64,000 nt of DNA from an uncultured Clostridia bacterium. Lineage in GTDB: Bacteria; Bacillota; Clostridia; UMGS1883. The translations under genes and the position numbers were made by a program. The first letter of the stretch is position 1. Each line of letters opens with the position of its first letter. The stretch covers positions 10,689-74,688 of the forward strand of contig CAKSNY010000002.1 in the NCBI GenBank assembly GCA_934476455.1, in the 5' to 3' direction. This document shows positions 1 through 64,000 of the stretch, piece after piece. The notes beneath the pieces were generated by a model. The model saw only the letters and a program-made list of their open reading frames with translations, had not been told where the DNA came from and did not search any database.

Positions 1-287
1 GGTGGCTTTTGCCCGGCGAAATGATAGAGCTTTACGAAAAAGGCGTAAAAAACATAGTTTGCACACAGCCCTTCGGCTGTTTGCCGAACCATATTTTCGG
101 AAAAGGTATGATGAAGCCGCTTAAAGATAAAATGCCCGATCTTAATATCGTGGCAATAGATTACGACCCCGGCGCAACGCGCGTAAATCAGGAAAACAGA
201 ATTAAACTGATGCTTTCGGCGGCGCGCCCTCTGTTTGAAAAAGAAATCGGTGAAACAGAGAAAAAAACTGTAAAAACAGCAAAATAG
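1..287 (+). CDS. C-terminal fragment (truncated by window edge) of a 2-hydroxyacyl-CoA dehydratase / CoA-substrate-specific enzyme activase-related protein
   Basis: ORF runs off the 5' edge; motif QPFGCLPNHIFGKG typical of the C-terminus of large activase-associated (DUF2229-like) proteins. Confidence 0.4.
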   Translation, partial: WLLPGEMIELYEKGVKNIVCTQPFGCLPNHIFGKGMMKPLKDKMPDLNIVAIDYDPGATRVNQENRIKLMLSAARPLFEKEIGETEKKTVKTAK

Positions 288-290
288 ATA

Positions 291-319
291 TTTACTATTT
301 TTGTCACTTATAGTATAAT
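291..319 (+). promoter_or_regulatory. putative sigma70-type promoter of hpf (-35 TTTACT, 17-nt spacer, -10 TATAAT)
   Basis: hexamers read directly at 291-296 and 314-319, ~80 nt upstream of hpf start. Confidence 0.3.
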
Positions 320-399
320 TAAGTTGAAAAGGGAGAACCTTTTTCGGGGAGGGTGAGAGGTATCTTGTCCGACACGCAACATTTTAAGGAGGGGCACAT

Positions 400-921
400 A
401 TGAAGACCAACATTTATTCAAGAAAAGTGGAACTCAGCGAAGAAAAGAAAAACGCACTGACGAAGAAAATCGAAAAGCTGGGAAAGTTTTTTGACGATGA
501 TGTTACGGCTGACATCTCGGTATCAACGCAGCGCGACAAGGTGATTGTAGAGGTAACGGTTCGCACCCCGGATATGATTTTCCGTGCGGAAGAGCGCGAC
601 GACATACTCCTTAATGCGGCGGATGAGATTGTAGAATCCATTCAGCGCCAGATTCGCAAAAATAAAACACGCCTTGCAAAAAGACTTCGCCAGGGAGATG
701 TAAAGGCATTCGAAAGCTTTACGGCGGACGAGCCGGAAAGCGAAATAAAAATCGTAAAAACAAAAACACACCATATTAAGCCGATGAGCGCCGAAGAAGC
801 GGTGCTTCAGATGAATATGCTCGGACATTCGTTTTTTGTATTTTTGGATGCCGCAACGGATGAAACAAGAATAGTATACCGCAGAAAAGACGGAAATTAC
901 GGACTTATCGAAACTGAATGA
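400..921 (+). CDS. hpf: ribosome hibernation promoting factor, long form (RaiA/HPF family)
   Basis: 173 aa; N-terminal S30AE-type domain (MKTNIYSRKVELSEE...) plus C-terminal dimerisation extension; GGAGG RBS. Confidence 0.85.
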   Translation: MKTNIYSRKVELSEEKKNALTKKIEKLGKFFDDDVTADISVSTQRDKVIVEVTVRTPDMIFRAEERDDILLNAADEIVESIQRQIRKNKTRLAKRLRQGDVKAFESFTADEPESEIKIVKTKTHHIKPMSAEEAVLQMNMLGHSFFVFLDAATDETRIVYRRKDGNYGLIETE

Positions 922-1511
922 TAACCGTAAATGAAGTCATTATTGTAGAAGGTAAGTATGATAAAGCCGCAATAGAGCGCGTGTGCAGCAGCCCCGTTTT
1001 CACAACGGAGGGGTTTAGGATTTTCTCGGACAGGCAAAAGGTACGTTTTCTGAGAGAAATGGCAAAAAAACGCGGGCTTTTGGTTCTGACGGATTCGGAC
1101 AGAGCGGGTTTTATGATAAGAAACCGCATAAAGGCGGTTGTAAAAGAGGGTATTGTGCACCATGCATATATTCCGGAGGTTTTCGGAAAGGAGCGGCGCA
1201 AAAAATCCCCGTCAAAGGAGGGTAAAATAGGGGTTGAAGGTTTTGATGACGCAGCGCTTTTGGCTGTGCTTGAAAAATATGCAGCCCCGCGTAGAGAAGA
1301 TGAGGCCGAAATAACGAAAAAAGATCTTTACGCATGCGGACTGTACGGCGGCGCGAACTGCGCCGCCGTGCGCTCTGAGCTTTGCAAAAAGCTGGGAATA
1401 CCGCAGGCAATATCGGTAAACGCTTTGGTACAGGCGCTTAGCGTGCTTTTAACAAAAGATGAACTATATGATTTTGCGGAGAGATTTCAATGTACGACGG
1501 ACACAGATTAA
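918..1511 (+). CDS. rnmV: ribonuclease M5 (Toprim domain)
   Basis: N-terminal VIIVEGKYDKAAI...LVLTDSDRAG Toprim motifs; 4-nt overlap with hpf stop. Confidence 0.8.
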   Translation: MITVNEVIIVEGKYDKAAIERVCSSPVFTTEGFRIFSDRQKVRFLREMAKKRGLLVLTDSDRAGFMIRNRIKAVVKEGIVHHAYIPEVFGKERRKKSPSKEGKIGVEGFDDAALLAVLEKYAAPRREDEAEITKKDLYACGLYGGANCAAVRSELCKKLGIPQAISVNALVQALSVLLTKDELYDFAERFQCTTDTD

Positions 1512-2164
1512 GGGTGAAAAAACGATTTGCTTCCGAGGGTTTTTCCTCCTTTCAGGATTATGAGGTATTGGAGCTTCTTTTATTTTACGCCATACCCCAA
1601 GGGGATGTTAAGCCGCTGGCAAAAAAGCTTTTAGCACATTTTCATACGCTTCGGGCAGTTTTTGACGCGGATATTGAGAGTTTAAAGAAAGTAAGCGGAA
1701 TCGGTGAGCATACCGCCACGCTGATAACAATGATTCCGCAGCTTTCGCAGTTTTACGTGTCGCTTGCTTCGCGCGACAAAAAGACTATTTCAAGCACAGC
1801 CGAGGCGGGGCGGTATGTTTGTGATATGATAGGGGCAAATGCGGTGGAGGTTTTCTCTGTTATATGCCTCGATTCAAAAAGGCGCGTGCTTGCGTTTAAA
1901 AATATTGAAACAGGCACGGTAACGCAGGCAAATGTACATCCGAGAAAGGTTGTGGAATTTGCCATAAGGCATAATGCCGCAGCGGTTATACTGGCGCATA
2001 ATCACCCATCGGGAACGATGCAGGCATCCGAAAACGACAGGATGATTACAAGGCAGCTGTGCGATTTGTTTGAGGGACTGGGCATACATGTGATAGATCA
2101 TATAATAGCCGCAGGTCCGACAAGATTTTTGAGTATGAGTGATAACGGCATTATGCCGAATTAG
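1490..2164 (+). CDS. radC: RadC/UPF0758 JAB-domain protein
   Basis: HHH N-terminus (LELLLFYAIPQGDVKPLAKKLL) and JAMM motif (ILAHNHPSG). Confidence 0.85.
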   Translation: MYDGHRLRVKKRFASEGFSSFQDYEVLELLLFYAIPQGDVKPLAKKLLAHFHTLRAVFDADIESLKKVSGIGEHTATLITMIPQLSQFYVSLASRDKKTISSTAEAGRYVCDMIGANAVEVFSVICLDSKRRVLAFKNIETGTVTQANVHPRKVVEFAIRHNAAAVILAHNHPSGTMQASENDRMITRQLCDLFEGLGIHVIDHIIAAGPTRFLSMSDNGIMPN

Positions 2165-2180
2165 AAAGGATTTGATTGTT

Positions 2181-2618
2181 ATGACGCTTGCCAATCTTCA
2201 AAAGGATATGATTGCAGCGATGAAATCGCAGGACAAGGTAAGAAAGGGTGTAATATCTTCACTTATTGCAGCGGTAAAAAAATACGGAATAGACAACGGT
2301 GTAAGAAACGATATTACAGAGGAAATGACAGACAGCGTTATTTTAAAAGAGCTTAAAAGCGCGAAAGAGCAGCTTGACACATGCCCGCCCGAGCGTACAG
2401 AGCTTTTGTCAGAATATAAAACGAATTACGAAATAATAAAAGAGTATGCCCCAGAGCTTATGTCGGAGGAGGAAATCAGAAACTTTATACAAAAAAACTG
2501 TGCAGACGTTATCGCAACGAAAAACAAAGGAATGATTATGAAAACCGTTATGGCTTCACTTCGCGGTAAGGCAGACGGCAAGGTTATAAACGCGGTTGTT
2601 GCGGAGCTTTGCAAATAA
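2181..2618 (+). CDS. GatB/YqeY domain protein
   Basis: MTLANLQKDMIAAMKSQDK... typical YqeY N-terminus; ORF track start 2139 probably too far upstream. Confidence 0.75.
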   Translation: MTLANLQKDMIAAMKSQDKVRKGVISSLIAAVKKYGIDNGVRNDITEEMTDSVILKELKSAKEQLDTCPPERTELLSEYKTNYEIIKEYAPELMSEEEIRNFIQKNCADVIATKNKGMIMKTVMASLRGKADGKVINAVVAELCK

Positions 2619-2666
2619 AAAATCCGCGTTTACTTTAGGCGTGCCGGCTTTATCGGCGCGCTTAAT

Positions 2667-2700
2667 CCGCAAGTTTTTGCTTGCGGAGTATTTTATGTTT
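2667..2700 (+). terminator. putative intrinsic terminator (ccgcaag-loop-cttgcgg then U-rich)
   Basis: hairpin read at 2667-2686 followed by agtattttatgttt. Confidence 0.35.
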
Positions 2701-2714
2701 AGAGAAGTGATAAA

Positions 2715-3908
2715 ATGGATTACGGTGTTTTTAAAGATTTGGCAATTATAATAGTAGCGGCTAAGCTTATGGGGCTTTTGGCGCGTAAAATAAATGTGCC
2801 GCAGGTTGTTGGCGAAATACTTGCGGGGCTTTTGATAGGACCAAGCATTTTGGGATTTGTGGATCAGTCTGACTTTCTTTCCCAAATGGCTGAGATAGGC
2901 GTTATTTTACTTATGTTTTCAGCCGGATTGGGGACAAACCTGCGCGATATGGTACGCACGGGTCCTACAGCGTGCCTTATAGCGCTTTCCGGCGTATGTG
3001 TGCCGCTTTTGTGCGGAACGCTTCTTTATATGGCGTTTTACGGGTTTGACGCCGTAGGCTCACCCGAGTTTTTTAAGGCATTGTTTGTAGGTACAATTCT
3101 TACGGCAACGTCTGTAAGCATAACGGTTAAGGCGCTGAGCGAAATGGGCAAGCTTAAAAGCGAAATAGGAACAATGCTTGTAAGCGCAGCCATTATAGAC
3201 GATGTTATGGGCATAATCGTGCTTACGGTTGTAATAGGTCTTGGCACGGGAAAGGGCGGCGGCTCTGCCGTTTTGCCGGTTATATTGCGCACGGCGATGT
3301 TTTTTGTCTTTGCCGGCGTATTGGGAGTTGTTATCTATAAAATATTTAAAAGGCTGGACAGTGCATACAAACACACTCAGCGTATACCGATTTTGGGTCT
3401 GGCGCTGTGTATGTATATGTCATACGCGGCGGAACGGTATTTCGGTGTTGCGGATATTACGGGCGCATTTGTTGCGGGAATTATACTTTGCAACATAAAA
3501 GACGCCGGCTACATAGAAGAAAAAATGAATATAAATTCATATATGCTTTTCGGACCGGTATTTTTTGCGGGTATAGGGCTTAAAACGGATATTTCGCATC
3601 TGTCCGGCGGTATAATACTGTTTGGGGTTTTCTTTGTTATAGTGGCGCTTCTTTCAAAAATTATAGGCTGCGGGCTTATGGCAAAAGTGTGCGGCTACAG
3701 CTTATCGGACGCGCTTAAGGTGGGAGTAGGTATGATGACGCGCGGCGAGGTTGCGCTTATTGTTGCCCAGAAGGGGCTTTCGGTAAAAATCATAGGAGCC
3801 GATATGTTTACGCCCGTAATTTTACTTATAATAATCTCGTCAATACTTACACCTATAGTTCTTAAGTTTTTATATTCGCGCGGGGGTGAGGAAGCTGTCA
3901 CTGCCTGA
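2715..3908 (+). CDS. cation:proton antiporter (CPA2/Kef-type Na+/H+ exchanger)
   Basis: 397-aa polytopic membrane protein, N-terminus MDYGVFKDLAIIIVAAKLMGLLARKINVPQVVGEILAGLLIGPSILG typical of the CPA2 family. Confidence 0.8.
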   Translation: MDYGVFKDLAIIIVAAKLMGLLARKINVPQVVGEILAGLLIGPSILGFVDQSDFLSQMAEIGVILLMFSAGLGTNLRDMVRTGPTACLIALSGVCVPLLCGTLLYMAFYGFDAVGSPEFFKALFVGTILTATSVSITVKALSEMGKLKSEIGTMLVSAAIIDDVMGIIVLTVVIGLGTGKGGGSAVLPVILRTAMFFVFAGVLGVVIYKIFKRLDSAYKHTQRIPILGLALCMYMSYAAERYFGVADITGAFVAGIILCNIKDAGYIEEKMNINSYMLFGPVFFAGIGLKTDISHLSGGIILFGVFFVIVALLSKIIGCGLMAKVCGYSLSDALKVGVGMMTRGEVALIVAQKGLSVKIIGADMFTPVILLIIISSILTPIVLKFLYSRGGEEAVTA

Positions 3909-4590
3909 TATAGATTTATTTTTAACGCCGCGGCTTAAAATGGTGGCAGATGCCGTGCCCGAAAGCCGCGTTGTATGTGACATCGGCACAGACCATGCGT
4001 ATGTGCCGATTTATCTTATAAAAAACAAAATCTGCCGAAGCTGTATAGCTGCCGACATAAGGAAAGGCCCTTTAAAAGCGGCGCAGGAAAATATAAAAAA
4101 ATTCGGCGTTGAAAATGATGTTAAGCCGCGTTTATCCGATGGGTTTTGCGCACTTTCGCAATTTGAAGCGGAAACCGCAATAATTGCGGGAATGGGCGGC
4201 GAAACAATAGCAAAAATTTTGGAAAAAGATACAGGCGTGAAAAATTTTGTGCTTCAGCCGCAGACGGCAAAGGCTTTTTTGCGCTTGTTTTTACAGCAGA
4301 ACGGATACCTTATAAAAAAAGAATATCTGTGCAGAGAGGGCGAAAAAATGTATGTGTGCATTTTTGCCGTGCGCGGAAAAATGCCCCCTCTTTCTGAAAC
4401 GGAGGCACAAATAGGACCGATGCTTATAAAAGAGCGTCCGCCGCTTTTTAAAGAGTATGTACGTTACAGAAAGCGCGAGATAGACTGTGCGCTTGAAAAA
4501 ATGCGCTTTGCAGGCAGCGCTTGGCATAGACGTGAAGAATTTGAAAATCTGAAAGCCGAGTATGAAAGGCTTATTGATGAAAGGGTGTGA
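3886..4590 (+). CDS. trmK: tRNA (adenine22-N1)-methyltransferase TrmK family
   Basis: YqfN/TrmK-like SAM-MTase motifs (VCDIGTDHAYVPIYL); true start possibly at 3940 (MVADAV). Confidence 0.7.
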   Translation: MRKLSLPDIDLFLTPRLKMVADAVPESRVVCDIGTDHAYVPIYLIKNKICRSCIAADIRKGPLKAAQENIKKFGVENDVKPRLSDGFCALSQFEAETAIIAGMGGETIAKILEKDTGVKNFVLQPQTAKAFLRLFLQQNGYLIKKEYLCREGEKMYVCIFAVRGKMPPLSETEAQIGPMLIKERPPLFKEYVRYRKREIDCALEKMRFAGSAWHRREEFENLKAEYERLIDERV

Positions 4591-4594
4591 AAGT

Positions 4595-5383
4595 ATGGTT
4601 TCGCTTAAAGAGATTGAAGCATTTTTGGAGGAAAGATTTCCGCCGCAGTATAAAGAAGATTACGACAATATCGGGCATCTGGCGGGATTTTCGGATATAC
4701 GGACGGAGAATGTGCTTTTATGCCTTGACGTAACGGCAGACGTTGTGCGCGAAGCGGCGGCACGCGGCGCCCGTATTATAATTTCGCACCACCCCGTAAT
4801 TTTTTCGGGGGTAAAAAGCATTACAGATGAAACACCGGCAGGGGAGGCGCTGCTGCTTAGTGCAAAGCTTGGAATGGGTATTTACAGCGCACACACAAAT
4901 GCAGACAGCGCGCCGAACGGATTAACGGATTTTATTGTGAAAAAGCTGGGGCTTAAAACTGTCGGTACGCTTACGGGTTCATTGGGAAGAATATGCGTGC
5001 CGAATACAAAAATGTCCGCCTCACAGCTTTGCAGCCGCATAAAAAAAGAATTTTTTGTAAAACATCTTTACTCCACGTTAAAAGAAGATCGCCCCGTAGA
5101 AAAAATAGCCGTTGTAAACGGCGGCGGGGGCGGCGATACGGCGCTGCTTGCAGCAGAGTGCGGAGCGGATATATACATATCGGGTGACTTAAAGCACCAC
5201 GAACATATGCTTTTCTCTTCGCTTCAAGGTATTGATTTTATAGAAATGCGGCATTATGACAGTGAGTTTTGCATAACGCAGCTTTTAAAAGAGGAGTTAA
5301 AATCCCGCTTTAAGGATGACCTCGGTGTGTTTATTTCCGAGAAAAACAAAAATCCTTTAATTGACACAGATAATATATTGTGA
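4595..5383 (+). CDS. Nif3-like dinuclear metal centre protein (YqfO family)
   Basis: MVSLKEIEAFLEERFP...NIG N-terminus and C-terminal HH motif; start moved to ATG 4595 directly after trmK stop. Confidence 0.8.
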   Translation: MVSLKEIEAFLEERFPPQYKEDYDNIGHLAGFSDIRTENVLLCLDVTADVVREAAARGARIIISHHPVIFSGVKSITDETPAGEALLLSAKLGMGIYSAHTNADSAPNGLTDFIVKKLGLKTVGTLTGSLGRICVPNTKMSASQLCSRIKKEFFVKHLYSTLKEDRPVEKIAVVNGGGGGDTALLAAECGADIYISGDLKHHEHMLFSSLQGIDFIEMRHYDSEFCITQLLKEELKSRFKDDLGVFISEKNKNPLIDTDNIL

Positions 5384-5389
5384 TAGAAT
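5361..5389 (+). promoter_or_regulatory. putative rnpB promoter (-35 TTGACA, 17 nt, -10 TAGAAT)
   Basis: hexamers at 5361-5366 and 5384-5389, 7 nt upstream of the RNase P RNA 5' end; overlaps end of Nif3 gene. Confidence 0.4.
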
Positions 5390-5395
5390 AACAGG

Positions 5396-5768
5396 GGTTA
5401 TAAGCAGCCTGAACGGTCGCGGCAGCGTATAAGCTGATGAGGAAAGTCCGAGCTACGCAGGACAGGATGCCGGAGAAATCCCGGTGAAGGCGACTTTAAG
5501 GAAAGTGCAACAGAAATAAACCGCCGCACCTTGTGCGGTAAGGGTGGAAAGGCGGGGTAAGAGCCCACCGACATTGCGGTAACGCAGTGTGCCATGTAAA
5601 CCCCATCCGTAGCAACGCCGACAGGATTGGCTTGTCCGGCCTATAATCCGAAGGGCGGCTGGAGCTGTGCAGAGATGCACAGCGTAGACAGATGACCGTT
5701 TCGGGGGTAAGGTGCAGAAAACATCAAGCCCCTATGACAGAACTCGGCTTACAGGGCAGCTTATAACA
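5396..5768 (+). ncRNA. rnpB: RNase P RNA (bacterial)
   Basis: universal P4 strands GAGGAAAGTCCGAGC (5'-side) and ACAGAACTCGGCTTACAG (3'-side); P1 pairing between gttataagcagcctg (5397-5411) and cagggcagcttataac (5752-5767). Confidence 0.85.
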
Positions 5769-5775
5769 TAAAAAG

Positions 5776-5818
5776 GGCGTGCGGCAAAGTGCTTTTATTT
5801 TGCCGCGCGCCTTTTTGC
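5776..5818 (+). terminator. intrinsic terminator downstream of rnpB
   Basis: GC-rich imperfect hairpin ggcgtgcggcaaa...tttgccgcgcgcc followed by ttttt. Confidence 0.55.
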
Positions 5819-5846
5819 ATTCCGGATTTTTTTAACACCCCTTTTA
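5810..5846 (+). repeat. partial copy (3' module) of the multi-copy intergenic repeat element
   Basis: cctttttgcattccggatttttttaacacccctttt matches the 3' module of the copies at 17366-17404, 47887-47923 and 53259-53300. Confidence 0.5.
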
Positions 5847-5938
5847 CGGTAAAATCTTTTAATTTCAGGCATATATTGACTTTTTCTTTGTTGTGTGGTA
5901 TACATAATAGTAGATAAAACTGCAAGGGAGAATAAATT

Positions 5939-7039
5939 ATGAAAAGGATTATTTCCTTTTTTGCAATTTTTATATTTATTTTTGGAGTAAATGCTTTTGC
6001 GTATGAGGATACGTTTGTTTCTCTTTCGGTAAACGGTATTTCGCAGGCACCGGACGGAAGCGTTTTTATACGCGACGGTATAACATATGCCGACGCCCGC
6101 GCCCTTTCGGAGGCTATGAACTATAGCTTTAAGGAATATTCAACGCATGACAGCGCGCTGATAAACAGCGGCAACTTGTCTGTGTGCATCACGCCCGAAA
6201 CAGATTATATAACGGTTGCAGACCTTACGGGAACTTCTATTTACGAATATGTTTTTCATAAGCTTTCGGCGCCGTGCCTTTATGCAAACGACAAATTTTA
6301 CATACCTGTGCGCGACTTTGCAAAGATTTTTAACTACTCGCTTAATTTCAGCCAGGAGCTTTTGACGGTATATCTTGACCGCAGCCAAAAGACATTTACC
6401 GCCGCACCTGTGGAGGATATTATAGGAGAGGCGCAGACGGAGGCATTGTTTATATTCGAGGGCAGCCAGCTGCCGGACGGGCATACGTACTTTTTCCAAA
6501 ACCAGGCGGAATTTGCACTGCCGAATTTTGGAAGCGGATATTGCTGGGCGTGTTCGTATGCAATGCTTTTGTCAAACGTTACCTTCTCGCGCATAACGCC
6601 TGCCGATGTTGCACAGATAAACCTGCGCCGTACAAAGAGCGGGGCGTATTGCTACCACTATGATATTATTTCGGAATACAATGTAAGTTTTGTTTCGGCG
6701 CTGCCGGAAAGCAGCCGCTATTACGGCGGGCGCGATATGGTGTCGGGCGGAACGTTTATAAAAAACCCCGAAAAAAGCGATACCGTTGTAATTGCCGCTC
6801 TCAGAGAGGCGCTGTCGCTGCACCCCGAGGGGATAATGGTGCGTTATGCGGGCTATCCGCATACAATGGTTGCGGTGGGCTTTGACCACGATAAAATAAT
6901 ATTTTACGACCCCGCGCCGACATCTTCTTCCGAGTACAGCGAAACGGGAAGATATATGGGCGTAGGGTTTGAGGAAACCTGCGTCGGCAAAAAAGGTTTT
7001 TCACTGTCTGATGTTACGTTTATACAGGCGATAAAATAG
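5939..7039 (+). CDS. secreted protein: signal peptide, copper-amine-oxidase-N-like stalk domains, C-terminal C39-like (BtrH_N-type) cysteine peptidase domain
   Basis: N-terminal signal MKRIISFFAIFIFIFGVNAFA; two stalk-like repeats; Cys motif GYCWACSYAMLLS and His motif HTMVAVGFDHD. Confidence 0.5.
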   Translation: MKRIISFFAIFIFIFGVNAFAYEDTFVSLSVNGISQAPDGSVFIRDGITYADARALSEAMNYSFKEYSTHDSALINSGNLSVCITPETDYITVADLTGTSIYEYVFHKLSAPCLYANDKFYIPVRDFAKIFNYSLNFSQELLTVYLDRSQKTFTAAPVEDIIGEAQTEALFIFEGSQLPDGHTYFFQNQAEFALPNFGSGYCWACSYAMLLSNVTFSRITPADVAQINLRRTKSGAYCYHYDIISEYNVSFVSALPESSRYYGGRDMVSGGTFIKNPEKSDTVVIAALREALSLHPEGIMVRYAGYPHTMVAVGFDHDKIIFYDPAPTSSSEYSETGRYMGVGFEETCVGKKGFSLSDVTFIQAIK

Positions 7040-7056
7040 TTTTTGGAGATGATTGT

Positions 7057-8082
7057 ATGAGTATTGAAAGAAAGGCGTTCGGAACGCTTGACAACAAAGA
7101 TATTTATTTATTTGTGCTTGATAACGGCTGCGGGCTTAGCGCCGAAATTATAAACTACGGCGGAATTGTGCGCGCGCTTACGTTTAAAGGGACGGATGTT
7201 GTACTCGGGCGCGACACACTGGAGGAGTATCTTGAAAATAACGGCTGCTTCGGCGCGCTTATCGGCAGAAATTCAAACAGAATAGCGGGAGCGTCGTTTG
7301 TTTTAAACGGAAAAAAATATGCGCTGGCGGTAAACAACATAAAGGCAAACCTGCACGGCGGCAATGTGGGCTTTAATAAAAAAGTGTGGGATGCGTCCGC
7401 GCTTGACGGGGACGAACCCTCGCTTGTGCTTACACTTAAAAGCCCGGACGGGGAGGAGGGCTTCCCCGGGAATGCCGACATTAAGGTTACATATACGCTT
7501 ACGCGTGACAATGCGCTTAAAATACATTATGAAGGCGTTTGCGACCAAGACAGTATAATAAATCTTACAAACCACACGTATTTTAACCTTAACGGGCATA
7601 AAAGCGGCACAGTAGACAATCATACGCTTAAATTGCTCAGTGATTTTTACACGCCGAACACACCCGAATGTTACCCCACGGGAGAAGTTCTTAAGACAGA
7701 GGGTACGCCGTTTGATTTGCGCCAGGGAAAGCTGCTTGGCGATGTATTTAATTCGGACTGTGAGCAGATAAGGCTGTTTAACGGGTTTGACCATAATTTT
7801 GCGCTCAGCGGGTTCGGTATGCGTTTGTGCGGAACTCTTAAGGGCGATAAAACAGGTATAGAAATGGAGCTTTTGACAGACCGCCCCGCAGTACAGATTT
7901 ACACGGGCAACAGCATACAGCAGGGAAGAATTTGCAAAAACGGGGCGGTGTACCCCGTACACGGCGGCGTTTGCCTTGAAACACAGGTGTTCCCGAATTT
8001 TACGGCAAACTCGCATTTCCCGGGCGGATTTGTAAAAAGCGGTGAAAAGTACGATACAGTGACGGAATATAGGTTTAAGTAA
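7057..8082 (+). CDS. galM: aldose 1-epimerase (galactose mutarotase)
   Basis: 341 aa with conserved mutarotase motifs (NLHGG, NHTYFNL, ETQ...PN). Confidence 0.85.
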   Translation: MSIERKAFGTLDNKDIYLFVLDNGCGLSAEIINYGGIVRALTFKGTDVVLGRDTLEEYLENNGCFGALIGRNSNRIAGASFVLNGKKYALAVNNIKANLHGGNVGFNKKVWDASALDGDEPSLVLTLKSPDGEEGFPGNADIKVTYTLTRDNALKIHYEGVCDQDSIINLTNHTYFNLNGHKSGTVDNHTLKLLSDFYTPNTPECYPTGEVLKTEGTPFDLRQGKLLGDVFNSDCEQIRLFNGFDHNFALSGFGMRLCGTLKGDKTGIEMELLTDRPAVQIYTGNSIQQGRICKNGAVYPVHGGVCLETQVFPNFTANSHFPGGFVKSGEKYDTVTEYRFK

Positions 8083-8091
8083 ATAAGCATA

Positions 8092-8135
8092 AAAAACAGC
8101 CGCAACAAAATCATTTTGTTGCGGCTGTTTTTGTG
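8092..8135. terminator. bidirectional intrinsic terminator between convergent galM and glnA
   Basis: hairpin cagccgcaacaaaa-tca-ttttgttgcggctg flanked by A-run and T-run. Confidence 0.55.
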
Positions 8136-8160
8136 CTTATTTGAACGATATACAGGCGAT

Positions 8161-10263
8161 TTATTTTACACTGTAGAGAATGTCGCTGTAATCCGGGTAC
8201 GGCCAAAAGTCGCGGCGCGTAATTGTTTCAAGCTCGTCCGCAGCATAGCGGAGAACGTTCATATCGTTAAGCACGGTATTGCAGAAAAACTGAGCCTCTT
8301 TAAGTGCGTCGCCCGAAAGCCCGGCAGCGGTAACAACAGATTCTTCAAGGCGGGCTGTGCGTTCGGACATTTCGTTAAGAAGCAGCGAGGCTCTGCGTGC
8401 GGTTTTTTCTTCGTACTCGCACGGAATATCCTTTATTATTGCCCTGCGTGAGGAAACGGTGTCGGTAAGGCTTTTAATAAACAACGAAACTGCGGGCATA
8501 ATATCCTTTTTTGCCATTTCAATCATCGTGAGAGCCTCTATATTTACAACCTTGCAGTAGTTTTCAAGCATTATTTCATAGCGCGAGTGTATCTCAGCCT
8601 CGGAATAAATGCGGTGTGTTCTGAAAAGCTCTATATTTTTTTCATCGAGCATATGCGGCAGGCAGTCGGGTGTTGTCGGAAGATTTGCAAGACCGCGTTT
8701 TTTAGCTTCTGCAAGCCATTTGTCATCATAGCCGTTGCCGTTAAATATAATGCTCTTATGTTCTTTGATTGTGCGCACTATAAGGTCATGCAGCGCGCCT
8801 TCAAAGTTCGGGGCGGACTCAAGCTCGTCTGCAAAAAGGCGCAGGCTTTCCGCAACAGCGGCATTTATTACAACATTTGCGTCGGATATTGACGCCGTAG
8901 AGCCAAGCATACGAAATTCAAACTTGTTTCCCGTAAAGGCAAACGGGCTTGTGCGGTTTCGGTCGGTGGTATCTTTCGGAAAACGCGGAATTACGTGTAC
9001 GCCTATTTTCATCTGTACCTTTTCCTTTGCGTCATATGCACGGTCGGTTTCTATGGCTTCTAAAATCTCGCTTAATTCATCGCCCAAAAACATAGAAACA
9101 ACGGCGGGCGGCGCTTCATTAGCGCCAAGGCGGTGGTCGTTTCCGGCGCTTGCAACAGATATGCGCAAAAGCTCCTGATAATCGTCAACAGCCTTTATAA
9201 CCGCGCATAGAAACAGCAAAAACTGTGCGTTTTCGTACGGAGTTTCGCCCGGGTCAAGCAAATTCTTACCTGTGTTTGTGGACATAGACCAGTTGTTATG
9301 CTTGCCGCTGCCGTTTACCCCCTCAAAGGGTTTTTCGTGAAGAAGGCACACCATACCATGGCGCCTGGCAACCTTTTGCATCATTTCCATTGTAAGCTGG
9401 TTATGGTCGGTTGCTATGTTTGTTGTTGAAAATATGGGTGCAAGCTCATGCTGTGCGGGCGCTACCTCGTTATGCTCCGTCTTTGCAAGCACGCCGAGCG
9501 CCCACAGCTCCTCGTCAAGATCTTTCATAAAGTCGGCAACGCGTGATTTTATGCTGCCGTAGTAATGGTCCTCCATCTCCTGCCCTTTGGGCGGCTTTGC
9601 GCCAAAGAGGGTGCGCCCGGCAGAGATTAGGTCGGGGCGTTTTTGATACACGCTTTCATCTATAAGAAAGTATTCCTGTTCGGGACCTACGGTGGTTTTT
9701 ACGCTTGTAACCTCGGTATTGCCGAAAAGCCGCAAAATACGAACCGCCTGGCGGTCTATTGCCTCCATAGAACGAAGAAGAGGCGTTTTTTTATCAAGCG
9801 CTTCGCCGCCGTAGGCACAAAACGCCGTAGGAATACAAAGTGTTTTTCCTTTTATAAAGGCATAACTTGTGGGGTCCCACGCGGTGTAGCCGCGTGCCTC
9901 AAACGTTGCCCTAAGCCCGCCCGACGGAAAAGAAGACGCGTCCGACTCTCCCTGAACAAGTTCCTTGCCGGAAAATTCCATAATAACGCTTCCGTCGTCA
10001 TTGGGCGAGATAAAGCTGTCGTGCTTTTCTGCCGTAATACCCGTCATAGGCTGGAACCAATGCGTGTAATGCGTTGCGCCTTTTTCAATAGCCCAGTCGC
10101 GCATGGAATTGGCGACTACGTTTGCAACGTTTATATCAAGGCGCTTGCCATCCTTTATGGCTTTTTGCATCGCCTTGTAGATGTCCTTGGGCAAACGCTC
10201 TCTCATCACGCTTGCATTAAATACTTTACAGCCGAAAAGCTCCGTCACAGTACTCATACGCAT
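8161..10263 (-). CDS. glnA: glutamine synthetase type III (GlnN-like)
   Basis: ~700-aa GS with N-terminus [27 protein letters not shown] typical of GSIII; start set at MRMS (10263) with GGTTGTG RBS; ORF track N-extension rejected. Confidence 0.85.
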
Positions 10264-10379
10264 CACAACCTTTGCATTTAATAAAAAAGCAAAGGTACTG
10301 TCCGGCACCCTTGCCTTCCATACGATTATAACATTGTAAAGGCACTTTGTCAAACACTTACTGCCTGCTGCGTAAAAAA

Positions 10380-11312
10380 TCAGTCCAATATTTCAAGCGA
10401 ATATTTTTTTTCAAAGCCGTCCGTGGTTAAAACGGTGCGCTTATTCGTAATTATAAGCGCGTCGGTATCGGGAAACGCCCTGCAAAGCTCCAGCCCCTTT
10501 TCGCCCGTTACAAAAATTGCGGTCGACAGGCAGTCTGCCGCGGCGGAGGATGGGGAAATAACCGTTACGGAGGAAACAGAGCCGCCGCTTTGCGCACATT
10601 CGCCCGTTTTGGGGTCTAATATGTGGTGATAACGCACTCCGCCGTATTCAAAAAATCTCTGGTACGAGCCGCTTGTTACCGCGCTTTTGTCTTTTAGGGT
10701 AAAGCGGCAGAAAAGCTTGTCGGGGCTTTGCGGGTCACGCACGCCGACGCGTGCCGTGCCAAGCACATAAACATTGCCGCCGAGATCCAGTATAGCTTTT
10801 TTTACGCCGCTTTTATAAAGCGCGTCTGCGGCTTTGTCTGCAATATATCCCTTTGCGCACGCGCCGAAGTCAAGCTGTGTGCCGCCGAGTGACAAGGGGC
10901 TTAGGCTTATTTTATCAAACCCCGTTTTGTTAAGCGCCGATGCAATTTCCTCCTTTGTCGGCGGAACGGTGCGCTCTTTTATGTTCCACAGGTCGGAAAG
11001 GGCGCCAAGGGTACAATCAAACGCACCGCCCGTTATATTATACATTTTTTCGCAAAGGCTTAAAAGCGCGCGGATGTCCTCTCCCGCGGTTTTCTTTGCG
11101 CCCGAATTTATTAAGTACAGCTCGCTTTCGGGGTCGGTACGGCTGAAAATTTTTTCGTATTTTCTGCACAGCTCATATGTTTTTTCGCAAGCGTCCTTCG
11201 GAGCGGTGACGGTAATTTGCGTATCCAGCGCAAAAAAACGACGCGTTTCGTCTTTCCTTGCGCAGGCGCAAAAAATAAGCGGTATCAATATAAAAAAAAG
11301 AAACTTTTTCAC
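10380..11312 (-). CDS. apbE: FAD:protein FMN transferase (ApbE family) lipoprotein
   Basis: lipoprotein signal + ApbE motifs ([19 protein letters not shown]). Confidence 0.85.
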
Positions 11313-11315
11313 AAA

Positions 11316-11879
11316 TCAACCCTCCGCAGCATTCGGATATAAAAGCTTGTAAATCCTTATGTAACGCTTGGTTTTTTGAACGTGTCTTTTTGTTTCGCCG
11401 AATGGGATAATATAAGGCTCTATGCCGTCTTTTGAAAGGCTTTCGTCTTTAAGCCATTTGTCAACGTTTGAAGAACCTGCGTTGTATGCCGCCACCGCGT
11501 TTGTAACGCTTCCGTTATATTTGTCAAGCAGATATGAAAGATACCACACGCCGGCGTTGATATTGTCCTCAGGCGACAAAATGTCGGCATTTTCGCTATT
11601 CAGCTTCTTGCAGCAGTGTAAAAAGGTTTCCTCCGTAAGCTGCATAAGCCCCTTTGCGCCGGCACAGCTTACGGCATTTTGGTTAAAATTGCTTTCCGCT
11701 TTTATAAGCGCCAGAACAAGGTATATATCGGTATTGTTGTTTGTGCAGGCTTTCCTTATAAGCGCGCCGTATTTTACGGGAAAAACGGTGCGGCACACGG
11801 AAAGTGACGCAAAAATCATTGCTGCGGCCGTAATTATGCATATAATAACCTTAAGTAAAACCACGGATTTTTTATTCAT
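11316..11879 (-). CDS. lytic transglycosylase (SLT domain), membrane-anchored
   Basis: catalytic motif AESNFNQNAVSCAGAKGLMQL and AYNAG. Confidence 0.8.
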   Translation of the reverse strand: MNKKSVVLLKVIICIITAAAMIFASLSVCRTVFPVKYGALIRKACTNNNTDIYLVLALIKAESNFNQNAVSCAGAKGLMQLTEETFLHCCKKLNSENADILSPEDNINAGVWYLSYLLDKYNGSVTNAVAAYNAGSSNVDKWLKDESLSKDGIEPYIIPFGETKRHVQKTKRYIRIYKLLYPNAAEG

Positions 11880-12453
11880 TCTTAACCTCCGTTATATAGG
11901 CATACGCTTTGTCAAGCTCGGCGTAAAGCTCTTTTAAGCCGTGTTCGTTTAAAATATGTATTGCTTTTTTTGAATACGGCGTTTGCGCGTTTATTCTGGA
12001 AAGCGCGCGCTGCGCACTTATTCCGTCGCGCCGCATAATTCTTTCAAGGCGTGTTTCTTTGCTTGCTTCTATCACTATTACGGCATCGCATTTTTTGTAA
12101 AGCCCGCTCGACTCTATCTCGGAGCCGTCCGCTATACATATTTCGCGGTCGGACCTTTGGTAAAGCTCTGAAATAACGTTTACCACATACGGGTGGATTA
12201 TTTTGTTAAGCACTGCAAGCTTTCCCTTGTCGGAAAACACAATCGTGCCTAAAGCACGGCGGTCAATTTCACCGCCGCATAAAACGCCGTCCCCGAAAAA
12301 ATCGGTAATCTGTTTTTTTATATCTTTGTCAAAAAGGGCGCGGTGGGCTATGGCGTCACAGTCAAAACAGGCACAGCCGAGCTTTTCAAAATACTCTGCC
12401 GCGGCGCTTTTTCCGCTGCCGCTAAGCCCCGTAAGCCCTATCAGCTTTTTCAT
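11872..12453 (-). CDS. coaE: dephospho-CoA kinase
   Basis: Walker A GLTGLSGSGKS, CoaE family length 193 aa. Confidence 0.85.
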   Translation of the reverse strand: MKKLIGLTGLSGSGKSAAAEYFEKLGCACFDCDAIAHRALFDKDIKKQITDFFGDGVLCGGEIDRRALGTIVFSDKGKLAVLNKIIHPYVVNVISELYQRSDREICIADGSEIESSGLYKKCDAVIVIEASKETRLERIMRRDGISAQRALSRINAQTPYSKKAIHILNEHGLKELYAELDKAYAYITEVKNE

Positions 12454-12465
12454 TTACAAATGACC

Positions 12466-14964
12466 TCACTTTTTTGTTTCGTACCAGCTTTTGCCTATGT
12501 TTACATCTGCGCGCAGCGGAACGGACAGGTTTGCCGCGTTTTCCATTTCGCGCTTTAGTATGCCGGCGGCTTTTTCCGCGCAGTGCACCGGCACCTCGCA
12601 TATAAGTTCATCGTGAACCTGAAGTATAAGGGAGGCCTCAGGGCATTCTTTCTTAAGCGCATCGTAAACCTTAACCATTGCAATTTTAATAATGTCCGCA
12701 GCTGTTCCCTGAATAGGGGTATTCATTGCGGCACGTTCACCGAAAGAGCGCATATTAAAGTTTTTTGCCTTAAGCTCGGGAATATAGCGCCTGCGCCCGA
12801 AAAGGGTGGTTACAAAGCCGTTTTCGGCTGCATCATTTACTGTTTTTTCCATATATTCTCTTACACCGCTGTAATTTTTGAAGTAGTTTTCTATATACTC
12901 CTTTGCTTCACGGCGCGTTATCTTTAATTCGGAGGAAAGCGAAAATTCGCTTTGTCCGTAAATTATGCCGAAATTTACCGTTTTTGCCCTTTGGCGCATT
13001 GTGTCGGTAACCATAAACGGGGCAACGCCGAACACCTGCGAGGCGGTAAGGGTGTGAATATCCTCATCATTTTTAAATGCGGAAATCATTTTTTCGTCGC
13101 CGGACATATGCGCAAGCACCCTAAGCTCTATCTGCGAATAGTCTGCGCCTGCAAGCACACATCCCTCGCGCGCGACAAATATTTTCCTAAATTCGCGCCC
13201 GATGTCCGTACGAACGGGTATGTTTTGCAGATTCGGCTCGGCAGAGCTTATCCGCCCCGTAGCCGTAACCGTTTGATTAAGCGTGGAATGTATTCGGTCA
13301 TTTTCGTCCAAAAGCGGCAAAAATGCGTCTGCGTAGGTGCTTTTAAGCTTTGAAAGATGGCGGTATTCTATAATGCAGTCTATTATTTCGTGCTTTGACC
13401 TAAGCTTTTCCAAAACGCCCGAATCGGTGGAGTAACCGGTTTTCGTTTTCTTAATGGCAGGAAGACCCATATCCTCAAACAAAAGCTTTCCGAGCTGCTT
13501 GGGAGAGTTAATGTTAAAAGGCGCGCCCGCCATAAAATATATGCTTTGTTCAAGGGCAGATATTCTTTCGCCAAGCTTTTGTGAAAGATTTGTAAGCTCG
13601 CCGCGGTCTATCTTAAAGCCTGCCTGCTCCATTGAAAAAAGCACCTTTTCAAGCGGCAGCTCAATATCAAAAAGAAGGCTGTGCTGCCCGCGGCTGTCTA
13701 TAAGCTTAAGCAAAATATCCGCAAGGCGCGGCAAAGACTGCGCCCCGCACAAAAGCGAGTTTTCCGCGCACAAATCAAAAAAGTTATAGTCGGAACGCGT
13801 CGGGTCGGCAAGATATGCCGCAACAGCTGCGTCATAAAAGCTGCCGCGTACGGTTATGCCGCTTTTTAAAAGGTCGGTGCAAGCCTCTTTATACCCGCAG
13901 GTAACTTTTTCTATGCGCTCGTCCCCAAGTATATCTGCGGCGTCTTTTTTTGCACAGGAATAGGTTTTATCGTTTAAGGCAAATTCTATATTTTCGCCGC
14001 TTAATATAAAGAAAAAACTGTCTTTTTCCCGCGCTGCTTTAAGTGCGTTTTCATCGGCAGGGAGAACGGACGCCTCCTTTGGTACGGCATTTTCGCTTTC
14101 GCAAAGCCTGCCGGAAAGCTTTTTAAGCTCCAGAAAATCCAAAAGCTCTTTAAGCTTGGGAATATCGCATTTTGCGCGCTTTGCATCCTCCGGACAAAAA
14201 TCAACCGGTACAAAGCGGTCTATCGTGCAAAGCTTAAGGCACATATAAGCGTCCTCACGCCCGCAGGACAGCTTTTCGCGCGCCGCTTTTTTTATAGCAG
14301 GGCTGCCGATATTTTCGTACAGACCGTCCAGCGTATGAAAATTTTTAATTATTTCAAATGCCGTTTTTTCACCTATGCCGCGCACACCGGGAATATTGTC
14401 GGACGAATCGCCCATAAGCGCCTTAACGCTTATAAATTCCGTCGGGGTAACGCCGTATTTTTCAAAAACGCCGTCTTCGTCCAAAACCTCTGTCGAGGTT
14501 TGCCCCATACGCGACGTTGTAAGAAGCACGCTTGTATTTTTGCTTGCAAGCTGCAAATCGTCCTTATCACCTGTTATAATTCCGCACCACACGCCTTTTT
14601 CGTCGCATATACGGCTTACGGTGCCTATTATGTCGTCCGCCTCATATCCTTCAAGGGAGAGCTGCTTTATGTTCATCGCGGATAAAATGTCTTTAAGGTA
14701 TGGCATTTGCGCCGCAAGGTCGTCGGGCATACCCTTTCTTTGCGCCTTATATTCCGCATACATTTTATGGCGGAAGGTGGGTGCTTTAAGGTCGAACGCA
14801 ACCAAAAGATATTCGGGGGAATATTCGTCAATGTACTTTTGCATTATGTTTATAAAGCCGTAAATTGCGTTTGTGGGTATTCCGCTTTTGGTAGAAAGCG
14901 GGCGCACACCGTAGTATGCACGGTTTACAATGCTGTTACCGTCTATTACAAGTAGTTTTTCCAT
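12466..14964 (-). CDS. polA: DNA polymerase I
   Basis: 5'-nuclease N-terminus (LLVIDGNSIVNRAYYG), polymerase motifs A/B/C (DYSQIELR, RRRAKTVNFGIIYG, QVHDEL). Confidence 0.9.
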   Translation of the reverse strand: MEKLLVIDGNSIVNRAYYGVRPLSTKSGIPTNAIYGFINIMQKYIDEYSPEYLLVAFDLKAPTFRHKMYAEYKAQRKGMPDDLAAQMPYLKDILSAMNIKQLSLEGYEADDIIGTVSRICDEKGVWCGIITGDKDDLQLASKNTSVLLTTSRMGQTSTEVLDEDGVFEKYGVTPTEFISVKALMGDSSDNIPGVRGIGEKTAFEIIKNFHTLDGLYENIGSPAIKKAAREKLSCGREDAYMCLKLCTIDRFVPVDFCPEDAKRAKCDIPKLKELLDFLELKKLSGRLCESENAVPKEASVLPADENALKAAREKDSFFFILSGENIEFALNDKTYSCAKKDAADILGDERIEKVTCGYKEACTDLLKSGITVRGSFYDAAVAAYLADPTRSDYNFFDLCAENSLLCGAQSLPRLADILLKLIDSRGQHSLLFDIELPLEKVLFSMEQAGFKIDRGELTNLSQKLGERISALEQSIYFMAGAPFNINSPKQLGKLLFEDMGLPAIKKTKTGYSTDSGVLEKLRSKHEIIDCIIEYRHLSKLKSTYADAFLPLLDENDRIHSTLNQTVTATGRISSAEPNLQNIPVRTDIGREFRKIFVAREGCVLAGADYSQIELRVLAHMSGDEKMISAFKNDEDIHTLTASQVFGVAPFMVTDTMRQRAKTVNFGIIYGQSEFSLSSELKITRREAKEYIENYFKNYSGVREYMEKTVNDAAENGFVTTLFGRRRYIPELKAKNFNMRSFGERAAMNTPIQGTAADIIKIAMVKVYDALKKECPEASLILQVHDELICEVPVHCAEKAAGILKREMENAANLSVPLRADVNIGKSWYETKK

Positions 14965-14979
14965 TTGTTTTGTCCTTTT

Positions 14980-16332
14980 CTAATATATTCTTACGGCGTC
15001 CTTGCTGCCTTTTTTTATTACAAATATTTTCCCGTCGGGCGAGGCAATGTCGCTTCCTGTATAAATCCACGGGAAAAGCTTTGTAAGCTTTTCGTTTTCA
15101 TAGCAAAAGTAGCCGTCGTTTGCGGCGGAAACCTCATACGTTTCGATAGGGGGGATGTCGTTATTTGCCCATTCGCACTTAAGGTAAAGCTTGTTTTGGG
15201 CTGCGCCGATAAGCTTCATCGAGCCGTAATCGGGGAATAAATCGTTAATACACATAACGCTGCCATCGGCAGAAATTTTGTAAAGCTTTTCTCCGCTTGT
15301 TGCCATTCCTTTCCAATGTATGTAGCGGATTGCATTTACGTATATATCATCTCCGAGCGCGGTACAGTTTGTAAAATAGGCGTCCTCCTGCACAAAAACG
15401 TATTTGCCGCCGAGGATTAAAAAGCCGTAGCGCTCAAACGGGGTGTACGGCGGGGGGATTTCATCTGGTGTAGATGTATATATAACAACGTTAAGAAATT
15501 TTATGCCGTTCATTTCTTCAACCGAGGCATATCCCGATAAATCCGACGCGCTGCCGCCGTTTTCAAGGTGCTTTACCGTGCCGAGCTTTACCCCGCCCAC
15601 AAGGTAGGAGGTGCCGTCAAACGTAACGTCCTCCGATTTTTCATATTTTGGGTATGTCGTTTGATAAAGCGCATCATAAGAGGCAAAGCCCTCGCTCTCA
15701 AGGGTGGTTTTTGTAAGCTGCCCGGTTTTATAATTAAGCCTGAAATACTCGTCCTCGTAATCGGACGGCGCCTGACGGTGTAAAAGCGCATTTTCGCTGT
15801 CCAGCGAAAAAAGGCGGCTTAGAAAATCTTTAGTATCTTCACGGTAGGTTAAAAGGGTAAAGGTGTTGTTTTCCCACGAAACCGTCCAGTTAAACTCCTC
15901 GGCGGCAAAACGCCACGTCATGGGAAAATATGTTACGCCGCGGAAATTTAAGAGCGGGTACTCCTCTTTTTGATTGTCGATAAGCTTTCCGTTTATATAT
16001 ATGGGGTAAGAGGGAAGAGATGCGTTATACGCAGCAGCGTTTTTCTGCGTGTCATACACGGGAAGACTGCCGGTTGAACGGTTGTAGGCAATATAAAGCT
16101 CGCTTCCCGTCCAGGTGGAGGTAAGGTTAAGCGCGCGGCAGTAATCGTACGTCATAGGAAAATACGTTATGTCTTTATACGAAATAAGCGGATATTGTGA
16201 GTCGGCATAATACACATCGCAGTCTCCGATTATACATTTGTAGGTTGGTATAACCACCCTGACGTTTTGTGCATTTGCACTGCCTGTATACAGCGCCAAA
16301 GCAAAAAGCATTGCCACAAGAATACGTTTCAT
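14980..16332 (-). CDS. secreted hypothetical protein with repeated copper-amine-oxidase-N-like (stalk) domains
   Basis: signal peptide MKRILVAMLFALALYTGSANA; repeats ITYFPMTYDYCRALNL / VTYFPMTWRFAAEEFN; GGGAGG RBS before ATG 16332. Confidence 0.5.
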   Translation of the reverse strand: MKRILVAMLFALALYTGSANAQNVRVVIPTYKCIIGDCDVYYADSQYPLISYKDITYFPMTYDYCRALNLTSTWTGSELYIAYNRSTGSLPVYDTQKNAAAYNASLPSYPIYINGKLIDNQKEEYPLLNFRGVTYFPMTWRFAAEEFNWTVSWENNTFTLLTYREDTKDFLSRLFSLDSENALLHRQAPSDYEDEYFRLNYKTGQLTKTTLESEGFASYDALYQTTYPKYEKSEDVTFDGTSYLVGGVKLGTVKHLENGGSASDLSGYASVEEMNGIKFLNVVIYTSTPDEIPPPYTPFERYGFLILGGKYVFVQEDAYFTNCTALGDDIYVNAIRYIHWKGMATSGEKLYKISADGSVMCINDLFPDYGSMKLIGAAQNKLYLKCEWANNDIPPIETYEVSAANDGYFCYENEKLTKLFPWIYTGSDIASPDGKIFVIKKGSKDAVRIY

Positions 16333-16436
16333 AAAATCGCCTCCCATTCTTGTTTTTAATTATCGCATAAACAGACGGAAAAATCAAGGCATATGTGAAT
16401 ATACGTGCATAAAATACAAAAAATATAAAAAAATAC

Positions 16437-16465
16437 TTGCATTTTTACGCCCTTTCTGTTACAAT
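16437..16465 (+). promoter_or_regulatory. rpmB promoter (-35 TTGCAT, 17 nt, -10 TACAAT)
   Basis: hexamers at 16437-16442 and 16460-16465. Confidence 0.45.
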
Positions 16466-16510
16466 GTTAAATGCACGTTATGAAATGAATCCTAAGGAGG
16501 TAAAATAGAT

Positions 16511-16699
16511 ATGGCTAAATGTGATGTATGCGGCAAGGGCGTAACCTTTGGTATAAAGGTAAGCCACTCGCACAGAAGATCTAACCGTTCTTGGAAGCCC
16601 AACGTTAAAACAGTAAAGGCTGTTGTAAACGGCACACCCAAGACAATACACGTTTGCTCCCGTTGCTTAAGAAGCGGAAAAGTAGTAAGAGCTATATAA
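16511..16699 (+). CDS. rpmB: 50S ribosomal protein L28
   Basis: 62 aa, MAKCDVCGKG...SHSHRRSNRSWKPN signature. Confidence 0.9.
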   Translation: MAKCDVCGKGVTFGIKVSHSHRRSNRSWKPNVKTVKAVVNGTPKTIHVCSRCLRSGKVVRAI

Positions 16700-16725
16700 C
16701 CACCTCTTAGATAGGGAACAATCAT

Positions 16726-16752
16726 AGGCAGCCCGTTTGGGGTGCCTTTTTG
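16726..16752 (+). terminator. putative rpmB terminator
   Basis: aggcagccc-gttt-ggggtgcct then ttttt. Confidence 0.4.
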
Positions 16753-16761
16753 TGTTGCAAA

Positions 16762-17084
16762 AAGGAGTTGTTTAAAAAGCCACAACCCGATAAGGAAGTA
16801 TTGGTTTTGAAAGCCGTTCTTTAAGTTTATACTTCGTAAACAGGCAGCCGTATACGTCAGTATTACGACTGCCTGTTTACTTGTCTAAATCTTAAATTCC
16901 GACCTTCAAAACTGCTTTGCACCCTGTAAACAATATTTTTTGATGAAGTTCAAGGCAAAAAAGCGAGTAATCCTGTCGGATTTCGAGCCTTTTTTAACGC
17001 TGAAATTCGCAAAAAAGATGTTTAGCAGGGCAATACTTCCTTGCCGGGCTGTGGCTAAAGCCATTGACTTTTAAACAACTCCTT
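16762..17084. repeat. ~320-nt intergenic segment closed by inverted repeats with nested internal helices (candidate structured ncRNA or miniature element)
   Basis: outer IR aggagttgtttaaaaag (16762-16778) / cttttaaacaactcct (17066-17082); inner IR aggaagtattg (16790-16800) / caatacttcct (17029-17039); perfect 12-bp hairpin 16836-16880. Confidence 0.35.
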
Positions 17085-17091
17085 CGCTCAA

Positions 17092-17404
17092 GGGGATAGG
17101 AAAAAAAGATTCGGAACGGACAAACTTCAGGCATATTGGATTCTGTTGTATTATGCCACGCCCGAAGGTGTACATAACAGGGCATCCCGAAAACCAAAGG
17201 TTTTTGGGAAAAAGGAGATACAGCGCTGATTTCGACGCCCGAGAGGTGAAGTTTGTTCGTAGCAAAAAGGCTTATAAATACGGGAAAATCGGATATAATG
17301 AGATTTTTCTGCCAAAATCGAGTTTTTAAACTGTTTTTATGGTTGCAAGCTCTTTATTATAATCGCCTTTTTGCGTTCCGGACTTTTTTAACATCCCCTT
17401 TTTA
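17092..17404 (+). repeat. multi-copy intergenic repeat element, copy A (carries ~208-nt insertion at 17158-17365)
   Basis: 5' module ggggataggaaaaaaagattcggaacggacaaacttcagg + hairpin GGCATA..TATGCC, 3' module cctttttgcgttccggacttttttaacatcccctttttatt; 3' T-run overlaps pyrR stop codon. Confidence 0.6.
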
Positions 17405-17941
17405 TTCGCACAAATCAACCTTATCCACACCGTCTGTTTCGGCAAGTTGTACGCGCACAATTTCGCTTTTTGACGTGGGTATGTTTTTCCCGACATAGTC
17501 GGCGCGTATCGGAAGCTCCCTGTGCCCGCGGTCAACAAGCACCGCAAGCTGAACCTTTGCGGCTCTGCCGCAGCTCATCACGGCGTCAAGCGCAGCGCGC
17601 ACCGTGCGCCCGGTATAAATAACATCGTCTACCAATATTACGTTTTTTCCCGTAACGTCAAAATCTATTGCGGCGCAGTTAACATTCGGTTCACCGGAAA
17701 TATGCGTTAAATCATCACGGTAAAAGGTTATATCAATTGTTGCCGTAGGAACGCTTTTCCCTTCAATCGACATAATGCAGTCGGCAATGCGGCGGGCAAT
17801 GGGTACGCCGCGTGTTTTTATTCCGATAAGGCAAAGCGCGGATAAATCGTCGTTTTTTTCGATTATTTCGTGTGAAATTCTTTTTATTGTACGGGAAATG
17901 GCGCTTGCGTCGAATAAGTCTGCCTTTTTTATTTTAAGCAT
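17402..17941 (-). CDS. pyrR: bifunctional pyrimidine regulatory protein PyrR / uracil phosphoribosyltransferase
   Basis: PRTase motif VILVDDVIYTGRT and PyrR N-terminus; start set at MLKIKK (17941) with AGAGAGGTGG RBS. Confidence 0.85.
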   Translation of the reverse strand: MLKIKKADLFDASAISRTIKRISHEIIEKNDDLSALCLIGIKTRGVPIARRIADCIMSIEGKSVPTATIDITFYRDDLTHISGEPNVNCAAIDFDVTGKNVILVDDVIYTGRTVRAALDAVMSCGRAAKVQLAVLVDRGHRELPIRADYVGKNIPTSKSEIVRVQLAETDGVDKVDLCE

Positions 17942-18172
17942 TGTAAAAGCCACCTCTCTTTTGTTATCTTAATATAACACAGCATCCCGAAAAAGTAAAT
18001 ATTTATTAAAAAAATAGCGGCTGTTTTCACGATATTTTATTTTTTTGCCCCGTCCCTGCAAAAAATCTGCGGTAAAGCTAAAAAAATGTAACCTGCCGCG
18101 CGCAGGAACACGGAAAAATTTTCTTTACTACTGTTAAAATTTGTGCTATAATCAAACGAAGAGGTGATATGT

Positions 18173-18454
18173 ATGGAGGAAAAGACAATCCTCAGCTACA
18201 AGGGAAAACCCATGGTTCGCCGCGGTGATGTTATCTATTACGGCGATATGAACGAGCGCTATATAATAATATTTACAATTAAATCGAAAAAGAAGGTCGG
18301 CGATATGGAGGTTGCCGACAGCGTTTCCATAGACCTTTGCACAAACAGGGGAACAGGTAAAGAAAAGGTAATAAAAAAAGCAAACCGCGAAAGCCTGTAC
18401 GAAGCCATAGATATTGCAGAATTTTGGCTTGAGGACGCGCTTGAAAACGGCTGA
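18173..18454 (+). CDS. hypothetical small protein (94 aa)
   Basis: ORF with GAGGTG RBS and TGnTATAAT-like -10 upstream (18141-18152); no recognisable family. Confidence 0.45.
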   Translation: MEEKTILSYKGKPMVRRGDVIYYGDMNERYIIIFTIKSKKKVGDMEVADSVSIDLCTNRGTGKEKVIKKANRESLYEAIDIAEFWLEDALENG

Positions 18455-18477
18455 TTTTTAAAAAAGGGGCCAAAAAT

Positions 18478-19923
18478 ATGCTTAATGAAAGAGAAAACCT
18501 TACCATGCTTGCAGACTTTTACGAGTTTACAATGGCAAACGGGTATTTTATAAACAATGTCGGCGACAGGATATGCTATTTTGATTTATATTTCCGCACA
18601 GTTCCCGATAACGGGGGCTTTGCAATTATGGCGGGAACGCAGCAGGCTATAGAATATATGAAAAGCCTTGCTTTTGATGAAGAGGATATAGAGTATCTGC
18701 GCAGTAAAGGCATTTTTGACGAAAGGTTTTTGGATTACCTTCGCAATTTTAAGTTTTCGTGCGATGTTTGGGCAATTCCCGAGGGTACGCCAGTTTTTCC
18801 GCACGAGCCGCTTATTACCGTTCGCGGGCCGGCAATTCAGGCGCAGCTTTTGGAAACAATGCTGCTGCTTACAATAAACCACCAAACGCTTATTGCGACA
18901 AAGGCAAACCGCATTGTGCGCGCGGCACAGGGGCGCAGCGTGATGGAGTTTGGCTCGCGCAGGGCACACGGTACAAACAGCGCCGTTTTGGGCGCGCGAG
19001 CGGCATACATTGCCGGCTGCGTGGGAACCGCCTGTGCTTTGAGCGACGAGCTTTATTCCATACCGGCGCTCGGTACGATGGCGCACAGCTGGGTGCAGAT
19101 GTTTCCGACAGAGTATGACGCATTCAAGGCATACGCCGAGGCATATCCCGACGGCTGCACGCTTCTTATAGATACGTACAATGTTTTAAAAAGCGGGCTT
19201 CCGAATGCTATAAAGGTATTTAACGAGTGCGTAGTTCCGCGCGGATACCGCCCGAAGGGCGTTCGCATAGACAGCGGCGATATTACCTACCTTACCGTAA
19301 AAATAAGAAAAGAGCTTGACCGCGCCGGGTTTGAGGATTGCGCAATTGTTGTGTCAAACTCGCTTGACGAATATATTATAACAGATACGCTTGCGCAGGG
19401 CGCAAAGATAGATTCTTTCGGCGTGGGAGAAAGGCTTATCACGGCAAAAAGCTCGCCGGTGTTCGGCGGTGTGTACAAGCTTGTGGGGGTTGAAGAAAAC
19501 GGCAAAGTGGTGCCGAAAATAAAAATAAGCGAAAACCCCGCAAAAATTACAATTCCCGATTTCAAGCAGGTTTACAGGCTGTACGATAATCAAACAGGTA
19601 AAGCAATAGCAGATGTGATGACGCTTCATAATGAAGAGATTGATTCTTCAAAGCCGTACGAGATATTTGACCCCGTTCATACATGGAAGAAAAAAACCGT
19701 TACGGACTTTACGGCGCGTAAGCTGCTGGTTAAAATTTTTGAAAACGGAAACTGTGTTTACGATTCGCCCCCGCTTGCAAAAATAAGAGAGTACTGCGCG
19801 CAGCAGATAGATACAATCTGGGACGAGGTAAAGCGGTTTGAAAATCCTCACAGATATTATGTTGATTTGTCGCAGAAGCTGTGGGATGTTCGCCGGGATT
19901 TACTGGAAAAATACTCTAAATAA
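18478..19923 (+). CDS. pncB: nicotinate phosphoribosyltransferase
   Basis: 481 aa; motifs LADFYEFTMANGYF, MEFGSRRAHG, GTMAHSWVQMF. Confidence 0.85.
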   Translation: MLNERENLTMLADFYEFTMANGYFINNVGDRICYFDLYFRTVPDNGGFAIMAGTQQAIEYMKSLAFDEEDIEYLRSKGIFDERFLDYLRNFKFSCDVWAIPEGTPVFPHEPLITVRGPAIQAQLLETMLLLTINHQTLIATKANRIVRAAQGRSVMEFGSRRAHGTNSAVLGARAAYIAGCVGTACALSDELYSIPALGTMAHSWVQMFPTEYDAFKAYAEAYPDGCTLLIDTYNVLKSGLPNAIKVFNECVVPRGYRPKGVRIDSGDITYLTVKIRKELDRAGFEDCAIVVSNSLDEYIITDTLAQGAKIDSFGVGERLITAKSSPVFGGVYKLVGVEENGKVVPKIKISENPAKITIPDFKQVYRLYDNQTGKAIADVMTLHNEEIDSSKPYEIFDPVHTWKKKTVTDFTARKLLVKIFENGNCVYDSPPLAKIREYCAQQIDTIWDEVKRFENPHRYYVDLSQKLWDVRRDLLEKYSK

Positions 19924-19983
19924 AAAAGGGGCGTACGGCAAAAAAAACGCTTTGCCGTGCGCTCTGTTTGATTTTTCGGGGGG

Positions 19984-20643
19984 GTGTTTTATATGAATAT
20001 TGATTTTGACGCGGCAATTTTTGACCTTGACGGCACGCTTGCCGATTCACTGGACGTATGGGACAAGATAGATTACGAATTTCTGGAAAAAAAGAGGGGA
20101 ATACGCGTTCCCGACGATTATGTACATAAAATAGCCGCGATGAGTTTTTCCGAAACTGCGGAGTATACGAAAAGGCGCTTTAACCTCCCCGATACAACAG
20201 AGGAATTAAAAAACGAATGGCGTGAAATGGCGCTTTACGAGTACAAGAACAACATAAAGCTGAAAAAAGGCGCGGGCGAATATTTGAAAATGCTTCAGCG
20301 GCGCGGCAAGAAAATTGTTCTTTGCACAAGCTCGCCGAGGTTTTTGTACGAGCCGTTCCTTAAAAATAACGGCGTATACAATCTGTTTGACGGTTTCGCC
20401 GATACCTGCGCCGCCAAGTGCGGAAAAACCGCTCCGGACGTGTTTTTGCTTGCCGCACAAAAAGCGCAGGCCGCCCCCGTGCGGTGCCTTGTTTTTGAGG
20501 ATGTTTTGTCCGCCGCGCAGTGCGCAAAAAGCACGGGAATGGCGGTTTGCGGTGTTTTCGATAAAAGAAGCGCCCGCAATAAAGAGAAAATGCAGGCGCT
20601 GTGCGATATGTATATAACAGAGTTTGCGGAAATTTCGGATTGA
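19984..20643 (+). CDS. HAD-superfamily hydrolase (subfamily IA)
   Basis: motif I FDLDGTLADS, motif IV-like FEDV. Confidence 0.7.
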   Translation: MFYMNIDFDAAIFDLDGTLADSLDVWDKIDYEFLEKKRGIRVPDDYVHKIAAMSFSETAEYTKRRFNLPDTTEELKNEWREMALYEYKNNIKLKKGAGEYLKMLQRRGKKIVLCTSSPRFLYEPFLKNNGVYNLFDGFADTCAAKCGKTAPDVFLLAAQKAQAAPVRCLVFEDVLSAAQCAKSTGMAVCGVFDKRSARNKEKMQALCDMYITEFAEISD

Positions 20644-20648
20644 GCAGA

Positions 20649-21548
20649 TTAAGATTTTTTCTTTCCGGTAAACGGCAGCGCGGGCTGCACCTCTGAAATG
20701 ATTATGGCAAGAAATATTACGGCGAAGCCTGCAAAAAGCCTGGGCGTAACCGTTTCGGAGGTGAATATTACGGAAAATATTACGCCGAATACCGCCTCCA
20801 ACGACAGTATGAGAGATGCTGTTGCCGGGGGCGTAAATTTTTGCCCCGTGTTTTGAAGAATATAGCATATGCACGTTGCAAAAACCGCAAGATAAAGTAC
20901 AGACAAAATGTCGCGCGGGGCAAGCGTGCCCGGCAGCGATTCAAAAAGCAGCGCCGGCACAAGCGCAATTATGCCCGCAAAAACAAATTGCAGCATTGTT
21001 AAAACAAGAATGTTTTTATTCTTTGAAAATATTGACACCGAAACCATATGCAGCGCGTAAAACAGCCCGCCCAAAAGCGTAAGCGCGTCACCGCGGCATA
21101 TAGAATTAAAGTCGCCCCCGCTCATAGATACAAGCGTTATTCCGAAAATACACAAAAATGCCGCCAAAATGTTATAAAGCGACGGGCGAATCTTTGATAC
21201 ACCCCAAAATATAAACGGAACCAAAATACAGTAAACGGCGGTTAAAAATGCGTTTTTACCGGGTGTTGTGGCAGGGTCGGACAAGCCGAACGTCTGCGCT
21301 ATGTAAGCCGAAACAACAAGCGCCCCCATAACGGCGCCCTGCAAAATATAGCTTTTATCTATTATTTTTAAATATTTAAAAAGTATCGCGCAAAGTAGCA
21401 CACCAGCTATCAAAAACCTTGCCGCAAGCAGCGTAAAAATACCGATATTTTCTATTGTGCCCTCCATAATAAAAAACGTGCTGCCCCATATAACCGTTGC
21501 CAAAAGCAGCGCAAGCTTTGCCAAAATTGATGTGGACTTTTTTGTCAT
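20649..21548 (-). CDS. DMT-superfamily (EamA) transporter
   Basis: 10-TM duplicated EamA architecture, 299 aa. Confidence 0.75.
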   Translation of the reverse strand: MTKKSTSILAKLALLLATVIWGSTFFIMEGTIENIGIFTLLAARFLIAGVLLCAILFKYLKIIDKSYILQGAVMGALVVSAYIAQTFGLSDPATTPGKNAFLTAVYCILVPFIFWGVSKIRPSLYNILAAFLCIFGITLVSMSGGDFNSICRGDALTLLGGLFYALHMVSVSIFSKNKNILVLTMLQFVFAGIIALVPALLFESLPGTLAPRDILSVLYLAVFATCICYILQNTGQKFTPPATASLILSLEAVFGVIFSVIFTSETVTPRLFAGFAVIFLAIIISEVQPALPFTGKKKS

Positions 21549-21550
21549 TT

Positions 21551-22039
21551 TTAAATTCCTTCTTTCGTTTGCAATATAAGGTCGGCATATTTTGCACCCA
21601 CAAAGTCTGACAAAAGCTTAGGCTCTGTTATAATTTGCAGACCGCGTGCGCCGCCGCTTACATAAATTTTTTCCAAATCAAGCGCGGAAGAGTGTATATA
21701 TGTGGGAAAATGCTTTTTCATACCTATCGGGCTGCACCCGCCGCGCACATATCCGGTTGTGGGCAAAAGCTGCTTAAGGGGCAAAAGCTCCACCCTTTTT
21801 TCACCGCAGGCGGCAGCCGCTTTTTTTAAGTCCACCTCTTCGGAAACGGGAATACAAAACACAACGCAGCCGTGCTTCTCGCCGCGCGCAACAAGCGTTT
21901 TAAACACACACTTTTCATCAGCACCGATTTTGCGCGCAATGGCGGCTCCGGAAAGGTCTGCCTCATCCACCTCGTACTGTGCTGTGTCAAACGGAATTTT
22001 TGCCTTTTCAAGCATACGAACAGCGTTTGTTTTCTGCAT
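21551..22039 (-). CDS. ybaK: Cys-tRNA(Pro)/Cys-tRNA(Cys) deacylase YbaK
   Basis: 162 aa, YbaK/ProX deacylase motifs (KTLV, GGCSPIG). Confidence 0.8.
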   Translation of the reverse strand: MQKTNAVRMLEKAKIPFDTAQYEVDEADLSGAAIARKIGADEKCVFKTLVARGEKHGCVVFCIPVSEEVDLKKAAAACGEKRVELLPLKQLLPTTGYVRGGCSPIGMKKHFPTYIHSSALDLEKIYVSGGARGLQIITEPKLLSDFVGAKYADLILQTKEGI

Positions 22040-22138
22040 AAAAAATCCCCCTTGTATTGAAAAAAATGTCGAATGATGATATTATATAACAACAGCCGAC
22101 CGATTTCAACATTATTTATATGTTAAGGATGTGATTTT

Positions 22139-22783
22139 TTGCGGAATTTTATTCTTTTTGATTTGGACGGAACGCTTACAGACCCTAAAGAGGGCATTAC
22201 AAAAAGCGTGTGCTATGCACTGCATTTTTTTAATATCGAAAAAAATCCGGATGATGTGGTATCGTTTATCGGTCCGCCCCTTAAACAGCAGTTTAAAGAG
22301 TTCGCCGCCCTTTCGGATAAGCAGGCGGAAAAAGCCGTTGAGGTTTACAGAGAACGCTTTGCGCCGATAGGAATTTACGAAAACAAGCTTATTGACGGTA
22401 TAATTCCGATGCTTGACGAGCTTTGCAAAAGGGGCGCGAAAATGGCAATTGCCACAAGCAAGCCCACGGTTTTTGCAAAGAAAATAGCCGACAGGTTTGG
22501 CATTTCCCGCTTTATGGAGGGGGTATTCGGCAGCGAACTTGACGGAACCGATACCGACAAGGCATGCGTTATTAAAAAAGCGATGAAAAAGCTGGGCGCA
22601 CTGCCTCAAAATACGGTTATGGTCGGCGACAGAATACACGATATAACAGGGGCGGAGAAAAACAAAATTCCCGCAATAGGCGTAACGTTCGGCTATGCCC
22701 CGCCGGGAGAACTTGAAAAAAGCAATGCCGCCGCGGTATGCGCCTCCCCGGAGGAGCTGCTTAAAATTTTAATTTCAATGTGA
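22139..22783 (+). CDS. HAD-superfamily hydrolase (phosphatase, subfamily IA)
   Basis: FDLDGTLTDP, ATSKP, GDRIHDI motifs. Confidence 0.7.
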   Translation: MRNFILFDLDGTLTDPKEGITKSVCYALHFFNIEKNPDDVVSFIGPPLKQQFKEFAALSDKQAEKAVEVYRERFAPIGIYENKLIDGIIPMLDELCKRGAKMAIATSKPTVFAKKIADRFGISRFMEGVFGSELDGTDTDKACVIKKAMKKLGALPQNTVMVGDRIHDITGAEKNKIPAIGVTFGYAPPGELEKSNAAAVCASPEELLKILISM

Positions 22784-22808
22784 ATAATCCCGCTCGGACA
22801 GGCATAGT

Positions 22809-23366
22809 ATGAAATATCAATTGTCTGTTTTTTGGGGAGGGTTTGGCTTGAAATTTTGCGGCAGCGGAAAAAACGTGCTATGCGCGGCAATATATTTTAC
22901 GCTCGGAACAGCTGCGGGAATCGTTCTTTTTTACGGTACGGGTGCCGCAGCCGAATTTTCGGCAAAGCTTTCACCCGTTACGCCGATCTTGTTTGCGCGG
23001 CTTGTGTGGAACGATATTTTATGGCTGCTTTCGGTGTATATGGCGGGTATTATGTTCCCGTTTTACGGCGCACATCCTGTTTTGGCGGTGCGCGGCGTTG
23101 TAAACGGATATTCGCTTTCGTGTATGCTTAAGTCAAGCGGGGTAAAATACGCGGCGGCAGCGGCAATTCCGCAATGCCTTTCAATCCTCCCGATGCTTTT
23201 GGTGCTGTCGGCACACACGCACGTAAGAAGAAAATATCTGACAGAGCAAAATAAAGACCCCTCCGTTATGCGAAAAAGCGAAACACTTACAATTTTTGCA
23301 TATGCCATTTCCACGGCGGCGGCGGAAACGCTTTTTTACACACTTTTTTGTAAAATTTTGTTCTAA
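22809..23366 (+). CDS. putative stage II sporulation protein M-like membrane protein
   Basis: 185-aa polytopic membrane protein of SpoIIM-like size/topology immediately upstream of xerD-like gene, echoing the Bacillus spoIIM-xerD neighbourhood. Confidence 0.35.
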   Translation: MKYQLSVFWGGFGLKFCGSGKNVLCAAIYFTLGTAAGIVLFYGTGAAAEFSAKLSPVTPILFARLVWNDILWLLSVYMAGIMFPFYGAHPVLAVRGVVNGYSLSCMLKSSGVKYAAAAAIPQCLSILPMLLVLSAHTHVRRKYLTEQNKDPSVMRKSETLTIFAYAISTAAAETLFYTLFCKILF

Positions 23367-23460
23367 TATACCGAAAATTATTTTAAATTATGTGCAAAAT
23401 GGTGATATACATTTTTTTTTGTATGCTGTAAAATAGAAACACTATATTATGTAAACTGCG

Positions 23461-24351
23461 GTGAAGAGAATGGAAAAAACCTTAGAGGAATACGGGGCAT
23501 ACCTGAAAACACAGGGAATGTCCGAAAATACGCGTCTTTCATACATACGGGATTTGCGTGCATTTTGCGCTTTTGCCGAGGTAAACGGTATTGAGGATAT
23601 TTTTTCGGCAACGCAAAAAACGCTGCAGGACTATGCAGACAGCCTGAAGGAGGCGGGAAGGGCAAATTCCACCGCGGCAAGGCAGATTGCCGCGCTGCGA
23701 AAATTTTATTCGTATGCGTTTCAAACGGGGCGCTGCAGCCTAAACCCCGCAATAAACATAAAGCTGCCGCATATTGAAAAAAAGCTTCCGGAGGCGATAA
23801 CCCCGCGTGAGGTTGTAAAGCTTTTAAATCAGCCCAAATGCACAGACCTTAAGGGCTACCGCGATAAGGCAATGCTTGAGCTTGTGTACGCAACGGGAAT
23901 AAAGGTGTCGGAGCTGATAAACCTCACGGTGCATGATGTTGATATAAAAAGGGAAATGCTCTCGTGCAGCTCATCGGGGCAGAGACGCTTTATACCCATA
24001 GGAAAAGCCGCTGCGGAGGCGCTTGATAACTACATAAAAAAAGCAAGGGCGCTTATGGTGTCCGACGGGCATATGAAAACGCTTTTTGTAAATTGTTCGG
24101 GTACGCCGCTTACAAGGCAGGGCTTTTGGAAAATACTGCGCCGCTATGCCGATATGGCGGGAATAAAGGCAGATATTAACGCGCAGACAATACGCAATTC
24201 GTTTGCCGTGCATCTTCTTCAAAACGGCGCGGATATAAACGCCGTGTCGGAAATGCTGGGGCATATGGATGTTGTGACAACGCGTGTGTACAATCAGGTT
24301 TTGAAAAACAATATAAAAAAGATATATAAAAAGGCGCATCCGCGCGCATAG
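23461..24351 (+). CDS. xerD: tyrosine recombinase XerD-like, with substitutions at catalytic positions
   Basis: aligns end to end with E. coli XerD (DKAMLELVYATGIKVSEL; ...LGHMDVVTTRVYNQV...AHPRA) but Arg-I is Lys (ATGIKVSE) and the HxxR His is Gln (QTIRNSF). Confidence 0.75.
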   Translation: MKRMEKTLEEYGAYLKTQGMSENTRLSYIRDLRAFCAFAEVNGIEDIFSATQKTLQDYADSLKEAGRANSTAARQIAALRKFYSYAFQTGRCSLNPAINIKLPHIEKKLPEAITPREVVKLLNQPKCTDLKGYRDKAMLELVYATGIKVSELINLTVHDVDIKREMLSCSSSGQRRFIPIGKAAAEALDNYIKKARALMVSDGHMKTLFVNCSGTPLTRQGFWKILRRYADMAGIKADINAQTIRNSFAVHLLQNGADINAVSEMLGHMDVVTTRVYNQVLKNNIKKIYKKAHPRA

Positions 24352-24489
24352 GCAGATGCTGACACATCTGCTCAGACAGGCTGATTCCCCATATCAAAAA
24401 ATTTTTTTATTTTGGTAAAAAAAACTTGCAATTTAAGGGAATATATGCTACAATACATTTTGTTTCATTATGTTTTGGAGGTGAAAGTT

Positions 24490-24753
24490 ATGCCTAACAT
24501 AAAATCAGCTAAGAAAAGAGTACTTGTTATTGACAAGAAAACCCTGCAGAATCGCATGGTTAAGTCTGAAATAAAAACCGAGCTTAAGAAATTTGAAGCT
24601 GCTGTTTCCGCAGGTAATAAGGCTCAGGCACAGGAAATGCTCGATTTCTGCGTGAAGAAGCTTGATCAGGCAGCTGCAAAGGGTGTTTATCATAAAAATA
24701 CCGTAAGCCGCAAAAAAAGCCAGCTTGCAAAGGCTTTTGCAGCACTCGCATAA
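24490..24753 (+). CDS. rpsT: 30S ribosomal protein S20
   Basis: MPNIKSAKKRV... 87 aa; GGAGGTG RBS; ORF track start 24412 is an upstream extension. Confidence 0.9.
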   Translation: MPNIKSAKKRVLVIDKKTLQNRMVKSEIKTELKKFEAAVSAGNKAQAQEMLDFCVKKLDQAAAKGVYHKNTVSRKKSQLAKAFAALA

Positions 24754-24774
24754 ATCAGGAAAATGTGCTTATCG

Positions 24775-24804
24775 GCCACTGCCGTGTCAGGCGGTGGCTT
24801 TTTG
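24775..24804 (+). terminator. rpsT intrinsic terminator
   Basis: gccactgcc-gtgtca-ggcggtggc followed by tttttgc. Confidence 0.5.
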
Positions 24805-24841
24805 CATGCCGTTTTGTTTTTAATTTGGGGAGGATTTACAT

Positions 24842-26281
24842 ATGAAAAACTGCAAAAAAAGGGCTTGTTCTCTTTTTTTATCGCTTTTAATTGCGCTTTC
24901 ATTTAATATAACGTCGTTTTCGGCAGCAACTGAAGATGTCTGCCTTTCAATGGCGCTTAACGATACCCGCGCGTATATCGGAAATACGCAAATAACGGTA
25001 AACGCGCCGCTTACGGCGCTCGGAAGAATGTATGTGGATTTGTACGAAACGGCGCCGCTTTTGGGTGTGGAGCTTGCATGGGTAGATGCAGATATTCCAT
25101 ACTATACCGCTTCATACGGCGCAAAGACGACAGAGCTTCACATTACGGATTTTTATGATAATCTGCCGAAAGAAAATATGCTTTTTGTCAAAAATGACCG
25201 CGTGTTTGTTGCCGCGCGCGACCTTGCCGCAATAGCAAACGCAACGCTTGATTTTGATTCGTGGGTTATAACCTTTCACCGCGGGGAGAAAAGCGCGCAA
25301 AAGCCCGCTTACGGCACAATAAGCTTAAAAAGTGTGGATTCGTATATATACGAAACATACTGCTACCCTGTTGTTCATCCCGTTTACCCGTACCAGGCGT
25401 ATTCGCACGGGTTTATGGTGTCGGACGCACAAAAGCTTCAAAAAATATATCCCGACCTTATAAGAATAGGCTCTATAGGAAAATCTGTCGAGGGGCGCGA
25501 CCTTACCCTTATAGAATTCGGCAAGGGCAGCAAAAAGATTTTTGTATGTGCAGCGCACCATGCGCGCGAATATATATCGACAACGTACGTTATGTACGCG
25601 ATAGACCGCTATGCCGCAATGTACAGAACAGGCGCAAACACTACGGAATATAATATACGCGATATACTTGACAATGTTACGTTTTGCATTGTTCCGATGG
25701 TTAATCCGGACGGGGTAAATCTTGTGCAAAACGGCGTATCGGCGGTTAAAAATCCGCAGTATGTGTCGTCTATGGCTATAAGCGAGGGGGCAAAGTACGG
25801 CTACAGCGCGTGGAAAGCAAATGTGAACGGCGTGGACGTAAACTGGAACTATAACCGTGACTGGTCGCTTTCCAAAAACCGCTATCCGCGCGGCTCGATA
25901 GGTTTTAACGGAACGCAGCCCGAAACAGAGCCCGAAACGTGCGCGGTTACAAATTATGTAAATTCTATGCCGTTCGAAGCGTTTGTTTCCATGCACACGC
26001 AGGGGAAAATGCTCTACTGGGCGGATGATGTGACAAATCCGACATACATCGGCGAAACCGTAAATGCAAAGAACGGCTTTACGCTTAAATATGAAAAAGA
26101 AACAGGCGTCGGCGGCTCGTTTTTTGACTATGTATACCGTAACTACGGTAAGGCAACCCTTACTGTGGAGCTTTGCAGCTACATAGGACCGCACCCGTAT
26201 CCGGATTCTGATTTTGACAGCGTTTGGAAAAGCGCGGAGGACGTGCTTCTGATAGTCGGAAATATAATAAAAAACAGGTAA
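24842..26281 (+). CDS. secreted M14-family zinc carboxypeptidase (gamma-D-glutamyl-diamino acid peptidase-like) with N-terminal stalk domain
   Basis: signal peptide; HxxE zinc motif AAHHAREYIS, downstream His in SMHTQG; N-terminal copper-amine-oxidase-N-like domain. Confidence 0.7.
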   Translation: MKNCKKRACSLFLSLLIALSFNITSFSAATEDVCLSMALNDTRAYIGNTQITVNAPLTALGRMYVDLYETAPLLGVELAWVDADIPYYTASYGAKTTELHITDFYDNLPKENMLFVKNDRVFVAARDLAAIANATLDFDSWVITFHRGEKSAQKPAYGTISLKSVDSYIYETYCYPVVHPVYPYQAYSHGFMVSDAQKLQKIYPDLIRIGSIGKSVEGRDLTLIEFGKGSKKIFVCAAHHAREYISTTYVMYAIDRYAAMYRTGANTTEYNIRDILDNVTFCIVPMVNPDGVNLVQNGVSAVKNPQYVSSMAISEGAKYGYSAWKANVNGVDVNWNYNRDWSLSKNRYPRGSIGFNGTQPETEPETCAVTNYVNSMPFEAFVSMHTQGKMLYWADDVTNPTYIGETVNAKNGFTLKYEKETGVGGSFFDYVYRNYGKATLTVELCSYIGPHPYPDSDFDSVWKSAEDVLLIVGNIIKNR

Positions 26282-26491
26282 AAAACAGAGGTTCTGCCAC
26301 CGGACAGGGATGTTAAAGGGCATTCGTTTACACATAGTCAGGGTTTTGAAAATGTGTATGCGGATGCTTTTTTTACGTGTTTATTTAACGGAGGAAAATG
26401 AAAAAAAAACAAAGCCTGTAAAATAAAAGTTGACACTTTCTTTTGATTGTAATAAACTTAGAGAAGTGTTGATTAAAGGTGAGGTGCATTT

Positions 26492-27205
26492 ATGAGATTG
26501 CAAAAATATATTGCGCTGTGCGGTGTTTCTTCGCGCCGTAAGGCTGAAGAAATTATACAAAGCGGGCGCGTGCGCGTAAACGGCGAGATTATAAATTTTA
26601 TGGGATTTACCGTAGACGAGAAAAAGGATGTTGTAGAGCTTGATGCGCGCGTTATAAAACCGGAACAGAAAAAGTACTACATTATGCTTAATAAGCCGAA
26701 AAACTACGTAACAACCGTGTCGGACGATTTGGGCCGCCCCACCGTTATGCAGCTGACAAGCGAAATAGGCGCAAGAATATACCCCGTCGGCAGACTTGAT
26801 TTTGACACAACAGGGCTTTTGATTATGACAAACGACGGCGATTTTGCAAATAAGCTGACGCATCCGTCGCATATCGTGAACAAAGTTTACATAGCGCGTG
26901 TGGACAAAATGCCCGAAGGCACACAGCTTGAAATTTTAAAAAACGGCGTAGAACTTGACGACGGAAAAACCGCGCCCGCCGCAGCAGAGGTTTTGAAAAG
27001 ACCAAAACGCGGGATTGAGGTTAAAATAACCATACACGAAGGCAAAAACCGTCAGGTAAGACGAATGCTTGAAAAGGTGGGGCTTAACGTAATTTCTTTA
27101 AAACGCATAGCGGTAGGCTCTCTTGCGCTGGGCAATCTTCCCGAGGGCAGATGGCGCCACCTTTCCGAAGCCGAGGTTAATAAGCTGAAAGGAAGAAGAA
27201 AATGA
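26492..27205 (+). CDS. rRNA pseudouridine synthase (RsuA/RluB family) with S4 domain
   Basis: S4 N-terminus (LQKYIALCGVSSRRKAEEII), catalytic motif PVGRLDFDTTGLLIMTNDG. Confidence 0.8.
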   Translation: MRLQKYIALCGVSSRRKAEEIIQSGRVRVNGEIINFMGFTVDEKKDVVELDARVIKPEQKKYYIMLNKPKNYVTTVSDDLGRPTVMQLTSEIGARIYPVGRLDFDTTGLLIMTNDGDFANKLTHPSHIVNKVYIARVDKMPEGTQLEILKNGVELDDGKTAPAAAEVLKRPKRGIEVKITIHEGKNRQVRRMLEKVGLNVISLKRIAVGSLALGNLPEGRWRHLSEAEVNKLKGRRK

Positions 27206-27552
27206 TACGCGTAAATATAGTGGACGATGAGAGGATAATATCCTCGCTGATGGAAATAAAAAATGAAAATACCTGTCTTGCATGGGCGCAGGAGGGCGCA
27301 CAGCCGCGCGGCTGGTGCGCCTTTACTGCGGGCGGAGAGCTTATTTGTGCCGACGCCCGGGACGAATATTTTGAGCTTGTTATACGTGCGGCGCTGAACA
27401 AGCTGGATTTAAGCGGCGTAAAATACGCCGTGTGCAAAAACAAAACGCTTGCGGACAGGCTTATTCCCTTCGGCTTTCAAAAGTGCACAGGCGGTGTGAA
27501 AATTGATATTCCCGCTTTTTTTAAGCCGTGCGGCGGCTGCACAAAAAATTAA
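27202..27552 (+). CDS. hypothetical protein (116 aa) with Cys-rich C-terminus, translationally coupled to pseudouridine synthase
   Basis: ATGA overlap with upstream stop; C-terminal KPCGGCTKN; no family recognised. Confidence 0.35.
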   Translation: MIRVNIVDDERIISSLMEIKNENTCLAWAQEGAQPRGWCAFTAGGELICADARDEYFELVIRAALNKLDLSGVKYAVCKNKTLADRLIPFGFQKCTGGVKIDIPAFFKPCGGCTKN

Positions 27553-27571
27553 AATATTTTTAAAATTGATA

Positions 27572-27600
27572 TTGAAAAATCGAATTATCGGATGTATAAT
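27572..27600 (+). promoter_or_regulatory. promoter of decarboxylase operon (-35 TTGAAA, 17 nt, extended -10 TGtATAAT)
   Basis: hexamers at 27572-27577 and 27595-27600. Confidence 0.45.
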
Positions 27601-27658
27601 TATGATATAATGGGAAAAATTTGAATGTTGTTTTTTTAACAGGCAGGAGGAACTGAGT

Positions 27659-29137
27659 ATGAATTCCATTGAAAAGGTTTCCGAGCTTATGTCAAAGAAA
27701 GCAGAAATTGCTCTCGGCGGCGGCAAGGAAAAGCTTGAAAAGCAAAAACAGGGCGGCTTAATGACTTCCCGCGAGAGGATTGCAGCGCTTTTGGACGAGG
27801 GAAGCTTTGTCGAAATCGGCGCATTCGTAAGCGCGCGCGCGGAAGAAACCGCGGCAGACGGCGTTTCTACCGGCTATGGTACGGTTGACGGCAGGCTTGT
27901 GTATGTGTACTCGCAGGACAATACGGTTTGCGGCGGCGCTATGGGTGAAAACTACGGCAAAAAAATCGTCAACATATTTGAAATGGCGATGAAGATGGGT
28001 GCCCCCGTTGTAGGTATGCTCGATTCGGACGGTGTACGCCTTAAGGAGGGCGTGTATGCGCAGTCCGCTATGGGCGCTGTGTTAAGCGCGGCAGCTAAGG
28101 CAAGCGGCATTATTCCGAACATAAGCATTGTTTTCGGAAACTGTGCCGGCGGCAGTGCGATAGGCGCTGCAATGAGCGATTTCGTTATCGTAAGCGAGAA
28201 AAAGGGCAGGGTTTTTGTAAACGGGCCCTCTGTCATAGAGGCAACCACCGGTAAGAAAGCTTTGTCGGACGCTTCCTACAGCGCATCGGTAAGCGGTGCG
28301 GCACACCTTACGGGTGAGGACGACGCACAGTGCATAGAACTTGCACGCTTGCTTATATCCTACATTCCGTCAAACAATCTTTGCGATGCGTTTGACCTTG
28401 AAACGGCGGATGATGTAAACAGAACAAGCGAGACGCTTCAAAATGCGGACGCTGTTGAAGATGTAAGAATAATTATATCTGAAATTGCGGACGATAAGGC
28501 ATTTTTTGAAATACATAAGGACTATGCCGACGAGGTAAGCGTGGGTTTTGTACGCCTTAACGGCGCAAGCGTGGGCGTTGCTGCAACAAACGGAAAGCCC
28601 CTGGGCGGCTGCGCAATGGAAAAAACGGCACGCTTTGTTCGTTTTTGCGATTGCTTTAATATTCCCGTGCTTACATTTACAAACACAGACGGCTTTGCGG
28701 TAAATGCGGACGAGGAAAAGTACGGTCTTGCAAGAAAGGGCGCAGAGCTTTCGTATGCCTTTACGGGGGCAACGGTTCCCAAGGTAAACGTAATAGTTTC
28801 AAAGGCTTACGGTACGGCATATACAATATTTAACTCGAAACAGACAGGCGCGGATATTGTAATGGCATATCCCTTTGCACAGGCTGCACCGCTTGACCCT
28901 GCGGCAGGCGTCGGTATGCTTTATTCGGACAGGCTTAAAAACGGCGAGAGCCGCGACGCGCTTATGACAGAGTATGTAGAAAAGGAAGCAAATATTTACA
29001 GCGCTGCAAAGGCGGGCTATGTGGACGATATAATAGACCCCGCACAGACGCGGCAGAGGGTAATTGCGGCATTTGAAATGCTTGCGGGCAAGCGCGTTTT
29101 GTCAATCCCGCGCAAGCACGACAATATGCCCTTTTAA
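27659..29137 (+). CDS. acyl-CoA carboxyltransferase, 12S type (methylmalonyl-CoA decarboxylase alpha / propionyl-CoA carboxylase beta family)
   Basis: GGGKEKLEKQKQGGLMTSRERIAALLDEGSFVE and VVGMLDSDGVRL motifs of the AccD/PccB/MmdA family. Confidence 0.8.
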   Translation: MNSIEKVSELMSKKAEIALGGGKEKLEKQKQGGLMTSRERIAALLDEGSFVEIGAFVSARAEETAADGVSTGYGTVDGRLVYVYSQDNTVCGGAMGENYGKKIVNIFEMAMKMGAPVVGMLDSDGVRLKEGVYAQSAMGAVLSAAAKASGIIPNISIVFGNCAGGSAIGAAMSDFVIVSEKKGRVFVNGPSVIEATTGKKALSDASYSASVSGAAHLTGEDDAQCIELARLLISYIPSNNLCDAFDLETADDVNRTSETLQNADAVEDVRIIISEIADDKAFFEIHKDYADEVSVGFVRLNGASVGVAATNGKPLGGCAMEKTARFVRFCDCFNIPVLTFTNTDGFAVNADEEKYGLARKGAELSYAFTGATVPKVNVIVSKAYGTAYTIFNSKQTGADIVMAYPFAQAAPLDPAAGVGMLYSDRLKNGESRDALMTEYVEKEANIYSAAKAGYVDDIIDPAQTRQRVIAAFEMLAGKRVLSIPRKHDNMPF

Positions 29138-29140
29138 GAG

Positions 29141-29509
29141 GTGATAGATATGTTTGATACAAAGGATCTTATTTTTGAGGGTCTTGCTTACACGGTTATG
29201 GGTATTACCATAGTGTTTTTAATGCTTGTAATCATTATGTACGTTATAAAGGCAATGGCGCTTTTCAGCAATGAAAAGGAAAGCGCACAAAAAGCAGCGC
29301 CCGCACCCGCGCCGGCGCCGGCGCCGCAGGCGGAAAATACCGCAGTGCAGAAAACCGATGATTCGGAGCTTGTTGCGGTAATAACGGCTGCCGTATGTGC
29401 GGCTATGGGGAAAAGCGCTTCGGAGCTTGTTGTGCGTTCGTACAAAAAGCTTTCACAAAATGCGTGGAACAAAGCAGGGCGCAGAGAAACACTTGATAAC
29501 AGATTTTAA
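29141..29509 (+). CDS. Na+-transporting decarboxylase gamma subunit (OadG-like) with Ala-Pro linker
   Basis: N-terminal TM helix (LAYTVMGITIVFLMLVIIMYVI) followed by APAPAPAPAP linker, size 122 aa, operon position. Confidence 0.55.
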   Translation: MIDMFDTKDLIFEGLAYTVMGITIVFLMLVIIMYVIKAMALFSNEKESAQKAAPAPAPAPAPQAENTAVQKTDDSELVAVITAAVCAAMGKSASELVVRSYKKLSQNAWNKAGRRETLDNRF

Positions 29510-29523
29510 GGAGGATATATGTC

Positions 29524-29904
29524 ATGAGAAAATTTATTGTAAATGTAAACGGTAATTCGTATGAGGTTGAGGTTGACGAGGTTGCGGCAAACGGCTCAGC
29601 CGCAGCAGCACCGAAAGCAGCACCGGCACCCGCAGCGGCTGCTCCCGCACAAAAGGCTGCCCCCGCTCCCGCGCCCGCGGCAGCACCTGCCGGCGGCACA
29701 CCCGTTAAGGCGCCTATGCCGGGAAATGTTGTTGATATAAAGGTAGCAAACGGCGCTTCCGTAAAGAAGGGTGACGTTGTGGTTATACTCGAAGCTATGA
29801 AGATGGAAAACGAAATCTTCGCTCCGTGCGACGGTGTTGCAACGGTTGTTGCATCTAAGGGCGCAACGGTAAACAGCGGCGATGTACTTATCACTCTTTC
29901 CTGA
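29524..29904 (+). CDS. biotin carboxyl carrier subunit (MmdC/GcdC/1.3S-like)
   Basis: biotinyl motif EAMKMENEI near C-terminus, Ala/Pro-rich linker, 126 aa. Confidence 0.8.
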   Translation: MRKFIVNVNGNSYEVEVDEVAANGSAAAAPKAAPAPAAAAPAQKAAPAPAPAAAPAGGTPVKAPMPGNVVDIKVANGASVKKGDVVVILEAMKMENEIFAPCDGVATVVASKGATVNSGDVLITLS

Positions 29905-29938
29905 TTAACCATAACGTTTTGAATTGGAGTGATTTAAG

Positions 29939-31174
29939 TTGTTGGAAAAAATAACCAGTGGATTTTTAAAATTCTTTGCCAACACCGGTATAACGGAAAT
30001 GTTTTTCGGCAGCGGTACGGTATGGTGGAAAACGGCTATAATGATTACAATCGCGTGCGTGCTTTTGTACCTTGCCATTGTAAAGCAGTTTGAGCCGCTG
30101 CTTCTGCTTCCGATAGCATTCGGTATGCTGTTGGCAAACCTTCCCTTAGGCGGCGTAATGCACCCCGAGCTGTTTATGGGAAAAGAGATAGACTACGGCA
30201 GGGTGCTTCACGAGGGCGGACTGTTGGATATGCTGTACTTAGGCGTTAAGCTTGGCATATACCCGCCGCTTATATTCCTCGGAATAGGATGTATGACGGA
30301 TTTCGGCCCGCTTATAGCAAATCCCAAAAGCATACTTTTGGGCGCTGCCGCACAGCTTGGCGTGTTCATTACATTTATGGGCGCGGTTACGCTCGGCGCG
30401 TTTAAAATCGGCGGATTCGGCGCAGACGGCACAATAGAAACCATCTTCCGCGAGGCAGCCGCAATAGGCATTATCGGCGGTGCGGACGGTCCTACGGCTA
30501 TATACGTAACAAAAACGCTTGCCCCCACGCTTTTAAGTGCGATTGCGATTGCGGCGTATTCATATATGGCGCTTATACCTATTATTCAGCCGCCGATTAT
30601 GAAAGCGCTTACTACGCCTGAGGAACGCAAAATAGTGATGGAGCAGCTTCGCCCCGTTACGCAGAAAGAAAAAATACTTTTTCCTATAATAGTTACGATT
30701 GTTGTAACGCTTCTCGTTCCCGATGCGGCACCGCTTGTAGGTATGCTTATGCTCGGAAATCTGTTTAAGGAAAGCGGCGTCGTTGACAGAATTTGCAAAG
30801 CTGCCCAAAACGAGTTGATGAATATTGTTACAATATTCCTCGGAATGACGGTAGGCGCAACGGCAACCGCAGATAATTTCCTTACCCCGAAAACAATACT
30901 TATTATATGTCTGGGTCTTATAGCGTTTTCCGTAAGTACAGCAGGCGGCGTAATTTTCGGACGTATTATGTGCAAGGTGTCCGGCGGCAAGGTTAATCCC
31001 CTTATCGGCAGCGCCGGCGTAAGCGCAGTTCCCATGGCAGCGCGTGTGTCGCAGGTTGTCGGGCAGAAAGAAAACCCCTCAAACTTTTTGCTTATGCACG
31101 CTATGGGACCGAACGTTGCCGGCGTTATCGGCAGCGCCGTTGCGGCAGGCGTGTTCCTGGCACTGTTTAAGTAA
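29939..31174 (+). CDS. oadB: Na+-translocating decarboxylase beta subunit (OadB/MmdB/GcdB family)
   Basis: high identity to OadB signatures ([71 protein letters not shown]). Confidence 0.85.
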
Positions 31175-31192
31175 ATAGAAAGGAAGATTACA

Positions 31193-32599
31193 ATGGAGAA
31201 TAAAAAACCCGTTAAAATAACCGAAACCGTTCTTCGTGACGCGCACCAGTCGTTGATTGCAACGCGTATGACGACGGAGGAAATCCTCGGCGCTGTTGAA
31301 ATGCTTGATAAGGTCGGCTACAATGCGCTTGAGGCATGGGGCGGCGCAACATTTGACAGCTGCCTGCGCTTCTTAAAGGAAGACCCGTGGGAAAGGCTGC
31401 GCAAGATAAAGGCAAAAGCAAAAAACACACCTATACAAATGCTTTTCCGCGGTCAGAATATTTTGGGCTACCGCCATTACGGCGACGATGTGGTTGAATA
31501 TTTTGTTCAGAAATCGATTGCAAACGGCGTTGATATTATAAGAATTTTCGATGCACTTAACGATGTGCGTAACCTTAAAACCGCAATTAACGCAACAATA
31601 AAGGAAAAAGGACACGTTCAGGCGGCAATATCCTATACGATAAGCCCCGTTCATACAAACGAAACCTTTATCAAGCTTGCAAAGCAGCTTGAAGAGATGG
31701 GCGCAAGCTCTATCTGCATAAAGGATATGGCAGGTCTTTTGACGCCGTACAATGCGTACGAGCTTGTAACGGGAATGAAAAAGGCGGTTAAAGTTCCGAT
31801 AGAGCTTCACACGCATTATACAAGCGGTGTTGCGTCTATGACATATCTTAAGGCAATCGAGGCAGGCGTGGATATAATAGACTGTGCAATATCGCCCTTT
31901 GCAATGGGGACAAGCCAGCCCGCTACAGAACCTATGGTTGCAACGCTTCAAAATACACCTTACGATACAGGGCTTGACCTCGGGCTGCTCAGTGAAATTG
32001 CAGATTATTTCCGCCCGATACGTGAGAAGTATATTGCAAACGGAACGCTTAACCCGAAGGCGCTTGCGGTGGATGTAAACACGCTTAAATATCAGGTTCC
32101 CGGCGGAATGTTGTCAAACCTTATATCACAGCTTAAGCAGCTTGGTGCAGAGGATAAATTCCAGGAGGTTCTGCGCGAGGTTCCCCGTGTGCGTGAGGAT
32201 GCAGGCTTCCCGCCGCTTGTAACGCCGTCAAGCCAGATTGTCGGAACGCAGGCAGTGTTTAACGTTGTTTTGGGCGAACGCTACAAAAACGTTACAAAGG
32301 AATTCCGCGGTCTTATCCGCGGAGAGTACGGTAAAACCCCCGTTGACATAAAGCCTGATTTTGCAAAGAAGATTTTAGGCGACGAGGAGCGCATAACCTG
32401 CCGTCCGGCGGATAATATCCCCAATGAGCTTGACAAGTTCAGAAGCGAAATAAGCGAATATATCGAACAGGACGAGGATGTATTAAGCTACGCACTGTTC
32501 GGACAGGTTGCCACAAAGTTTTTTGAGTACCGCCAGGGTCAGAAATATAAAATAGACCCCGAGCTCGCGGACAAGGAAAACAAGGTTCATCCTATGTAA
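31193..32599 (+). CDS. oxaloacetate decarboxylase alpha / pyruvate carboxylase subunit B-like 5S carboxyltransferase (no biotinyl domain)
   Basis: HMGL-like TIM barrel with VKITETVLRDAHQSL, LHTHYTSG motifs plus conserved C-terminal carboxyltransferase domain; 468 aa lacks C-terminal biotin domain. Confidence 0.8.
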   Translation: MENKKPVKITETVLRDAHQSLIATRMTTEEILGAVEMLDKVGYNALEAWGGATFDSCLRFLKEDPWERLRKIKAKAKNTPIQMLFRGQNILGYRHYGDDVVEYFVQKSIANGVDIIRIFDALNDVRNLKTAINATIKEKGHVQAAISYTISPVHTNETFIKLAKQLEEMGASSICIKDMAGLLTPYNAYELVTGMKKAVKVPIELHTHYTSGVASMTYLKAIEAGVDIIDCAISPFAMGTSQPATEPMVATLQNTPYDTGLDLGLLSEIADYFRPIREKYIANGTLNPKALAVDVNTLKYQVPGGMLSNLISQLKQLGAEDKFQEVLREVPRVREDAGFPPLVTPSSQIVGTQAVFNVVLGERYKNVTKEFRGLIRGEYGKTPVDIKPDFAKKILGDEERITCRPADNIPNELDKFRSEISEYIEQDEDVLSYALFGQVATKFFEYRQGQKYKIDPELADKENKVHPM

Positions 32600-32606
32600 A
32601 AATTAC

Positions 32607-32652
32607 AGCCCCCTCGGCGCAGATTACTGTCGAGGGGGCTTGGTATTTTATT
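32607..32652 (+). terminator. operon terminator
   Basis: agccccctcg...cgagggggct hairpin followed by U-rich tggtattttattt. Confidence 0.5.
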
Positions 32653-32670
32653 TAAGAGGGGTGGCAGGAA

Positions 32671-33462
32671 ATGAAGAGCGAGGAAATAAAGCTGAAAGCA
32701 GACGAAAGCTATATGAATGTAATTCGTTTCGGAAACGGCAGCAAAAATTTAATTATTATATCCGGCGTCAGCCTTACGGGTCTGGAGGGGCAGGGGGAAG
32801 CAGTAGCCGAAGCATACAGCACTTTTTGCGGGGAATATACCGTCTGTCTGTTTGAACGAAAAAAGGTTCTGAGGGAAAAATACAAAATTTTTGATATGGC
32901 AGAGGATGTTAGAAAGGCTATGGATATGCTTTCGATAGACAAAGCGTTTGTTTACGGTGTTTCGCAGGGCGGTATGATAGCACAGGTGCTTGCAATAAAT
33001 TATCCCGAAAGAGTGGAAAAAATGGCGCTTTGTTCGACAATGTGCCGCCCCACCGAAACGCTGAAAGGCGTGGCGGGAAGATGGATGCGCCTCGCCGCAG
33101 AGCATAACGTTACGGAGCTTAACAAATGCTTTTTTAAGGATGTTTATTCCGCTTCCTTTTTGGAAAGCGTCAAAGAAAAGCTGCCGATGCTTGAAAAAGA
33201 GGGAACAGCGCAGGACTGCGAACGTTTTTGTATTTTGGTTAAGGCTCTTTACGATTTTGACGTGTATGACAAGCTCAGCCAGATAAAATGCCCCGTGTTT
33301 GTCATAGGGGATGAGGACGACTGTACGATAGGCGCGGAAGGCTCGTATGAAATAATAAAAAAGCTTAATTGCAGCAGATATATGTACAGCGGCTACGGAC
33401 ACGCGGTGTATGACGAAGCCCCCGATATTAAAGAAAAAATAAAAACATTTTTTGAAATGTAA
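32671..33462 (+). CDS. alpha/beta-fold hydrolase
   Basis: nucleophile elbow GVSQGG, 263 aa. Confidence 0.7.
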   Translation: MKSEEIKLKADESYMNVIRFGNGSKNLIIISGVSLTGLEGQGEAVAEAYSTFCGEYTVCLFERKKVLREKYKIFDMAEDVRKAMDMLSIDKAFVYGVSQGGMIAQVLAINYPERVEKMALCSTMCRPTETLKGVAGRWMRLAAEHNVTELNKCFFKDVYSASFLESVKEKLPMLEKEGTAQDCERFCILVKALYDFDVYDKLSQIKCPVFVIGDEDDCTIGAEGSYEIIKKLNCSRYMYSGYGHAVYDEAPDIKEKIKTFFEM

Positions 33463-33506
33463 ATAAAAAAGCAGCACCAACCTAAAGGTTGATACTGCTT
33501 TTTTGG
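33458..33506. repeat. 49-nt perfect direct repeat, copy 1 (contains bidirectional terminator hairpin)
   Basis: tgtaaataaaaaagcagcaccaacctaaaggttgatactgcttttttgg identical to 33871-33919. Confidence 0.7.
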
Positions 33507-33670
33507 CAATGCCGAACCATAGAGATATTTGCGCCGCAGGCGCATCTCGCAAAAAGGTGGTAGCGACTGTGAGCCGTTGTGAGTGCGTTTACAAGCGAAC
33601 AGGCGAGCCGAGCGTGCCTTTTTGCGAAAGAGGAGGAACGACGGCGCGTGTGACTGATTTTTCTGTAAAG

Positions 33671-33721
33671 AAAAATCGGAACGGAGCAAAGTCCGTTCCG
33701 ACGTGGTCGGAGTGGCGGGAC
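33671..33721. repeat. fragment related to the repeat-element 5' module plus 18-nt duplicate of tRNA-Pro 3' end
   Basis: aaaaatcggaacggagcaaagtccgttccg (33671-33700) then tggtcggagtggcgggac (33704-33721) identical to tRNA 3' end at 33917-33934. Confidence 0.55.
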
Positions 33722-33870
33722 ACAGTCGCATTTTATGCGCCTGACCTGCTTGACGACCGAAATGCTTTTTCATTTCGGTACCCGTCTGCGCACCAAAAAG
33801 CTAAAAAACCCGCCACAGGCGGCTTTTTATGCCGCTTTTTGCCCTCTTAGGGTTCAAGTTCCGCCATTTT

Positions 33871-33919
33871 TGTAAATAAAAAAGCAGCACCAACCTAAAG
33901 GTTGATACTGCTTTTTTGG
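33871..33919. repeat. 49-nt perfect direct repeat, copy 2 (overlaps tRNA-Pro CCA end)
   Basis: identical to 33458-33506. Confidence 0.7.
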
Positions 33920-33993
33920 TCGGAGTGGCGGGACTTGAACCCGCGGCCTCTTGGTCCCGAACCAAGCACGCTACCAAACTGCGCTACACCCCG
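33917..33993 (-). tRNA. tRNA-Pro (anticodon CGG)
   Basis: reverse complement gives CGGGGTGTAGCGCAGTTTGGTAGCGTGCTTGGTTCGGGACCAAGAGGCCGCGGGTTCAAGTCCCGCCACTCCGACCA; anticodon loop TTCGGGA, T-loop GGTTCAAGTCC, encoded CCA. Confidence 0.85.
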
Positions 33994-34083
33994 AAAACAC
34001 TGAAATAACATCAGCAAAAGATATTATAATATAAAATCGCGGTAAATGCAAGAAAAATTTTAAAAATTTTACACACACGGGGC

Positions 34084-34893
34084 TTAAAGGCTGATTTCAA
34101 TGCTTTTACGTTCTTTATAATATACGGTGCTTTTAAAACCAAACTCCTTTAAAAGCGCCTTTGCGCGCAAAAAGCCGTGTCCCACGTTTTCGGGCAGATG
34201 CGCGTCACTGCCGGTCGAAATAAGCGTGCCGCCCATATTGCGGTAAAGCTTCAGCACCTCTTTTGACGGCATAAAATCAAAAAGCTGGCGGTCAAGCTCT
34301 GAAGTATTAATCTCCAGAGCCTTTTTTTTGTCTATAATAACGCCGAGAATACGCTCTATATCCTTTGTAAAAGGCACAAGGGAAATCCCCTTGTGATAAA
34401 CGCCGTTTATATACCTCAGCGGCAGCGTTAAATGTGCGCATATGTCAAAATCAAAAGAAGAAAGGGTTTTAAAAAGGTCGTTAAAATAAATATGTGCAAT
34501 TTCTTCGGTGCGCTGCATGCTGAGCGCGCCGAAATCTATATGTGACAAGCCGTGGTGCATACACCCGTCAAAAATGCGGTGTACGGAAATGAGAACACAG
34601 TCAAGCGGAATATTTTTTAGTATTCTTTCAAAATAATCTGCCTTATAAAGCACGCCTGAAAACTCGGCGCCGCGCGTAACCGTAAGCGACGGGAACGCCG
34701 CGCTTTGCTCCTTTGCATATTCGGATGAATTTAAAACCGTTCTGTAGGCATTGTCCGTAACACAGGTTAAAAGGCTGCAATGGTCCGTAAAGCAAATTCC
34801 GTCAAGCGGTATGTTTTGCGCAGCAAGGCACAGTTCCTTGCCGTCTGCATTGCTGTCCTTTGAAAATTTTGTGTGAATATGTGAATCAAACAC
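34084..34893 (-). CDS. PHP-family phosphoesterase (histidinol-phosphatase HisJ-like)
   Basis: N-terminal MFDSHIHTKFS metal-binding motif, further His/Asp motifs (GSDAHL). Confidence 0.7.
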   Translation of the reverse strand: MFDSHIHTKFSKDSNADGKELCLAAQNIPLDGICFTDHCSLLTCVTDNAYRTVLNSSEYAKEQSAAFPSLTVTRGAEFSGVLYKADYFERILKNIPLDCVLISVHRIFDGCMHHGLSHIDFGALSMQRTEEIAHIYFNDLFKTLSSFDFDICAHLTLPLRYINGVYHKGISLVPFTKDIERILGVIIDKKKALEINTSELDRQLFDFMPSKEVLKLYRNMGGTLISTGSDAHLPENVGHGFLRAKALLKEFGFKSTVYYKERKSIEISL

Positions 34894-35163
34894 TGTGTGC
34901 CACCTCTTTGGCGTGATTATACTATTTATTTAAGACAAAGTCAACGGAAAAAGAAACATAACAGGGAAAATTTAACAAAAATTAAATACTTTTTTAATAA
35001 AAATTAAAAGATAAAAATTTTTGTACACAAAATATAGTGGCACTTAGCGGGCAAAAACATAAATATTGTGGGCGTTTTCATCATATTAAAAAAAATAAAG
35101 CGTTATGAAAAAAATTTTAAAAAAGTATTGAAATCCTGCCAAAACTATAGTAGAATATATCTG

Positions 35164-35206
35164 TGGTGCACGAAAGTGCATAAAAGTGACGGAAAGTGTA
35201 GGTGAT
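35164..35206 (+). promoter_or_regulatory. putative MraZ operator: GTG-pentamer repeats with 10-bp periodicity in mraZ 5' region
   Basis: GTGGT(35164) GTGCA(35176) GTGAC(35186) GTGTA(35196) GTGAT(35202); additional GTGGC/GCGGG/GTGGG boxes at 35034-35075. Confidence 0.3.
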
Positions 35207-35211
35207 ACAAG

Positions 35212-35646
35212 TTGTTCGTAGGCGAATATTCACATAATATTGACGCGAAGGGCAGAATTACAATGCCGGCGAAGTTCCGCGAACAGCTTGGCAATTGCTT
35301 TATGGTTACAAAGGGCTTTGAGGGCTGCTTGTTTGTGTACCCTATGGATGCGTGGACAGAGCTTGCCGAAAACCTCAGTAAGCTTCCGTCAAACCAAAAA
35401 AGCGCCAGATATTTGCAAAGAACCTTCCTTTCAGGCGCGGCAGAGGCAGAGCCCGATAAACAGGGCAAGGTGCTTATAACACCGCCGCATCGTGAATATG
35501 CAGGTCTTGAAAAAGAGGTTGTCATAATCGGTGTAAGCAAGCGTGTGGAGATATGGTCTGCCGCAAGGTGGAAGGAATATTCCGAAAGCGAGAACGAAAT
35601 GTCTCTTGACGAGGCAGCAGAAAGCATTGACGAAATATGCTTCTGA
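35212..35646 (+). CDS. mraZ: transcriptional regulator MraZ
   Basis: TTG start, MFVGEYSHNIDAKGRITMPAKFRE... duplicated SpoVT/AbrB-like domains. Confidence 0.85.
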   Translation: MFVGEYSHNIDAKGRITMPAKFREQLGNCFMVTKGFEGCLFVYPMDAWTELAENLSKLPSNQKSARYLQRTFLSGAAEAEPDKQGKVLITPPHREYAGLEKEVVIIGVSKRVEIWSAARWKEYSESENEMSLDEAAESIDEICF

Positions 35647-35661
35647 TAACGGGGGTATAGT

Positions 35662-36585
35662 ATGGCTTTCAATCACGTAACGGTGCTGCTTAAAGAAACA
35701 GTGGACAGCCTTAATGTAAAAAAGGGCGGTGTGTATGCCGATATGACGCTTGGCGGCGGCGGACATACAGCGCTGATACTTGAGCGCGGCGGCCGCGTTT
35801 TCGGATTTGACCGCGATATTGCGGCAATTGAAAATGCGAAAAAACGTTTTTCGGGAATGGATTTTGTTGCGGTACACTCAAACTTTTCACGTATAAAGGA
35901 GGAGACGCAGCGTCTCGGAATAGAAAAGTTTGACGGTATTATTGCGGATTTGGGCGTTTCATCACCGCAGCTTGACGATGCACAGCGCGGTTTTTCCTAT
36001 ATGCAGAACGCACCGCTCGATATGCGTATGGACAGGCGGGACAAGCTGTCCGCGCGCGATGTTGTAAATTCTTACAGCGAGGAAGAGCTTTTCAGGGTTA
36101 TATCCGCTTACGGAGAAGAGCGCTGGGCAAGCAGAATAGCAAAGTTTATAGTAAACGAAAGAGAAAAAGCAAGCATTGACACAACGTTTCAGCTTGTTGA
36201 GATAATTAAAGCGGCAATTCCGCTTTCCGCCCGAAAGGACGGACCGCATCCCGCAAAGAGAACGTTTCAGGCTATAAGGATTGAGGTAAACGGGGAGCTT
36301 AAAATATTGCACGATGCCGTAATAAACGGCGTGGATTTGTTAAAAAAAGGCGGCAGAATGTCTGTAATAACGTTTCACAGCCTTGAGGACAGGGCAGTGA
36401 AAAACGCATTTGCCGAGCTTAAAAAGGGCTGTATATGCCCGAAGGATTTTCCCGTGTGCGTGTGCGGCAGAAAACCGCAAATCCGCTACATAACACAAAA
36501 ACCCATTACCCCCTCTGAAGAGGAGCTGGAGCGCAACCCACGGGCAAGAAGCAGTAAACTGAGAACAGTAGAAAAGACGGTTTAA
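35662..36585 (+). CDS. rsmH: 16S rRNA (cytosine1402-N4)-methyltransferase
   Basis: LKETVDSLN...[12 protein letters not shown] signature. Confidence 0.9.
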
Positions 36586-36597
36586 CGGAGGGTTTAG

Positions 36598-37083
36598 ATG
36601 TATACGAGAGGTTCAAACGCTTATAAAGATGATTTTTATACACACGAGAAAGCCGCGCCGCGTTCTTACAGTGCAGACAAGGTAAAAACGGCGGTCAGGG
36701 CAAAGAAAAGAATAAATAAGAGAGTGCTTTTAAAAAAACGCATTGCGGCGTCTGTGGGGGCGCTTGCGGTAATGGCATTTGCAGTGCTGTCACGCCATGC
36801 GGCAGTTGCGCAGGAGTTCGGAACGCTGGCCGAGGCGCGCAGCGAGCTTGAAACCGTAAACGCACAGATTATTGAAACACAGGTTAAGGCAGAGGGTAAC
36901 GTAGACCCGAAAAAGATTGAAGCGGAGGCGCAGCGCCTCGGATTAAGACAGCCTATGAAGAATCAGATCAAGTATATTTCCCTGGGAAATACTGATAACG
37001 GAGAGGTTCTTAAAACTGAAAAAACGAGTAGTTTTAATGCGTTTATAAACCGTATATCGGTCATACTGGAATACTTGTATTAG
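36598..37083 (+). CDS. ftsL: cell division protein FtsL-like (single TM + coiled coil)
   Basis: position between rsmH and PBP, TM helix IAASVGALAVMAFAVL followed by coiled coil. Confidence 0.5.
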   Translation: MYTRGSNAYKDDFYTHEKAAPRSYSADKVKTAVRAKKRINKRVLLKKRIAASVGALAVMAFAVLSRHAAVAQEFGTLAEARSELETVNAQIIETQVKAEGNVDPKKIEAEAQRLGLRQPMKNQIKYISLGNTDNGEVLKTEKTSSFNAFINRISVILEYLY

Positions 37084-37163
37084 TATAATGAAAGGGAAGT
37101 GGCAATTTAATCCGAATGCCATTGTCCCTTTTTGCGTTTTATTGTAGTATGGAGGAAGAAAAA

Positions 37164-39356
37164 ATGCCAAAAACGCCCTTTTCCACAAAAAAAAGAATAC
37201 GAATGATGGCAATAATGTTTATGGTTGGCGTAACGGTGCTTGTGTTAAAGCTTGTGTGGATTCAGTTTGTGCGCGGCGGAGAATATAAGACGATGGCGGC
37301 GCAGCAGCAAACGCGCGACAGTACCATAACGGCAAAGCGCGGCACGATATACGACAGAAATATGAAGGTTCTTGCACAAAGCGCAACCTCTGAAAGGGTT
37401 ATAATAGACCCAAAAGAAATTGCCGATAAGGAAAATTCGGCAGAGGTTATAAAGGCGCTTAAAAAAATTCTCGGCTGCGACCGTGACGATCTTAAAAAGA
37501 AGCTTGCGCGTACAGACCGCCGAAGCGTAATTGTGGCAAAGCAGGTTGAAAAAAGTACGGCAGACAGGCTGCGTAAACTTAACCTTACGGGTATACATTT
37601 TGAAGAGGATGCAAAAAGATATTATCCCTACGGCTCTTTGGCGGCACAGGTCATAGGCTTTACCGGCAGCGACAGCCAGGGGCTGGAGGGGCTTGAAAAC
37701 GTACTTGACGAACAGCTAAAGGGTGTTGACGGGCGTGTTGTAAAAGCGCGTGACGCGGCAAACCGCGATATGCCCTTTAAGTATGAAAAGTACATACAGC
37801 CGCAGGACGGCAAGGGCGTTGTTTTAACCATTGACGAGGTAATTCAAAGATATACCGAAAAGCATTTGCAGCAGGCTTACGAGGAAAACCTGATAGGAAA
37901 CGGTGCGGCTGCAATTGTAATGGACCCGAAAACAAGCGAAATTCTGGCAATGGCGGTTGCGCCCGGCTATGACCTTAACGACCCGCGCACAATAACCGAC
38001 CAGCTTACGTTAGACAGGCTTGACGCCCTTGAACTGGAGGGCGACGCATACAAAAAGGCATACAGCGAGGCTGTAACCAAAATGTGGAGAAACAAGGCTG
38101 TGGTAGACTCTTACGAGCCGGGCTCCACATTTAAAACGATAGTTGCGGCGTCGGCGCTTGAAGAGGGCGTTGCCACAGTGCAGGATCACTTTGTGTGCAC
38201 GGGGGTGCGGCACGTTGCAAACCGCGACATACACTGCTGGAAAACCGCGGGACACGGGGAGGAGTCCTTCGAGCAGGGCGTTATGAACTCGTGCAACCCG
38301 GTATTTATGGAGCTTGGCTCGCGCTTGGGGGCAGAGGGCTTTAGGAAATACTTTACCGCATTCGGTCTGACGGAAAAAACAGGGTTTAAAATCCCCGGGG
38401 AATCGGCGGGGTCTTTCCACCGGACACTCGGCGCGGTAGATTTGGCAACATCGTCATTCGGGCAGACCTTTACCGTTACGCCGCTTCAGCTTATAAGCGC
38501 AGTTTCTGCCGTAATAAACGGCGGAAATCTGATGAAGCCGCACATTATTAAAGCATATACAGACCCAAACGGCAAGGTTATCGAAAATACGGAACCCGAA
38601 ACGGTGCGGAATGTAGTTTCGGAGCAAACAAGCAGCCAGATGCGCTCGATACTTGAACAGGTTGTTGCAAACGGTACGGGCAAGGGCGCTTATATAAACG
38701 GCTTCCGCATAGGCGGAAAAACCGGTACAAGTGAAAAGCTGCCGCGCGGCAGCGGAAAATACATAGCGTCATTTGTGGGGTTTGCCCCGGCGGACGACCC
38801 GCAGATAGTGTGCCTGCTCCTTCTTGACGAGCCGAATGCAGGTCCGCACGGCGGCGGCGCCATAGCTGCACCCGCAGTTGGAAAAATAATACAGGATGTA
38901 TTGCCGTACCTCGGGTATGACGCACAGTATACAGAGGAAACGGCGGAGGAAATTTCCGTAGCCGTTCCCAATATAGAGGGCTGCACCACGGCAGAAGCAC
39001 AGGAAAAGCTTGAAAAGGTTGGGCTTAAAATAAACCTTAAGGGCAGCGGAAGCAAGGTTAAAAATCAAATACCCAAAGGCGGGGCAAGGCTTCACAAGGG
39101 CTCGCTTGTGCTTGCATATACGCAAAAGGACAAAAGCGACGTTACGGCAATCGTACCGGATGTTCGCGGTATGACATATGAAAACGCCAAGACGGCTATA
39201 GAAAACAGCGGTCTTGCAATAAAGATAGACGGAAAAGAAACGGCGGGAGCGCTTAATACGGATTATATAGCCGTATCGCAAAGCCCCGAAGCAAAAACGG
39301 AGGTTGCGCAGAAAACGGCAATATACGTAAAATTTGTTCAAAGAGACGCCGATTGA
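37164..39356 (+). CDS. class B penicillin-binding protein (FtsI/SpoVD-like) with two C-terminal PASTA domains
   Basis: transpeptidase motifs STFK (SxxK), SCN (SxN) and KTGT (KTGT); two PASTA repeats at C-terminus; start set to ATG 37164 after GGAGGAAG RBS. Confidence 0.85.
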   Translation: MPKTPFSTKKRIRMMAIMFMVGVTVLVLKLVWIQFVRGGEYKTMAAQQQTRDSTITAKRGTIYDRNMKVLAQSATSERVIIDPKEIADKENSAEVIKALKKILGCDRDDLKKKLARTDRRSVIVAKQVEKSTADRLRKLNLTGIHFEEDAKRYYPYGSLAAQVIGFTGSDSQGLEGLENVLDEQLKGVDGRVVKARDAANRDMPFKYEKYIQPQDGKGVVLTIDEVIQRYTEKHLQQAYEENLIGNGAAAIVMDPKTSEILAMAVAPGYDLNDPRTITDQLTLDRLDALELEGDAYKKAYSEAVTKMWRNKAVVDSYEPGSTFKTIVAASALEEGVATVQDHFVCTGVRHVANRDIHCWKTAGHGEESFEQGVMNSCNPVFMELGSRLGAEGFRKYFTAFGLTEKTGFKIPGESAGSFHRTLGAVDLATSSFGQTFTVTPLQLISAVSAVINGGNLMKPHIIKAYTDPNGKVIENTEPETVRNVVSEQTSSQMRSILEQVVANGTGKGAYINGFRIGGKTGTSEKLPRGSGKYIASFVGFAPADDPQIVCLLLLDEPNAGPHGGGAIAAPAVGKIIQDVLPYLGYDAQYTEETAEEISVAVPNIEGCTTAEAQEKLEKVGLKINLKGSGSKVKNQIPKGGARLHKGSLVLAYTQKDKSDVTAIVPDVRGMTYENAKTAIENSGLAIKIDGKETAGALNTDYIAVSQSPEAKTEVAQKTAIYVKFVQRDAD

Positions 39357-39368
39357 CGGAGGGTATTT

Positions 39369-40796
39369 ATGAAGCTTAAAGAATTAACAGCCGCACTCGA
39401 ATGTGACATAGAAGGCAGCGGTGAAACGGAAATAAAGGGTATTGCGTATGATTCGCGCAAGGTAAAAGAGGGTTATCTTTTCGTCGCGATAAGCGGATTT
39501 GAAACAGACGGACACAAATATATAGACGCCGCGCAAAAGCTTGGCGCGGCGGCAGTGATAGGTGAAAAGGAAATTTCCTGCAAATGTCCGTATATAAGGG
39601 TGCCGTCCTCACGCAGGGCGCTGGCACTTGCGGCGGCGGCGTTTTACCGCCATCCGGAGCGCAGGCTTAAAATAATAGGCATTACGGGTACAAACGGAAA
39701 AACGACAACAACGTACCTTATAAGGCAGATACTAAACCTGAAGGGAATACGCTGCGACCTTATCGGCACAAACCAGATAATAATAGCGGATAACGCGCAG
39801 GACAGCGTACACACAACGCCCGAATCGCTTGAAATGTACGAAATATTTTCAAAAATTGTGCAAAGCGGGGGTGAGTATGTCGTTATGGAGGTGTCGAGCC
39901 ATTCTTTGGTGCTTGACAGAGTGTACGGCATAAACTTTGAAACCGCAGTGCTTACAAATATTACGCAGGACCATCTCGATTTTCATAAAACGATGGACAA
40001 TTACGCCCTTGCAAAAGCAAAGCTTTTTGAAATGAGCAAGTCCGCCGCAATAAACGAGGATTCTGCCTATGCGGACTTAATGAAAAAAAGCGCCGCAGGA
40101 AAGGTACTAACGTATTCCATAGATAAAAAATCGGACATACGCGCCGAAAATTTACGAATGAGCGAGCGCGGCGTTATATTCGATATAAACGATGAAAGAG
40201 GTTTGTGCGAAATGCGCCTGGGCATTCCCGGAAGATTTTCGGTTTACAATGCGCTTGCGGCAATCTGCGCGTGCAAAAACGTAGGCATTGATGACGAGGA
40301 TATAGAAAAAGGGCTTGTTTTGGCAAAGCCCGTAAAGGGAAGAATAGAGGTTTTACACACAAACACGCCGTACACCGTTATTATAGACTATGCGCATACG
40401 CCCGACGGACTGGAAAACATAATAAGCGCCGTTCGCGGATTTGCAAAGAAACGTGTTATAACGCTTTTCGGCTGCGGCGGAAACCGCGACGATAAAAAGC
40501 GCCCGAAAATGGGAAAAATCGCGGAGGATTTGTCCGACCTTGTAATAGTTACAAGCGATAACCCGCGTATGGAAAAGCCGATGGATATTATAAATGATAT
40601 TTTAAAGGGTATGAAAAAGGATAACCATATTGTAATAGAAAACAGGCGCGAGGCTATAGCCTACGCCACAAAAATTGCCGAGGACGGCGATATAGTAATC
40701 CTTGCGGGAAAAGGGCACGAAACATATCAGGAGATTGAGCACGTAAAGCACGATTTTGACGAACGCACCGTTATAAAGGAAATACTTGCAAAATAA
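39369..40796 (+). CDS. murE: UDP-N-acetylmuramoyl-L-alanyl-D-glutamate--2,6-diaminopimelate ligase
   Basis: GITGTNGKTTTT Walker motif, DNPR motif of DAP-adding MurE. Confidence 0.9.
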   Translation: MKLKELTAALECDIEGSGETEIKGIAYDSRKVKEGYLFVAISGFETDGHKYIDAAQKLGAAAVIGEKEISCKCPYIRVPSSRRALALAAAAFYRHPERRLKIIGITGTNGKTTTTYLIRQILNLKGIRCDLIGTNQIIIADNAQDSVHTTPESLEMYEIFSKIVQSGGEYVVMEVSSHSLVLDRVYGINFETAVLTNITQDHLDFHKTMDNYALAKAKLFEMSKSAAINEDSAYADLMKKSAAGKVLTYSIDKKSDIRAENLRMSERGVIFDINDERGLCEMRLGIPGRFSVYNALAAICACKNVGIDDEDIEKGLVLAKPVKGRIEVLHTNTPYTVIIDYAHTPDGLENIISAVRGFAKKRVITLFGCGGNRDDKKRPKMGKIAEDLSDLVIVTSDNPRMEKPMDIINDILKGMKKDNHIVIENRREAIAYATKIAEDGDIVILAGKGHETYQEIEHVKHDFDERTVIKEILAK

Positions 40797-40825
40797 GAAA
40801 ACGTGTACCGAAAGGATGAAGAAAA

Positions 40826-41764
40826 GTGTGGCTTAAAGCGCTTATAATAAGCTTTGCCGTTACGGCGGCTTTTGAACCGATACTTATTCCGTTTTTACAC
40901 AGGCTTAAATTCGGGCAGACAATATTGGAGGACGGTCCCGTATGGCATAAAAAAAAGCAGGGAACGCCGACAATGGGCGGAATAGGCTTTATATTGGCAG
41001 TAACCGTTGCGTCGATGTTTTTTCTGCGTGACGTGCACGACGCGATTATGCTTTTGTGCGGTGTGCTGTTCGGGCTTGTCGGCTTTTTTGACGATTACAT
41101 AAAGGTTATAAAAAAGCATAATCAGGGCTTTACCGCAAAGCAGAAATTTACGTTGCAAACAATTGTAAGCCTTTTGTATGCGATTTATATGTACCTTTTC
41201 GTGGGGCAAACAAAAACCCTTGTGCCTTTTTTGGGCGCAAGAATAGATTTGGGGCTTTTGTATGTGCCGTTTATAATGCTTGTGCTTTTGGCAACGACAA
41301 ACAGCGCAAATCTTACAGACGGGCTTGACGGGCTTGCCTCGGGCGTGGGGGCAACGGTGGCGTTGTTTTTCTGCGCAGCATGCACAAAAACGGGCTTTTT
41401 CGGCGCGGGCGTTGTATCGGCTGCGCTTTGCGGCGGTCTTTTGGGCTTTTTAATCTACAATGCGTACCCCGCAAAGGTGTTTATGGGCGACACCGGCAGC
41501 CTTTTTATAGGCGGCATTATCGCTGCCGTTGCCGTGCGTGCGGGGCTGGAGCTTTTTATAATAATAAGCGCATTTGTATTTTTGTTCGAGGCATTAAGCG
41601 TTATCATACAGGTAACGGTTTATAAAAAAACGAAAAAAAGGGTGTTTAAAATGGCACCCATACACCATCACTTTGAAAAATGCGGGTGGAAGGAAACAAA
41701 GGTCGTTTTGGTGTTTTGCATTGTTACGGCGCTTTTGTGCCTGCTTGGCTACGCGGCGCTTTAG
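40826..41764 (+). CDS. mraY: phospho-N-acetylmuramoyl-pentapeptide transferase
   Basis: NLTDGLDGLA and MGDTGSLFIGG motifs; GTG start. Confidence 0.9.
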   Translation: MWLKALIISFAVTAAFEPILIPFLHRLKFGQTILEDGPVWHKKKQGTPTMGGIGFILAVTVASMFFLRDVHDAIMLLCGVLFGLVGFFDDYIKVIKKHNQGFTAKQKFTLQTIVSLLYAIYMYLFVGQTKTLVPFLGARIDLGLLYVPFIMLVLLATTNSANLTDGLDGLASGVGATVALFFCAACTKTGFFGAGVVSAALCGGLLGFLIYNAYPAKVFMGDTGSLFIGGIIAAVAVRAGLELFIIISAFVFLFEALSVIIQVTVYKKTKKRVFKMAPIHHHFEKCGWKETKVVLVFCIVTALLCLLGYAAL

Positions 41765-41776
41765 AAAGGAGCATTT

Positions 41777-42895
41777 ATGGCAGACAGAAAAAAAAGCTAC
41801 GAAAGAAAAGGTCAGGTTGATTTTATATTGCTTATGGTTATAGTATGTCTGCTTTTGTTCGGGCTGATTATGCTTTTTTCGGCAAGCTCGCCGAAGGCGC
41901 TTCGCGAGGGCAATATATATTCAATTATAATAAAACAGGGCGGTATTTCGCTTTTGGGCTGCTTTTTAATGGCGGCAGCATCCGAGATTGATTATCACAG
42001 GTATAAAAAATACGCGCGTGTTATAATTATACTTACGGGTATTGTTATGTATGTTGTTCCTCTGTTCGGGTTTGCATCGCACGGGGCGCGGCGGCAGATT
42101 GCCGTGGGTCCTATCAGCTTTCAGCCGTCGGAGGTTGCAAAGTTTGCCCTTGTAATATATTATTCGGCGCGTCTTTCGGACAGAAAAACCTCTGACCTGA
42201 AAAATTTAAAAAACCTTGCAAAATATTTCGGAATTTTGGGCATTTATCTGCTTGCCTGCGTTTTGCAAAGCCATATGTCGGCGGCGGTTGTGCTTGCAAT
42301 AATAAGCGTAATGCTTTTATTTGCGGCGGGGCTGTCGGGTAAGCTTATGGGCACTGTTTTTGTTGTTATGCTGCCGCTCGCAACGTGGCTTGTTATGTCG
42401 GAGGAATACCGCCTTAACAGAATTAGGGCGCTGTTTCGCCCGTTTGATTACAGCCGCGATATAGGCTGGCAGATAATACAATCGCTTTATGCGGTTGGCT
42501 CGGGCGGGCTGTTCGGGCTTGGGCTTGGGCAGTCGCGCCAGAAATACCAATACCTGCCCGAGGCGCATAATGACTATATATACGCAATAGCGTGCGAGGA
42601 GCTGGGCTTTATCGGCGGAATAACGATAATTGCGCTGTTTGTGCTTTTCGTATGGCGCGGAATTTCAATAGCGCTTAACGCGCGCGACCGTTTCGGTATG
42701 CTGATGGCATTCGGCATTACGTCAATCGTAGGCGTGCAGATGCTTATAAATATCGGGGTTGTGCTGTCGGTGCTTCCATCTACGGGAATGCAGCTTCCGT
42801 TTTTCAGCGCGGGCGGTACATCAATGCTTATAATGCTTGCGGGAATGGGCGTGCTTTTAAACATTTCCAGAACAAGCAGAGTTAAAAAAATATAG
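41777..42895 (+). CDS. ftsW: SEDS-family peptidoglycan glycosyltransferase (FtsW/SpoVE)
   Basis: 10-TM SEDS protein; QPSE(V/F)AK and downstream conserved loop. Confidence 0.8.
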   Translation: MADRKKSYERKGQVDFILLMVIVCLLLFGLIMLFSASSPKALREGNIYSIIIKQGGISLLGCFLMAAASEIDYHRYKKYARVIIILTGIVMYVVPLFGFASHGARRQIAVGPISFQPSEVAKFALVIYYSARLSDRKTSDLKNLKNLAKYFGILGIYLLACVLQSHMSAAVVLAIISVMLLFAAGLSGKLMGTVFVVMLPLATWLVMSEEYRLNRIRALFRPFDYSRDIGWQIIQSLYAVGSGGLFGLGLGQSRQKYQYLPEAHNDYIYAIACEELGFIGGITIIALFVLFVWRGISIALNARDRFGMLMAFGITSIVGVQMLINIGVVLSVLPSTGMQLPFFSAGGTSMLIMLAGMGVLLNISRTSRVKKI

Positions 42896-42911
42896 CGAGG
42901 TAAAATAATAT

Positions 42912-44012
42912 ATGAAGGTACTTCTCACAGGGGGCGGTACGGCGGGGCATATAAACCCGGCGATTGCCGTTGCAAACTATATAAAGGAAAAAGAAAAAAA
43001 CGCACAATTTCTTTTTGTGGGAACAAAGCACGGGCTGGAGAAAGAGCTTGTCCCGAAAAGCGGGTACGATATAAAATATATCGACGTTATGGGGCTTAGG
43101 CGAAAGCTTACGGCAGAGAATATAGCTGTGTTTTTTAAATACATAAAAAGTATGGGCGACGCGGGAAAAATAATAAATTCCTTTAAGCCCGACATAGTGA
43201 TAGGAACGGGCGGCTATGTTTGTGCCCCCGTTATTAAAGCGGCGCACAGGAAAAAAATACCCACGCTTATTCACGAACAAAACGTTTTTCCCGGCCTTGC
43301 CGTAAAAATGCTTGCAAAGGATGCCGACGTTACGGCGGTAAGCTTTAAAGAAACAATGAATATGATACGCGCAAAAAAAATGATACTTACGGGAAACCCG
43401 CTGCGCCCCGATTTGTTTTTGCCGGTTGATAAAAAAGACATTGCACGCGGCTTCGGGTTTGACGATAAGCCCATTGCACTGATGTTCGGCGGGTCGCTCG
43501 GCTCGGCAAAAATGAACGACGCGCTTGTAGAGCTTTTGTCCCACGGGATAGAGCGCTGCAACCTGATTGCGGCAACCGGTGAAAGATATTACGACGAGGT
43601 AGCCGCCCGCCTTAAAAAGAGAGGGCTTAATGTTAAAGAACTTAATAATGCGGCTGTTTTGCCGTATATTTACAATATGGAAAAAATTTTCGGAGCTGCC
43701 GATATAATAATCGGTCGTGCAGGCGCTATAACGGTAAGTGAAATTACGGCAATGGGAAAGGCGGCAGTGCTTATACCAAGTCCGAATGTGGCACACAATC
43801 ACCAGGAATACAACGCGCGCTATCTTGAAAAGAACGGTGCCGCTGCGGTAATTTCCGAATCGGAATTAAGCGGCGAAAAGCTGCTTTTAAAAACGGCAGA
43901 AATACTAAAAAACGAAAACTCACTTGAAAAAATGCGTGCGGCGTCAAAGGCTCTCGGAATAAAAGATGCCTGCGAAACGATATATAAAACGATAAAGGGA
44001 CTTGTACGGTAA
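42912..44012 (+). CDS. murG: UDP-GlcNAc:undecaprenyl-PP-MurNAc-pentapeptide GlcNAc transferase
   Basis: MKVLLTGGGTAGHINPAIAVA N-terminus. Confidence 0.9.
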   Translation: MKVLLTGGGTAGHINPAIAVANYIKEKEKNAQFLFVGTKHGLEKELVPKSGYDIKYIDVMGLRRKLTAENIAVFFKYIKSMGDAGKIINSFKPDIVIGTGGYVCAPVIKAAHRKKIPTLIHEQNVFPGLAVKMLAKDADVTAVSFKETMNMIRAKKMILTGNPLRPDLFLPVDKKDIARGFGFDDKPIALMFGGSLGSAKMNDALVELLSHGIERCNLIAATGERYYDEVAARLKKRGLNVKELNNAAVLPYIYNMEKIFGAADIIIGRAGAITVSEITAMGKAAVLIPSPNVAHNHQEYNARYLEKNGAAAVISESELSGEKLLLKTAEILKNENSLEKMRAASKALGIKDACETIYKTIKGLVR

Positions 44013-44088
44013 GAATCGTTTATGGACAGTATAATCATTTATTTTCGAAAATTCGTATTTGTAACCGCCCGCACCCTATGGGCATAGT

Positions 44089-45390
44089 ATGTTATTAGAA
44101 AACATCGGAAACGGTGGCACAGCTTGTTTTGGGGGTGTGGTTTTGGGAAAATACATAATTAACGGCAGAAAAAAACTGTCGGGTACGGCGCGCGTTCACG
44201 GTGCAAAGAACGCTGTTTTGCCGATTATGGCGGCTACCGTGCTTTCGGGGGATATGTGCCGCATATACGATTGCCCGAACCTTAGCGACGTAAGACATAC
44301 AATGCGCATTTTAGAGATGCTGGGGTGCAGCGTTAGCCTTGAAAACTCTGTTCTTACGATAAATTCAGCTTCGCTTTGTTCCTCCGACATCCCGGAGGAG
44401 CTTATGAGTGAAATGCGCAGCTCGATAATATTTTTGGGCGCGCTTACGTCGGCAATGGGCAGGGCGTGTCTTTCGGCGCCCGGCGGCTGCGAGCTTGGAA
44501 ACAGACCCATAGATTTGCACATAAAGGCTCTGCGCGAAATGGGTATGACAATAAAAGAGGAAAACGGATACCTTCTTTCCGACGCCTCCCAAATGCACAG
44601 CGCGGATATTCATTTAAGCTTTCCGAGCGTCGGTGCAACGGAAAACATTATTCTTTCCGCCGTAAAGCTGAGCGGTATTACAACAATAAGCAATGCCGCC
44701 AAAGAGCCGGAAATAGTAGACCTGTGCGACTTTTTAAATACAATGGGTGCGGATATAACGGGCGCTGGAACACCGATTATAACAATACACGGCAGGGCGT
44801 ATCTGCACGGCACGGATTATAAAATAATTCCCGACAGAATTGCCGCAGCTACGCTGATGTGTGCGGCGATGACGACAAAAAGCGAAATAGAGCTTGAAAA
44901 CGTGCGCAGCGACCATCTTGATGCCGTTGTATACGCTCTTCGGGAGAGCGGCGCGCGGATAGAATTTTTCCGTGACAGAATGTACATAGCGCCGCCGCGG
45001 AAAATTCTTCCGGTAAGCATAATAAAAACACAGGTGTACCCGGGCTTTCCGACAGACGCGCAATCGGTTGCAATGGCGTACCTTTGCGGTGCGTGCGGAA
45101 CAAGCGTAATTGTTGAAAACCTGTTTGACAGCCGCTATAAAATAATCCCCGAGCTTATAAAAATGGGCGCGGATATTTTACAGGACGGCAGGGTATGCGT
45201 TGTAAAAGGCACACCCATACACGGCGCACACGTGCGTGCAATGGATTTGCGCGGCGGCGCGGCGCTTACGATTGCGGCGCTCGGCGCGGACGGGGAAAGC
45301 ACGGTAGAAAATGTTCACTATATAGAGCGCGGGTATGACGGCTTTCACAAAACGCTTGCGCTTTTGGGTGCAGATATAAAAAAGGTGTGA
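44089..45390 (+). CDS. murA: UDP-N-acetylglucosamine 1-carboxyvinyltransferase
   Basis: RVHGAKNAVLPIMAAT ... active-site Cys region LSAPGGCELGNRPIDLH; ATG 44089 lacks an RBS, TTG 44143 (after GGGGGTG) may be the true start. Confidence 0.85.
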   Translation: MLLENIGNGGTACFGGVVLGKYIINGRKKLSGTARVHGAKNAVLPIMAATVLSGDMCRIYDCPNLSDVRHTMRILEMLGCSVSLENSVLTINSASLCSSDIPEELMSEMRSSIIFLGALTSAMGRACLSAPGGCELGNRPIDLHIKALREMGMTIKEENGYLLSDASQMHSADIHLSFPSVGATENIILSAVKLSGITTISNAAKEPEIVDLCDFLNTMGADITGAGTPIITIHGRAYLHGTDYKIIPDRIAAATLMCAAMTTKSEIELENVRSDHLDAVVYALRESGARIEFFRDRMYIAPPRKILPVSIIKTQVYPGFPTDAQSVAMAYLCGACGTSVIVENLFDSRYKIIPELIKMGADILQDGRVCVVKGTPIHGAHVRAMDLRGGAALTIAALGADGESTVENVHYIERGYDGFHKTLALLGADIKKV

Positions 45391-45395
45391 GAAAA

Positions 45396-46160
45396 ATGGC
45401 ACAAAAGAGATTTGTTCTTAAAAGAAAACAAAAAAAGCAGGTCGCGGCGCTGTCTGTAATTATACTGGCGGCGGCGATTGCGGCAATTATTATGCTTACG
45501 CCTGCATTTAACATACAGAAAATAACGGTTATGGGAAATTCCGTGCTTGATAAAAAAGACATTATACAAAGCTCGGGAATAGTTACGGGTGTAAACATTT
45601 TCGGCATAAGCACAAGGGAAGCCGAAAAAAACATTGAAGAAATGGGCTATGTTGACGGTGCAAAGGTAAAGCGCCGTCTGCCGGGAACGGTTGAAATTAC
45701 CATAGAGGAGGCGGTAGGCGTTGCAAAGCTTTCCGCCAAGGACGGGTTTCTTATAATTACTGCCGACGGCAGAGCCGTGGAGCTTATAACCGATACAAAA
45801 AAACAAAAGGATAAACAAAACGATAAACAAAACGTTCCTGTTATAAAAGGACTGAAAAATGTTAAATATAAGATAGGCAAAAAGATTACATCGGATGACA
45901 CGGAAAAGCTTGACACCCTTTTTACCTGCCTGCGTGAGTTTTCAAAAAATTCGGTAATATTTAATATGACACAGATTGATATATCGCAAAGCTCCGCCGT
46001 TAAATTTTTATATAACGGCGGCAAGCTTACGGTAAACTGCGGCTCTGTGGAAAAGCTTGATTATAAAATGGAGTGCTTTGCACCCATTTTGGAGCAGATA
46101 GGCGACAATCCCGAAGGATATGTTGACCTTGAAAGGCTTATTTACCGCAGCAAACAATAA
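45396..46160 (+). CDS. ftsQ: cell division protein FtsQ/DivIB (POTRA domain)
   Basis: single N-terminal TM then POTRA (IQKITVMGNSVLDKKDI) ; position in dcw cluster. Confidence 0.6.
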   Translation: MAQKRFVLKRKQKKQVAALSVIILAAAIAAIIMLTPAFNIQKITVMGNSVLDKKDIIQSSGIVTGVNIFGISTREAEKNIEEMGYVDGAKVKRRLPGTVEITIEEAVGVAKLSAKDGFLIITADGRAVELITDTKKQKDKQNDKQNVPVIKGLKNVKYKIGKKITSDDTEKLDTLFTCLREFSKNSVIFNMTQIDISQSSAVKFLYNGGKLTVNCGSVEKLDYKMECFAPILEQIGDNPEGYVDLERLIYRSKQ

Positions 46161-46187
46161 TAATTTGTAAACAAATAAAAATTTTTC

Positions 46188-46216
46188 TTGAAAGTGCGCC
46201 CGTTTCGGTGTATTAT
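46188..46216 (+). promoter_or_regulatory. ftsZ-proximal promoter (-35 TTGAAA, 17 nt, -10 TATTAT)
   Basis: hexamers at 46188-46193 and 46211-46216. Confidence 0.45.
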
Positions 46217-46269
46217 ATAATATATATCTTTAGATTTATAATTATATTACACATAGAGGAGGATTTCCG

Positions 46270-47325
46270 ATGAGAATGGAATATGCTGACGAGCTGGGCG
46301 CAGCTCAGAAAATTAAAGTCGTGGGTGTCGGCGGCGGCGGAAACAACGCCGTAAACCGAATGGTTGAGGCAGGAATTAAGGGCGTGGAGTTCATCGCCAT
46401 AAATACCGATAAACAGGCGCTTACAAAGAGCCAGGCAAGCCAGAAAATACAAATAGGCGATAAGCTGACAAAGGGTCAGGGTGCAGGCGGCAAGGCGGAA
46501 ATCGGCAAAAAAGCGGCAGAGGAAAGCCGCGGCGAGATTGAGCAGGTTTTAAAGGATGCCGATATGGTATTTGTAACGGCAGGTATGGGCGGCGGCACAG
46601 GTACGGGCGCTGCACCTATCGTTGCGGGTATTGCAAAGGAGCTTGGCGTGCTTACCGTGTCTATAGTTACAAAGCCGTTCGGCTTTGAAGGACGCCGCCG
46701 TATGATTCAGGCGGAGGAAGGCATAGAGCAGCTTAAGGGCAATGTTGATACGCTTGTTGTTATTCCCAATGACAGGCTGCTTGACATCAGCAACAACAAG
46801 ACAAGCCTGATAGACGCCTTTAAGGACGCGGACGAGGTTTTGCGCCAGGGCGTGCAGGGTATTTCCGATTTGATTGTCGGCGCAGGTCTTATAAATGTAG
46901 ACTTTGCCGACGTTACCACCGTTATGAAAGACGCAGGGCTTGCGCATATGGGTATCGGCCGTGCAAGCGGCGAAAACCGTGCGGAGGAGGCTGCGCGTAT
47001 GGCAATAGAAAGCGCGCTTCTTGAAACAACGATTGACGGCGCTACGGGCGTTCTTATAAATATTATCGGCGGTGCTAACCTTAATCTTCACGAAACGAAC
47101 GCAGCAGCACAGCTTATCGGTGATTGTGTCGATGAAGACGCAAACGTTATTTTCGGTGCGGCAATTGACGAAAGCCTTGAGGATGACATTATAATAACCG
47201 TTATCGCAACAGGGTTGGACTCCTCCAAAAAAGAAAAAAAGGATGATGCCTTTTTCGGGAATATATCTGCTGCTGATGATGATTTAGACGTTCCCAGCTT
47301 TTTGCAGAAAAACAATTTTGATTGA
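46270..47325 (+). CDS. ftsZ: cell division GTPase FtsZ
   Basis: [23 protein letters not shown] tubulin signature; AGAGGAGG RBS. Confidence 0.95.
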
Positions 47326-47342
47326 TAGGAGTTATGATTGAG

Positions 47343-47750
47343 ATGGAGTTTTTCGATAAGGTAAAAACCATTGCGTCCGACGCTTACGAAACAGCGGGAA
47401 AAAAAGGTAAGGAGCTTTATACGACGGCGAAAATAAGGCTTGAAATTGCCGAAAAGCAAAAGGACGTTAAAAACCTTTATAAGGAAATTGGGTTTGAGGC
47501 GTACAAGGCATACCGTGCCGAGGTTGACGTGTTGGAGCATATAACACCCAAATTTAAGCGTATAGACGCGCTTGAAGAGGAGATTGCGGCACTTCGCGAA
47601 AGGGCGGAAAGCATTAAAAACACCGAGGAGGCAGGTATTGACGATACTGTCCCCGACGCCCCCATAGAGGATGCAGAGCCCACAGAGGAAAGCGCACCGC
47701 AGCAGGACGACGAAGAAGCAGAAAGCGAGCCTATAGAGCCGATAGAATAA
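47343..47750 (+). CDS. hypothetical coiled-coil protein with acidic C-terminal tail, translationally coupled to ftsZ
   Basis: AGGAG RBS overlapping ftsZ stop; predicted helical N-terminus, DDTVPDAPIEDAEPTEESAPQQDDEEAESEPIE tail. Confidence 0.45.
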   Translation: MEFFDKVKTIASDAYETAGKKGKELYTTAKIRLEIAEKQKDVKNLYKEIGFEAYKAYRAEVDVLEHITPKFKRIDALEEEIAALRERAESIKNTEEAGIDDTVPDAPIEDAEPTEESAPQQDDEEAESEPIEPIE

Positions 47751-47777
47751 TAAGGGCATTAAAACCAAAATTTAAAA

Positions 47778-47820
47778 GGAGCGGTTTAACGTCAATTGAC
47801 GTTAAACCGCTCCTTCATTT
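47778..47820 (+). terminator. intrinsic terminator (perfect 16-bp stem)
   Basis: ggagcggtttaacgtc-aatt-gacgttaaaccgctcc followed by ttcatttt. Confidence 0.6.
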
Positions 47821-47822
47821 TA

Positions 47823-47923
47823 GGGGATAGGGAAAAAAGCTACGGAACGGACAAATTTCAGGGATAGTGCAATAGAACTCAATATACCTTTTTGCGGTCC
47901 GGACTTTTTTACAGCCCCTTTTT
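47823..47923 (+). repeat. multi-copy intergenic repeat element, copy B (compact ~100-nt form)
   Basis: ggggatagggaaaaaagctacggaacggacaaatttcaggg...cctttttgcggtccggacttttttacagcccctttttat; 3' end supplies the last codons and stop of the convergent gene 47909-48595. Confidence 0.6.
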
Positions 47924-48595
47924 ATAATGCTCCTGCCAGTACAGGTTATCTATTTCCCACATTTTATTATTTAAATGAAGGAAAGAAAACATTTTGTAAA
48001 GAAACTGTACTTTCAGCGACGGCTTCGGGTTTTTTGCGTTTCTGCAAATTTTTGCCGCCGTTTTTTCAAGCTTCTTTTTAAAAGTTTTTTTAAATTTATC
48101 GGGCATATCACTCCAAAAATATTGCCATACGGGCTGTGTAACAATGTGCGTTTTTGCAATGCCCCAATAGTCTAAGCTGTCTTTAATATCGCGTGCGGCT
48201 TTTTTCAGCCCGCCGCCGCCCGCAGTTGCTATAACTGCGGCCTGCTTGTTTATCATATCAAAATCCGGGCGGTGAACAAGCCATCTGTAGCCGTAATGGT
48301 CCAGAAAGGTTTTTATTTGCCCCGGCGCGTGATAGCACCAAACGGGGCAGCAAAAAATAATAAGCTGTGACTGAAAAAACGCCTCGTTTATCGGTTTTAG
48401 ATATTCATAGCCTCCGCACTTGTCCTCGCTGCCGTGCATACAGGCATAGCACCCGCGGCATATGTGGGGCATATCGCGCGGAAGGGTAAACTCGAAAACA
48501 TTGTTTACATTTTTAAGCTTTGATATAAGGTATTTTGCGCCGTTGTATGTACTGCTGTTTTTTCTGTCCGTTGCTTTAATAATTGTAATGTTCAT
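47909..48595 (-). CDS. flavodoxin-like fold NAD(P)H-dependent FMN reductase family protein
   Basis: 228 aa; flavodoxin-like N-terminus (MNITIIKATDRKNSSTY), CxxC...C cluster (CRGCYACMHGSEDKC). Confidence 0.5.
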   Translation of the reverse strand: MNITIIKATDRKNSSTYNGAKYLISKLKNVNNVFEFTLPRDMPHICRGCYACMHGSEDKCGGYEYLKPINEAFFQSQLIIFCCPVWCYHAPGQIKTFLDHYGYRWLVHRPDFDMINKQAAVIATAGGGGLKKAARDIKDSLDYWGIAKTHIVTQPVWQYFWSDMPDKFKKTFKKKLEKTAAKICRNAKNPKPSLKVQFLYKMFSFLHLNNKMWEIDNLYWQEHYKKGL

Positions 48596-48657
48596 AATAT
48601 CACTCGCCGCCTGACTAACGTTTGTCAGCTAAATTATATCGCGCCCGCTTTTTCTTG

Positions 48658-49485
48658 TCAATACTTCGTCGGCTGCAAAATATCTGCACTGTGCATATTT
48701 CGGTACGATGCGGGGGTTGTGCCCGTGTGCTTCTTAAATCTGTGCGAAAAGTAGCTGTGGTCAGAAAAACCGCAGCGCTGCGCAATTTCCGAAATACCCG
48801 TGTTCGTTTCCGAAAGAAGCTGTATGGCATTAAAAATGCGTTCCTTTTCCACATATTCAAGCGGGGTTATGCCCGTGACCTCTTTAAAAATATGGCAAAA
48901 CCGCCCAACGCTTAAATTAACCGTTTGAGAAAGCCTTTCTGCGGACAAGTTTTCAGAAAGATTGTCTTTTACATAATACATTGCTTTTGTTACGGCGGTG
49001 CAGGATGTACTGCGCCCTTTTTTCGCTCTTTCGGATATTCCGTGGCGCATATATTTTTTCAGCAAAACGGCTAAAAGCGCATATATGTCGGAGGCATACA
49101 AAAATTCCAAAAAGCTTTTCTCCGAAAAGGCGGCTTTTATATCTTCAAAAATACGGTGTATTTTTTCATCGTTTTCTATGTAATTTTCAAAAGCAACGCC
49201 GCAGTAACTGCCCAAAATATCGGCGTCTGCGGTTATACAGCAAACCTCTGCCGCACCGAAATTTTCGCACGCGTGCACCTCGGCGGAATTGGCAATAACC
49301 AAGCCGCCGCTTTTTACGTTAAAAAAGGTATCGCGGCAGCTGTATACACAGCCGTCCGTTTTGTAAAAATACATCAGCTCTAACTGTGTATGCCAGTGTG
49401 CATACATTTTTTCGGGCTTACGTGATATTTGTACCTTAAACGGAAAGTGCGGGTTATACACGTGCTTTTCCTCGTAACAGTTCAT
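48658..49485 (-). CDS. AraC-family transcriptional regulator (cupin + HTH)
   Basis: C-terminal AraC HTH (GISEIAQRCGFSDHSYFSHRFKKHTG). Confidence 0.8.
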   Translation of the reverse strand: MNCYEEKHVYNPHFPFKVQISRKPEKMYAHWHTQLELMYFYKTDGCVYSCRDTFFNVKSGGLVIANSAEVHACENFGAAEVCCITADADILGSYCGVAFENYIENDEKIHRIFEDIKAAFSEKSFLEFLYASDIYALLAVLLKKYMRHGISERAKKGRSTSCTAVTKAMYYVKDNLSENLSAERLSQTVNLSVGRFCHIFKEVTGITPLEYVEKERIFNAIQLLSETNTGISEIAQRCGFSDHSYFSHRFKKHTGTTPASYRNMHSADILQPTKY

Positions 49486-49604
49486 ATAAACCTCCGTAAA
49501 ACAGCAGAATAATTATAATTATTATCCGAAAAATAATAGCTTTAGGCGTGCTATTTGTTTATAATTATAGCATAATTGCAATAGTATGTCAAAGGGGCGG
49601 TTTT

Positions 49605-50825
49605 ATGAAAAATGTAAAAGATTACGGTGCGGCGGGCGACGGAAAAACCTTAGACACCGCCGCAATACAAAAAGCGGTTGACAGCGGGGGGATGGTGTAT
49701 ATCCCAAAAGGGGTATATATTACGGGAACAATATATTTAAAAAGCAACGGCGGGCTGCACCTTGCACCCGGTGCGGTGCTTAAAGGAAGCAGCGACAGGG
49801 CGCATTATAACAAAGACGTTTTCTGCCCGCAAAACGAGGTGTTTGCAGCCGAAAGAGTATCGGGGGCGCACCTTATAGCTGCAGTACAGCAGGAAAATAT
49901 TGTAATAGAGGGCGCGGGAACAATAGACGGCAGCGGGCGTTATTGGCTTAACGAAAAGCATCTAATTCCGAAAACAGAGGACTACTATCCCTATCTTTCG
50001 GAACGCCCCGGGCAAATGATGTATTTTTGCGAATGCAAAAATGTACACATAAACGGCGTTAATATTAAAAATGCACCATATTGGCATTTGTTTTTTCACG
50101 GCTGCGAAGAGGTTTTTGCAAGCGGCTTGACAATAAAGGGCGACCGCACACGTTGGACAAACGACGGAATTGATATAGATTGCTGCAAGCGCGTTACCAT
50201 AAGCGACTGCATTATCGACGTCGGCGACGATGCAATTACATTGCGCGCAAATAAGGGCAGGCTGTTAAACAGCGACGGCATTTGCGAAAATGTAACAATT
50301 ACAAATTGCAGCCTGTACTCGTACAACGACTACGGCATACGCGTAGGTGTGGGCGGTGGTGAGATACGCCGCTGCTTAGTATCAAACGTAAGCATAGAGG
50401 CGGCGCACCGCAGCGCCGTAGGTATTATGAGCCGCTGGTCAAAAACAAGCGTAAACGCCGTGACGGTACACGGCATTTTGTTTCAGAATATTATTGCTGC
50501 TGCCCCGCGCCCGATAGAAATAATTACATCTTTCGGGGAAAAGCACATAGACGGGGAATACGGCATAGAAAACATAAGCTTTAACAGTTGTATTTTTAAA
50601 ACGTACGAAAACAATGTTATCTGCGGGTTTGAGGGGCGGCTTAAAAACATTTTTTTAAACAACAGCGTTATATGCCTTGAAAAAACACCGCATAAAAACA
50701 AAATAGAAATATTTAGGGATATAAAAAGGGGAACGCCGCTTTTTATAAAGGATGCGGAAAACGTGTTTTTAAACAATATTTTTGCGGAGGATGAAGGCAG
50801 CGAAGCCGTATTGCTGAAAAAATGA
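49605..50825 (+). CDS. glycoside hydrolase family 28-like (polygalacturonase-type parallel beta-helix)
   Basis: VKDYGAAGDGKTLDT N-terminus, NDGIDID / DDAITL catalytic motifs; divergently oriented from AraC regulator. Confidence 0.7.
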   Translation: MKNVKDYGAAGDGKTLDTAAIQKAVDSGGMVYIPKGVYITGTIYLKSNGGLHLAPGAVLKGSSDRAHYNKDVFCPQNEVFAAERVSGAHLIAAVQQENIVIEGAGTIDGSGRYWLNEKHLIPKTEDYYPYLSERPGQMMYFCECKNVHINGVNIKNAPYWHLFFHGCEEVFASGLTIKGDRTRWTNDGIDIDCCKRVTISDCIIDVGDDAITLRANKGRLLNSDGICENVTITNCSLYSYNDYGIRVGVGGGEIRRCLVSNVSIEAAHRSAVGIMSRWSKTSVNAVTVHGILFQNIIAAAPRPIEIITSFGEKHIDGEYGIENISFNSCIFKTYENNVICGFEGRLKNIFLNNSVICLEKTPHKNKIEIFRDIKRGTPLFIKDAENVFLNNIFAEDEGSEAVLLKK

Positions 50826-50832
50826 ACATAAA

Positions 50833-50880
50833 AAAGGGAGTGCGGCAAAACAAAAGCATTTTGCCGCACTCTCCGCGGTT
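50833..50880. terminator. bidirectional terminator between GH28 gene and ftsH
   Basis: gagtgcggcaaaa...ttttgccgcactc hairpin with flanking A/T runs. Confidence 0.55.
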
Positions 50881-52692
50881 TTATTTTTCAAGTATAGACA
50901 TAAACTCTTCGCCTGTAATTGTTTCGTGCTCGTACAAATATTTGGCAAGCTCGTCCAGCTTTTGCCGGTTTTCCTTAAGCAGCGCAGCTGCCTTTTCGTG
51001 CTGCCTTTTTACAAGAGCAACAACCTGTTCGTCAATTTTCGTTTGTGTTTCGCCGCTGCAGGCAAGCGCCGCGTCGCCGCCGAGGTATTGGTTTGTTACG
51101 GTTTCCATTGCCACCATATCAAAATTATCGCTCATACCGTAGCGCGTAATCATTGCACGGGCAAGCTTTGTTGCCTGCTCTATATCGTTTGAAGCGCCGG
51201 TTGTAACAGAGCCGAACACAACCTCCTCTGCGGCGCGGCCGCCCGTAAAGGTTGCGATTTTGTTTTCGATTTCTTCCTTACTCATAAGGTAATGGTTGCC
51301 GTTTTCAACCTGCATTGTATAGCCCAGTGCGCCCGACGTTCTGGGAATAATCGTAATTTTTTGCACCGGTGCGGAATTTGTTTGCTTCGCCGCAACAAGG
51401 GCGTGCCCTATTTCGTGGTACGAAACAATAAGCTTTTCCTTTTCGGTAAGGATAGCATTTTTCTTTTGGTAACCCGCAATAACAACCTCTATGCTTTCTT
51501 CAAGGTCGGCTTGGGTAACGGCGGCTCTTTTATCCCTTACGGCGCGCAGCGCGGCTTCGTTTACGATATTTGCAAGCTCTGCACCCGACGCACCCGACGC
51601 CATTTTTGCAACCTGTGAATAATCTATACCGGGCATTGTTCTTACCTTTTTGGCGTGTACCTTTAAAATTTCCTCTCTGCCCTTGAGGTCCGGCAATTCT
51701 ACGGGAACGCGCCTGTCAAAGCGCCCGGGGCGCGTAAGCGCAGGGTCTAAGGATTCCGGGCGGTTTGTTGCGGCAAGTATAATAACGCCGGTGTTTCCTT
51801 CAAAGCCGTCCATCTCGGTTAAAAGCTGGTTTAAGGTTTGCTCGCGCTCGTCATTGCCGCTTATGTTGCCGTCGCGCTTTTTGCCGATGGCGTCAATTTC
51901 GTCTATAAAAACAATACAGGGGGCTTTATCCTTTGCCTGCTTGAAAAGGTCGCGCACCTTTGACGCACCCATACCTACAAACATTTCCACAAATTCCGAG
52001 CCGGACATTGAGAAAAACGGCACATTGGCCTCACCTGCAACGGCTTTTGCAAGCATTGTTTTACCTGTTCCGGGAGGACCCACCAGCAAAATACCCTTCG
52101 GCATAGAGGCGCCTATTTCGGAATATTTGTGAGGATTGTGCAAATAGTCCACAATTTCCGTAAGGTTTTCCTTTGCTTCATCCTCGCCGGCAACGTCGGA
52201 AAACTTTATTCCGTTTGAGGATTTTACATAGATTTTTGCGTTGCTTTTACCCATATTAAACATCATAGAGTCTGCCCCGCCCATTTTTTTCATCATCTGG
52301 CGGGAAAGAAGCTGCCCTATGCCCACAAACAAAAGAATGGGAAATACCCACGAAAGCAAAAACGACATAAGGGGCGAGGCTTCCTTTACGATTTCCTTTG
52401 AAAATTTCGCGCCCGAGCCATACAGCCTTTCCGTCATACCGGGATCTGTGAGAAGCCCTGTTTTATAAAAGTTTTTTTCTGCTTTGTCTGTAAAAATTAT
52501 CTGATTATCCTGCACCTCTACAAGCCCGATTTGCTTGTCCTCGGTCATTTTCATAAATGTGCCGTAATCCACCTCTTTTATTTGCCGCTGCAAAAAAAAC
52601 GGCATTGCAAAGATGTTAAGCAGCATTAAAAGCGCCATTGCGATTGCATAGTAAAACAAAAGCGGCTTTTTTGGTTTTTTTACTTCGTTCAT
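50881..52692 (-). CDS. ftsH: ATP-dependent zinc metalloprotease FtsH
   Basis: Walker [12 protein letters not shown], zinc motif HEIGHAL. Confidence 0.9.
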
Positions 52693-52709
52693 TTAAAGCA
52701 CCTCGTTTG

Positions 52710-53186
52710 TTAAAGGATTTTTTCCATACCTATTTTCTGTATGTGAAGCCCTATTTTTTCGTAAAATTTTACGGCGGACGTGTTATCTGCCCAAACGTTT
52801 AAGGTTACGTTATAGCAGCCGCAATTTTTTGCATATTCAAGCACATATTCGTAAAGGCTTTTCCCTATATGGCAGCCGCGTGCGTTTTCATCTACGCAAA
52901 GGTCGTCTATATAAAGCGTTTTTATATCCGTCATATTATTGTCGTTTACAAATTGCTTGTGAATACAAAAGGCATAGCCCAAAATGCGCCCCTCTCTTTC
53001 GGCGACAAACACGGGTGTTTGGTCATCTGCAAGTATTTTTTCAAGCTCTGCGTCCGTATATTTTTTTGCGCCGCGTTTAAAAATATCGGGGCGTGCGTCA
53101 CTGTGTACCTTATGCACCTGATACAAAAGCTTGTCTATAGTTAAAATATCTCCCTTTGATGCTCTTCTTATAACCGGTTTTTCCAT
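52710..53186 (-). CDS. GNAT-family N-acetyltransferase
   Basis: 158 aa, motif A region (NARGCHIGKSLYEYV). Confidence 0.75.
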   Translation of the reverse strand: MEKPVIRRASKGDILTIDKLLYQVHKVHSDARPDIFKRGAKKYTDAELEKILADDQTPVFVAEREGRILGYAFCIHKQFVNDNNMTDIKTLYIDDLCVDENARGCHIGKSLYEYVLEYAKNCGCYNVTLNVWADNTSAVKFYEKIGLHIQKIGMEKIL

Positions 53187-53258
53187 TTTTTACACCTCAC
53201 CGTAAAAATAAGTATAGCACAAACCGCCGCGGGGGGCAAGAAAATACAAAAATTATTC

Positions 53259-53363
53259 ACAAAAAAGGGGATGTAAAAAAAAGCTCAGAACGCAAAAAGG
53301 CATATTGGGCTTTATTACATTATGCCTGAAGTTTGTCCGTTCCGAAGCTTTTTCCCTATCCCC
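53259..53363 (-). repeat. multi-copy intergenic repeat element, copy C (minus strand)
   Basis: reverse complement reads gaggggatagggaaaaagcttcggaacggacaaacttcaggcataatgtaataaagcccaatatgcctttttgcgttctgagcttttttttacatccccttttttgt. Confidence 0.6.
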
Positions 53364-53527
53364 TCGAAGAAACGAAATTCGAGAATTTGGGGAGTTGTCA
53401 GAGGGGATTTCCCCTCTGACGTAAAAAAACGCGGTTTTCGCGGGCGTGCAGTGCCGGCCCTTGTTCTCAAGCCGAAAGCTCGCTTTCGGAGCTTTCGGCT
53501 TGAAACGTGTCGGTATAGCCGACACGC

Positions 53528-54940
53528 TCAAAGGGTTTCCACACGTATTGTCCCCGTCTTTCCGCTGCCTGCGGGCGACATACCCTCTGTCATAACTATT
53601 GTATCGCCGCTTGTAAGCCCCAAATGCTCCCGCGCGGCACGTGCGGCATGGTAAAACAGCACGTCGCCCGATGTGAACTGTTCGCACATAACGGGTACAA
53701 CCCCCCAAGAAAGAGCAAGCTTATACCAAACCTTTTTGTCGGGCGTCATACCGATAATATCCATCGGCGCACGGAAGCGCGATACCATACGAACTGTTTT
53801 CCCGGAAAGAGAGCATGCAACAATTCCCTTTGCGGATATATCTATCGCCATACCGCACGTAGCGTGGGAAACGGCGTCCACCTGGTTTGTTATGGGAAAT
53901 TCCGCATTTCTGAAGCGTTTGGCAAAGTTTATATGCCGCTCGGTTTCTTCCACAATTTCGCTCATTGTGCGCACCGTTTCAACGGGGTATTTGCCCGCAG
54001 CGGATTCACCCGAAAGCATAACCGCGCTTGTGCCGTCATACACGGCGTTTGCAACGTCGGATATTTCCGCACGTGTCGGGCGGGGGTTGTGAATCATAGA
54101 TTCCAGCATTTCGGTTGCGGTTATAACGCGCTTGCCCAAAAGGCGGCATTTTGTAATAATGTATTTTTGCAGCGCCGGAAGCTCTGTAAACGGAACCTCT
54201 ACACCCAAATCGCCGCGGCCTATCATTATTCCGTCGCACTCGGTGCATATATCGTCTATATTATCAATTCCGGCACGGTTTTCTATTTTTGCTATTATGG
54301 CAATGTCGCCGCCGCCGTTTTCGCGGAGAAAGCCTTTAAGGTCAAGAATATCCTGTTTGGTGGAAACAAACGAAGCCGCAACGTAATCCACCCCGTTTTC
54401 TATACCGAAAAGAAGGTCACACTTGTCCTGCTCACTTAAATATACCTGGTGCAAAAGCTTATTCGGAAAGCTCATACTTTTTCTGTCGGAAAGCTCGCCC
54501 CCGGCAATAACGGTGCATACGATGTCCTCGCCGGTAATTTCCTTTACCTCGAAAATAACAAGCCCGTTATTTACAAGCACCCTGTCGCCCTTTAAAAGAT
54601 CCTTGCAAAGCCCTTTATAATTTACGGAAACGATTTCTTTGTTTCCCACACATTCACGCGTGGTAAAGGTGAAGGTGTCGCCGTCCTCCAGGCGGATTTT
54701 CCCGTTTTCAAAGGTACCTATTCTGTATTCGGGACCCTTGGTATCAAGCATTATGGCAATCGGCATATCAAGCGTTTCGCGCACCTTTTTTATCATATCA
54801 AACTTCTTTTTATGCTCCTCGTGCGAGCCGTGTGAAAAATTAAGCCGTGCAACGTTAAGCCCCGCAAGACACATTTTTGTGAACACCTTTTCAGAGCTGC
54901 TTGCAGGCCCTATTGTACATACTATTTTTGTTTTGCGCAT
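53528..54940 (-). CDS. pyk: pyruvate kinase
   Basis: MRKTKIVCTIGPAS N-terminus and conserved PK motifs; start set at 54940 behind GAGAGGGTG RBS. Confidence 0.9.
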   Translation of the reverse strand: MRKTKIVCTIGPASSSEKVFTKMCLAGLNVARLNFSHGSHEEHKKKFDMIKKVRETLDMPIAIMLDTKGPEYRIGTFENGKIRLEDGDTFTFTTRECVGNKEIVSVNYKGLCKDLLKGDRVLVNNGLVIFEVKEITGEDIVCTVIAGGELSDRKSMSFPNKLLHQVYLSEQDKCDLLFGIENGVDYVAASFVSTKQDILDLKGFLRENGGGDIAIIAKIENRAGIDNIDDICTECDGIMIGRGDLGVEVPFTELPALQKYIITKCRLLGKRVITATEMLESMIHNPRPTRAEISDVANAVYDGTSAVMLSGESAAGKYPVETVRTMSEIVEETERHINFAKRFRNAEFPITNQVDAVSHATCGMAIDISAKGIVACSLSGKTVRMVSRFRAPMDIIGMTPDKKVWYKLALSWGVVPVMCEQFTSGDVLFYHAARAAREHLGLTSGDTIVMTEGMSPAGSGKTGTIRVETL

Positions 54941-55091
54941 ATGCTGACACCCTCTCATTACAAAATCTTTCTTATTATATATTATATATGCAAAAAAACA
55001 TTTGTCAAGATTTTGCTTGCGGCAATTTACGTATTTTTATCACAGGGGGCATTATTTTATGTATGAAAATAATCACAACAAAAAAACACTA

Positions 55092-55120
55092 TTGACAAAG
55101 CGCGAAAAATGTTTTATTAT
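55092..55120 (+). promoter_or_regulatory. promoter of leader ORF / BCAA-related operon (-35 TTGACA, 17 nt, -10 TATTAT)
   Basis: hexamers at 55092-55097 and 55115-55120. Confidence 0.5.
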
Positions 55121-55151
55121 AGTAGCATACTTTGTGAAAGGAAAAAAGACG

Positions 55152-55265
55152 ATGAACACTGTATTTTATGTGATTAACATAATTGTCATTAACGCTATTA
55201 TTCTAATTGCCGTTACAGCAAAAAAGAATAGCGCTGTTTGTCGTGTGTGCAGAAAGGCGGCATAA
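55152..55265 (+). CDS. 37-codon Ile/Val-rich leader peptide (candidate attenuation leader) or small membrane peptide
   Basis: MNTVFYVINIIVINAIILIAVTAKKNSAVCRVCRKAA: 7 Ile + 6 Val in 37 residues; AAGGA RBS 9 nt upstream; followed 25 nt later by strong terminator. Confidence 0.5.
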   Translation: MNTVFYVINIIVINAIILIAVTAKKNSAVCRVCRKAA

Positions 55266-55289
55266 TCCGTTTTTTTGATATAAGGTTAT

Positions 55290-55325
55290 AACGCCTGCGG
55301 CAATTAGCGCCGCAGGCGTTTTTTA
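55290..55325 (+). terminator. intrinsic terminator/attenuator between leader ORF and operon
   Basis: perfect 12-bp stem aacgcctgcggc / gccgcaggcgtt with 7-nt loop, followed by tttttt. Confidence 0.65.
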
Positions 55326-55349
55326 ATAATTATGAAAGGATGAGCATAA

Positions 55350-56723
55350 ATGCGAAAAATCGGAATTTCGGACATTACACTGGCAACGGCAGGTGCAAGA
55401 GAGCTAAGCTTTAAGGAAAAGGTAGAAACGGCAAAGCAGCTAAGCCGTGCCGAAACGGATTGTATAGAGATGATGCCGCTTACAGGCTCAAAGGCAGACA
55501 TTATCTTTTATCATACTGTGTCCGGACTTACCGACAGGGAAATATGCTGCCCGATTTCTACGGAGGAGGGGCAGACACAGAAAGCTGCGGAGGCGCTTAA
55601 AAATGCGAAAAACGCTTCTGTAAATGTTTGCGTGCCGTCCTCCACCGTGCAGATGGAATATATAGGAAAGAAAAAGCCCGCGGCAATGCTTGCCGCTATG
55701 GAAAGTACCCTCGCAGAGGCGGCAGCGTGCTTTAAAACCACAGAGGTTACTTTTACGGACGCAACACGTGCCGATATAGGGTTTTTAACGCAGATGACAA
55801 AGAAGGCTGCGGAGGCGGGCGCATCGCGCATAACCGTGTGCGATGATGCGGGCGATATGCTGCCGAAAGAATTTAAAGAGCTTGTGAAGCTTGTTAAAGA
55901 GGCTGCGGGAAAAACGCCGGTAGGGGTGAAATGCTCTAACGAGTGCCATATGGCGGCAGCCTTTATGGCAGAGGCGATAGAAGAAGGTGCAGACTATGTA
56001 AAGACAACGGCGCTCGGGAAAGAGGCGGTTTCCCTTAGAACGGCGGCGGGGCTTATAAGCTCTAAGGGGAGCGCACTGGACTGCTTTTGCGGCGTTAATA
56101 TGACGGTGCTTTCGGATTGCAGCGACAAGATATTGCAGGCTGCCGAGGGTAAGGTAACCCCCAAAGCCTCTTTGAACGCGGGAAGCTTTTTTACCGGCAG
56201 TGAGGATATAACAGCCGTTTCACAGGCGGTAAAGGATTTGGGCTATGACCTTAGCGGCAACGATATTGCGGCGGTATACAGCGAATTTTTAAAGACCGCC
56301 GAAAAGAAGAAGGTTTCGCTGCGCGACCTTGACGCGATAGTTGCCGGCTGTGCAATGCAGGCGCCGCCGACCTTCAGCGTACAAAGCTTTGTTGTTACAA
56401 ACGGAAATCTTATAACACCGATGGCAAATATGACCATTGTAAAAAACGGCGAGGCGCTTTCCGGCTGCAGCGTGGGCGACGGACCGATTGACGCGGCGTT
56501 TCGCGCTATTGAGCAGATTGTAGGGCACCATACGGAACTGGACGATTTTCAGGTACAAGCCGTAACGCGCGGGCGCGAGGCGCTCGGCTCGGCAATTGTT
56601 AAGCTGCGTTCGGGCGGTGTTTTGTATTCGGGCAAGGGCATATCAACCGATATAGTGGAAGCGAGCATAGCTGCGTACATAAGCGCACTTAACAAAATAT
56701 ATTACGAGGAGGAAACAAAATGA
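55350..56723 (+). CDS. LeuA/homocitrate-synthase-family protein with degenerate catalytic barrel and intact C-terminal LeuA regulatory (dimerisation) domain
   Basis: C-terminal GDGPIDAAFRAIEQI...GKGISTDIVEASIAAYISALNKI matches LeuA allosteric domain; catalytic motifs replaced: LRDGEQ -> LATAGARE, HxHNDxG -> KCSNECH. Confidence 0.65.
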   Translation: MRKIGISDITLATAGARELSFKEKVETAKQLSRAETDCIEMMPLTGSKADIIFYHTVSGLTDREICCPISTEEGQTQKAAEALKNAKNASVNVCVPSSTVQMEYIGKKKPAAMLAAMESTLAEAAACFKTTEVTFTDATRADIGFLTQMTKKAAEAGASRITVCDDAGDMLPKEFKELVKLVKEAAGKTPVGVKCSNECHMAAAFMAEAIEEGADYVKTTALGKEAVSLRTAAGLISSKGSALDCFCGVNMTVLSDCSDKILQAAEGKVTPKASLNAGSFFTGSEDITAVSQAVKDLGYDLSGNDIAAVYSEFLKTAEKKKVSLRDLDAIVAGCAMQAPPTFSVQSFVVTNGNLITPMANMTIVKNGEALSGCSVGDGPIDAAFRAIEQIVGHHTELDDFQVQAVTRGREALGSAIVKLRSGGVLYSGKGISTDIVEASIAAYISALNKIYYEEETK

Positions 56724-59179
56724 AGCTTTCCTTTTCAACAAACTATCAAAAAACAGACGTAATGCAGGCGCTTGCCGCCGCGAACGAATACGGGTTTCAG
56801 GGGGTGGAAATTCACGATATAAGCGAAACCGAGAATTATGAAATTTCCGACGTGCGGCAAAAAACGGCACAGTACCGCGTGCATATATCGTGCATAGATA
56901 CCGCGGCGGATATATCGAAAGATTTTGACAAGGCATACGCGGAAGCGGTCTGTGCGATAAATAAGGCGGCAGAGCTGCACTGCCCGTACGTAAGGCTGCA
57001 TGCAGAGAGTGAGGATAATGTTTCAGCCTTTTTGCAAAAAACGCTTCCCGATGCCGAAAAAAATAAAATTGTGCTTCTGATAGAATCGTGCGGGGTATAC
57101 GGCGACACGTCAAAGCTGAGAGGGCTTTTGGAGCATTTCGCGTCGGACAGTTTAGGCGCTTTGTGGGATTTTTACCACCCGTACAGAAGCGCGGGCGAAA
57201 CGCCGGACGTCACCGTTAAAAATCTGGGTGCGTACATAAAGCACGTTCATATAAAAGATTCGGATGAAACGGGCGCGTATACCCTTATAGGCGAGGGCAC
57301 AGCCCCTATGGAGGATTTTTTCGGCGCGCTGAGGTCTGTTAATTACGACGGCTATATATCCCTTGAATGGAACGAAAAATGGGCAGACGAGGTAGGCGCC
57401 TGCGAGATAGCGTTTCCGCATTTTGTAAGCTTTATGAATAGGTTTGACGAAACGGCAACCGCAAAGCGCAGCCTTTATCAAAACAAGTCGCAAACGGGTA
57501 AATTTATATGGAAAAAGGACGCGCTTATCGAAAAAACCTTTTCACAGGTGCTGGATTGCTGCGTAGAGGAATTTCCCAACCAAACGGCGATAAGATATAC
57601 CACGCTTGACTATACGAGAACATACAGCCAATTCCGCGATGATGTGGATGAGTTTGCACGGGCGCTTGTTTCCGTAGGCGTTACGGCGGGCAGCCACGTT
57701 GCGGTATGGGCAACAAACGTGCCGCAGTGGTACATTGCGTTTTGGGCGGTTACGAAAATCGGCGCGGTGCTTGTCAGTATGAACACAGCCTACAAAATAC
57801 ACGAGGCAGAGTATTTGTTAAAGCAGTCGGACACGCACACGCTTATTATGACAGAGGGGTATCGGGACTCTAACTACAGAGAAATAATGCAAAAGCTTTG
57901 CCCCGAAACGGAAAACACACCTAAAAACGCCCCGCTTCACGCAAAGAGACTGCCGTTTTTAAGAAATATAATTACAGTAGGTTTTGAAATGCACGGCGCA
58001 ATGACATGGGACGAGGCGCGCGCCGGAGCCGCCGAAACACCGATAGAGGAAATTCACCGCCGCGCCGCTGCGGTAAGCGTGCACAGCGTTTGCAATATGC
58101 AGTATACAAGCGGTACGACGGGCTTTCCGAAGGGCGTAATGCTTACGCATTACAACATAGTAAACAACGGTAAATGTATAGGCGACAGAATGGATCTTTC
58201 CACAGCAGACAGAATGATGATACAGGTGCCGATGTTCCACTGTTTCGGAATGGTGCTGGCGATGACAGCCGCGATGACACATTCGGCAACAATTTTGCCG
58301 CTGCCGTACTTTTCGCCGCGTTCGGCACTTTCGTGCATTGAACACGAGCATATTACGTGCTTCCACGGCGTACCTACGATGTTTATTGCACTTTTGGAAA
58401 ATCCGGATTTTGAAAAGACGGACTTTTCATATATGCGCACCGGCATAATGGCGGGGTCGCCCTGCCCGGTGTCCGTAATGCAGGATGTTTTAAATAAAAT
58501 GAATATGCGCGAGATAACCATTGTTTACGGACAGACAGAGGCTTCGCCGGGCTGCACGATGAGCAGCACTGACGATTCCATCGAAACGCGCGTGGGAACG
58601 GTGGGAAGGGCACTTCCCGAGATAGAATGTAAAATAACAGACCCCGAAACGGGCGAGGAAATGCCCGTAGGCGAGGTTGGCGAGTTTGTGGCGCGCGGCT
58701 ACAACATTATGAAAGGCTACTACAAAATGCCGCACGAAACCGCTGCCGCAATAGATAAGGACGGCTGGCTGCATACCGGCGATTTGGCGCTTAAAACGGC
58801 GGACGGAAACTTCTGCATAACAGGGCGCCTTAAGGATATGATAATACGCGGGGGAGAAAATATTTACCCCAAGGAAATAGAGGAATTTATCTACACGCAC
58901 CCCTCTGTAAAGGACGTACAGGTTATCGGCGTGCCGGACGAGCAATACGGCGAGGAAATAATGGCATGCGTTATACTTAAAGAGGGCACCGCCCTTACCG
59001 CTGACGAGCTGAAGGGCTATATTGCGGAAAATATGGCAAAGCACAAGGTGCCGCGGTATATAGATTTTGTAGAGGAGTTCCCCATGAATGTAGCGGGCAA
59101 AATTCTTAAATATAAAATGCGCGAGGACGCAATAGAGCGCCTCGGCATAAAAAAAGCAGAAGGAATAACAGCGCAATAA
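56720..59179 (+). CDS. fusion protein: N-terminal xylose-isomerase-like TIM-barrel (sugar-phosphate isomerase/epimerase family) + C-terminal AMP-forming acyl-CoA synthetase
   Basis: N-terminal ~245 aa with WDFYHP...HVHIKD...SLEWNE motifs; C-terminal AMP-binding motifs YTSGTTGFPKGV, GYGQTE, WLHTGDLA, GRLKDMIIRGGENIYP; ATGA-coupled to upstream gene; strong GAGGAGG RBS. Confidence 0.75.
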   Translation: MKLSFSTNYQKTDVMQALAAANEYGFQGVEIHDISETENYEISDVRQKTAQYRVHISCIDTAADISKDFDKAYAEAVCAINKAAELHCPYVRLHAESEDNVSAFLQKTLPDAEKNKIVLLIESCGVYGDTSKLRGLLEHFASDSLGALWDFYHPYRSAGETPDVTVKNLGAYIKHVHIKDSDETGAYTLIGEGTAPMEDFFGALRSVNYDGYISLEWNEKWADEVGACEIAFPHFVSFMNRFDETATAKRSLYQNKSQTGKFIWKKDALIEKTFSQVLDCCVEEFPNQTAIRYTTLDYTRTYSQFRDDVDEFARALVSVGVTAGSHVAVWATNVPQWYIAFWAVTKIGAVLVSMNTAYKIHEAEYLLKQSDTHTLIMTEGYRDSNYREIMQKLCPETENTPKNAPLHAKRLPFLRNIITVGFEMHGAMTWDEARAGAAETPIEEIHRRAAAVSVHSVCNMQYTSGTTGFPKGVMLTHYNIVNNGKCIGDRMDLSTADRMMIQVPMFHCFGMVLAMTAAMTHSATILPLPYFSPRSALSCIEHEHITCFHGVPTMFIALLENPDFEKTDFSYMRTGIMAGSPCPVSVMQDVLNKMNMREITIVYGQTEASPGCTMSSTDDSIETRVGTVGRALPEIECKITDPETGEEMPVGEVGEFVARGYNIMKGYYKMPHETAAAIDKDGWLHTGDLALKTADGNFCITGRLKDMIIRGGENIYPKEIEEFIYTHPSVKDVQVIGVPDEQYGEEIMACVILKEGTALTADELKGYIAENMAKHKVPRYIDFVEEFPMNVAGKILKYKMREDAIERLGIKKAEGITAQ

Positions 59180-59200
59180 AGCTTTGAAAGGATGGTTTAG

Positions 59201-60268
59201 ATGCTTAACATTAAGGTAGAAAAAACAAAAAATCCTAAAACAAAACCGGCAAAGGGTGAAAAGCTGGGCTTCGGTAAAATTTTTACAGACCATATGTTTG
59301 AAATGGATTATACCGAGGGAAAGGGATGGCACGATGCAAGAATAGTGCCGTTTCACAATCTGGAGCTTTCGCCCGCAGCTATGGTTTTTCATTACGGACA
59401 GGAGATGTTCGAGGGGCTTAAGGCATACCGCGGGGCAGACGGAAAAGCGCGGCTTTTCCGCCCGGATATGAACGCAAAGCGTACTACAAACACAAACAAG
59501 CGCCTTTGCATACCGTATCTCCCCGAGGAGGATTTTGTGGAGGCTGTAAAGGCGGTTGTTAAGGTTGATGAGGACTGGATTCCGACAGAGGAGGGGACCT
59601 CGCTTTATATAAGACCGTTTATTATAGCTACGGACGAATTTTTGGGCGTTGCACCCGCGCAGACATACAAATTTATGGTAATTCTTTCACCGAGCGGCGC
59701 GTACTACGAAAGCGGGCTTGCACCGGTGGGCATCTGGGTAGAGGATGAATATGTGCGTGCGGTGCGCGGCGGAATGGGCTTTGCAAAAACGGGCGGTAAC
59801 TACGCCGCAAGCCTGATTGCGCAGGTGAAAGCACACGATGACGGATATTCGCAGGTTTTGTGGCTTGACGGTGTGGAGCAGAAATACATCGAAGAAGTGG
59901 GCGCAATGAACATCTTTTTCAGGATTGACGGAAAGGTTGTTACACCGAAGCTTAACGGAAGCATCCTGCCGGGGGTTACGCGTGACAGTGTGCTTCATCT
60001 TTGCAGGGCAATGGGCTTTGAAACAGAGGAGCGCCGCATAAGCATTGACGAGCTTATTGCCGCGCAAAAGGAAGGAAAGCTTGAGGAATGTTTCGGCACG
60101 GGAACGGCGGCAGTTATTTCACCTGTGGGCAAGCTGCGCTACAAAGATGACGTTATGACGATAAGCGGCAATAAAATAGGCGAGCTTACGCAAAAGCTTT
60201 ACGATAAATTAACTGGTATTCAATGGGGAAAATGTGAGGATGAGTTCGGATGGAGCGTAGTTCTTTAA
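59201..60268 (+). CDS. ilvE: branched-chain amino acid aminotransferase
   Basis: 355 aa; FGKIFTDHMF, GQEMFEGLKAYR, PLP-fold class IV motifs. Confidence 0.85.
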   Translation: MLNIKVEKTKNPKTKPAKGEKLGFGKIFTDHMFEMDYTEGKGWHDARIVPFHNLELSPAAMVFHYGQEMFEGLKAYRGADGKARLFRPDMNAKRTTNTNKRLCIPYLPEEDFVEAVKAVVKVDEDWIPTEEGTSLYIRPFIIATDEFLGVAPAQTYKFMVILSPSGAYYESGLAPVGIWVEDEYVRAVRGGMGFAKTGGNYAASLIAQVKAHDDGYSQVLWLDGVEQKYIEEVGAMNIFFRIDGKVVTPKLNGSILPGVTRDSVLHLCRAMGFETEERRISIDELIAAQKEGKLEECFGTGTAAVISPVGKLRYKDDVMTISGNKIGELTQKLYDKLTGIQWGKCEDEFGWSVVL

Positions 60269-60939
60269 AAAGAATAAATGTTTTCTGCGGGCATTACGGC
60301 AGCGGAAAAACAAACATCGCGGTAAATTACGCGCTGATGCTTAAAAAGCGCTTTGAAAGGGTTGCCATAGCAGACCTTGACATTGTAAACCCGTATTTCA
60401 GAACAAAGGACGCGGCGGATATTCTTAAGCAAAACAGTATCAGGGTTATATCATCGCCGTATGCAAACTCAAACGTAGATACGCCCGCACTTCCGGCAGA
60501 GATTTACTCCGTCACGGACGAGGGCGACCTGCACGCCGTTATAGACGTCGGCGGTGACGACCGCGGGGCACTTGCCCTCGGTCGATTTAAGGAAAACATA
60601 GAGAGAGCGGGCGGCTGCAATCTGTTTTTTGTTATAAATATGTACAGACCCTTAACAAAAACACCCGAGGAAGCCTTTTGTGTGCTGAAAGAAATCGAAG
60701 CGGCGTGCCGTATGCGCTTTGATTATATAATAAACAACTCAAACCTGGGCGAGGCAACCACCGCGCACGACATAGAACGTTCGTTTGAATATGCGCGTGC
60801 GGTGGAAAGCCTTACGGGGCTTAAAACGGCATTTACAACAGTTAAAACAGAGCTTTACCCGAAAATAAAAGGCAAAGCGGAAAATATTATACCAATTAAG
60901 CTTTTTGTAAGACAAAGCTGGGAAGAAAGGAATGAGTAA
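60250..60939 (+). CDS. P-loop NTPase of unknown function (Walker A GHYGSGKT, DVGGDD switch-like motif)
   Basis: Walker A near N-terminus, hhhhDxxG motif VIDVGGDD; 19-nt overlap with ilvE; embedded between ilvE and oxidoreductase genes. Confidence 0.5.
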   Translation: MERSSLKRINVFCGHYGSGKTNIAVNYALMLKKRFERVAIADLDIVNPYFRTKDAADILKQNSIRVISSPYANSNVDTPALPAEIYSVTDEGDLHAVIDVGGDDRGALALGRFKENIERAGGCNLFFVINMYRPLTKTPEEAFCVLKEIEAACRMRFDYIINNSNLGEATTAHDIERSFEYARAVESLTGLKTAFTTVKTELYPKIKGKAENIIPIKLFVRQSWEERNE

Positions 60940-60940
60940 T

Positions 60941-61144
60941 ATGGCAAAGGTAACGTTTGACAGCGAGCGCTGCAAGGGCTGCGGCTTGTGCGTGCACGCC
61001 TGTCCGAAAAATATTGTGGCATTGGGAAACACGCTTAACGCACGCGGGTATCACAGCGCAGAGGTAACGCAGCCCGAAAAATGCGTAGGGTGTGCGTTCT
61101 GCGCATCGATGTGTCCCGATTGCGTAATAACGGTTGAAAGATAA
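60941..61144 (+). CDS. 2-oxoacid:ferredoxin oxidoreductase delta subunit (2x[4Fe-4S] ferredoxin)
   Basis: two CxxCxxCxxxCP motifs (CKGCGLCVHACP, CVGCAFCASMCP), 68 aa. Confidence 0.7.
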   Translation: MAKVTFDSERCKGCGLCVHACPKNIVALGNTLNARGYHSAEVTQPEKCVGCAFCASMCPDCVITVER

Positions 61145-61161
61145 GGAAAGGATTGAAAAAT

Positions 61162-62223
61162 ATGGCTGAAAAAGTTTTGATGAAAGGAAACGAAGCTTTG
61201 GCAGAGGCTGCAATAATGGCAGGCTGCCGCCACTACTTCGGATATCCTATCACCCCGCAGACAGAGGTTGCGGCGTATATGGCAAAAAGAATGCCTAAAA
61301 TCGGCGGAACATTTCTTCAGGCGGAAAGCGAAATTGCCGCAATAAATATGGTTATCGGTGTGGCTTCGACGGGGAAAAGGGCGATGACGTCAAGCTCCAG
61401 CCCCGGCATAAGCCTTAAAAGCGAAGGTATATCGTATCTTGCGGGGTGCGATTTGCCCGCGCTTATTGTAAACGTTCAGCGCGGCGGTCCCGGGCTCGGC
61501 GGAATACAGCCGTCGCAGTCGGACTATTTCCAGGCAACGCGCGGCGCCGGGCATGGAGATTTTCACCTGATAGTGCTTGCACCGGCAAGCGTGCAGGAAA
61601 TGGTAGAGCTTGTTTTCCGCGGTTTTGACCTGGGCGAAAAGTACCGTATGCCCGTTATGCTTTTGTCAGACGGCACAATGGGGCAGATGATGGAACCCGT
61701 AGTGCTTGAACAAAAGGAAATCGTACAATATGATAAATCGTGGGCGCTTACGGGAACGGACGGCGTGCGCAAGCCAAACATTGTAAATTCGCTTTTCTTA
61801 AAGCCCGAAGAACTGGAAAAATTCAACTTTGCGCGGTACGAGCGTTACAAAAAAATCGAAGAAACCGAAACCATGTACGAGGAATATAAAATGGAGGACG
61901 CGGAAATTTGCGTCGTAGCGTTCGGCGTGGCGTCACGCGTTTCAAAAAATGCGATAGACGAGGCGCGTGCCATGGGCATAAAGGTAGGTATGATAAGACC
62001 CATCACCCTTTGGCCTTTCCCGAAAAAAGCTCTTTTGAAGGCTTCGGAAAAAGTTAAGAAATTTATTTCGGTAGAGCTTTCAATGGGGCAAATGACAGAG
62101 GATATTTCACTGGCTGTAAAATGCCGCCGCGAGGTGCTTCTTTGCAACCGCACCGGCGGAATGATACCCACAACGGCAGAGGTTGTGGCAAAAATAAAAG
62201 AAGCTTGCGGAGGTGCAGAGTAA
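61162..62223 (+). CDS. 2-oxoacid:ferredoxin oxidoreductase alpha subunit
   Basis: KorA/VorA/PorA-like N-terminus (LMKGNEALAEAAIMAGCRHYFGYPITPQTE). Confidence 0.8.
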   Translation: MAEKVLMKGNEALAEAAIMAGCRHYFGYPITPQTEVAAYMAKRMPKIGGTFLQAESEIAAINMVIGVASTGKRAMTSSSSPGISLKSEGISYLAGCDLPALIVNVQRGGPGLGGIQPSQSDYFQATRGAGHGDFHLIVLAPASVQEMVELVFRGFDLGEKYRMPVMLLSDGTMGQMMEPVVLEQKEIVQYDKSWALTGTDGVRKPNIVNSLFLKPEELEKFNFARYERYKKIEETETMYEEYKMEDAEICVVAFGVASRVSKNAIDEARAMGIKVGMIRPITLWPFPKKALLKASEKVKKFISVELSMGQMTEDISLAVKCRREVLLCNRTGGMIPTTAEVVAKIKEACGGAE

Positions 62224-62966
62224 TGGTAGTTTTTGAAAAGCCTAAGGCGCTTACGGACGCGCCGCTTCATTACTGCCCGGGCTGTACGCACGGCATTATA
62301 CACAGGCTTGTTGCACAGGCAATAGACGAGCTTGGCATTGCGGGGCGTACGATAGGCGTAGCGTCGGTAGGGTGCAGCGTGTTTGCATATAATTATTTTA
62401 ACTGTGATATGGTACAGGCAGCGCACGGGCGCGCACCTGCGGTGGCAACGGGCGTAAAGCGCAGCGACCCCGAAAAAAACATCGTCTTTACATATCAGGG
62501 CGACGGCGACCTTGCCGCAATAGGAACAGCGGAAACCGTACACAGTGCGGCACGCGGCGAAAACATAACGGTAATATTTGTAAACAATGCCATTTACGGT
62601 ATGACGGGCGGGCAGATGGCACCCACAACGCTGCCGGGGCAGAAAACGCAGACATCGCCGTACGGGCGTGACGTCAGTACAGTGGGCTATCCCGTAAAGG
62701 TATGCGAACTGCTTTCAAATGTGGACGGTGCGGCGTATCTCGAACGCGTGGCGGTCAACAATCCGGCAAACGTTAAAAAGGCAAAAGCGGCAATTAAAAA
62801 GGCGTTTTCAAACCAGCTTGAAAACAAGGGCTTTTCTCTTGTAGAGGTGCTTTCAACCTGCCCCACAAACTGGGGATTGGAACCGCAGAAGGCGCTTAAC
62901 TGGCTGGAAGAAAATATGATTCCGTATTACCCGTTGGGTGTTTACAAGGATAAATATGCAAAGTGA
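62223..62966 (+). CDS. 2-oxoacid:ferredoxin oxidoreductase beta subunit (TPP-binding)
   Basis: YCPGCTHG and TPP motif GDGD...N; start ATG overlaps alpha stop (TAATG). Confidence 0.8.
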   Translation: MVVFEKPKALTDAPLHYCPGCTHGIIHRLVAQAIDELGIAGRTIGVASVGCSVFAYNYFNCDMVQAAHGRAPAVATGVKRSDPEKNIVFTYQGDGDLAAIGTAETVHSAARGENITVIFVNNAIYGMTGGQMAPTTLPGQKTQTSPYGRDVSTVGYPVKVCELLSNVDGAAYLERVAVNNPANVKKAKAAIKKAFSNQLENKGFSLVEVLSTCPTNWGLEPQKALNWLEENMIPYYPLGVYKDKYAK

Positions 62967-62976
62967 GGTGCGCAGA

Positions 62977-63519
62977 ATGAATAAAGAAATACTTATAGCG
63001 GGCTTCGGCGGTCAGGGGATTTTGTTTTCGGGGAAATTTCTTGCTTACGAAGGTCTTATAGAAAACCGCAATGTAAGCTGGCTGCCGTCTTACGGACCGG
63101 AAATGCGCGGCGGCACCGCAAATTGCAGCATTATTTTAAGCGACGGCGCTATAGGCTCGCCGATTGTTACAAATCCTGACATACTTATAGCGATGAATTT
63201 ACCCTCGCTTGACAAGTACGAAGCGGAAACAAAGCCGGGCGGCGAAATATTTGCGGAAAGCTCGCTCATTGAAAGAAAGCTCAGCCGCACAGACGTTTCG
63301 GGCTATTACATTCCCGCAACGCATCTTGCCGACGAAAACGGGCTTTCGGGTCTTGCAAATATGATTATGCTGGGATATATGATTAAGAAAAGCGGCGTAA
63401 TTCCGACAGAAAATATAGACGCCGCACTCTCAAAGGTTGTGCCGCCGTCAAAGGCACACCTTATCGAAAAGAACAGGCAGGCAATAGATATAGGCTATAA
63501 CTACGGAGAGGAGAAGTAA
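62977..63519 (+). CDS. 2-oxoacid:ferredoxin oxidoreductase gamma subunit
   Basis: ILIAGFGGQG N-terminus; GTGAGGTG RBS. Confidence 0.8.
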   Translation: MNKEILIAGFGGQGILFSGKFLAYEGLIENRNVSWLPSYGPEMRGGTANCSIILSDGAIGSPIVTNPDILIAMNLPSLDKYEAETKPGGEIFAESSLIERKLSRTDVSGYYIPATHLADENGLSGLANMIMLGYMIKKSGVIPTENIDAALSKVVPPSKAHLIEKNRQAIDIGYNYGEEK

Positions 63520-63525
63520 GAAAAA

Positions 63526-64000
63526 TGAACGAGCAGCTAAAAGATATAGGTATGCGGCTTATGTCCCTGCGCGAGGACTGCGAATATACTATAGAGCAAA
63601 TGGCACAAAAGCTGAACCTTGATACGGAGGCGTACAAGGCTTACGAGGCGGGCAACCGTGATTTCTCTTTCAGCTTTGTATATAACTGTGCAAACATATT
63701 GGGCGTGGATGTGCTTGATATAATAAGCGGCGAAGCCCCCACACTTTCAAAGGCGTGTATGGTGGAATCGGGCAAGGGCTACAGCGTGAAGCGCGAGCAT
63801 GAGTATGATTACCGACATCTTGCATATACCTTCAGAAACAAAAAGGCAGAGCCGTTTTTGGTAACGGTAAACCCCGATGACGAAACACCCGTTCTTCACG
63901 GACACGAAGGGCAGGAGTTTAACTATGTTTTGTCCGGAGAGATGACTATATACATAGGCGATATTTCATATGAAATGTCTAAGGGTGACAGCATCTATTT
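63526..64000 (+). CDS. XRE-family HTH + cupin-domain transcriptional regulator (3' end beyond window)
   Basis: N-terminal HTH (MRLMSLREDCEYTIEQMAQKLNL), C-terminal cupin motif (HGHEGQEFNYVLSGEMTIYIGD). Confidence 0.65.

Follow-up and report, generated by a model that had tools for sequence, protein, structure and literature searches.

A 279-nt MITE-like element very probably nested in the loop of the pyrR terminator hairpin of an uncultured gut Clostridia bacterium

The genes rpmB and pyrR lie in convergent orientation within the 64,000-nt stretch of DNA analysed here (the window), and the spacer between them raises the question of what it consists of. An earlier note on this DNA had called the spacer unusually long, at about 700 nt, and had ascribed the nested inverted repeats inside it either to a large structured RNA or to a mosaic of repeat modules as in REP/BIME arrays. 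On the plus strand is rpmB (16511-16699), an open reading frame encoding ribosomal protein L28 of 62 amino acids, whose orthologue in the related sequence L001 has the domain PF00830 Ribosomal_L28. On the minus strand is pyrR (17402-17953), an open reading frame of 183 amino acids whose homologues are named PyrR and have PF00156. The distance between the rpmB stop at 16699 and the pyrR stop at 17402 is 702 nt, and the corresponding spacers of relatives measure 119-164 nt. Downstream of rpmB, sequence reading and folding revealed an intrinsic terminator on the plus strand (16726-16752), with the stem AGGCAgCCC/GGGgTGCCT followed by TTTTTG.

A repeat finder recovered the three pairings reported earlier, their coordinates shifted by a few bases. 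The outer pair is a perfect match of 16 bp between 16762-16777 and 17069-17084, its right arm having been placed before at 17066-17082. Inside it, 16778-16803 pairs with 17031-17056 over 26 nt at 88%, and this second pair includes a perfect run of 12 bp (16792-16803 with 17031-17042) where 11 bp had been seen at 16790-16800 and 17029-17039. The perfect 12-bp hairpin noticed at 16836-16880 turned out to be the core of an apical hairpin of 17 nt at 94% (16836-16852 with 16864-16880). In addition, we found two further arms, formed by 16804-16828 with 16888-16912 and by 16922-16942 with 17010-17030, so that the overall shape is a Y, in which a long basal stem carries two long hairpins as its arms. 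The minimum free energy was -133.5 kcal/mol for the plus strand and -152.6 kcal/mol for the minus strand, compared with shuffle means of -72 and -78, respectively (z about -13 on both strands); among 100 dinucleotide shuffles of each strand none folded as well. Chance does not account for a fold of this depth, and the nested inverted repeats are genuine. They consist, as the comparison with relatives demonstrates, of two layers of different origin, a host hairpin and an insert.

The protein collection held one PyrR near-identical to that of the window (P0001, 99%), the next relatives reaching at most 76%. P0001 is encoded on two independent assemblies, L001 (Logan ERR10753961) and L002 (ENA ERZ15609988), whose DNA shows the same gene order as the window at 93-97% identity. 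In both, the rpmB-pyrR spacer is 164 nt long, and an uninterrupted hairpin stands where the window has an insert. Read in the sense of rpmB, the spacer of L001 and L002 contains the rpmB terminator, which is kept in both and lies outside the insert, and then a simple hairpin, AAAAAAAGAGCTGTTTGAAAAGTCCATTGACTTTTTAAACAGCTCCTT; read in the sense of pyrR, the hairpin GGAGCTGTTTAAAAAGTCAATGGACTTTTCAAACAGCTC and then TTTTTTTGC follow directly downstream of pyrR, which by its sequence is a textbook intrinsic terminator. The window has the same hairpin arms, with 279 nt (16778-17056) between ...GTTTAAAA and AAAGCCATTGAC.... Since L001 and L002 share the arms and are without the 279 nt, the outer 16-bp pair represents the pre-existing stem of the pyrR terminator, and since the same arms are uninterrupted there, everything inside the outer pair is an insertion. 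In the window, the 3' half of the host hairpin (in pyrR sense) and its U-run occupy 16757-16777 of the minus strand, the stem being 16762-16777 and 16757-16761 reading TTTTT, and the 5' half occupies 17059-17084, also on the minus strand, where comparison with the empty sites shows that it includes the original loop region AGCCATTGAC. The host hairpin is a palindrome of about 40 nt followed by a U-run on the minus strand, and we infer that it is the intrinsic terminator of pyrR, of a palindrome type denoted H1; pyrR is thus the gene whose terminator holds the insertion. More distant relatives (PyrR identity of 72-76%) keep the convergent arrangement of pyrR and rpmB with spacers of 119-133 nt, and the terminator hairpins at that position are unrelated to that of the window. 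The site is therefore polymorphic for presence and absence of the segment, with an intact hairpin in the empty L001 and L002; absence from close relatives had been named beforehand as an outcome that would speak against a structured RNA. A second orthologous empty site was sought by comparing the window at 32.6 kb with L025, and the terminators there could not be aligned.

The rest of the spacer expansion is accounted for by a repeat of a different family, which neighbours the 279-nt segment and lies outside it (17090-17403; ends AAGGGGATAGGAAAAAAAG...CTTTTTTAACATCCCCTT). Other copies of this family lie within the window at 47821-47923 and, on the minus strand, at 53260-53375, with a partial copy at 5808-5846; in L001 and L002 the repeat is truncated. 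The earlier note had seen a fragment resembling the 3' module of this repeat within the inverted-repeat segment. A 10-mer, CTTTTTTAAC, is indeed shared by the two (16989 and 17383), and there is a 19-nt match of 74%; within the window the resemblance is weak; the motif TCCGAGGCTTTTTAAC is common to other copies of both families elsewhere.

[quoted passage not shown] Its left inverted repeat, IRL (16778-16803; AGCCACAACCCGATAAGGAAGTATTG), is conserved in all copies that we found and pairs over its 26 nt with the right inverted repeat, IRR (17031-17056; CAATACTTCCTTGCCGGGCTGTGGCT); in the window copy the two are 88% complementary. Between them are two internal hairpin arms, arm A (16804-16912), which carries the apical hairpin 16836-16880, and arm B (16922-17030), which is nearly invariant within the element family. 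Comparison of flanks identified a target-site duplication, AA, at 16776-16777 on the left and at 17057-17058 on the right; such an insertion pattern had been named in advance as pointing to a MITE. All copies start with AGCCACA... and end with ...TGTGGCT. At 279 nt, the element falls within the size range of MITEs (roughly 50-500 bp, with no transposase gene), and its coding capacity is limited to chance open reading frames of 44-52 amino acids. In the divergent copies L074 and L075, changes in IRL are matched by paired changes in IRR.

To define the spread of the element, one genome per species (GTDB representatives) was scanned with the terminal-repeat pattern CCACANCCCGNNAAGGAAGTATTG. The scan detected 51 stretches at unrelated loci, all of them in four species known from metagenome-assembled genomes (MAGs) and labelled uncultured Clostridia or Clostridiales. 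Comparison of the 279-nt unit with these stretches by BLAST yielded 18 full-length copies at 88-99.6% identity. A scan of metagenomes with the apex motif of arm B added 28 stretches, 13 of which held further full-length copies, several of these being at loci already known from the MAGs. Overall, dozens of dispersed copies, 86-99.6% identical, were found in the four gut Clostridia MAG species and in human-gut metagenomes, the 64-kb window itself containing a single copy; a search of viral contigs and phage records revealed none. Not all copies are intact. L045 and L046 have internal deletions, L053 is a mini-version of 66 nt, and L050 has taken up about 275 nt of a different inverted-repeat element; several others stop at the arm A apex, where different repeats adjoin them. 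Contig ends carry many remnants of 28-58 nt, which is what a repeat that interrupts short-read assembly is expected to leave. Copies in the MAG CAKSFM are 95.7-98.2% identical to the window copy, while orthologous genes reach only 73-83%; the copies being far more alike across species than the host genes, their spread appears to have been recent and partly horizontal.

The duplication at the target was examined across the collected flanks. The two bases adjoining the element are AA in 41 of 47 distinct insertions, with TA and TT in three each; over the 47 distinct right flanks and 46 distinct left flanks, those other than AA are almost all TA or TT, with two or three of each per side. H1, the repeated 40-nt perfect palindrome GAGGCTGTTTAAAAAGTCAATTGACTTTTTAAACAGCCTC, provides both states of the same target: unfilled H1 in L031 and L050 contains five A's, and filled H1 contains four A's, the element and three A's, indicating a duplication of 2 bp. 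We also considered a longer duplication (AAAGYCA), or an H1 half travelling with the element, and rejected both, as sites other than H1 are without those bases.

When 21 empty sites were rebuilt by joining the flanks and removing one AA, at least 15 proved to be strong hairpins with the insertion point in their apical loop. Most of these target hairpins consist of an A-run, a GC-rich stem and a T-run, or are H1, or belong to a second palindrome (...GCAGCAAAATGNGATTNCATTTTGCTGC...); the first form is typical of intrinsic terminators. The flanks also resemble the element's own ends, as in L007 (GGGGCTGTAGCA-AA-[element]-AA-AGTCACAACCCC) and L050 (GAGGCTGTGGCT-AA-[element]-AA-AGTCACAG). A match to the opposite element end at 7 or more of 12 positions was observed for 15% of the flanks on the right and 30% of those on the left, compared with 1.6% for control sequence, figures that overstate the number of independent events because many flanks come from few palindrome families. 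Within H1, the left end of the element faces the outer stem by about 14 to 1. The association with hairpin loops could partly reflect survivorship, insertions elsewhere having been lost, rather than targeting.

On these grounds we consider it very likely that the 279-nt segment is a MITE that inserted into the A-run at the apical part of the pyrR terminator hairpin, where AA was duplicated. According to the model that we propose, a transposase supplied in trans would bind the terminal repeats and move the element; it would prefer palindromic hairpins whose arms are like the abutted ends of the element, and would insert in a fixed orientation. When the region folds single-stranded, the host stem, the element ends and the two arms would stack into the Y, and the paired ends of the element would keep the basal terminator stem beside the U-run. 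In the minus-strand minimum free energy structure the ends do pair, which places the basal stem and the U-run next to each other in the folded transcript. Judged by this modelled fold, the terminator with its insert is probably still usable, and terminator loops may therefore be tolerated as 'safe haven' sites. Comparable behaviour has been described for IS30, which duplicates 2 bp of its target, uses hot spots that are nearly palindromic and targets its own inverted repeats in a strict IRL-IRR orientation (PMC9333248), and for REP-targeting IS elements, which insert into extragenic palindromic hairpins (PMC1525189). The 279-nt element shows the 2-bp duplication of the IS30 family as well as insertion into palindromes and beside sequences like its own inverted repeats, with a biased orientation, on statistics that rest on few palindrome families. 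By analogy, an IS30-like mechanism is offered as a lead and not as a family assignment, since the partner element was not found.

A partner IS was sought in several sets of sequences. In the 588 kb of fetched loci, none of the elements bounded by these ends was autonomous; when the terminal repeats were matched approximately across all loci, the known copies alone were returned, and an all-against-all comparison for repeated segments of at least 500 nt returned orthologous regions only. Inverted end pairs spaced 320-6000 nt apart occurred twice. The pair in L050 proved to be the MITE carrying its nested insert. That in L014 is formed by a full copy and a truncated one lying 2.9 kb apart, and the serine recombinase gene between them is not a plausible partner. 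A scan of viral contigs, a metagenome scan in which A or T was required after the terminal repeat (excluding the MITE interior), and comparison of the segment with PLSDB plasmids and phage records likewise gave no partner. BLAST of the segment returned nothing from the phage records and, from the PLSDB plasmids, one match, of 52 nt, at the apex of arm B on an Anaerotruncus plasmid, and as a candidate partner IS this match led instead to a different hairpin family. That family is a repeat of about 165 nt, present on the Anaerotruncus colihominis plasmid and on gut metagenome contigs, to which the arm B apex (about 16951-17002) is about 82-85% identical; a more divergent relative of it is found in Subdoligranulum variabile records. 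One copy of the family (L061) also lies in a terminator loop.

The alignment of copies bears on whether the fold itself matters. In 28 distinct copies, 99.1% of the pair cells hold paired bases; both partners have changed in 11 of the pairs, a number reached by none of 500 shuffles. Seven of the 11 are located in the apical stem of arm A (16841-16848 with 16868-16875), which exists in at least four variants, while the upper stem and the loop, CGTATACGTCAGTATTACG, hardly vary. Complementarity is thus maintained, which is not required of a plain 'junk' MITE. From the sequences, a function of the hairpin, for example binding of a transposase or a host factor, could be the cause; homogenisation of the arms at the DNA level by template switching could equally be. 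A broader version of the MITE reading, which we put forward tentatively and regard as possible but rather doubtful, holds that the element and its transposase actively home to the apical loops of intrinsic terminators and of a REP-like family of 40-nt palindromes, because these hairpins mimic the abutted ends (IRR-AA-IRL), a 'safe-haven' strategy that spares the terminator, that the covarying arm A hairpin is functional as a single-stranded DNA site for the transposase or a host factor or as a processed RNA, and that the element is at present spreading horizontally among gut Clostridia.

The same observations allow a reading in which the MITE, after its arrival, was co-opted by the host, as an extended terminator or 3'-UTR stabiliser of pyrR or with its arm A apex supplying an outward promoter or a small RNA. 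Besides the covarying apical stem with its nearly invariant upper part and the preserved basal terminator stem, which is closed together with its U-run in the minus-strand structure, this would fit a promoter-like sequence on the minus strand (TAGACA-17 nt-AATACT, 16887-16859), whose hexamers lie in invariant or nearly invariant columns of the family, and the near-invariance of arm B across subfamilies that are only 86-88% identical to the window copy. However, the promoter match is weak (9/12) and the region is richer in such matches than shuffles anyway, we saw no orientation bias relative to host genes, and recent spread explains the high conservation equally well. We therefore regard co-option as unlikely.

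The proposal of a mosaic of repeat modules was borne out in part. The spacer is a mosaic built by transposon-type insertions, consisting of a terminator, a MITE nested in it and a second repeat family, with arms shared among families; it is not a strict REP/BIME array, since the unit measures 279 nt, is bounded by terminal inverted repeats and duplicates 2 bp of its target. A palindromic array of that type, spread by RAYT (an IS200/IS605-like Y1 transposase) or by recombination, would be in keeping with the extragenic, palindromic and modular character of the element, with its nesting with other repeats (the L050 insert and the families that adjoin the apex of arm A), with the arm B apex that it shares with another hairpin family, and with the host hairpin H1 being itself a repeated 40-nt perfect palindrome. 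REP and REPIN units are about 20-40 nt long, with a conserved GTAG-type head and no target duplication. The element, by contrast, has a fixed length of 279 nt, terminal repeats of 26 bp and a duplication that is consistently 2 bp, and the short, headed, clustered palindromes without duplication that define REP/BIME membership were not found in it. A tandem alternating array is absent as well, and no RAYT gene was noticed in passing. This makes a REP/BIME array very improbable as an account of the 279-nt element; a REP-like nature is possible for H1, the 40-nt palindrome of the host.

The least probable reading is the large structured RNA of the earlier note, whether it were encoded by a non-coding RNA gene or regulated rpmB or pyrR in cis, with a Y fold under selection at the RNA level. 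The depth of the fold, the 99.1% pairing and the double-sided changes speak for it, as does the window copy, whose minus strand folds 19 kcal/mol better and has 10 G-U pairs compared with three on the plus strand. Across the family, however, G.T and A.C mismatch columns number 12 each, so the minus-strand bias is a peculiarity of the window copy, neither strand is favoured, and we dropped the G-U bias as a guide to the strand of a putative RNA. Both strands fold equally beyond chance, as expected of a DNA palindrome; host T-runs occur on either side of the element, and its orientation relative to host terminators is mixed. When the whole window was searched at the gathering score, Rfam 15 had just two matches, RNase P RNA (5401-5767) and a tRNA. 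At E values up to 10, the interval 16400-17500 gave no match to the raiA motif, ROOL or other large Firmicutes RNAs, and its only hit, to the model of a eukaryotic lncRNA, is due to chance, scoring 15.7 bits where the gathering score is 50. A segment without an Rfam family, missing from the same spacer of close relatives and dispersed in copies at unrelated loci with a 2-bp duplication flanking them, is hardly to be reconciled with a structured RNA of this locus.

The element was then set beside known systems. With bacterial MITEs such as Correia/NEMIS of Neisseria and RUP of Streptococcus pneumoniae, it shares small size, lack of coding capacity, terminal inverted repeats and a 2-bp duplication. 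In Correia elements the terminal inverted repeats are also 26 bp long. The likeness extends to dozens of intergenic copies, presence/absence polymorphism between close relatives, a strong predicted fold into hairpins, copies with deletions, and other repeats clustered or nested with them (PMC10969869). Unlike Correia/NEMIS and RUP, the 279-nt element is longer, has two internal arms, duplicates AA and not TA, inserts into hairpin loops and resides in uncultured gut Clostridia, and we found no sequence similarity to described MITE families. It resembles IS30 of E. coli in the 2-bp duplication, in palindromic targets, in flanks that mimic IRR-AA-IRL and in the orientation of about 14 to 1; the resemblance is behavioural only, neither an IS30-type nor any other transposase with the element's ends having been found. 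Insertion into extragenic palindromic hairpins is shared with IS1397/ISKpn1, ISPsy8, ISPa11, ISPpu9/10 and ISRm19/22 (PMC1525189). Those IS elements are full-length, belong to other families and occur in Proteobacteria, whereas here a non-autonomous unit of Clostridia is found, in terminator-like hairpins and a family of 40-nt palindromes. SPRITE, BOX and RUP of Streptococcus pneumoniae provide a parallel for terminator-like repeated hairpins and for small repeats nested intergenically (PMC10969869), but their sequences and host phylum lineage are unrelated, and nesting in the present case is a precise insertion with duplication. To the raiA motif, ROOL, GOLLD, OLE and HEARO the likeness lies in a size of a few hundred nt and extensive predicted secondary structure; in contrast to these, the element has no covariance-model match and is multicopy, mobile, strand-symmetric and absent from orthologous sites. 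Literature searches for MITEs in Oscillospiraceae or relatives returned no description among the top-ranked matches, and the reviews and searches that we consulted contained no such family in these bacteria and no MITE that targets terminator loops, a silence that is weak evidence. The repeat family appears to be undescribed, and its insertion into hairpin loops appears unusually frequent.

A MITE in an intergenic terminator is an ordinary kind of feature. Its recognition removes a candidate 'large structured RNA' from the window and explains why the spacer is 702 nt long instead of about 120-165 nt. It also adds an apparently undescribed MITE family, and at least two further nested repeat families, to what is seen in uncultured human-gut Clostridia, where such nested repeats break MAG assemblies. 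Because repeats of this kind fold at z of about -13 and even show compensatory changes, they give rise to strong false positives in structure-based screens for non-coding RNA. If the preference for hairpin loops is mechanistic, the transposase would be an integrase that selects structures or palindromes and spares terminators; such an enzyme, if real, would have some interest both for the biology of transposons and as a tool.

The preferred insertion site of the 279-nt element, a MITE-like mobile repeat, is a palindrome of the H1 type. H1 palindromes are a family of ~40-nt perfect palindromes (GAGGCTGTTTAAAAAGTCAATTGACTTTTTAAACAGCCTC; GGAGCGGTTTAACGTCAATTGACGTTAAACCGCTCC is the variant in the window) that we found repeatedly at terminator positions in several species, and they resemble a terminator module of the SPRITE or REP type. 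Examples lie at 47776-47815 in the window and, among the DNA stretches carrying copies of the element or related repeats, at L031:2223-2262, L050:5287-5326 and L022:2859-2890.

A second repeat family, with the ends AAGGGGATAGGAAAAAAG...GCGTTCCGGACTTTTTTAACATCCCCTT, occupies the remainder of the rpmB-pyrR spacer (17090-17403). Further copies in the window were located at 47821-47923 and 53260-53375 (minus strand), and a partial copy at 5808-5846 sits just 3' of the gene for RNase P RNA (5401-5767). The spacer copy measures ~314 nt, whereas the others in the window are ~105-115 nt long, and in two instances in the window a second-family copy follows immediately after an H1 palindrome. In the close-relative contigs L001 and L002, whose spacer is free of the 279-nt element, this family is represented by its left ~40 nt only.

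Outer arms similar to the H1 palindrome are also found in a long-hairpin repeat of ~165 nt, TAGGGCTTGTTTGAAAA...TTTTTCAAACAGCCCCTA, of which the apex alone (GGCAAAAAA..GGAATCCTTTCGGATTCCGAGGCTTTTTAACGC) is common to arm B, one of the two internal hairpin arms of the 279-nt element. This repeat is carried by the Anaerotruncus colihominis plasmid NZ_CP094683 (L003:1436-1608), by L055, L059, L064, L073 and L077, by L061, in which it occupies a terminator-hairpin loop, and, in a more divergent form, by Subdoligranulum variabile OY725877 and OY725868.

Two further arrangements were observed. In L014, one truncated and one full copy of the 279-nt element flank an ORF of 738 amino acids (4567-6783), whose N-terminus resembles a large serine recombinase (...VGYARIS...) and whose C-terminus resembles SpoVT, both as judged by eye only; the ORF may represent either a gene fusion or an element that interrupts a sporulation gene. 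In the window, two 100% identical 49-nt direct repeats spaced by 413 nt (33458-33506 and 33871-33919) each contain a terminator-like hairpin (AAAAAAGCAGCACCAACCTAAAGGTTGATACTGCTTTTTT), and the second directly adjoins a tRNA gene (33920-33993, minus strand); they may have arisen by local duplication or may represent paired attachment sites.

A third inverted-repeat element of ~275 nt, with the ends GGCATAACAGATTCGAAC...GTTCGAATCCGTTATGCC, lies within a copy of the 279-nt element (L050:4946-5220) and also abuts truncated copies at other loci (L005, L028 and L035), indicating that these genomes hold several mutually nested MITE-like families. In addition, the JABLTO01 metagenome contigs L058, L079 and L081 carry a more diverged subfamily of the 279-nt element, 87-89% identical across the matched part and differing at the tip of the terminal repeat (...CCTTGTCCGGTGGCGGC), showing that the 279-nt family extends more widely and further back in time than the four MAG species.

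Follow-up and report, generated by a model that had tools for sequence, protein, structure and literature searches.

The window, a 64,000-nucleotide stretch of DNA from an uncultured Clostridia bacterium, carries a putative five-gene operon that probably encodes a membrane-bound, biotin-dependent, Na+-translocating decarboxylase of a split-subunit clostridial type, with an acyl-CoA-type carboxyltransferase (CT) as a retained partner. This layout is already common in Clostridia, and the new observation is the marked divergence of the CT in the present gut lineage. The five open reading frames (ORFs) reside on the plus strand between 27659 and 32599, are separated by intergenic gaps of 3-34 nt, and are arranged in the order CT, OadG-like protein, biotin carrier, OadB and OadA-like protein. 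The features of the locus are as follows.

27572-27600, plus strand: sigma-70-type promoter-like site, TTGAAA-17-TATAAT, 11/12 matches
27603-27611, plus strand: second, overlapping extended -10 (TGATATAAT), read from the sequence
27645-27650, plus strand: ribosome-binding site AGGAGG, 8 nt 5' of the ATG of the first gene
27659-29137, plus strand: derived CT of the PccB/MmdA/12S family, 492 aa; end-to-end match to PF01039, 381 bits
29141-29509, plus strand: OadG-family membrane anchor, 122 aa from a GTG; PF04277, 70.5 bits; TIGR01195 (OadG), 60.5 bits against a cut-off of 36 bits
29524-29904, plus strand: free-standing biotin carboxyl carrier, 126 aa; PF00364
29939-31174, plus strand: OadB-type carboxybiotin decarboxylase / Na+ pump subunit, 411 aa from a TTG start; PF03977, 526 bits
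31193-32599, plus strand: OadA/PycB/5S-type oxaloacetate-pyruvate CT, 468 aa; PF00682 and PF02436
32607-32652, plus strand: intrinsic terminator, with a 13-bp stem (32607-32640) that includes 9 G-C pairs and a T-rich tail

The five-subunit inventory proposed in an earlier, sequence-only reading of this DNA was recovered in full, with all ORFs on the plus strand and with Pfam and NCBIfam in agreement. The proposed operon boundaries also held. Within 27100-33000, the site at 27572-27600 receives the top promoter score and the hairpin at 32607-32640 is clearly the strongest terminator, and no plus-strand terminator of comparable strength occurs inside the operon over the same scanned interval. 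The promoter-like site sits inside a 106-nt gap 3' of an upstream 116-aa ORF, and the ribosome-binding site recurs in related loci, whose CT genes are preceded by an equally spaced GGAGG. We infer that the five genes form one operon and are co-transcribed. The operon is located directly 3' of PBP5-RluB, a placement that is frequent in related loci.

The OadA-like protein exceeds the cut-off of the model for the short form of OadA (NF008985; 792 versus 718 bits), and the family models from Pfam and NCBIfam confirm the earlier statement that it has no biotinyl domain of its own. Its residues D16, K177, H206 and H208 align with D17, K178, H207 and H209 of Vibrio cholerae OadA, which we take to be the metal ligands in the 2NX9 structure. 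Its scores against V. cholerae OadA (518 bits), a PycB (517) and the 5S subunit (476) show that sequence does not separate these three types, and the protein falls under the cut-off of the 5S equivalog NF008984 (570 versus 827 bits). In the carrier, an assembly segment at the N-terminus is followed by an Ala-Pro linker and then by a biotinyl domain whose motif, EAMKME, places the biotin-accepting Lys93 at codon 29800-29802. The carrier matches residues 481-594 of full-length OadA in the NF010643 alignment and corresponds to the detached C-terminal portion of a classical OadA, AMKM motif included. Model matches assign it to the OadA-tail/MmdC/1.3S type rather than to the AccB type, and its PDB matches include the 1.3S transcarboxylase carrier.

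OadB scores 508 bits with TIGR01109 against a cut-off of 191. When aligned to Salmonella OadB (6IVA), it keeps E40, D203, Y229, R304, N311, N373, G377, S382 and N412, residues whose functional roles in Na+ binding and carboxybiotin decarboxylation have been described (PMC7274780). The OadG-like protein is composed of an N-terminal transmembrane helix, an Ala-Pro linker (AAPAPAPAPAP) and a conserved C-terminal tail, and the linkers previously noted in this protein and in the carrier are both visible. Its real start is likely the ATG at 29150, which yields 119 aa, the length that gene callers assign to the orthologues in four related loci (L087-L090).

Because no known essential residue is lost from OadA, OadB or the carrier, an oxaloacetate-driven Na+ pump is the core function with the best support. 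We infer the physical assembly, the substrates and the direction of flux as follows. The OadA-like subunit would transfer the carboxyl group of oxaloacetate to the biotin of the separate 126-aa carrier, and OadB would then decarboxylate carboxybiotin and export Na+. The OadG-like protein would anchor and stabilise the assembly, which the N-terminal segment of the carrier might help to keep together. The 12S/PccB-family CT would use the same carrier, creating a second route by which carboxybiotin could be formed or consumed through an acyl-CoA. However, pyruvate kinase is encoded in the window (53528-54958), so a route from PEP to pyruvate through oxaloacetate is not required, which counts against a pump. 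The failure to detect OAD activity in wild-type C. thermocellum, whose genome has a related cluster, also counts against it (PMC5414155).

The OAD Na+ pump of Vibrio, Klebsiella and Salmonella (OadA/OadB/OadG; 2NX9, 6IVA/6IWW) resembles the window operon in its 5S-type CT with the aligned D/K/H/H residues, in a beta subunit where every essential residue is present, in a gamma anchor that contains an Ala-Pro linker and in the AMKM biotin site. There the C-terminus of OadA comprises the association segment and the biotin domain, whereas in the window these make up a separate protein, and the classical pump lacks the acyl-CoA-type CT that heads the window operon. A split OAD in Enterococcus faecalis, OadA-OadB-OadD-OadH, was reportedly described from a citrate locus by Repizo et al. 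2013. As in the window operon, the OadA of this Firmicute arrangement is short and has no biotin domain, the carrier is a small protein of its own, and OadB is accompanied by a small gamma-like subunit. The two differ in that no citrate lyase or transporter genes were found near the window operon and in that the Firmicute system has no counterpart of the extra CT gene.

The sequence-only reading had implied that the layout is rare, which does not withstand comparison with other genomes. The five-gene order is strictly conserved in 14 independent loci, which represent every related Clostridia locus read. It occurs in six lineages of the derived clade (the window, L001, L004, L174, L175 and L176), and also in the cultured Petroclostridium (L005) and in L008, L012, L059, L091, L092 and L093. 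The layout is a widespread clostridial operon and is not unusual. In all 14 loci the CT gene comes first and lies 3-15 nt from the gamma gene, with CT identities of 41-99%. This conserved order reinforces the earlier proposal, which appears to be right, that a single carrier and a single beta/gamma module serve both CTs. It also bears on the possibility that the CT serves as beta chain in an ATP-dependent acyl-CoA carboxylase whose biotin carboxylase is encoded elsewhere, its position in the operon being incidental. Although the solved structures nearest to the CT are PCC/ACC beta subunits, the invariant position of its gene, the lack of a biotin carboxylase gene in the flanks of any of the 14 loci and a carrier that is not of the AccB type make this explanation very improbable. 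As judged from the window and the 14 loci, the case that the earlier reading named as its refutation does not apply: the first gene is not an ordinary ACC or PCC beta chain, and it is locked into the operon. If a biotin carboxylase were nevertheless encoded elsewhere in the genome, the direction of the chemistry would change.

In other Clostridia the same operon begins with a 516-aa CT, of which the window CT is the positional orthologue. The earlier assignment of the window CT as an MmdA/PccB-type protein stands for fold and family, but it is otherwise a strongly derived member. It is off-consensus at 64 of the 172 columns that are near-invariant in 83 other CTs, whereas the same test finds 1/99 such columns changed in OadB and 4/146 in OadA. 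The corresponding ranges across the derived clade are 57-68/172 for the CT, 0-1/99 for OadB and 3-5/146 for OadA; the reference CTs have a mean of 2.05 changed columns and the 516-aa type has 0-6. Five deletions are present, and none of the motifs GPCAGGAVY, LGG, ANQP and PGxxPGxxQE is intact, all being either changed or lost (LGG is missing and PGxxPGxxQE is replaced). Identity between the window and L001 is 64% for the CT versus 86% for OadB and 90% for OadA, and identity to the 516-aa type is 41-46% for the CT versus 69-75% and 66-76%, respectively. The divergence is thus specific to the CT, which has drifted far from every characterised relative. With about one third of the near-invariant residues of the family lost, CT activity cannot be assumed. 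Such heavy remodelling next to a nearly unchanged OadA and OadB suggests that the pump is the strongly constrained function in this gut lineage. The earlier reading had overlooked this loss of near-invariant residues.

Despite these changes, the CT is predicted to keep a two-domain crotonase-like fold. Its AlphaFold model (pLDDT 89.9) has TM scores of 0.92-0.95 to 1VRG, 1XNV, 1ON3 and 2A7S (PccB, 12S, AccD5). The gene is under purifying selection, with a dN/dS of 0.085; it differs from L089 by 39 synonymous and 12 non-synonymous substitutions. Oxyanion hole 1 is kept (G164-G165; PccB G182-G183), and hole 2 consists of T386-A387 where PccB has G419-A420. Exchanges of Ala and Gly at oxyanion-hole positions are tolerated by characterised enzymes (AccD4, MCC beta), and no characterised enzyme was found with Thr at the position of PccB G419. 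Among 97 clade representatives, this position is occupied by T in 49, S in 25, G in 20 and A in 3, and the second Gly of hole 1 by G in 74, S in 19 and A in 3.

These observations raise the possibility that the CT has become a non-catalytic or barely catalytic hexameric scaffold which, like 12S in transcarboxylase, arranges OadA and the carrier on OadB/OadG, leaving a plain OAD pump. Where 80 other CTs show no variation, the clade now varies as much as or more than at the average position (consensus frequency 0.67 versus 0.74 overall), residues of both oxyanion holes are variable, and two motifs are deleted or replaced, while retention of fold and length with a low dN/dS is the pattern expected of a structurally retained protein. 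However, the oxyanion holes are formed by backbone amides, and Ala is known to be accommodated there. Furthermore, at seven changed positions (Q135, A170, S173, G183, S349, E352 and G417) 95% or more of the clade has settled on the same new residue, a pattern suggestive of re-specification and not of decay. OAD complexes of Firmicutes, such as OadA/B/D/H of E. faecalis, are known to function without such a CT, and therefore a scaffold is not obviously needed. We give the scaffold a low but appreciable probability. The variability within the clade at changed family-invariant positions would fit lost and altered catalysis equally well, and in the preferred split-subunit pump the CT would be kept as a partner, with either altered catalysis or a mainly structural role.

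The sequence-only reading had named methylmalonyl-CoA as a second substrate, envisaging either a dual-substrate Na+ pump that also uses oxaloacetate or a membrane-bound methylmalonyl-CoA:pyruvate transcarboxylase. The first four genes do match mmdA-mmdD-mmdC-mmdB by order and family, the order found in 22 Bacteroidota-type loci, and resemble the methylmalonyl-CoA decarboxylase (Mmd) systems, MmdABCDE of Veillonella parvula and Propionigenium and the mmd operons of Bacteroidota. Moreover, NCBIfam matches gene 1 best to MmdA, gene 2 to the OadG family ahead of MmdD, and gene 3 to MmdC, and the CT shares its fold with the Mmd enzymes and with 12S (TM 0.93-0.94). The Mmd models are nonetheless all widely missed: the CT reaches 484 bits with the MmdA model TIGR01117, about half of the cut-off of 999 (889-943 for the 516-aa relatives, 824 for an Mmd-type CT from Bacteroidota), the OadG-like protein 33.5 against 150 with MmdD (NF047902), and the carrier 115 against 200 with MmdC (NF047903). 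The window operon also differs from Mmd by its appended 5S-type CT and by the remodelled active-site motifs of its derived CT. No methylmalonyl-CoA mutase or epimerase is present among the annotated ORFs of the window, including all 13 ORFs of at least 450 aa, or in the flanks of the 14 related loci, whereas genuine mmd clusters in Thermoanaerobacter adjoin mutase and epimerase genes (PMC3608648). A methylmalonyl-CoA function is therefore improbable. The substrate of the CT is not readable from homology, and methylmalonyl-CoA is unsupported.

Another candidate role is ATP-independent synthesis of malonyl-CoA, in which oxaloacetate and acetyl-CoA would yield pyruvate and malonyl-CoA for fatty-acid synthesis where biotin carboxylase is missing; OadB would then serve as an overflow or run in reverse, charging biotin from the Na+ gradient. 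Related clusters of cellulolytic Clostridia (Clo1313_1523-1526 / Cthe_0699-0701; C. bescii B5X54_RS07175-07190) share the order CT, small protein, carrier and 5S, their CT belongs to the same subfamily as the 516-aa type, and it has been located in the membrane fraction (PMC5414155, PMC7071700, PMC3039559). According to the metabolic model iCth446, C. thermocellum has no standard acetyl-CoA carboxylase, and malonyl-CoA is assigned to Clo1313_1523-1526 acting as a putative transcarboxylase (PMC5414155). In C. bescii, the cluster (CT, hypothetical protein, carrier and 'OAD') carries a FapR site, and deletion of fapR derepresses it by 3-4 log2 units along with the fab genes (PMC7071700). Acetyl-CoA and malonyl-CoA are accordingly the favoured substrates of these beta-less relatives in the literature (PMC5414155, PMC7071700). 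In the tree, the CTs of two further beta-less CT-carrier-5S loci (L010, L039) fall among those of the five-gene loci, and the position of PccB D422 is occupied by Ile in the 516-aa type, as it is in the acetyl-CoA-accepting AccB (PMC7835884). For the canonical 516-aa relatives, the acyl-CoA route most plausibly involves acetyl-CoA and malonyl-CoA, and the complex would then be part pump and part transcarboxylase.

The window operon departs from this pattern in several respects. The cellulolytic clusters apparently lack OadB, whereas OadB is intact in the window, where the CT is also far more divergent. A FapR-like operator was found only upstream of the beta-less L039 and not 5' of the window operon or any other five-gene locus, and no fab genes flank any examined locus. 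Loss and clade-level variability of invariant CT residues would also be odd for a sole source of malonyl-CoA. As a main role in this lineage, malonyl-CoA synthesis is possible but rather unlikely.

A further arrangement that we consider unlikely is a hybrid of transcarboxylase and Na+ pump, in which carboxyl groups are routed at the membrane and the CT of this lineage has been adapted to some substrate that is not acetyl-, propionyl- or methylmalonyl-CoA. Carboxybiotin derived from oxaloacetate would be split between Na+ export by OadB and ATP-free acyl-CoA carboxylation by the 12S-type CT, or the Na+ gradient might charge biotin in reverse. Such retooling would account for the seven newly fixed residues, which surround a remodelled active site under purifying selection. 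The transcarboxylase of Propionibacterium (12S/5S/1.3S; 1ON3, 1RQB, 1DCZ) combines the same three catalytic and carrier families in one unit, and its 1.3S subunit has an N-terminal segment before the Ala-Pro linker, as in the window carrier. That enzyme is soluble and lacks beta and gamma subunits, whereas OadB and OadG genes are part of the window operon, where the 5S homologue scores below its equivalog cut-off and the 12S homologue is remodelled.

Five plus-strand open reading frames (ORFs), each backed by Pfam and NCBIfam matches, make up the operon, and this gene content is as the sequence-only reading had described it. The features of the region are as follows.

27572-27600 (+): promoter-like site with 11 of 12 consensus matches, the top site in a 5.9-kb scan
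27659-29137 (+): carboxyltransferase (CT) of the PccB/MmdA/12S family, 492 aa (Pfam, NCBIfam)
29141-29509 (+): OadG-family protein (gamma), 122 aa, or 119 aa from the ATG at 29150 (TIGR01195, 60.5 bits, cut-off 36)
29524-29904 (+): biotin carrier, 126 aa (Pfam, NCBIfam)
29939-31174 (+): OadB (beta), 411 aa (TIGR01109, 508 bits, cut-off 191)
31193-32599 (+): OadA/5S-type CT, 468 aa (NF008985, 792 bits, cut-off 718)
32607-32640 (+): terminator hairpin of 13 bp, with 9 G-C pairs and a T-rich tail, far above any other candidate

The OadA, OadB and OadG matches pass curated NCBIfam thresholds. Gaps of 3, 14, 34 and 18 nt separate the ORFs, and the sequence AGGAGG lies 8 nt 5' of the first ATG. The promoter at 27572-27600 and the terminator from 32607 onward, both proposed earlier, are the strongest candidates of their kind in the region, and the five genes are probably co-transcribed. 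The OadA-like protein exhibits only HMGL-like and PYC_OADA domains and therefore lacks a biotin domain of its own, as had been claimed; the window uses a split-subunit format in which a short OadA is accompanied by a separate carrier. The two Ala-Pro linkers reported for the gamma subunit and the carrier can likewise be read in both translated sequences. Rfam searches revealed no riboswitch or leader ahead of the operon, and the only motifs common to the upstream regions of the loci are AT-rich promoter and RBS signals. The Rfam families at threshold in the window are a class A RNase P RNA (5401-5767, +; 271 bits) and a single tRNA-Pro(CGG) (33917-33993, -), with none beyond these.

Exact-sequence look-ups revealed that the window sequence recurs, with identical flanks, in uncultured Clostridia of human-gut metagenomes (e.g. 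Hadza samples). The upstream flank encodes S20, an M14 peptidase, RluB and a 116-aa ORF, and the downstream flank an alpha/beta hydrolase followed by the dcw cluster. The 116-aa ORF (27202-27552, +), which matches nothing in Pfam, has a start codon that shares an ATGA overlap with the stop of rluB, and 106 nt separate its end from the operon. A 113-aa ORF with 43% identity (E 2e-33) takes its place in the related locus L175, and L091 carries at this position an unrelated 135-aa ORF that has only the Cys-rich C-terminal end in common with it.

The five-gene layout is common in Clostridia, not rare, as judged from ten look-ups of locus context and from the matches listed by genome-contig and metagenome-contig scans. 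Every relative with enough DNA to read has the order CT, OadG-like protein, carrier, OadB, OadA. This is observed for six lineages of the window clade, with 55-99% CT identity (the window, L001, L004, L174, L175 and L176), for loci with the canonical 516-aa CT (L005, from cultured Petroclostridium xylanilyticum, and L008, L012, L091, L092 and L093), and for L059, a gut MAG with a second divergent CT. PBP5-RluB genes lie immediately upstream in several loci (RluB precedes the operon in the window), and seven or more upstream genes are common to L004, L176, L005 and L091. Because this neighbourhood is shared, the short and long CTs can be regarded as positional orthologues. The proposal that the CT belongs to an ATP-dependent carboxylase whose biotin carboxylase is encoded elsewhere is given a low probability, as it is hard to reconcile with the invariant position of the CT in the operon at the loci read.

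Close CT relatives were absent among the matches listed by both contig scans (with the CT alignment or the window CT as query), which consisted of generic PF01039 proteins at 39-45% identity. These proteins served as a diverse reference set and revealed Mmd-type and beta-less architectures. Among the matches listed, 22 of 80 diverse loci, mostly from Bacteroidota, have a CT-x-carrier-OadB arrangement without a 5S gene, which is the classical mmd layout, and two Bacillota loci (L010 and L039) have CT-carrier-5S without OadB. The beta-less Bacillota CTs nest within the five-gene CTs in a simple distance (neighbour-joining) tree. OadB-less sets in a different gene order, CT-5S-carrier, also occur among the matches listed, in a Bathyarchaeia MAG (L011) and an Anaerolineales MAG (L041). 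Both have Asp at the position of PccB D422, and these sets may encode genuine methylmalonyl-CoA:pyruvate transcarboxylases, one archaeal and one from the Chloroflexota.

The most informative feature of the window operon, which the sequence-only reading had missed, is an evolutionary break specific to the CT in an otherwise frozen pump operon. A homologue search yielded a discrete group of 483-503-aa proteins that are 55-99% identical to the window CT, beyond which identity falls sharply to 46-48% at the 516-aa type, itself highly conserved (about 80% identity over more than 100 clusters). Pairwise identities between the window and L001 are 64% for the CT, 86% for OadB and 90% for OadA; between the window and the 516-aa loci they are 41-46%, 69-75% and 66-76%, respectively, whereas among the 516-aa loci all three proteins diverge at like rates (62-79%). 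In these comparisons the divergence is specific to the CT.

The same break is evident at near-invariant columns, defined as those with at least 95% invariance across 83 bacterial and archaeal reference CTs, at which departures from consensus were counted. Of 172 CT columns, the window clade differs at 57-68 (the window at 64), compared with a reference mean of 2.05, 0-6 for the 516-aa five-gene loci and 48 for L059; because the reference CTs were picked by similarity to the query family, this deviation marks a distinct subfamily and is not proof of inactivity. Departures in the clade number only 0-1 of 99 columns for OadB and 3-5 of 146 for OadA. The altered CT motifs are GPCAGGAVY to GNCAGGSAI, KAYGGAY to KAYGTAY, ANQP to ATNG and PGFLPGxxQE to DGFAVNADEE; LGG is deleted, and five deletions remove about 24 residues in total. 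Thr386 of the window CT corresponds to PccB G419, the residue that comes first in the oxyanion hole on the biotin side. The second gut Clostridiales lineage, L059 (MGYG-HGUT-04133, 7001-12332), retains the five-gene operon with the CT motif KAYGSAY, and its CT lies at the base of the window clade in the distance tree.

Decay of the CT into a pseudogene is ruled out by an ORF that is intact in 97 cluster representatives, by a dN/dS of 0.085 relative to L089, the nearest distinct strain (39 synonymous versus 12 non-synonymous differences), and by a confident predicted fold (AlphaFold pLDDT 89.9; TM 0.92-0.95 to PccB, AccD5, 12S and the Thermotoga CT). This dN/dS is comparable to those of adjacent housekeeping genes; the corresponding synonymous and non-synonymous differences are 19 and 3 for OadB, and 36 and 0 for OadA. 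Within the clade, the signal in the CT sequence is mixed, with relaxation plus re-specification. Once-invariant positions with a changed consensus are at least as variable as the average (consensus frequency 0.67 versus 0.74), and the oxyanion-hole-2 position is occupied by T (49), S (25), G (20) or A (3). At seven positions a new residue has become fixed, being present in at least 95% of the clade (Q135, A170, S173, G183, S349, E352 and G417). AccD4 and MCC beta are functional enzymes that tolerate Gly/Ala swaps in their oxyanion holes, and the CT may therefore still be catalytic. We give slightly less than even odds that the CT is a catalytically altered side branch, and consider it rather unlikely that the protein serves mainly as a structural core.

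The OadA-like protein is nearly equal in similarity to OadA (518 bits), a PycB (517) and a 5S subunit (476), all three of which catalyse the same half-reaction, and its residues D16, K177, H206 and H208 align with D17, K178, H207 and H209 of V. cholerae OadA. The carrier, which contains the EAMKME motif, can be aligned both to MmdC and to residues 481-594 of full-length OadA. Alignment with OadB of Salmonella (6IVA) shows that the window OadB retains E40, D203, Y229, R304, N311, N373, G377, S382 and N412, nine residues that mutagenesis has established as required for Na+ binding, decarboxylation or folding (PMC7274780). Because these residues of OadB, OadA and the carrier are kept, all parts required by an oxaloacetate-driven Na+ pump are present and seem intact.

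Such a pump is probably the function under selection in the source organism. In the mechanism we envisage, the carboxybiotin of the shared carrier would be the common intermediate: OadA would charge the carrier with a carboxyl group from oxaloacetate, OadB would discharge it while pumping Na+, and the 12S-type CT could in principle link carboxybiotin to an acyl-CoA. The assembly of the complex, its substrates and the direction of flux are presumed from its components. The window encodes a complete pyruvate kinase (53528-54958, -; PF00224 and PF02887), and the pump is therefore not needed as a pyruvate-kinase bypass of the kind proposed for C. thermocellum; unlike that species, the organism need not convert PEP to pyruvate by way of oxaloacetate. 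A Na+/H+ exchanger family protein (2715-3908, +) and an ApbE flavin transferase (10380-11312, -) are also encoded. ApbE is a maturation factor of Rnf/Nqr-type complexes, and the two genes hint at a Na+ cycle in this organism, in which the pump would find a use.

We found no biochemical characterization of a five-gene complex in the literature. The related C. thermocellum cluster Clo1313_1523-1526/Cthe_0699-0701 has been annotated as oxaloacetate decarboxylase (PMC3561251, PMC8303734), and a curated metabolic model of this species, according to which it has no standard acetyl-CoA carboxylase, treats the cluster as a putative malonyl-CoA-forming transcarboxylase (PMC5414155). Membrane fractions of C. 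thermocellum contained the CT protein at sizes of about 220 kDa and more than 880 kDa (PMC3039559). In Caldicellulosiruptor bescii, a cluster of CT, hypothetical protein, carrier and 'OAD' has a predicted FapR site, and fapR deletion derepresses it along with the fab operon (PMC7071700). On these annotation, modelling and regulatory data, acetyl-CoA/malonyl-CoA would be the substrate pair with most support in the case of the canonical CT. A physiologically important role for malonyl-CoA-forming transcarboxylation in the source organism is unlikely, at perhaps one chance in four. A regulatory tie of the window operon to fatty-acid synthesis was dropped because no FapR-like operator precedes it: a search for TTAGTACCNGGTACTAA upstream of 13 loci yielded 6-7 mismatches at best, except at L039. 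No fab genes flank any five-gene locus. L039, from a Bacillota MAG, is a CT-carrier-5S locus with neither a beta nor a gamma gene and the only one of the 13 with a FapR-like palindrome, TTATCACTAGGTAATAA (6870-6890), which resides about 124 nt 5' of the CT gene and just past a TTGACA...TATAAT promoter. This site fits a role of the beta-less form in fatty-acid synthesis.

Methylmalonyl-CoA, which the sequence-only reading had proposed as a CT substrate, is the least supported candidate and is improbable. Genuine mmd clusters adjoin mutase and epimerase genes (PMC3608648), whereas no mutase is found among the annotated ORFs of the window (including all 13 of at least 450 aa) or in the flanks of related loci. 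The window proteins also miss the Mmd cut-offs by wide margins, the CT reaching 484 bits with the MmdA model (cut-off 999). Scores with this model are 889-943 for the 516-aa type and beta-less L010, and 824 for a Bacteroidota Mmd-type CT. The PccB D422 'specificity' residue was rejected as a substrate classifier, given that the window has Thr, the 516-aa type Ile and Mmd-type loci D, C, I or L, and that published work shows it not to be decisive.

Na+-translocating biotin decarboxylases and transcarboxylase provide the known framework for the window operon. To our knowledge, each characterized biotin-dependent Na+ pump (OAD, Mmd, Gcd, Mad) employs one carboxyltransferase; transcarboxylase is soluble. 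The present operon class couples two CTs, one 12S-type and the other 5S-type, to a single carrier and a single pump module, and has been labelled variously 'oxaloacetate decarboxylase', 'methylmalonyl-CoA decarboxylase', 'acetyl-CoA carboxylase' and 'transcarboxylase'. Its function bears on malonyl-CoA supply in anaerobes without biotin carboxylase, and on the extra energy conserved by saccharolytic Clostridia at the PEP-oxaloacetate-pyruvate node. Because its pump is frozen and its CT has drifted, the gut lineage offers a natural experiment in which to ask whether the CT is catalytic, re-specified or structural.

Other genes in the window include an unusual co-directional cluster (55350-63519, +). 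It encodes a LeuA-like protein (HMGL-like and LeuA_dimer, 457 aa), subunits of a 2-oxoacid:ferredoxin oxidoreductase (POR_N/PFOR_II), a class IV aminotransferase and an 819-aa protein in which a xylose-isomerase-like TIM barrel is fused to an AMP-binding (adenylating) enzyme. A type III glutamine synthetase (8161-10353, -; GSIII_N, Gln-synt_C and a C-terminal domain, 730 aa) adjoins ApbE and DNA polymerase I, and immediately 3' of polA lies a 455-aa ORF (14980-16347, -) with no Pfam match at E <= 0.001.

What the first reader, a model, noticed from the sequence alone, without database searches (positions are those of the whole stretch)
47823..47923. Family of ~105-nt structured intergenic repeat elements, at least 4 copies in 64 kb
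Near-identical two-module elements occur at 17092-17404 (+, with insertion), 47823-47923 (+) and 53259-53363 (-). The consensus is 5' GGGGATAGGGAAAAAAGnTnCGGAACGGACAAAyTTCAGG, then a short hairpin, then CCTTTTTGCGkTCCGGACTTTTTTAmAkCCCCTTTTT 3'. A 3'-module-only copy sits at 5810-5846, directly after the rnpB terminator. The 5' GGGG...AAAAAAG can pair with the 3' CTTTTTT...CCCC, and the element ends in a U-run. All copies lie downstream of a gene that has its own terminator hairpin. In two cases the element's U-rich 3' end supplies the stop codon, and in one also the last codons, of a convergent gene (pyrR; the flavodoxin-like gene at 47909-48595). That density suggests either a small RNA family or a mobilisable miniature element.
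Basis: seen in the sequence. Interest (0 to 1): 0.6.

Follow-up and report, generated by a model that had tools for sequence, protein, structure and literature searches.

The report
Nested palindromic intergenic repeat family

Summary
Two ~100-nt copies lie at 47823-47923 (+) and 53267-53363 (-), one ~310-nt copy at 17092-17404 (+), and a 3'-arm-only copy at 5810-5846 (+). None is expected by chance. Rfam has no match.

The 310-nt copy is not a short element with an insertion. It is the long form. Homologues occur in another species (L026) and twice in a phage contig (L041). All fold into the same three-way junction: an outer stem that covaries, an invariant 66-nt arm, and a third stem that covaries. 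The two short copies appear to share one internal deletion junction, so they probably descend from one deleted ancestor copied to two loci.

Conspecific strains (97-99% identical flanks) differ. The c53 copy is missing in some, and the rpmB-pyrR spacer has at least five alleles. In L026 the element replaces a plain terminator seen in a sister strain. No target-site duplication or GTAG tag was found, and no transposase was identified. The short copy c47 diverges about 3-4 times faster than its flanks, without compensatory changes.

Best reading: MITE/ERIC/REP-like selfish palindromic modules, nested in terminator hairpins, that act at most as accessory terminators. Genome-wide copy number and transcription could not be tested.

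The parts
47823..47923 (+). Short-form element c47. The 5' arm is GGGGATAGGGAAAAAAGCTACGGAACGGACAAATTTCAGG. A decayed central hairpin follows. The 3' arm is CCTTTTTGCGGTCCGGACTTTTTTACAGCCCC, followed by TTTTT. The last codons and the stop of the convergent flavodoxin-like gene (47909-48595, -) lie in its 3' arm.
   Evidence: model R1: 114 bits, E 1.5e-27. The copy is identical in seven strain contigs and 92% identical in the L047 lineage.
53267..53363 (-). Short-form element c53, the best-preserved hairpin. A T-run follows, down to 53261. It lies between pyruvate kinase (53528-54958, -) and a GNAT gene (52710-53186, -).
   Evidence: MFE -38.8 kcal/mol, z -4.7; 115.5 bits. It is absent from conspecific strains L047, L048, L049 and L050.
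17092..17404 (+). Long-form element c17. It comprises the 5' arm (17092-17131), a GGCATA..TATGCC hairpin (17131-17157), a P2 arm carrying extra insertions (to about 17262), a P3 stem GCAAAAAGGC/GCCTTTTTGC enclosing an AT-rich interior with the hairpin GAAAATC..GATTTTC, the 3' arm (17366-17398), and a T-run.
   Evidence: z -6.2. Homology to L026 (E 1e-10) and to phage copies V1 and V2 (E 2e-17). Consensus fold. Strain alleles.
5810..5846 (+). Solo 3' arm c5 (CCTTTTTGCATTCCGGATTTTTTTAACACCCCTTTT). It is fused to the 3' arm of the hairpin that follows rnpB (Rfam hit 5401-5767).
   Evidence: It is present with small variants in six other strains.
47776..47815 (.). Perfect 'B' hairpin (AAGGAGCGGTTTAACGTCAA / TTGACGTTAAACCGCTCCTT) directly upstream of c47. 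Its arm is related to the reverse complement of the A 3' arm. The same hairpin type precedes the A modules at the rpmB-pyrR locus and, in strain L050, the solo A 3' end at the pyk locus.
16762..17084 (.). 'B-long': the B hairpin with a ~280-bp palindromic insert (inner inverted repeats 16778-16803 and 17031-17056). It abuts c17. Strains with the short spacer alleles carry a ~40-nt B hairpin here instead.

Best explanation
These are copies of a family of non-coding, non-autonomous palindromic repeat modules, in the manner of MITE, ERIC or REP/BIME elements. They colonise the terminator region behind genes in an uncultured human-gut Clostridia lineage (nearest named FtsH hits: Monoglobaceae MAGs) and in at least one phage.

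The basic form is the ~200-320-nt long form. As a single strand it folds into a three-way junction:
- P1: an outer stem made of the two terminal arms, with an A-run on the 5' side and a T-run on the 3' side.
- P2: a sequence-invariant 66-nt arm (AGAACGGACAAACTGAACCCGAAGGCGTAC...GTACGCCGAGAGGTGAAGTTTGTTCGT).
- P3: a stem closing a variable AT-rich interior.

The ~100-nt copies c47 and c53 are internally deleted derivatives. They keep the two arms and a small nested hairpin, and they appear to have been copied to two loci after the deletion. Further hairpin modules insert into loops or arms of existing hairpins. Segments invert, are deleted down to solo arms, and are probably exchanged between copies. 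This makes these spacers hypervariable between strains.

Shown here: the repeats are real, they fold, stems P1 and P3 covary, presence and absence differ between strains, modules are nested, and the family reaches another species and a phage.

Inferred: the elements are co-transcribed with the upstream gene. Because each is an A-run, long stem and T-run unit, it acts at most as an accessory, partly bidirectional terminator or 3'-end hairpin. Spread needs a trans-acting enzyme, not identified, that recognises the folded strand, with P2 as the likeliest recognition site. The short copies are evolving near-neutrally.
For: Repeat reality:
- Patterns occur 3 and 2 times against 0 in shuffles; BLAST E 4e-23 between c47 and c53.

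Long form in other genomes:
- L026, a species whose FtsH is 86% identical.
- Phage contig L041, which carries terminase, portal and capsid genes, holds two copies.
- A further copy with the same arms but a different interior lies after an acpP-like gene in MT837285.1.

Common structure:
- All long forms fold to the same Y shape, with z -6.1 to -7.5.
- 7 of 49 consensus pairs show double-sided changes, all in P1 and P3. P2 is invariant.
- The outer stem is GGGGAT/ATCCCC, GGGGC/GCCCC or CCGCGCG/CGCGCGG and pairs in every copy.

Strand preference:
- Sense folds are more stable than antisense in 7 of 8 arm pairs. For P2 the values are -32.8 vs -26.3 kcal/mol.
- Every copy is co-oriented with the gene upstream. 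All 4 copies lying between tandem genes are sense.

Gain and loss:
- Strains L047-L049 (97.4-98.2% identical flanks) lack c53 and keep only TTTCCCTATCCCC plus a T-run. L050 has a B hairpin plus TTTTTTACATCCCC.
- The rpmB-pyrR spacer has alleles of 163-206, 702 and 746 bp. The most divergent strain (L033, 93-97%) carries a short allele.
- L024 has a 26-nt terminator where L026 has the element.

Deletion origin of the short forms:
- c47 and c53 appear to share the junction ..AT(G/A)CC|TTTTTGCG. They retain the 3' half of P3 without its partner.

Near-neutral decay:
- c47 is 92% identical between lineages against 97.4-98.2% for flanks (8 differences in 102 nt). Its hairpin mismatches are not compensated.
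Against: No target-site duplication flanks the GGGG...CCCC ends. No transposase or recombinase gene is linked to any copy in the DNA seen. The empty sites are replacements or remnants rather than clean empty sites, so transposition proper is not demonstrated. Recombination or gene conversion between terminator-like hairpins could produce much of the pattern.

Only about five loci are known in or near this species. The source genome was not in the species collection, and the metagenome scan returned only orthologues, so a high copy number is unproven.

The complete invariance of P2 across species and a phage is stronger than expected for a purely selfish, decaying repeat. It could mean an RNA function.

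Phage copy V1 and the MT837285.1 copy lack the T-run after the outer stem, so the terminator property is not universal. Covariation rests on three independent lineages. Complementarity between palindrome arms could also be kept by templated repair rather than by selection.
Confidence: 0.6

Rival explanations
1. The long form is a functional cis-acting structured RNA, for example a 3'-UTR or intergenic element that controls termination, processing or stability, or has a role in phage-host interplay. Under this reading the invariant P2 arm is the active or protein-binding part. The RNA spreads by horizontal transfer, including on phages, and the short copies are dead remnants.
For: P2 is identical in L026, V1 and V2 and nearly so in c17, while P1, P3 and the interior diverge by 30-40%. 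This includes the unpaired internal-loop bases (tandem GA/GA; CGAAGG/CCGAGAGG). The sense strand is favoured by 6.5 kcal/mol. The orientation is always sense to the upstream gene. In the phage, two copies sit in regulatory positions just upstream of promoters, one of them before the terS operon. Fold z-scores are -6 to -7.5.
Against: There is no Rfam family, even at permissive thresholds. In c17 the P2 arm is broken up by insertions: a 28-nt hairpin, a ~60-nt insert, and a further 45 nt in some strains. That argues against constraint in this genome. The element is dispensable: strains of the same species lack it at the same sites. An invariant arm is equally what a transposase or recombinase recognition site would look like.
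Confidence: 0.2
2. The elements are independent small-RNA genes: a multicopy trans-acting sRNA family of ~100 nt, each ending in its own terminator.
For: Each window copy is a long hairpin ending in a U-run. A TATAAT box with a weak -35 hexamer lies inside c17 (sequence).
Against: The consensus scan called no promoter at or just upstream of the elements. Each copy starts a few bases after the upstream gene's terminator. c47 has lost most of its fold (z -0.98, 33 of 200 shuffles fold as well). Pair changes within the species are one-sided or disruptive, and the covariation term is +0.09. c53 is absent in sister strains. Solo half-copies exist. Rfam gives no hit.
Confidence: 0.07
3. These are ordinary intrinsic terminators that resemble each other through convergence (A-run, stem, T-run) or through a purely local duplication, with no mobility.
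For: The covariance model of the short form also picks up plain bidirectional terminators at 8071-8158 and 50811-50892. Copies sit exactly where terminators sit. The B hairpin is called as a terminator.
Against: The similarity is sequence-specific over 100 nt (84%, E 4e-23), including loop and mismatch positions. The 20-mer CGGAACGGACAAAYTTCAGG is shared by three loci. Each copy follows a gene that already has a terminator. Homologues exist in another species, in a phage and in an unlinked contig. P2 has no terminator logic.
Confidence: 0.08

Closest known systems
ERIC / IRU elements of enterobacteria (127-bp imperfect palindromes); comparison drawn from my own knowledge of the literature
   Same: Both are imperfect palindromes of ~100-130 nt in transcribed intergenic regions. 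Both fold as long RNA hairpins. Both exist as shorter variants made by internal deletion and longer variants with inserts at internal sites. Both vary between strains, and neither has an associated gene.
   Different: There is no sequence relationship, and the host phylum is different (Clostridia). Here the long form has a conserved three-way junction with an invariant arm and is shared with a phage. Nesting of several unrelated hairpin modules is prominent.
REP / BIME / REPIN elements mobilised by RAYT transposases (PMC3733652, PMC3116915)
   Same: Both are extragenic palindromic units placed mainly downstream of genes. Both form mosaic clusters of different hairpin units. G-T pairing suggests a single-strand or RNA form. 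Abundance and presence differ between strains. Neither has a target-site duplication.
   Different: The units here are much longer than the 20-40 nt of REPs. No unpaired GTAG or CGTC tag lies at an end. No RAYT gene was seen. The survey in PMC3733652 lists no Firmicutes among the hosts of such repeats.
Correia / NEMIS elements of Neisseria; RUP and BOX of Streptococcus pneumoniae; Bcr1 of the Bacillus cereus group (classical bacterial MITE-like repeats; from my own knowledge)
   Same: All are ~100-160-nt non-coding repeats with terminal inverted repeats. They are inserted near gene ends, co-transcribed, and able to act as terminators or processing sites. They are polymorphic between strains.
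   Different: Those families have defined target duplications (TA, TTTAT and similar) and, for some, a candidate parent IS. No duplication or parent was found here, and the filled and empty alleles differ by replacement rather than simple insertion.
Bidirectional intrinsic terminators
   Same: Both have an A-run, a stem and a T-run. The window copies end in CCCC followed by T5-6 and sit between convergent or tandem genes.
   Different: These stems are 25-30 bp with 40-250 nt enclosed. They are sequence-related across loci and genomes, redundant with a preceding terminator, and two members lack the T-run.

Membership tests
MITE (miniature inverted-repeat transposable element) | Terminal inverted repeats | tested here: met
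   The 5' arm and the reverse complement of the 3' arm match over ~30-35 nt with mismatches. The arms pair in all 8 arm sets tested.
MITE (miniature inverted-repeat transposable element) | Target-site duplication of fixed length flanking each copy | tested here: not met
   The flanks TTTTA/TTTTT, TTCGA/TTTTT and CTCAA/TTTTT show no consistent duplication. Filled and empty alleles differ by replacement. Only the nested 45-nt hairpin has 6-bp direct repeats (ACAGCG).
MITE (miniature inverted-repeat transposable element) | Parent autonomous IS with the same ends, or a matching transposase in the genome | not testable with these tools
   The source genome was not retrievable, and collection scans and contig look-ups were capped. 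No transposase is evident among the Pfam labels of genes called on contigs that overlap the window.
MITE (miniature inverted-repeat transposable element) | Presence/absence polymorphism between close strains and copies at unrelated loci | tested here: met
   c53 is absent in L047-L050. The long alleles at rpmB-pyrR occur only in the window's subclade. L024 and L026 differ. Copies lie at four window loci, plus MT837285.1, L026 and L041.
REP / REPIN / BIME | Short (20-40 nt) palindromic unit tagged at one end by an unpaired GTAG or CGTC (PMC3733652) | tested here: not met
   The ends are GGGGATAGG... and ...ACATCCCC. A GTAG occurs only internally and paired (in P2 and in the L026 hairpin).
REP / REPIN / BIME | Association with a RAYT (IS200/IS605-type tyrosine transposase) gene | not testable with these tools
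   Only ~85 kb of the source species and fragments of its relatives could be read. No such gene was seen in them.
REP / REPIN / BIME | Extragenic location, mostly 3' of genes, in mosaic clusters of several hairpin units | tested here: met
   B hairpin plus A element at 47776-47923. B-long plus A-long at 16762-17404. A pile of hairpins 3' of pyk.
Intrinsic (bidirectional) terminator | Stable stem immediately followed by a U-run; for bidirectional action, an A-run before the stem | tested here: inconclusive
   All four window copies end in CCCC followed by T4-6 and have AAAAAAG/CTTTTTT inside the stem. V1 and the MT837285.1 copy lack the U-run. The simple scanner cannot score stems with long interiors. 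No termination data are available.
Any curated RNA family (Rfam 15) | Score at or above the family's gathering threshold | tested here: not met
   Only RNase P and one tRNA were found in the window. Nothing fell on any copy, and nothing in L026 or L041. Permissive scans gave only chance miRNA-type hairpin hits.
IS200/IS605-derived PATE | Subterminal hairpins in direct orientation, no terminal inverted repeats, insertion 3' of a fixed tetra- or pentanucleotide, no duplication | tested here: not met
   There is no duplication, which fits. But the ends are inverted repeats, and the 5' flanks (TTTTA, TTCGA, CTCAA, GCCTG) share no fixed target.

The most novel reading that the evidence does not exclude
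The long form is the cis-acting core of a so-far undescribed kind of hairpin-targeting element. It is a ~200-nt Y-shaped single-strand module whose invariant P2 arm is recognised by an unidentified enzyme, or acts as an RNA. It enters the loops or arms of terminator hairpins without a target duplication, carries phage-to-chromosome traffic, and builds 'Russian-doll' palindromes behind genes in gut Clostridia.
Probability: 0.2. Interest if true: 0.7.

Novelty: new variant of a known kind. Interest (0 to 1): 0.45.

Why it matters
Intergenic palindromic repeats are well studied in Proteobacteria, where REP, ERIC and Correia elements shape mRNA stability, termination and genome rearrangement. The survey read here (PMC3733652) lists no Firmicutes among hosts of REP-type repeats. 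This family shows that an abundant but uncultured gut Clostridia lineage has its own system. Its spacers differ between strains that are 98-99% identical, which makes them useful strain markers and a likely cause of assembly breaks. One module is shared with a phage.

If the invariant P2 arm proves to be a recognition site or an active RNA, the family would give a tractable entry point to how such gene-less hairpin elements move. That question is still open even for ERIC and the CGTC-type REPs. For annotation, the family also explains spurious small ORFs (the 58-aa call inside c17) and gene ends that run into repeats.

Tried and rejected
- The species-genome scan with the 20-mer CGGAACGGACAAAYTTCAGG gave only a chance hit in an actinobacterial MAG, so no genome-wide count was possible.
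- The metagenome scan gave only orthologous c47 and c53 loci plus one chance hit.
- Viral scans with the 5' 20-mer and the 3' arm gave nothing. The 18-mer AAACTGAACCCGAAGGCG gave three chance hits in coding DNA.
- Two contig look-ups failed because the ORF starts I chose were not the called starts.
- FtsH homologues at 85-89% identity were fetched in the hope of finding syntenic empty sites. Synteny is not conserved, but this did reveal L026.
- A search with the 58-aa ORF inside c17, meant to find other long copies through spurious gene calls, returned only alleles of the same locus. I take the ORF to be non-coding: it has no Shine-Dalgarno sequence and is not open in L026.
- A search with the ORF overlapping phage copy V1 found only the separate upstream block, without an intact element.
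- BLASTN of the phage block against the phage and plasmid collections found nothing. The window's c17 region found only MT837285.1 among phage records.
- Weak BLAST and model hits at 41774-41849, 24798-24823, 8071-8158 and 50811-50892 were rejected as coding sequence, chance matches or plain terminators.
- Tn3-type ends (GGGG start, 38-bp inverted repeat, 5-bp duplication) were considered and dropped: there is no 5-bp duplication.
- Integron attC, dif/Xer, retron, group II intron and omega-RNA readings were considered. None found any support in sequence or in Rfam.

Full report

Yes. The cited sequences are present. The 3'-module pattern matches at 5810, 17366 and 47887. The 5'-module pattern matches at 17092 and 47823. 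None is expected in shuffled sequence. BLASTN adds the minus-strand copy at 53262-53364, which is 84% identical to c47 over 104 nt with E 4e-23. The 5' module is an imperfect inverted repeat of the 3' module, so each copy is a long imperfect palindrome. A covariance model built from the short copies scores c53 at 115.5 bits and c47 at 114 bits. It finds no other true copy in the window. The next hits (8071-8158, 50811-50892) are plain terminators of A-run, hairpin, T-run type. Rfam reports only RNase P (5401-5767) and one tRNA in the window, and nothing on the elements even at permissive thresholds.

**2. Where does the window come from?**

Exact-protein look-ups place it in human-gut metagenomes, including Hadza and other cohorts. 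FtsH forms a 98-100% identity cluster, and the next relatives are at 89% or lower. The few named hits are MAGs labelled Monoglobaceae, Clostridia or Eubacteriales. The species-genome collection did not contain the repeat. The metagenome scan returned only orthologous c47 and c53 loci. A genome-wide copy count was therefore impossible.

**3. The 313-nt copy is the long form, not a short copy with an insert.**

In L026, a species whose FtsH is 86% identical, a ~205-nt homologue of c17 lies directly after ftsH in the opposite orientation. A phage contig, L041, carries small and large terminase, portal and capsid genes. It holds two further copies, V1 and V2. Aligned, the four share these parts:
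- a 5' arm;
- an invariant block, AGAACGGACAAACTGAACCCGAAGGCGTAC..GTACGCCGAGAGGTGAAGTTTGTTCGTAGCAAAAAGGC;
- a variable AT-rich interior with a hairpin;
- GCCTTTTTGCG and a 3' arm.

Each folds on its own into the same three-way junction, with z-scores of -6.2, -6.1 and -7.5. In the consensus fold, 7 of 49 pairs show double-sided changes. All seven are in the outer stem P1 or in P3. P2 does not vary at all. The outer stem is GGGGAT/ATCCCC in the window, GGGGC/GCCCC in L026 and CCGCGCG/CGCGCGG in the phage, and it always pairs. The sense strand folds better than the antisense in 7 of 8 arm sets. For P2 the difference is 6.5 kcal/mol, because of G-U pairs.

**4. The short copies are deletion derivatives.**

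c47 and c53 keep the arms and a small GGCATA..TATGCC hairpin. In c17 that hairpin sits inside the 5' part. Read from the sequence, both short copies join it to TTTTTGCG at what looks like the same point (..ATGCC|TTTTTGCG). Both retain the 3' half of P3 without its partner. The simplest history is one internal deletion at a GCC microhomology, followed by copying of the short form to two loci 5.4 kb apart.

A further copy in MT837285.1 has the same arms but an unrelated interior, and it lies after an acpP-like gene. That record is labelled a faecal phage scaffold, but its ORFs look bacterial.

**5. Strain comparisons.**

- *pyk-GNAT spacer.* The window, L004 and L005 carry c53. Strains L047-L049, with 97.4-98.2% identical flanks, have only TTTCCCTATCCCC plus a T-run there. 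That sequence is the exact reverse complement of the element's first 13 bases. The divergent strain L050 has a B hairpin followed by TTTTTTACATCCCC and a T-run.
- *rpmB-pyrR spacer.* Alleles of 163-168 bp carry a ~40-nt B hairpin plus the 5' module alone. In one variant the hairpin and GGGGATAGGA are inverted. The window type is 702 bp (B-long plus A-long). A 746-bp allele carries an extra 45-nt hairpin flanked by ACAGCG repeats. Short alleles occur in strains 98.3-98.7% identical in the upstream (polA-side) flank, and in the most divergent strain (93-97%). The long alleles therefore look derived within the window's subclade.
- *ftsH 3' end in the other species.* L024 has a 26-nt terminator hairpin exactly where L026 has the element plus a hairpin built from the element's own 3' arm.

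None of these pairs shows a clean insertion with a target duplication. They are replacements or remnants.

**6. Nesting.**

- The B hairpin upstream of c47 (47776-47815) and at rpmB-pyrR has arms related to the reverse complement of the A 3' arm.
- B-long is a B hairpin with a ~280-bp palindromic insert.
- V2 carries a 285-nt insert with ends GGCATAGCAGATTCGAAC/GTTCGAGTCTGTTATGCC. These are the same kind of ends as the small central hairpin of the short copies.
- c17's P2 arm contains extra inserts.

The region is thus built from several hairpin families inserted into one another.

**7. Constraint.**

Within the species, pair changes in the short form are one-sided or disruptive, and the covariation term is +0.09. 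c47 has a fold z-score of only -0.98. Between lineages c47 is 92% identical against 97.4-98.2% for its flanks, which is 8 differences in 102 nt. Its central-hairpin mismatches are not repaired. One change in strain L002 does improve pairing. Together with the absence of c53 in sister strains, this argues that the short copies are dispensable and drifting.

**8. Position and likely effect.**

Every copy is co-oriented with the gene upstream of it. The four copies between tandem genes (c5, c53, V1, V2) are all sense. The window copies end in CCCC followed by T4-6 and have AAAAAAG/CTTTTTT within the stem. That is the layout of a bidirectional terminator. Each, however, follows a gene that already has a hairpin terminator. 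V1 and the MT837285.1 copy lack the T-run.

The flavodoxin-like gene ends inside c47: its last codons, KKGL and the stop, lie at 47909-47923. The pyrR stop lies in T-run+A sequence shared with alleles that lack the 3' module.

**9. Interpretation.**

The evidence fits a family of gene-less palindromic repeat modules of the MITE/ERIC/REP kind that live in terminator regions. The conserved long form is the parent type, and decaying short derivatives descend from it. Membership in the defined families fails on tested features: there is no target duplication (MITE), no GTAG or CGTC tag (REP), and the ends are inverted repeats (against a PATE).

The mobilising activity is unknown. The invariant P2 arm is the best candidate for its recognition site. 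It could equally mark an RNA function, which is the main rival reading. A trans-acting sRNA family and mere terminator convergence are both unlikely.

**10. Limits.**

- Copy number, transcription and any linked enzyme could not be tested.
- Covariation rests on three independent lineages.
- I edited c17 and V2 for alignment A4 by removing nested inserts.
- Complementarity between palindrome arms can be maintained by templated repair as well as by selection.

Noticed in passing
window 16762-17084: A second palindromic element, 'B-long' (323 bp), abuts c17. Its outer arms are AAGGAGTTGTTTAAAA / TTTTAAACAACTCCTT, and its inner 26-nt inverted repeats lie at 16778-16803 and 17031-17056. Conspecific strains with short spacers have only a ~40-nt hairpin here.
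   Followed up: partly
L032 9767-9818, L036 9052-9103 (inside the c17 orthologue; the L039 contig ends just before this site): A 45-nt hairpin insertion (GTTCGCAGCAAATTGAAATTTGCTGCGAAC core) is flanked by ACAGCG direct repeats. It is the only nested module with a duplication-like signature. It happens to keep the frame of the 58-aa ORF at window 17153-17329. That ORF is called as a gene in metagenome annotations (P0121, P0122) but looks spurious.
   Followed up: partly
L031 10248-10313, L038 (rpmB-pyrR spacer): In this allele, the small hairpin together with the first 10 bases of the element (GGGGATAGGA) is inverted relative to other strains, reading TCCTATCCCC. The same strain has the inverted 5' end as the only remnant at the c53 locus.
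   Followed up: partly
L041 2597-3160 and 7335-7911 (phage contig IMGVR_UViG_3300029860_000340): A ~560-nt non-coding block is duplicated at 82% identity. One copy lies upstream of the small-terminase operon and one lies after the portal gene. Each ends in an outward promoter-like TTTACA..TATAAT/TACAAT. The upstream half contains a tRNA-like T-arm (GCGGGGGTTTCGATTCCCCCGC). ARAGORN and Rfam do not recognise it.
   Followed up: partly
L051 2980-3300: The same upstream block occurs in a bacterial chromosome, between a dockerin-domain gene and a pseudouridine synthase gene. It is followed only by a vestige of the long form (GAGGTGCAGCAAAAGGCAATTGCCTTTT). Spurious ORFs across it are in the protein database (P0123-P0125).
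   Followed up: partly
L041 7052-7335: A 285-nt insertion sits in the 3' arm of phage copy V2. Its terminal inverted repeats are GGCATAGCAGATTCGAAC / GTTCGAGTCTGTTATGCC. These are the same type of ends as the small GGCATA..TATGCC hairpin in the centre of c47, c53 and c17.
   Followed up: no
window 53370-53527 (3' of pyruvate kinase): A stack of several unrelated hairpins lies between the pyk stop and c53. It differs between strains: L047 has extra segments, and L050 has a spacer of only 139 bp.
   Followed up: no
L046 (MT837285.1, whole record): A GenBank record labelled 'UNVERIFIED: Bacteriophage sp.' from human faeces carries a copy of the element at 6121-6232. Its ORFs look bacterial (an acyl-carrier-protein-like gene, among others), so it is probably a chromosomal fragment.
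   Followed up: partly
window 8071-8158 and 50811-50892: Ordinary bidirectional terminators between convergent genes (AAAAAACAGCCGCAACAAAATCATTTTGTTGCGGCTGTTTTT; AAAAAAGGGAGTGCGGCAAAAC..TTTTGCCGCACTCTCC). They score weakly with the element's covariance model, which shows how terminator-like the element's architecture is.
   Followed up: yes
L018-L030 (ftsH neighbourhoods of relatives): Gene order around ftsH is completely different in the nearest relatives (85-89% FtsH identity). The window species is therefore rather isolated among sampled genomes.
   Followed up: no
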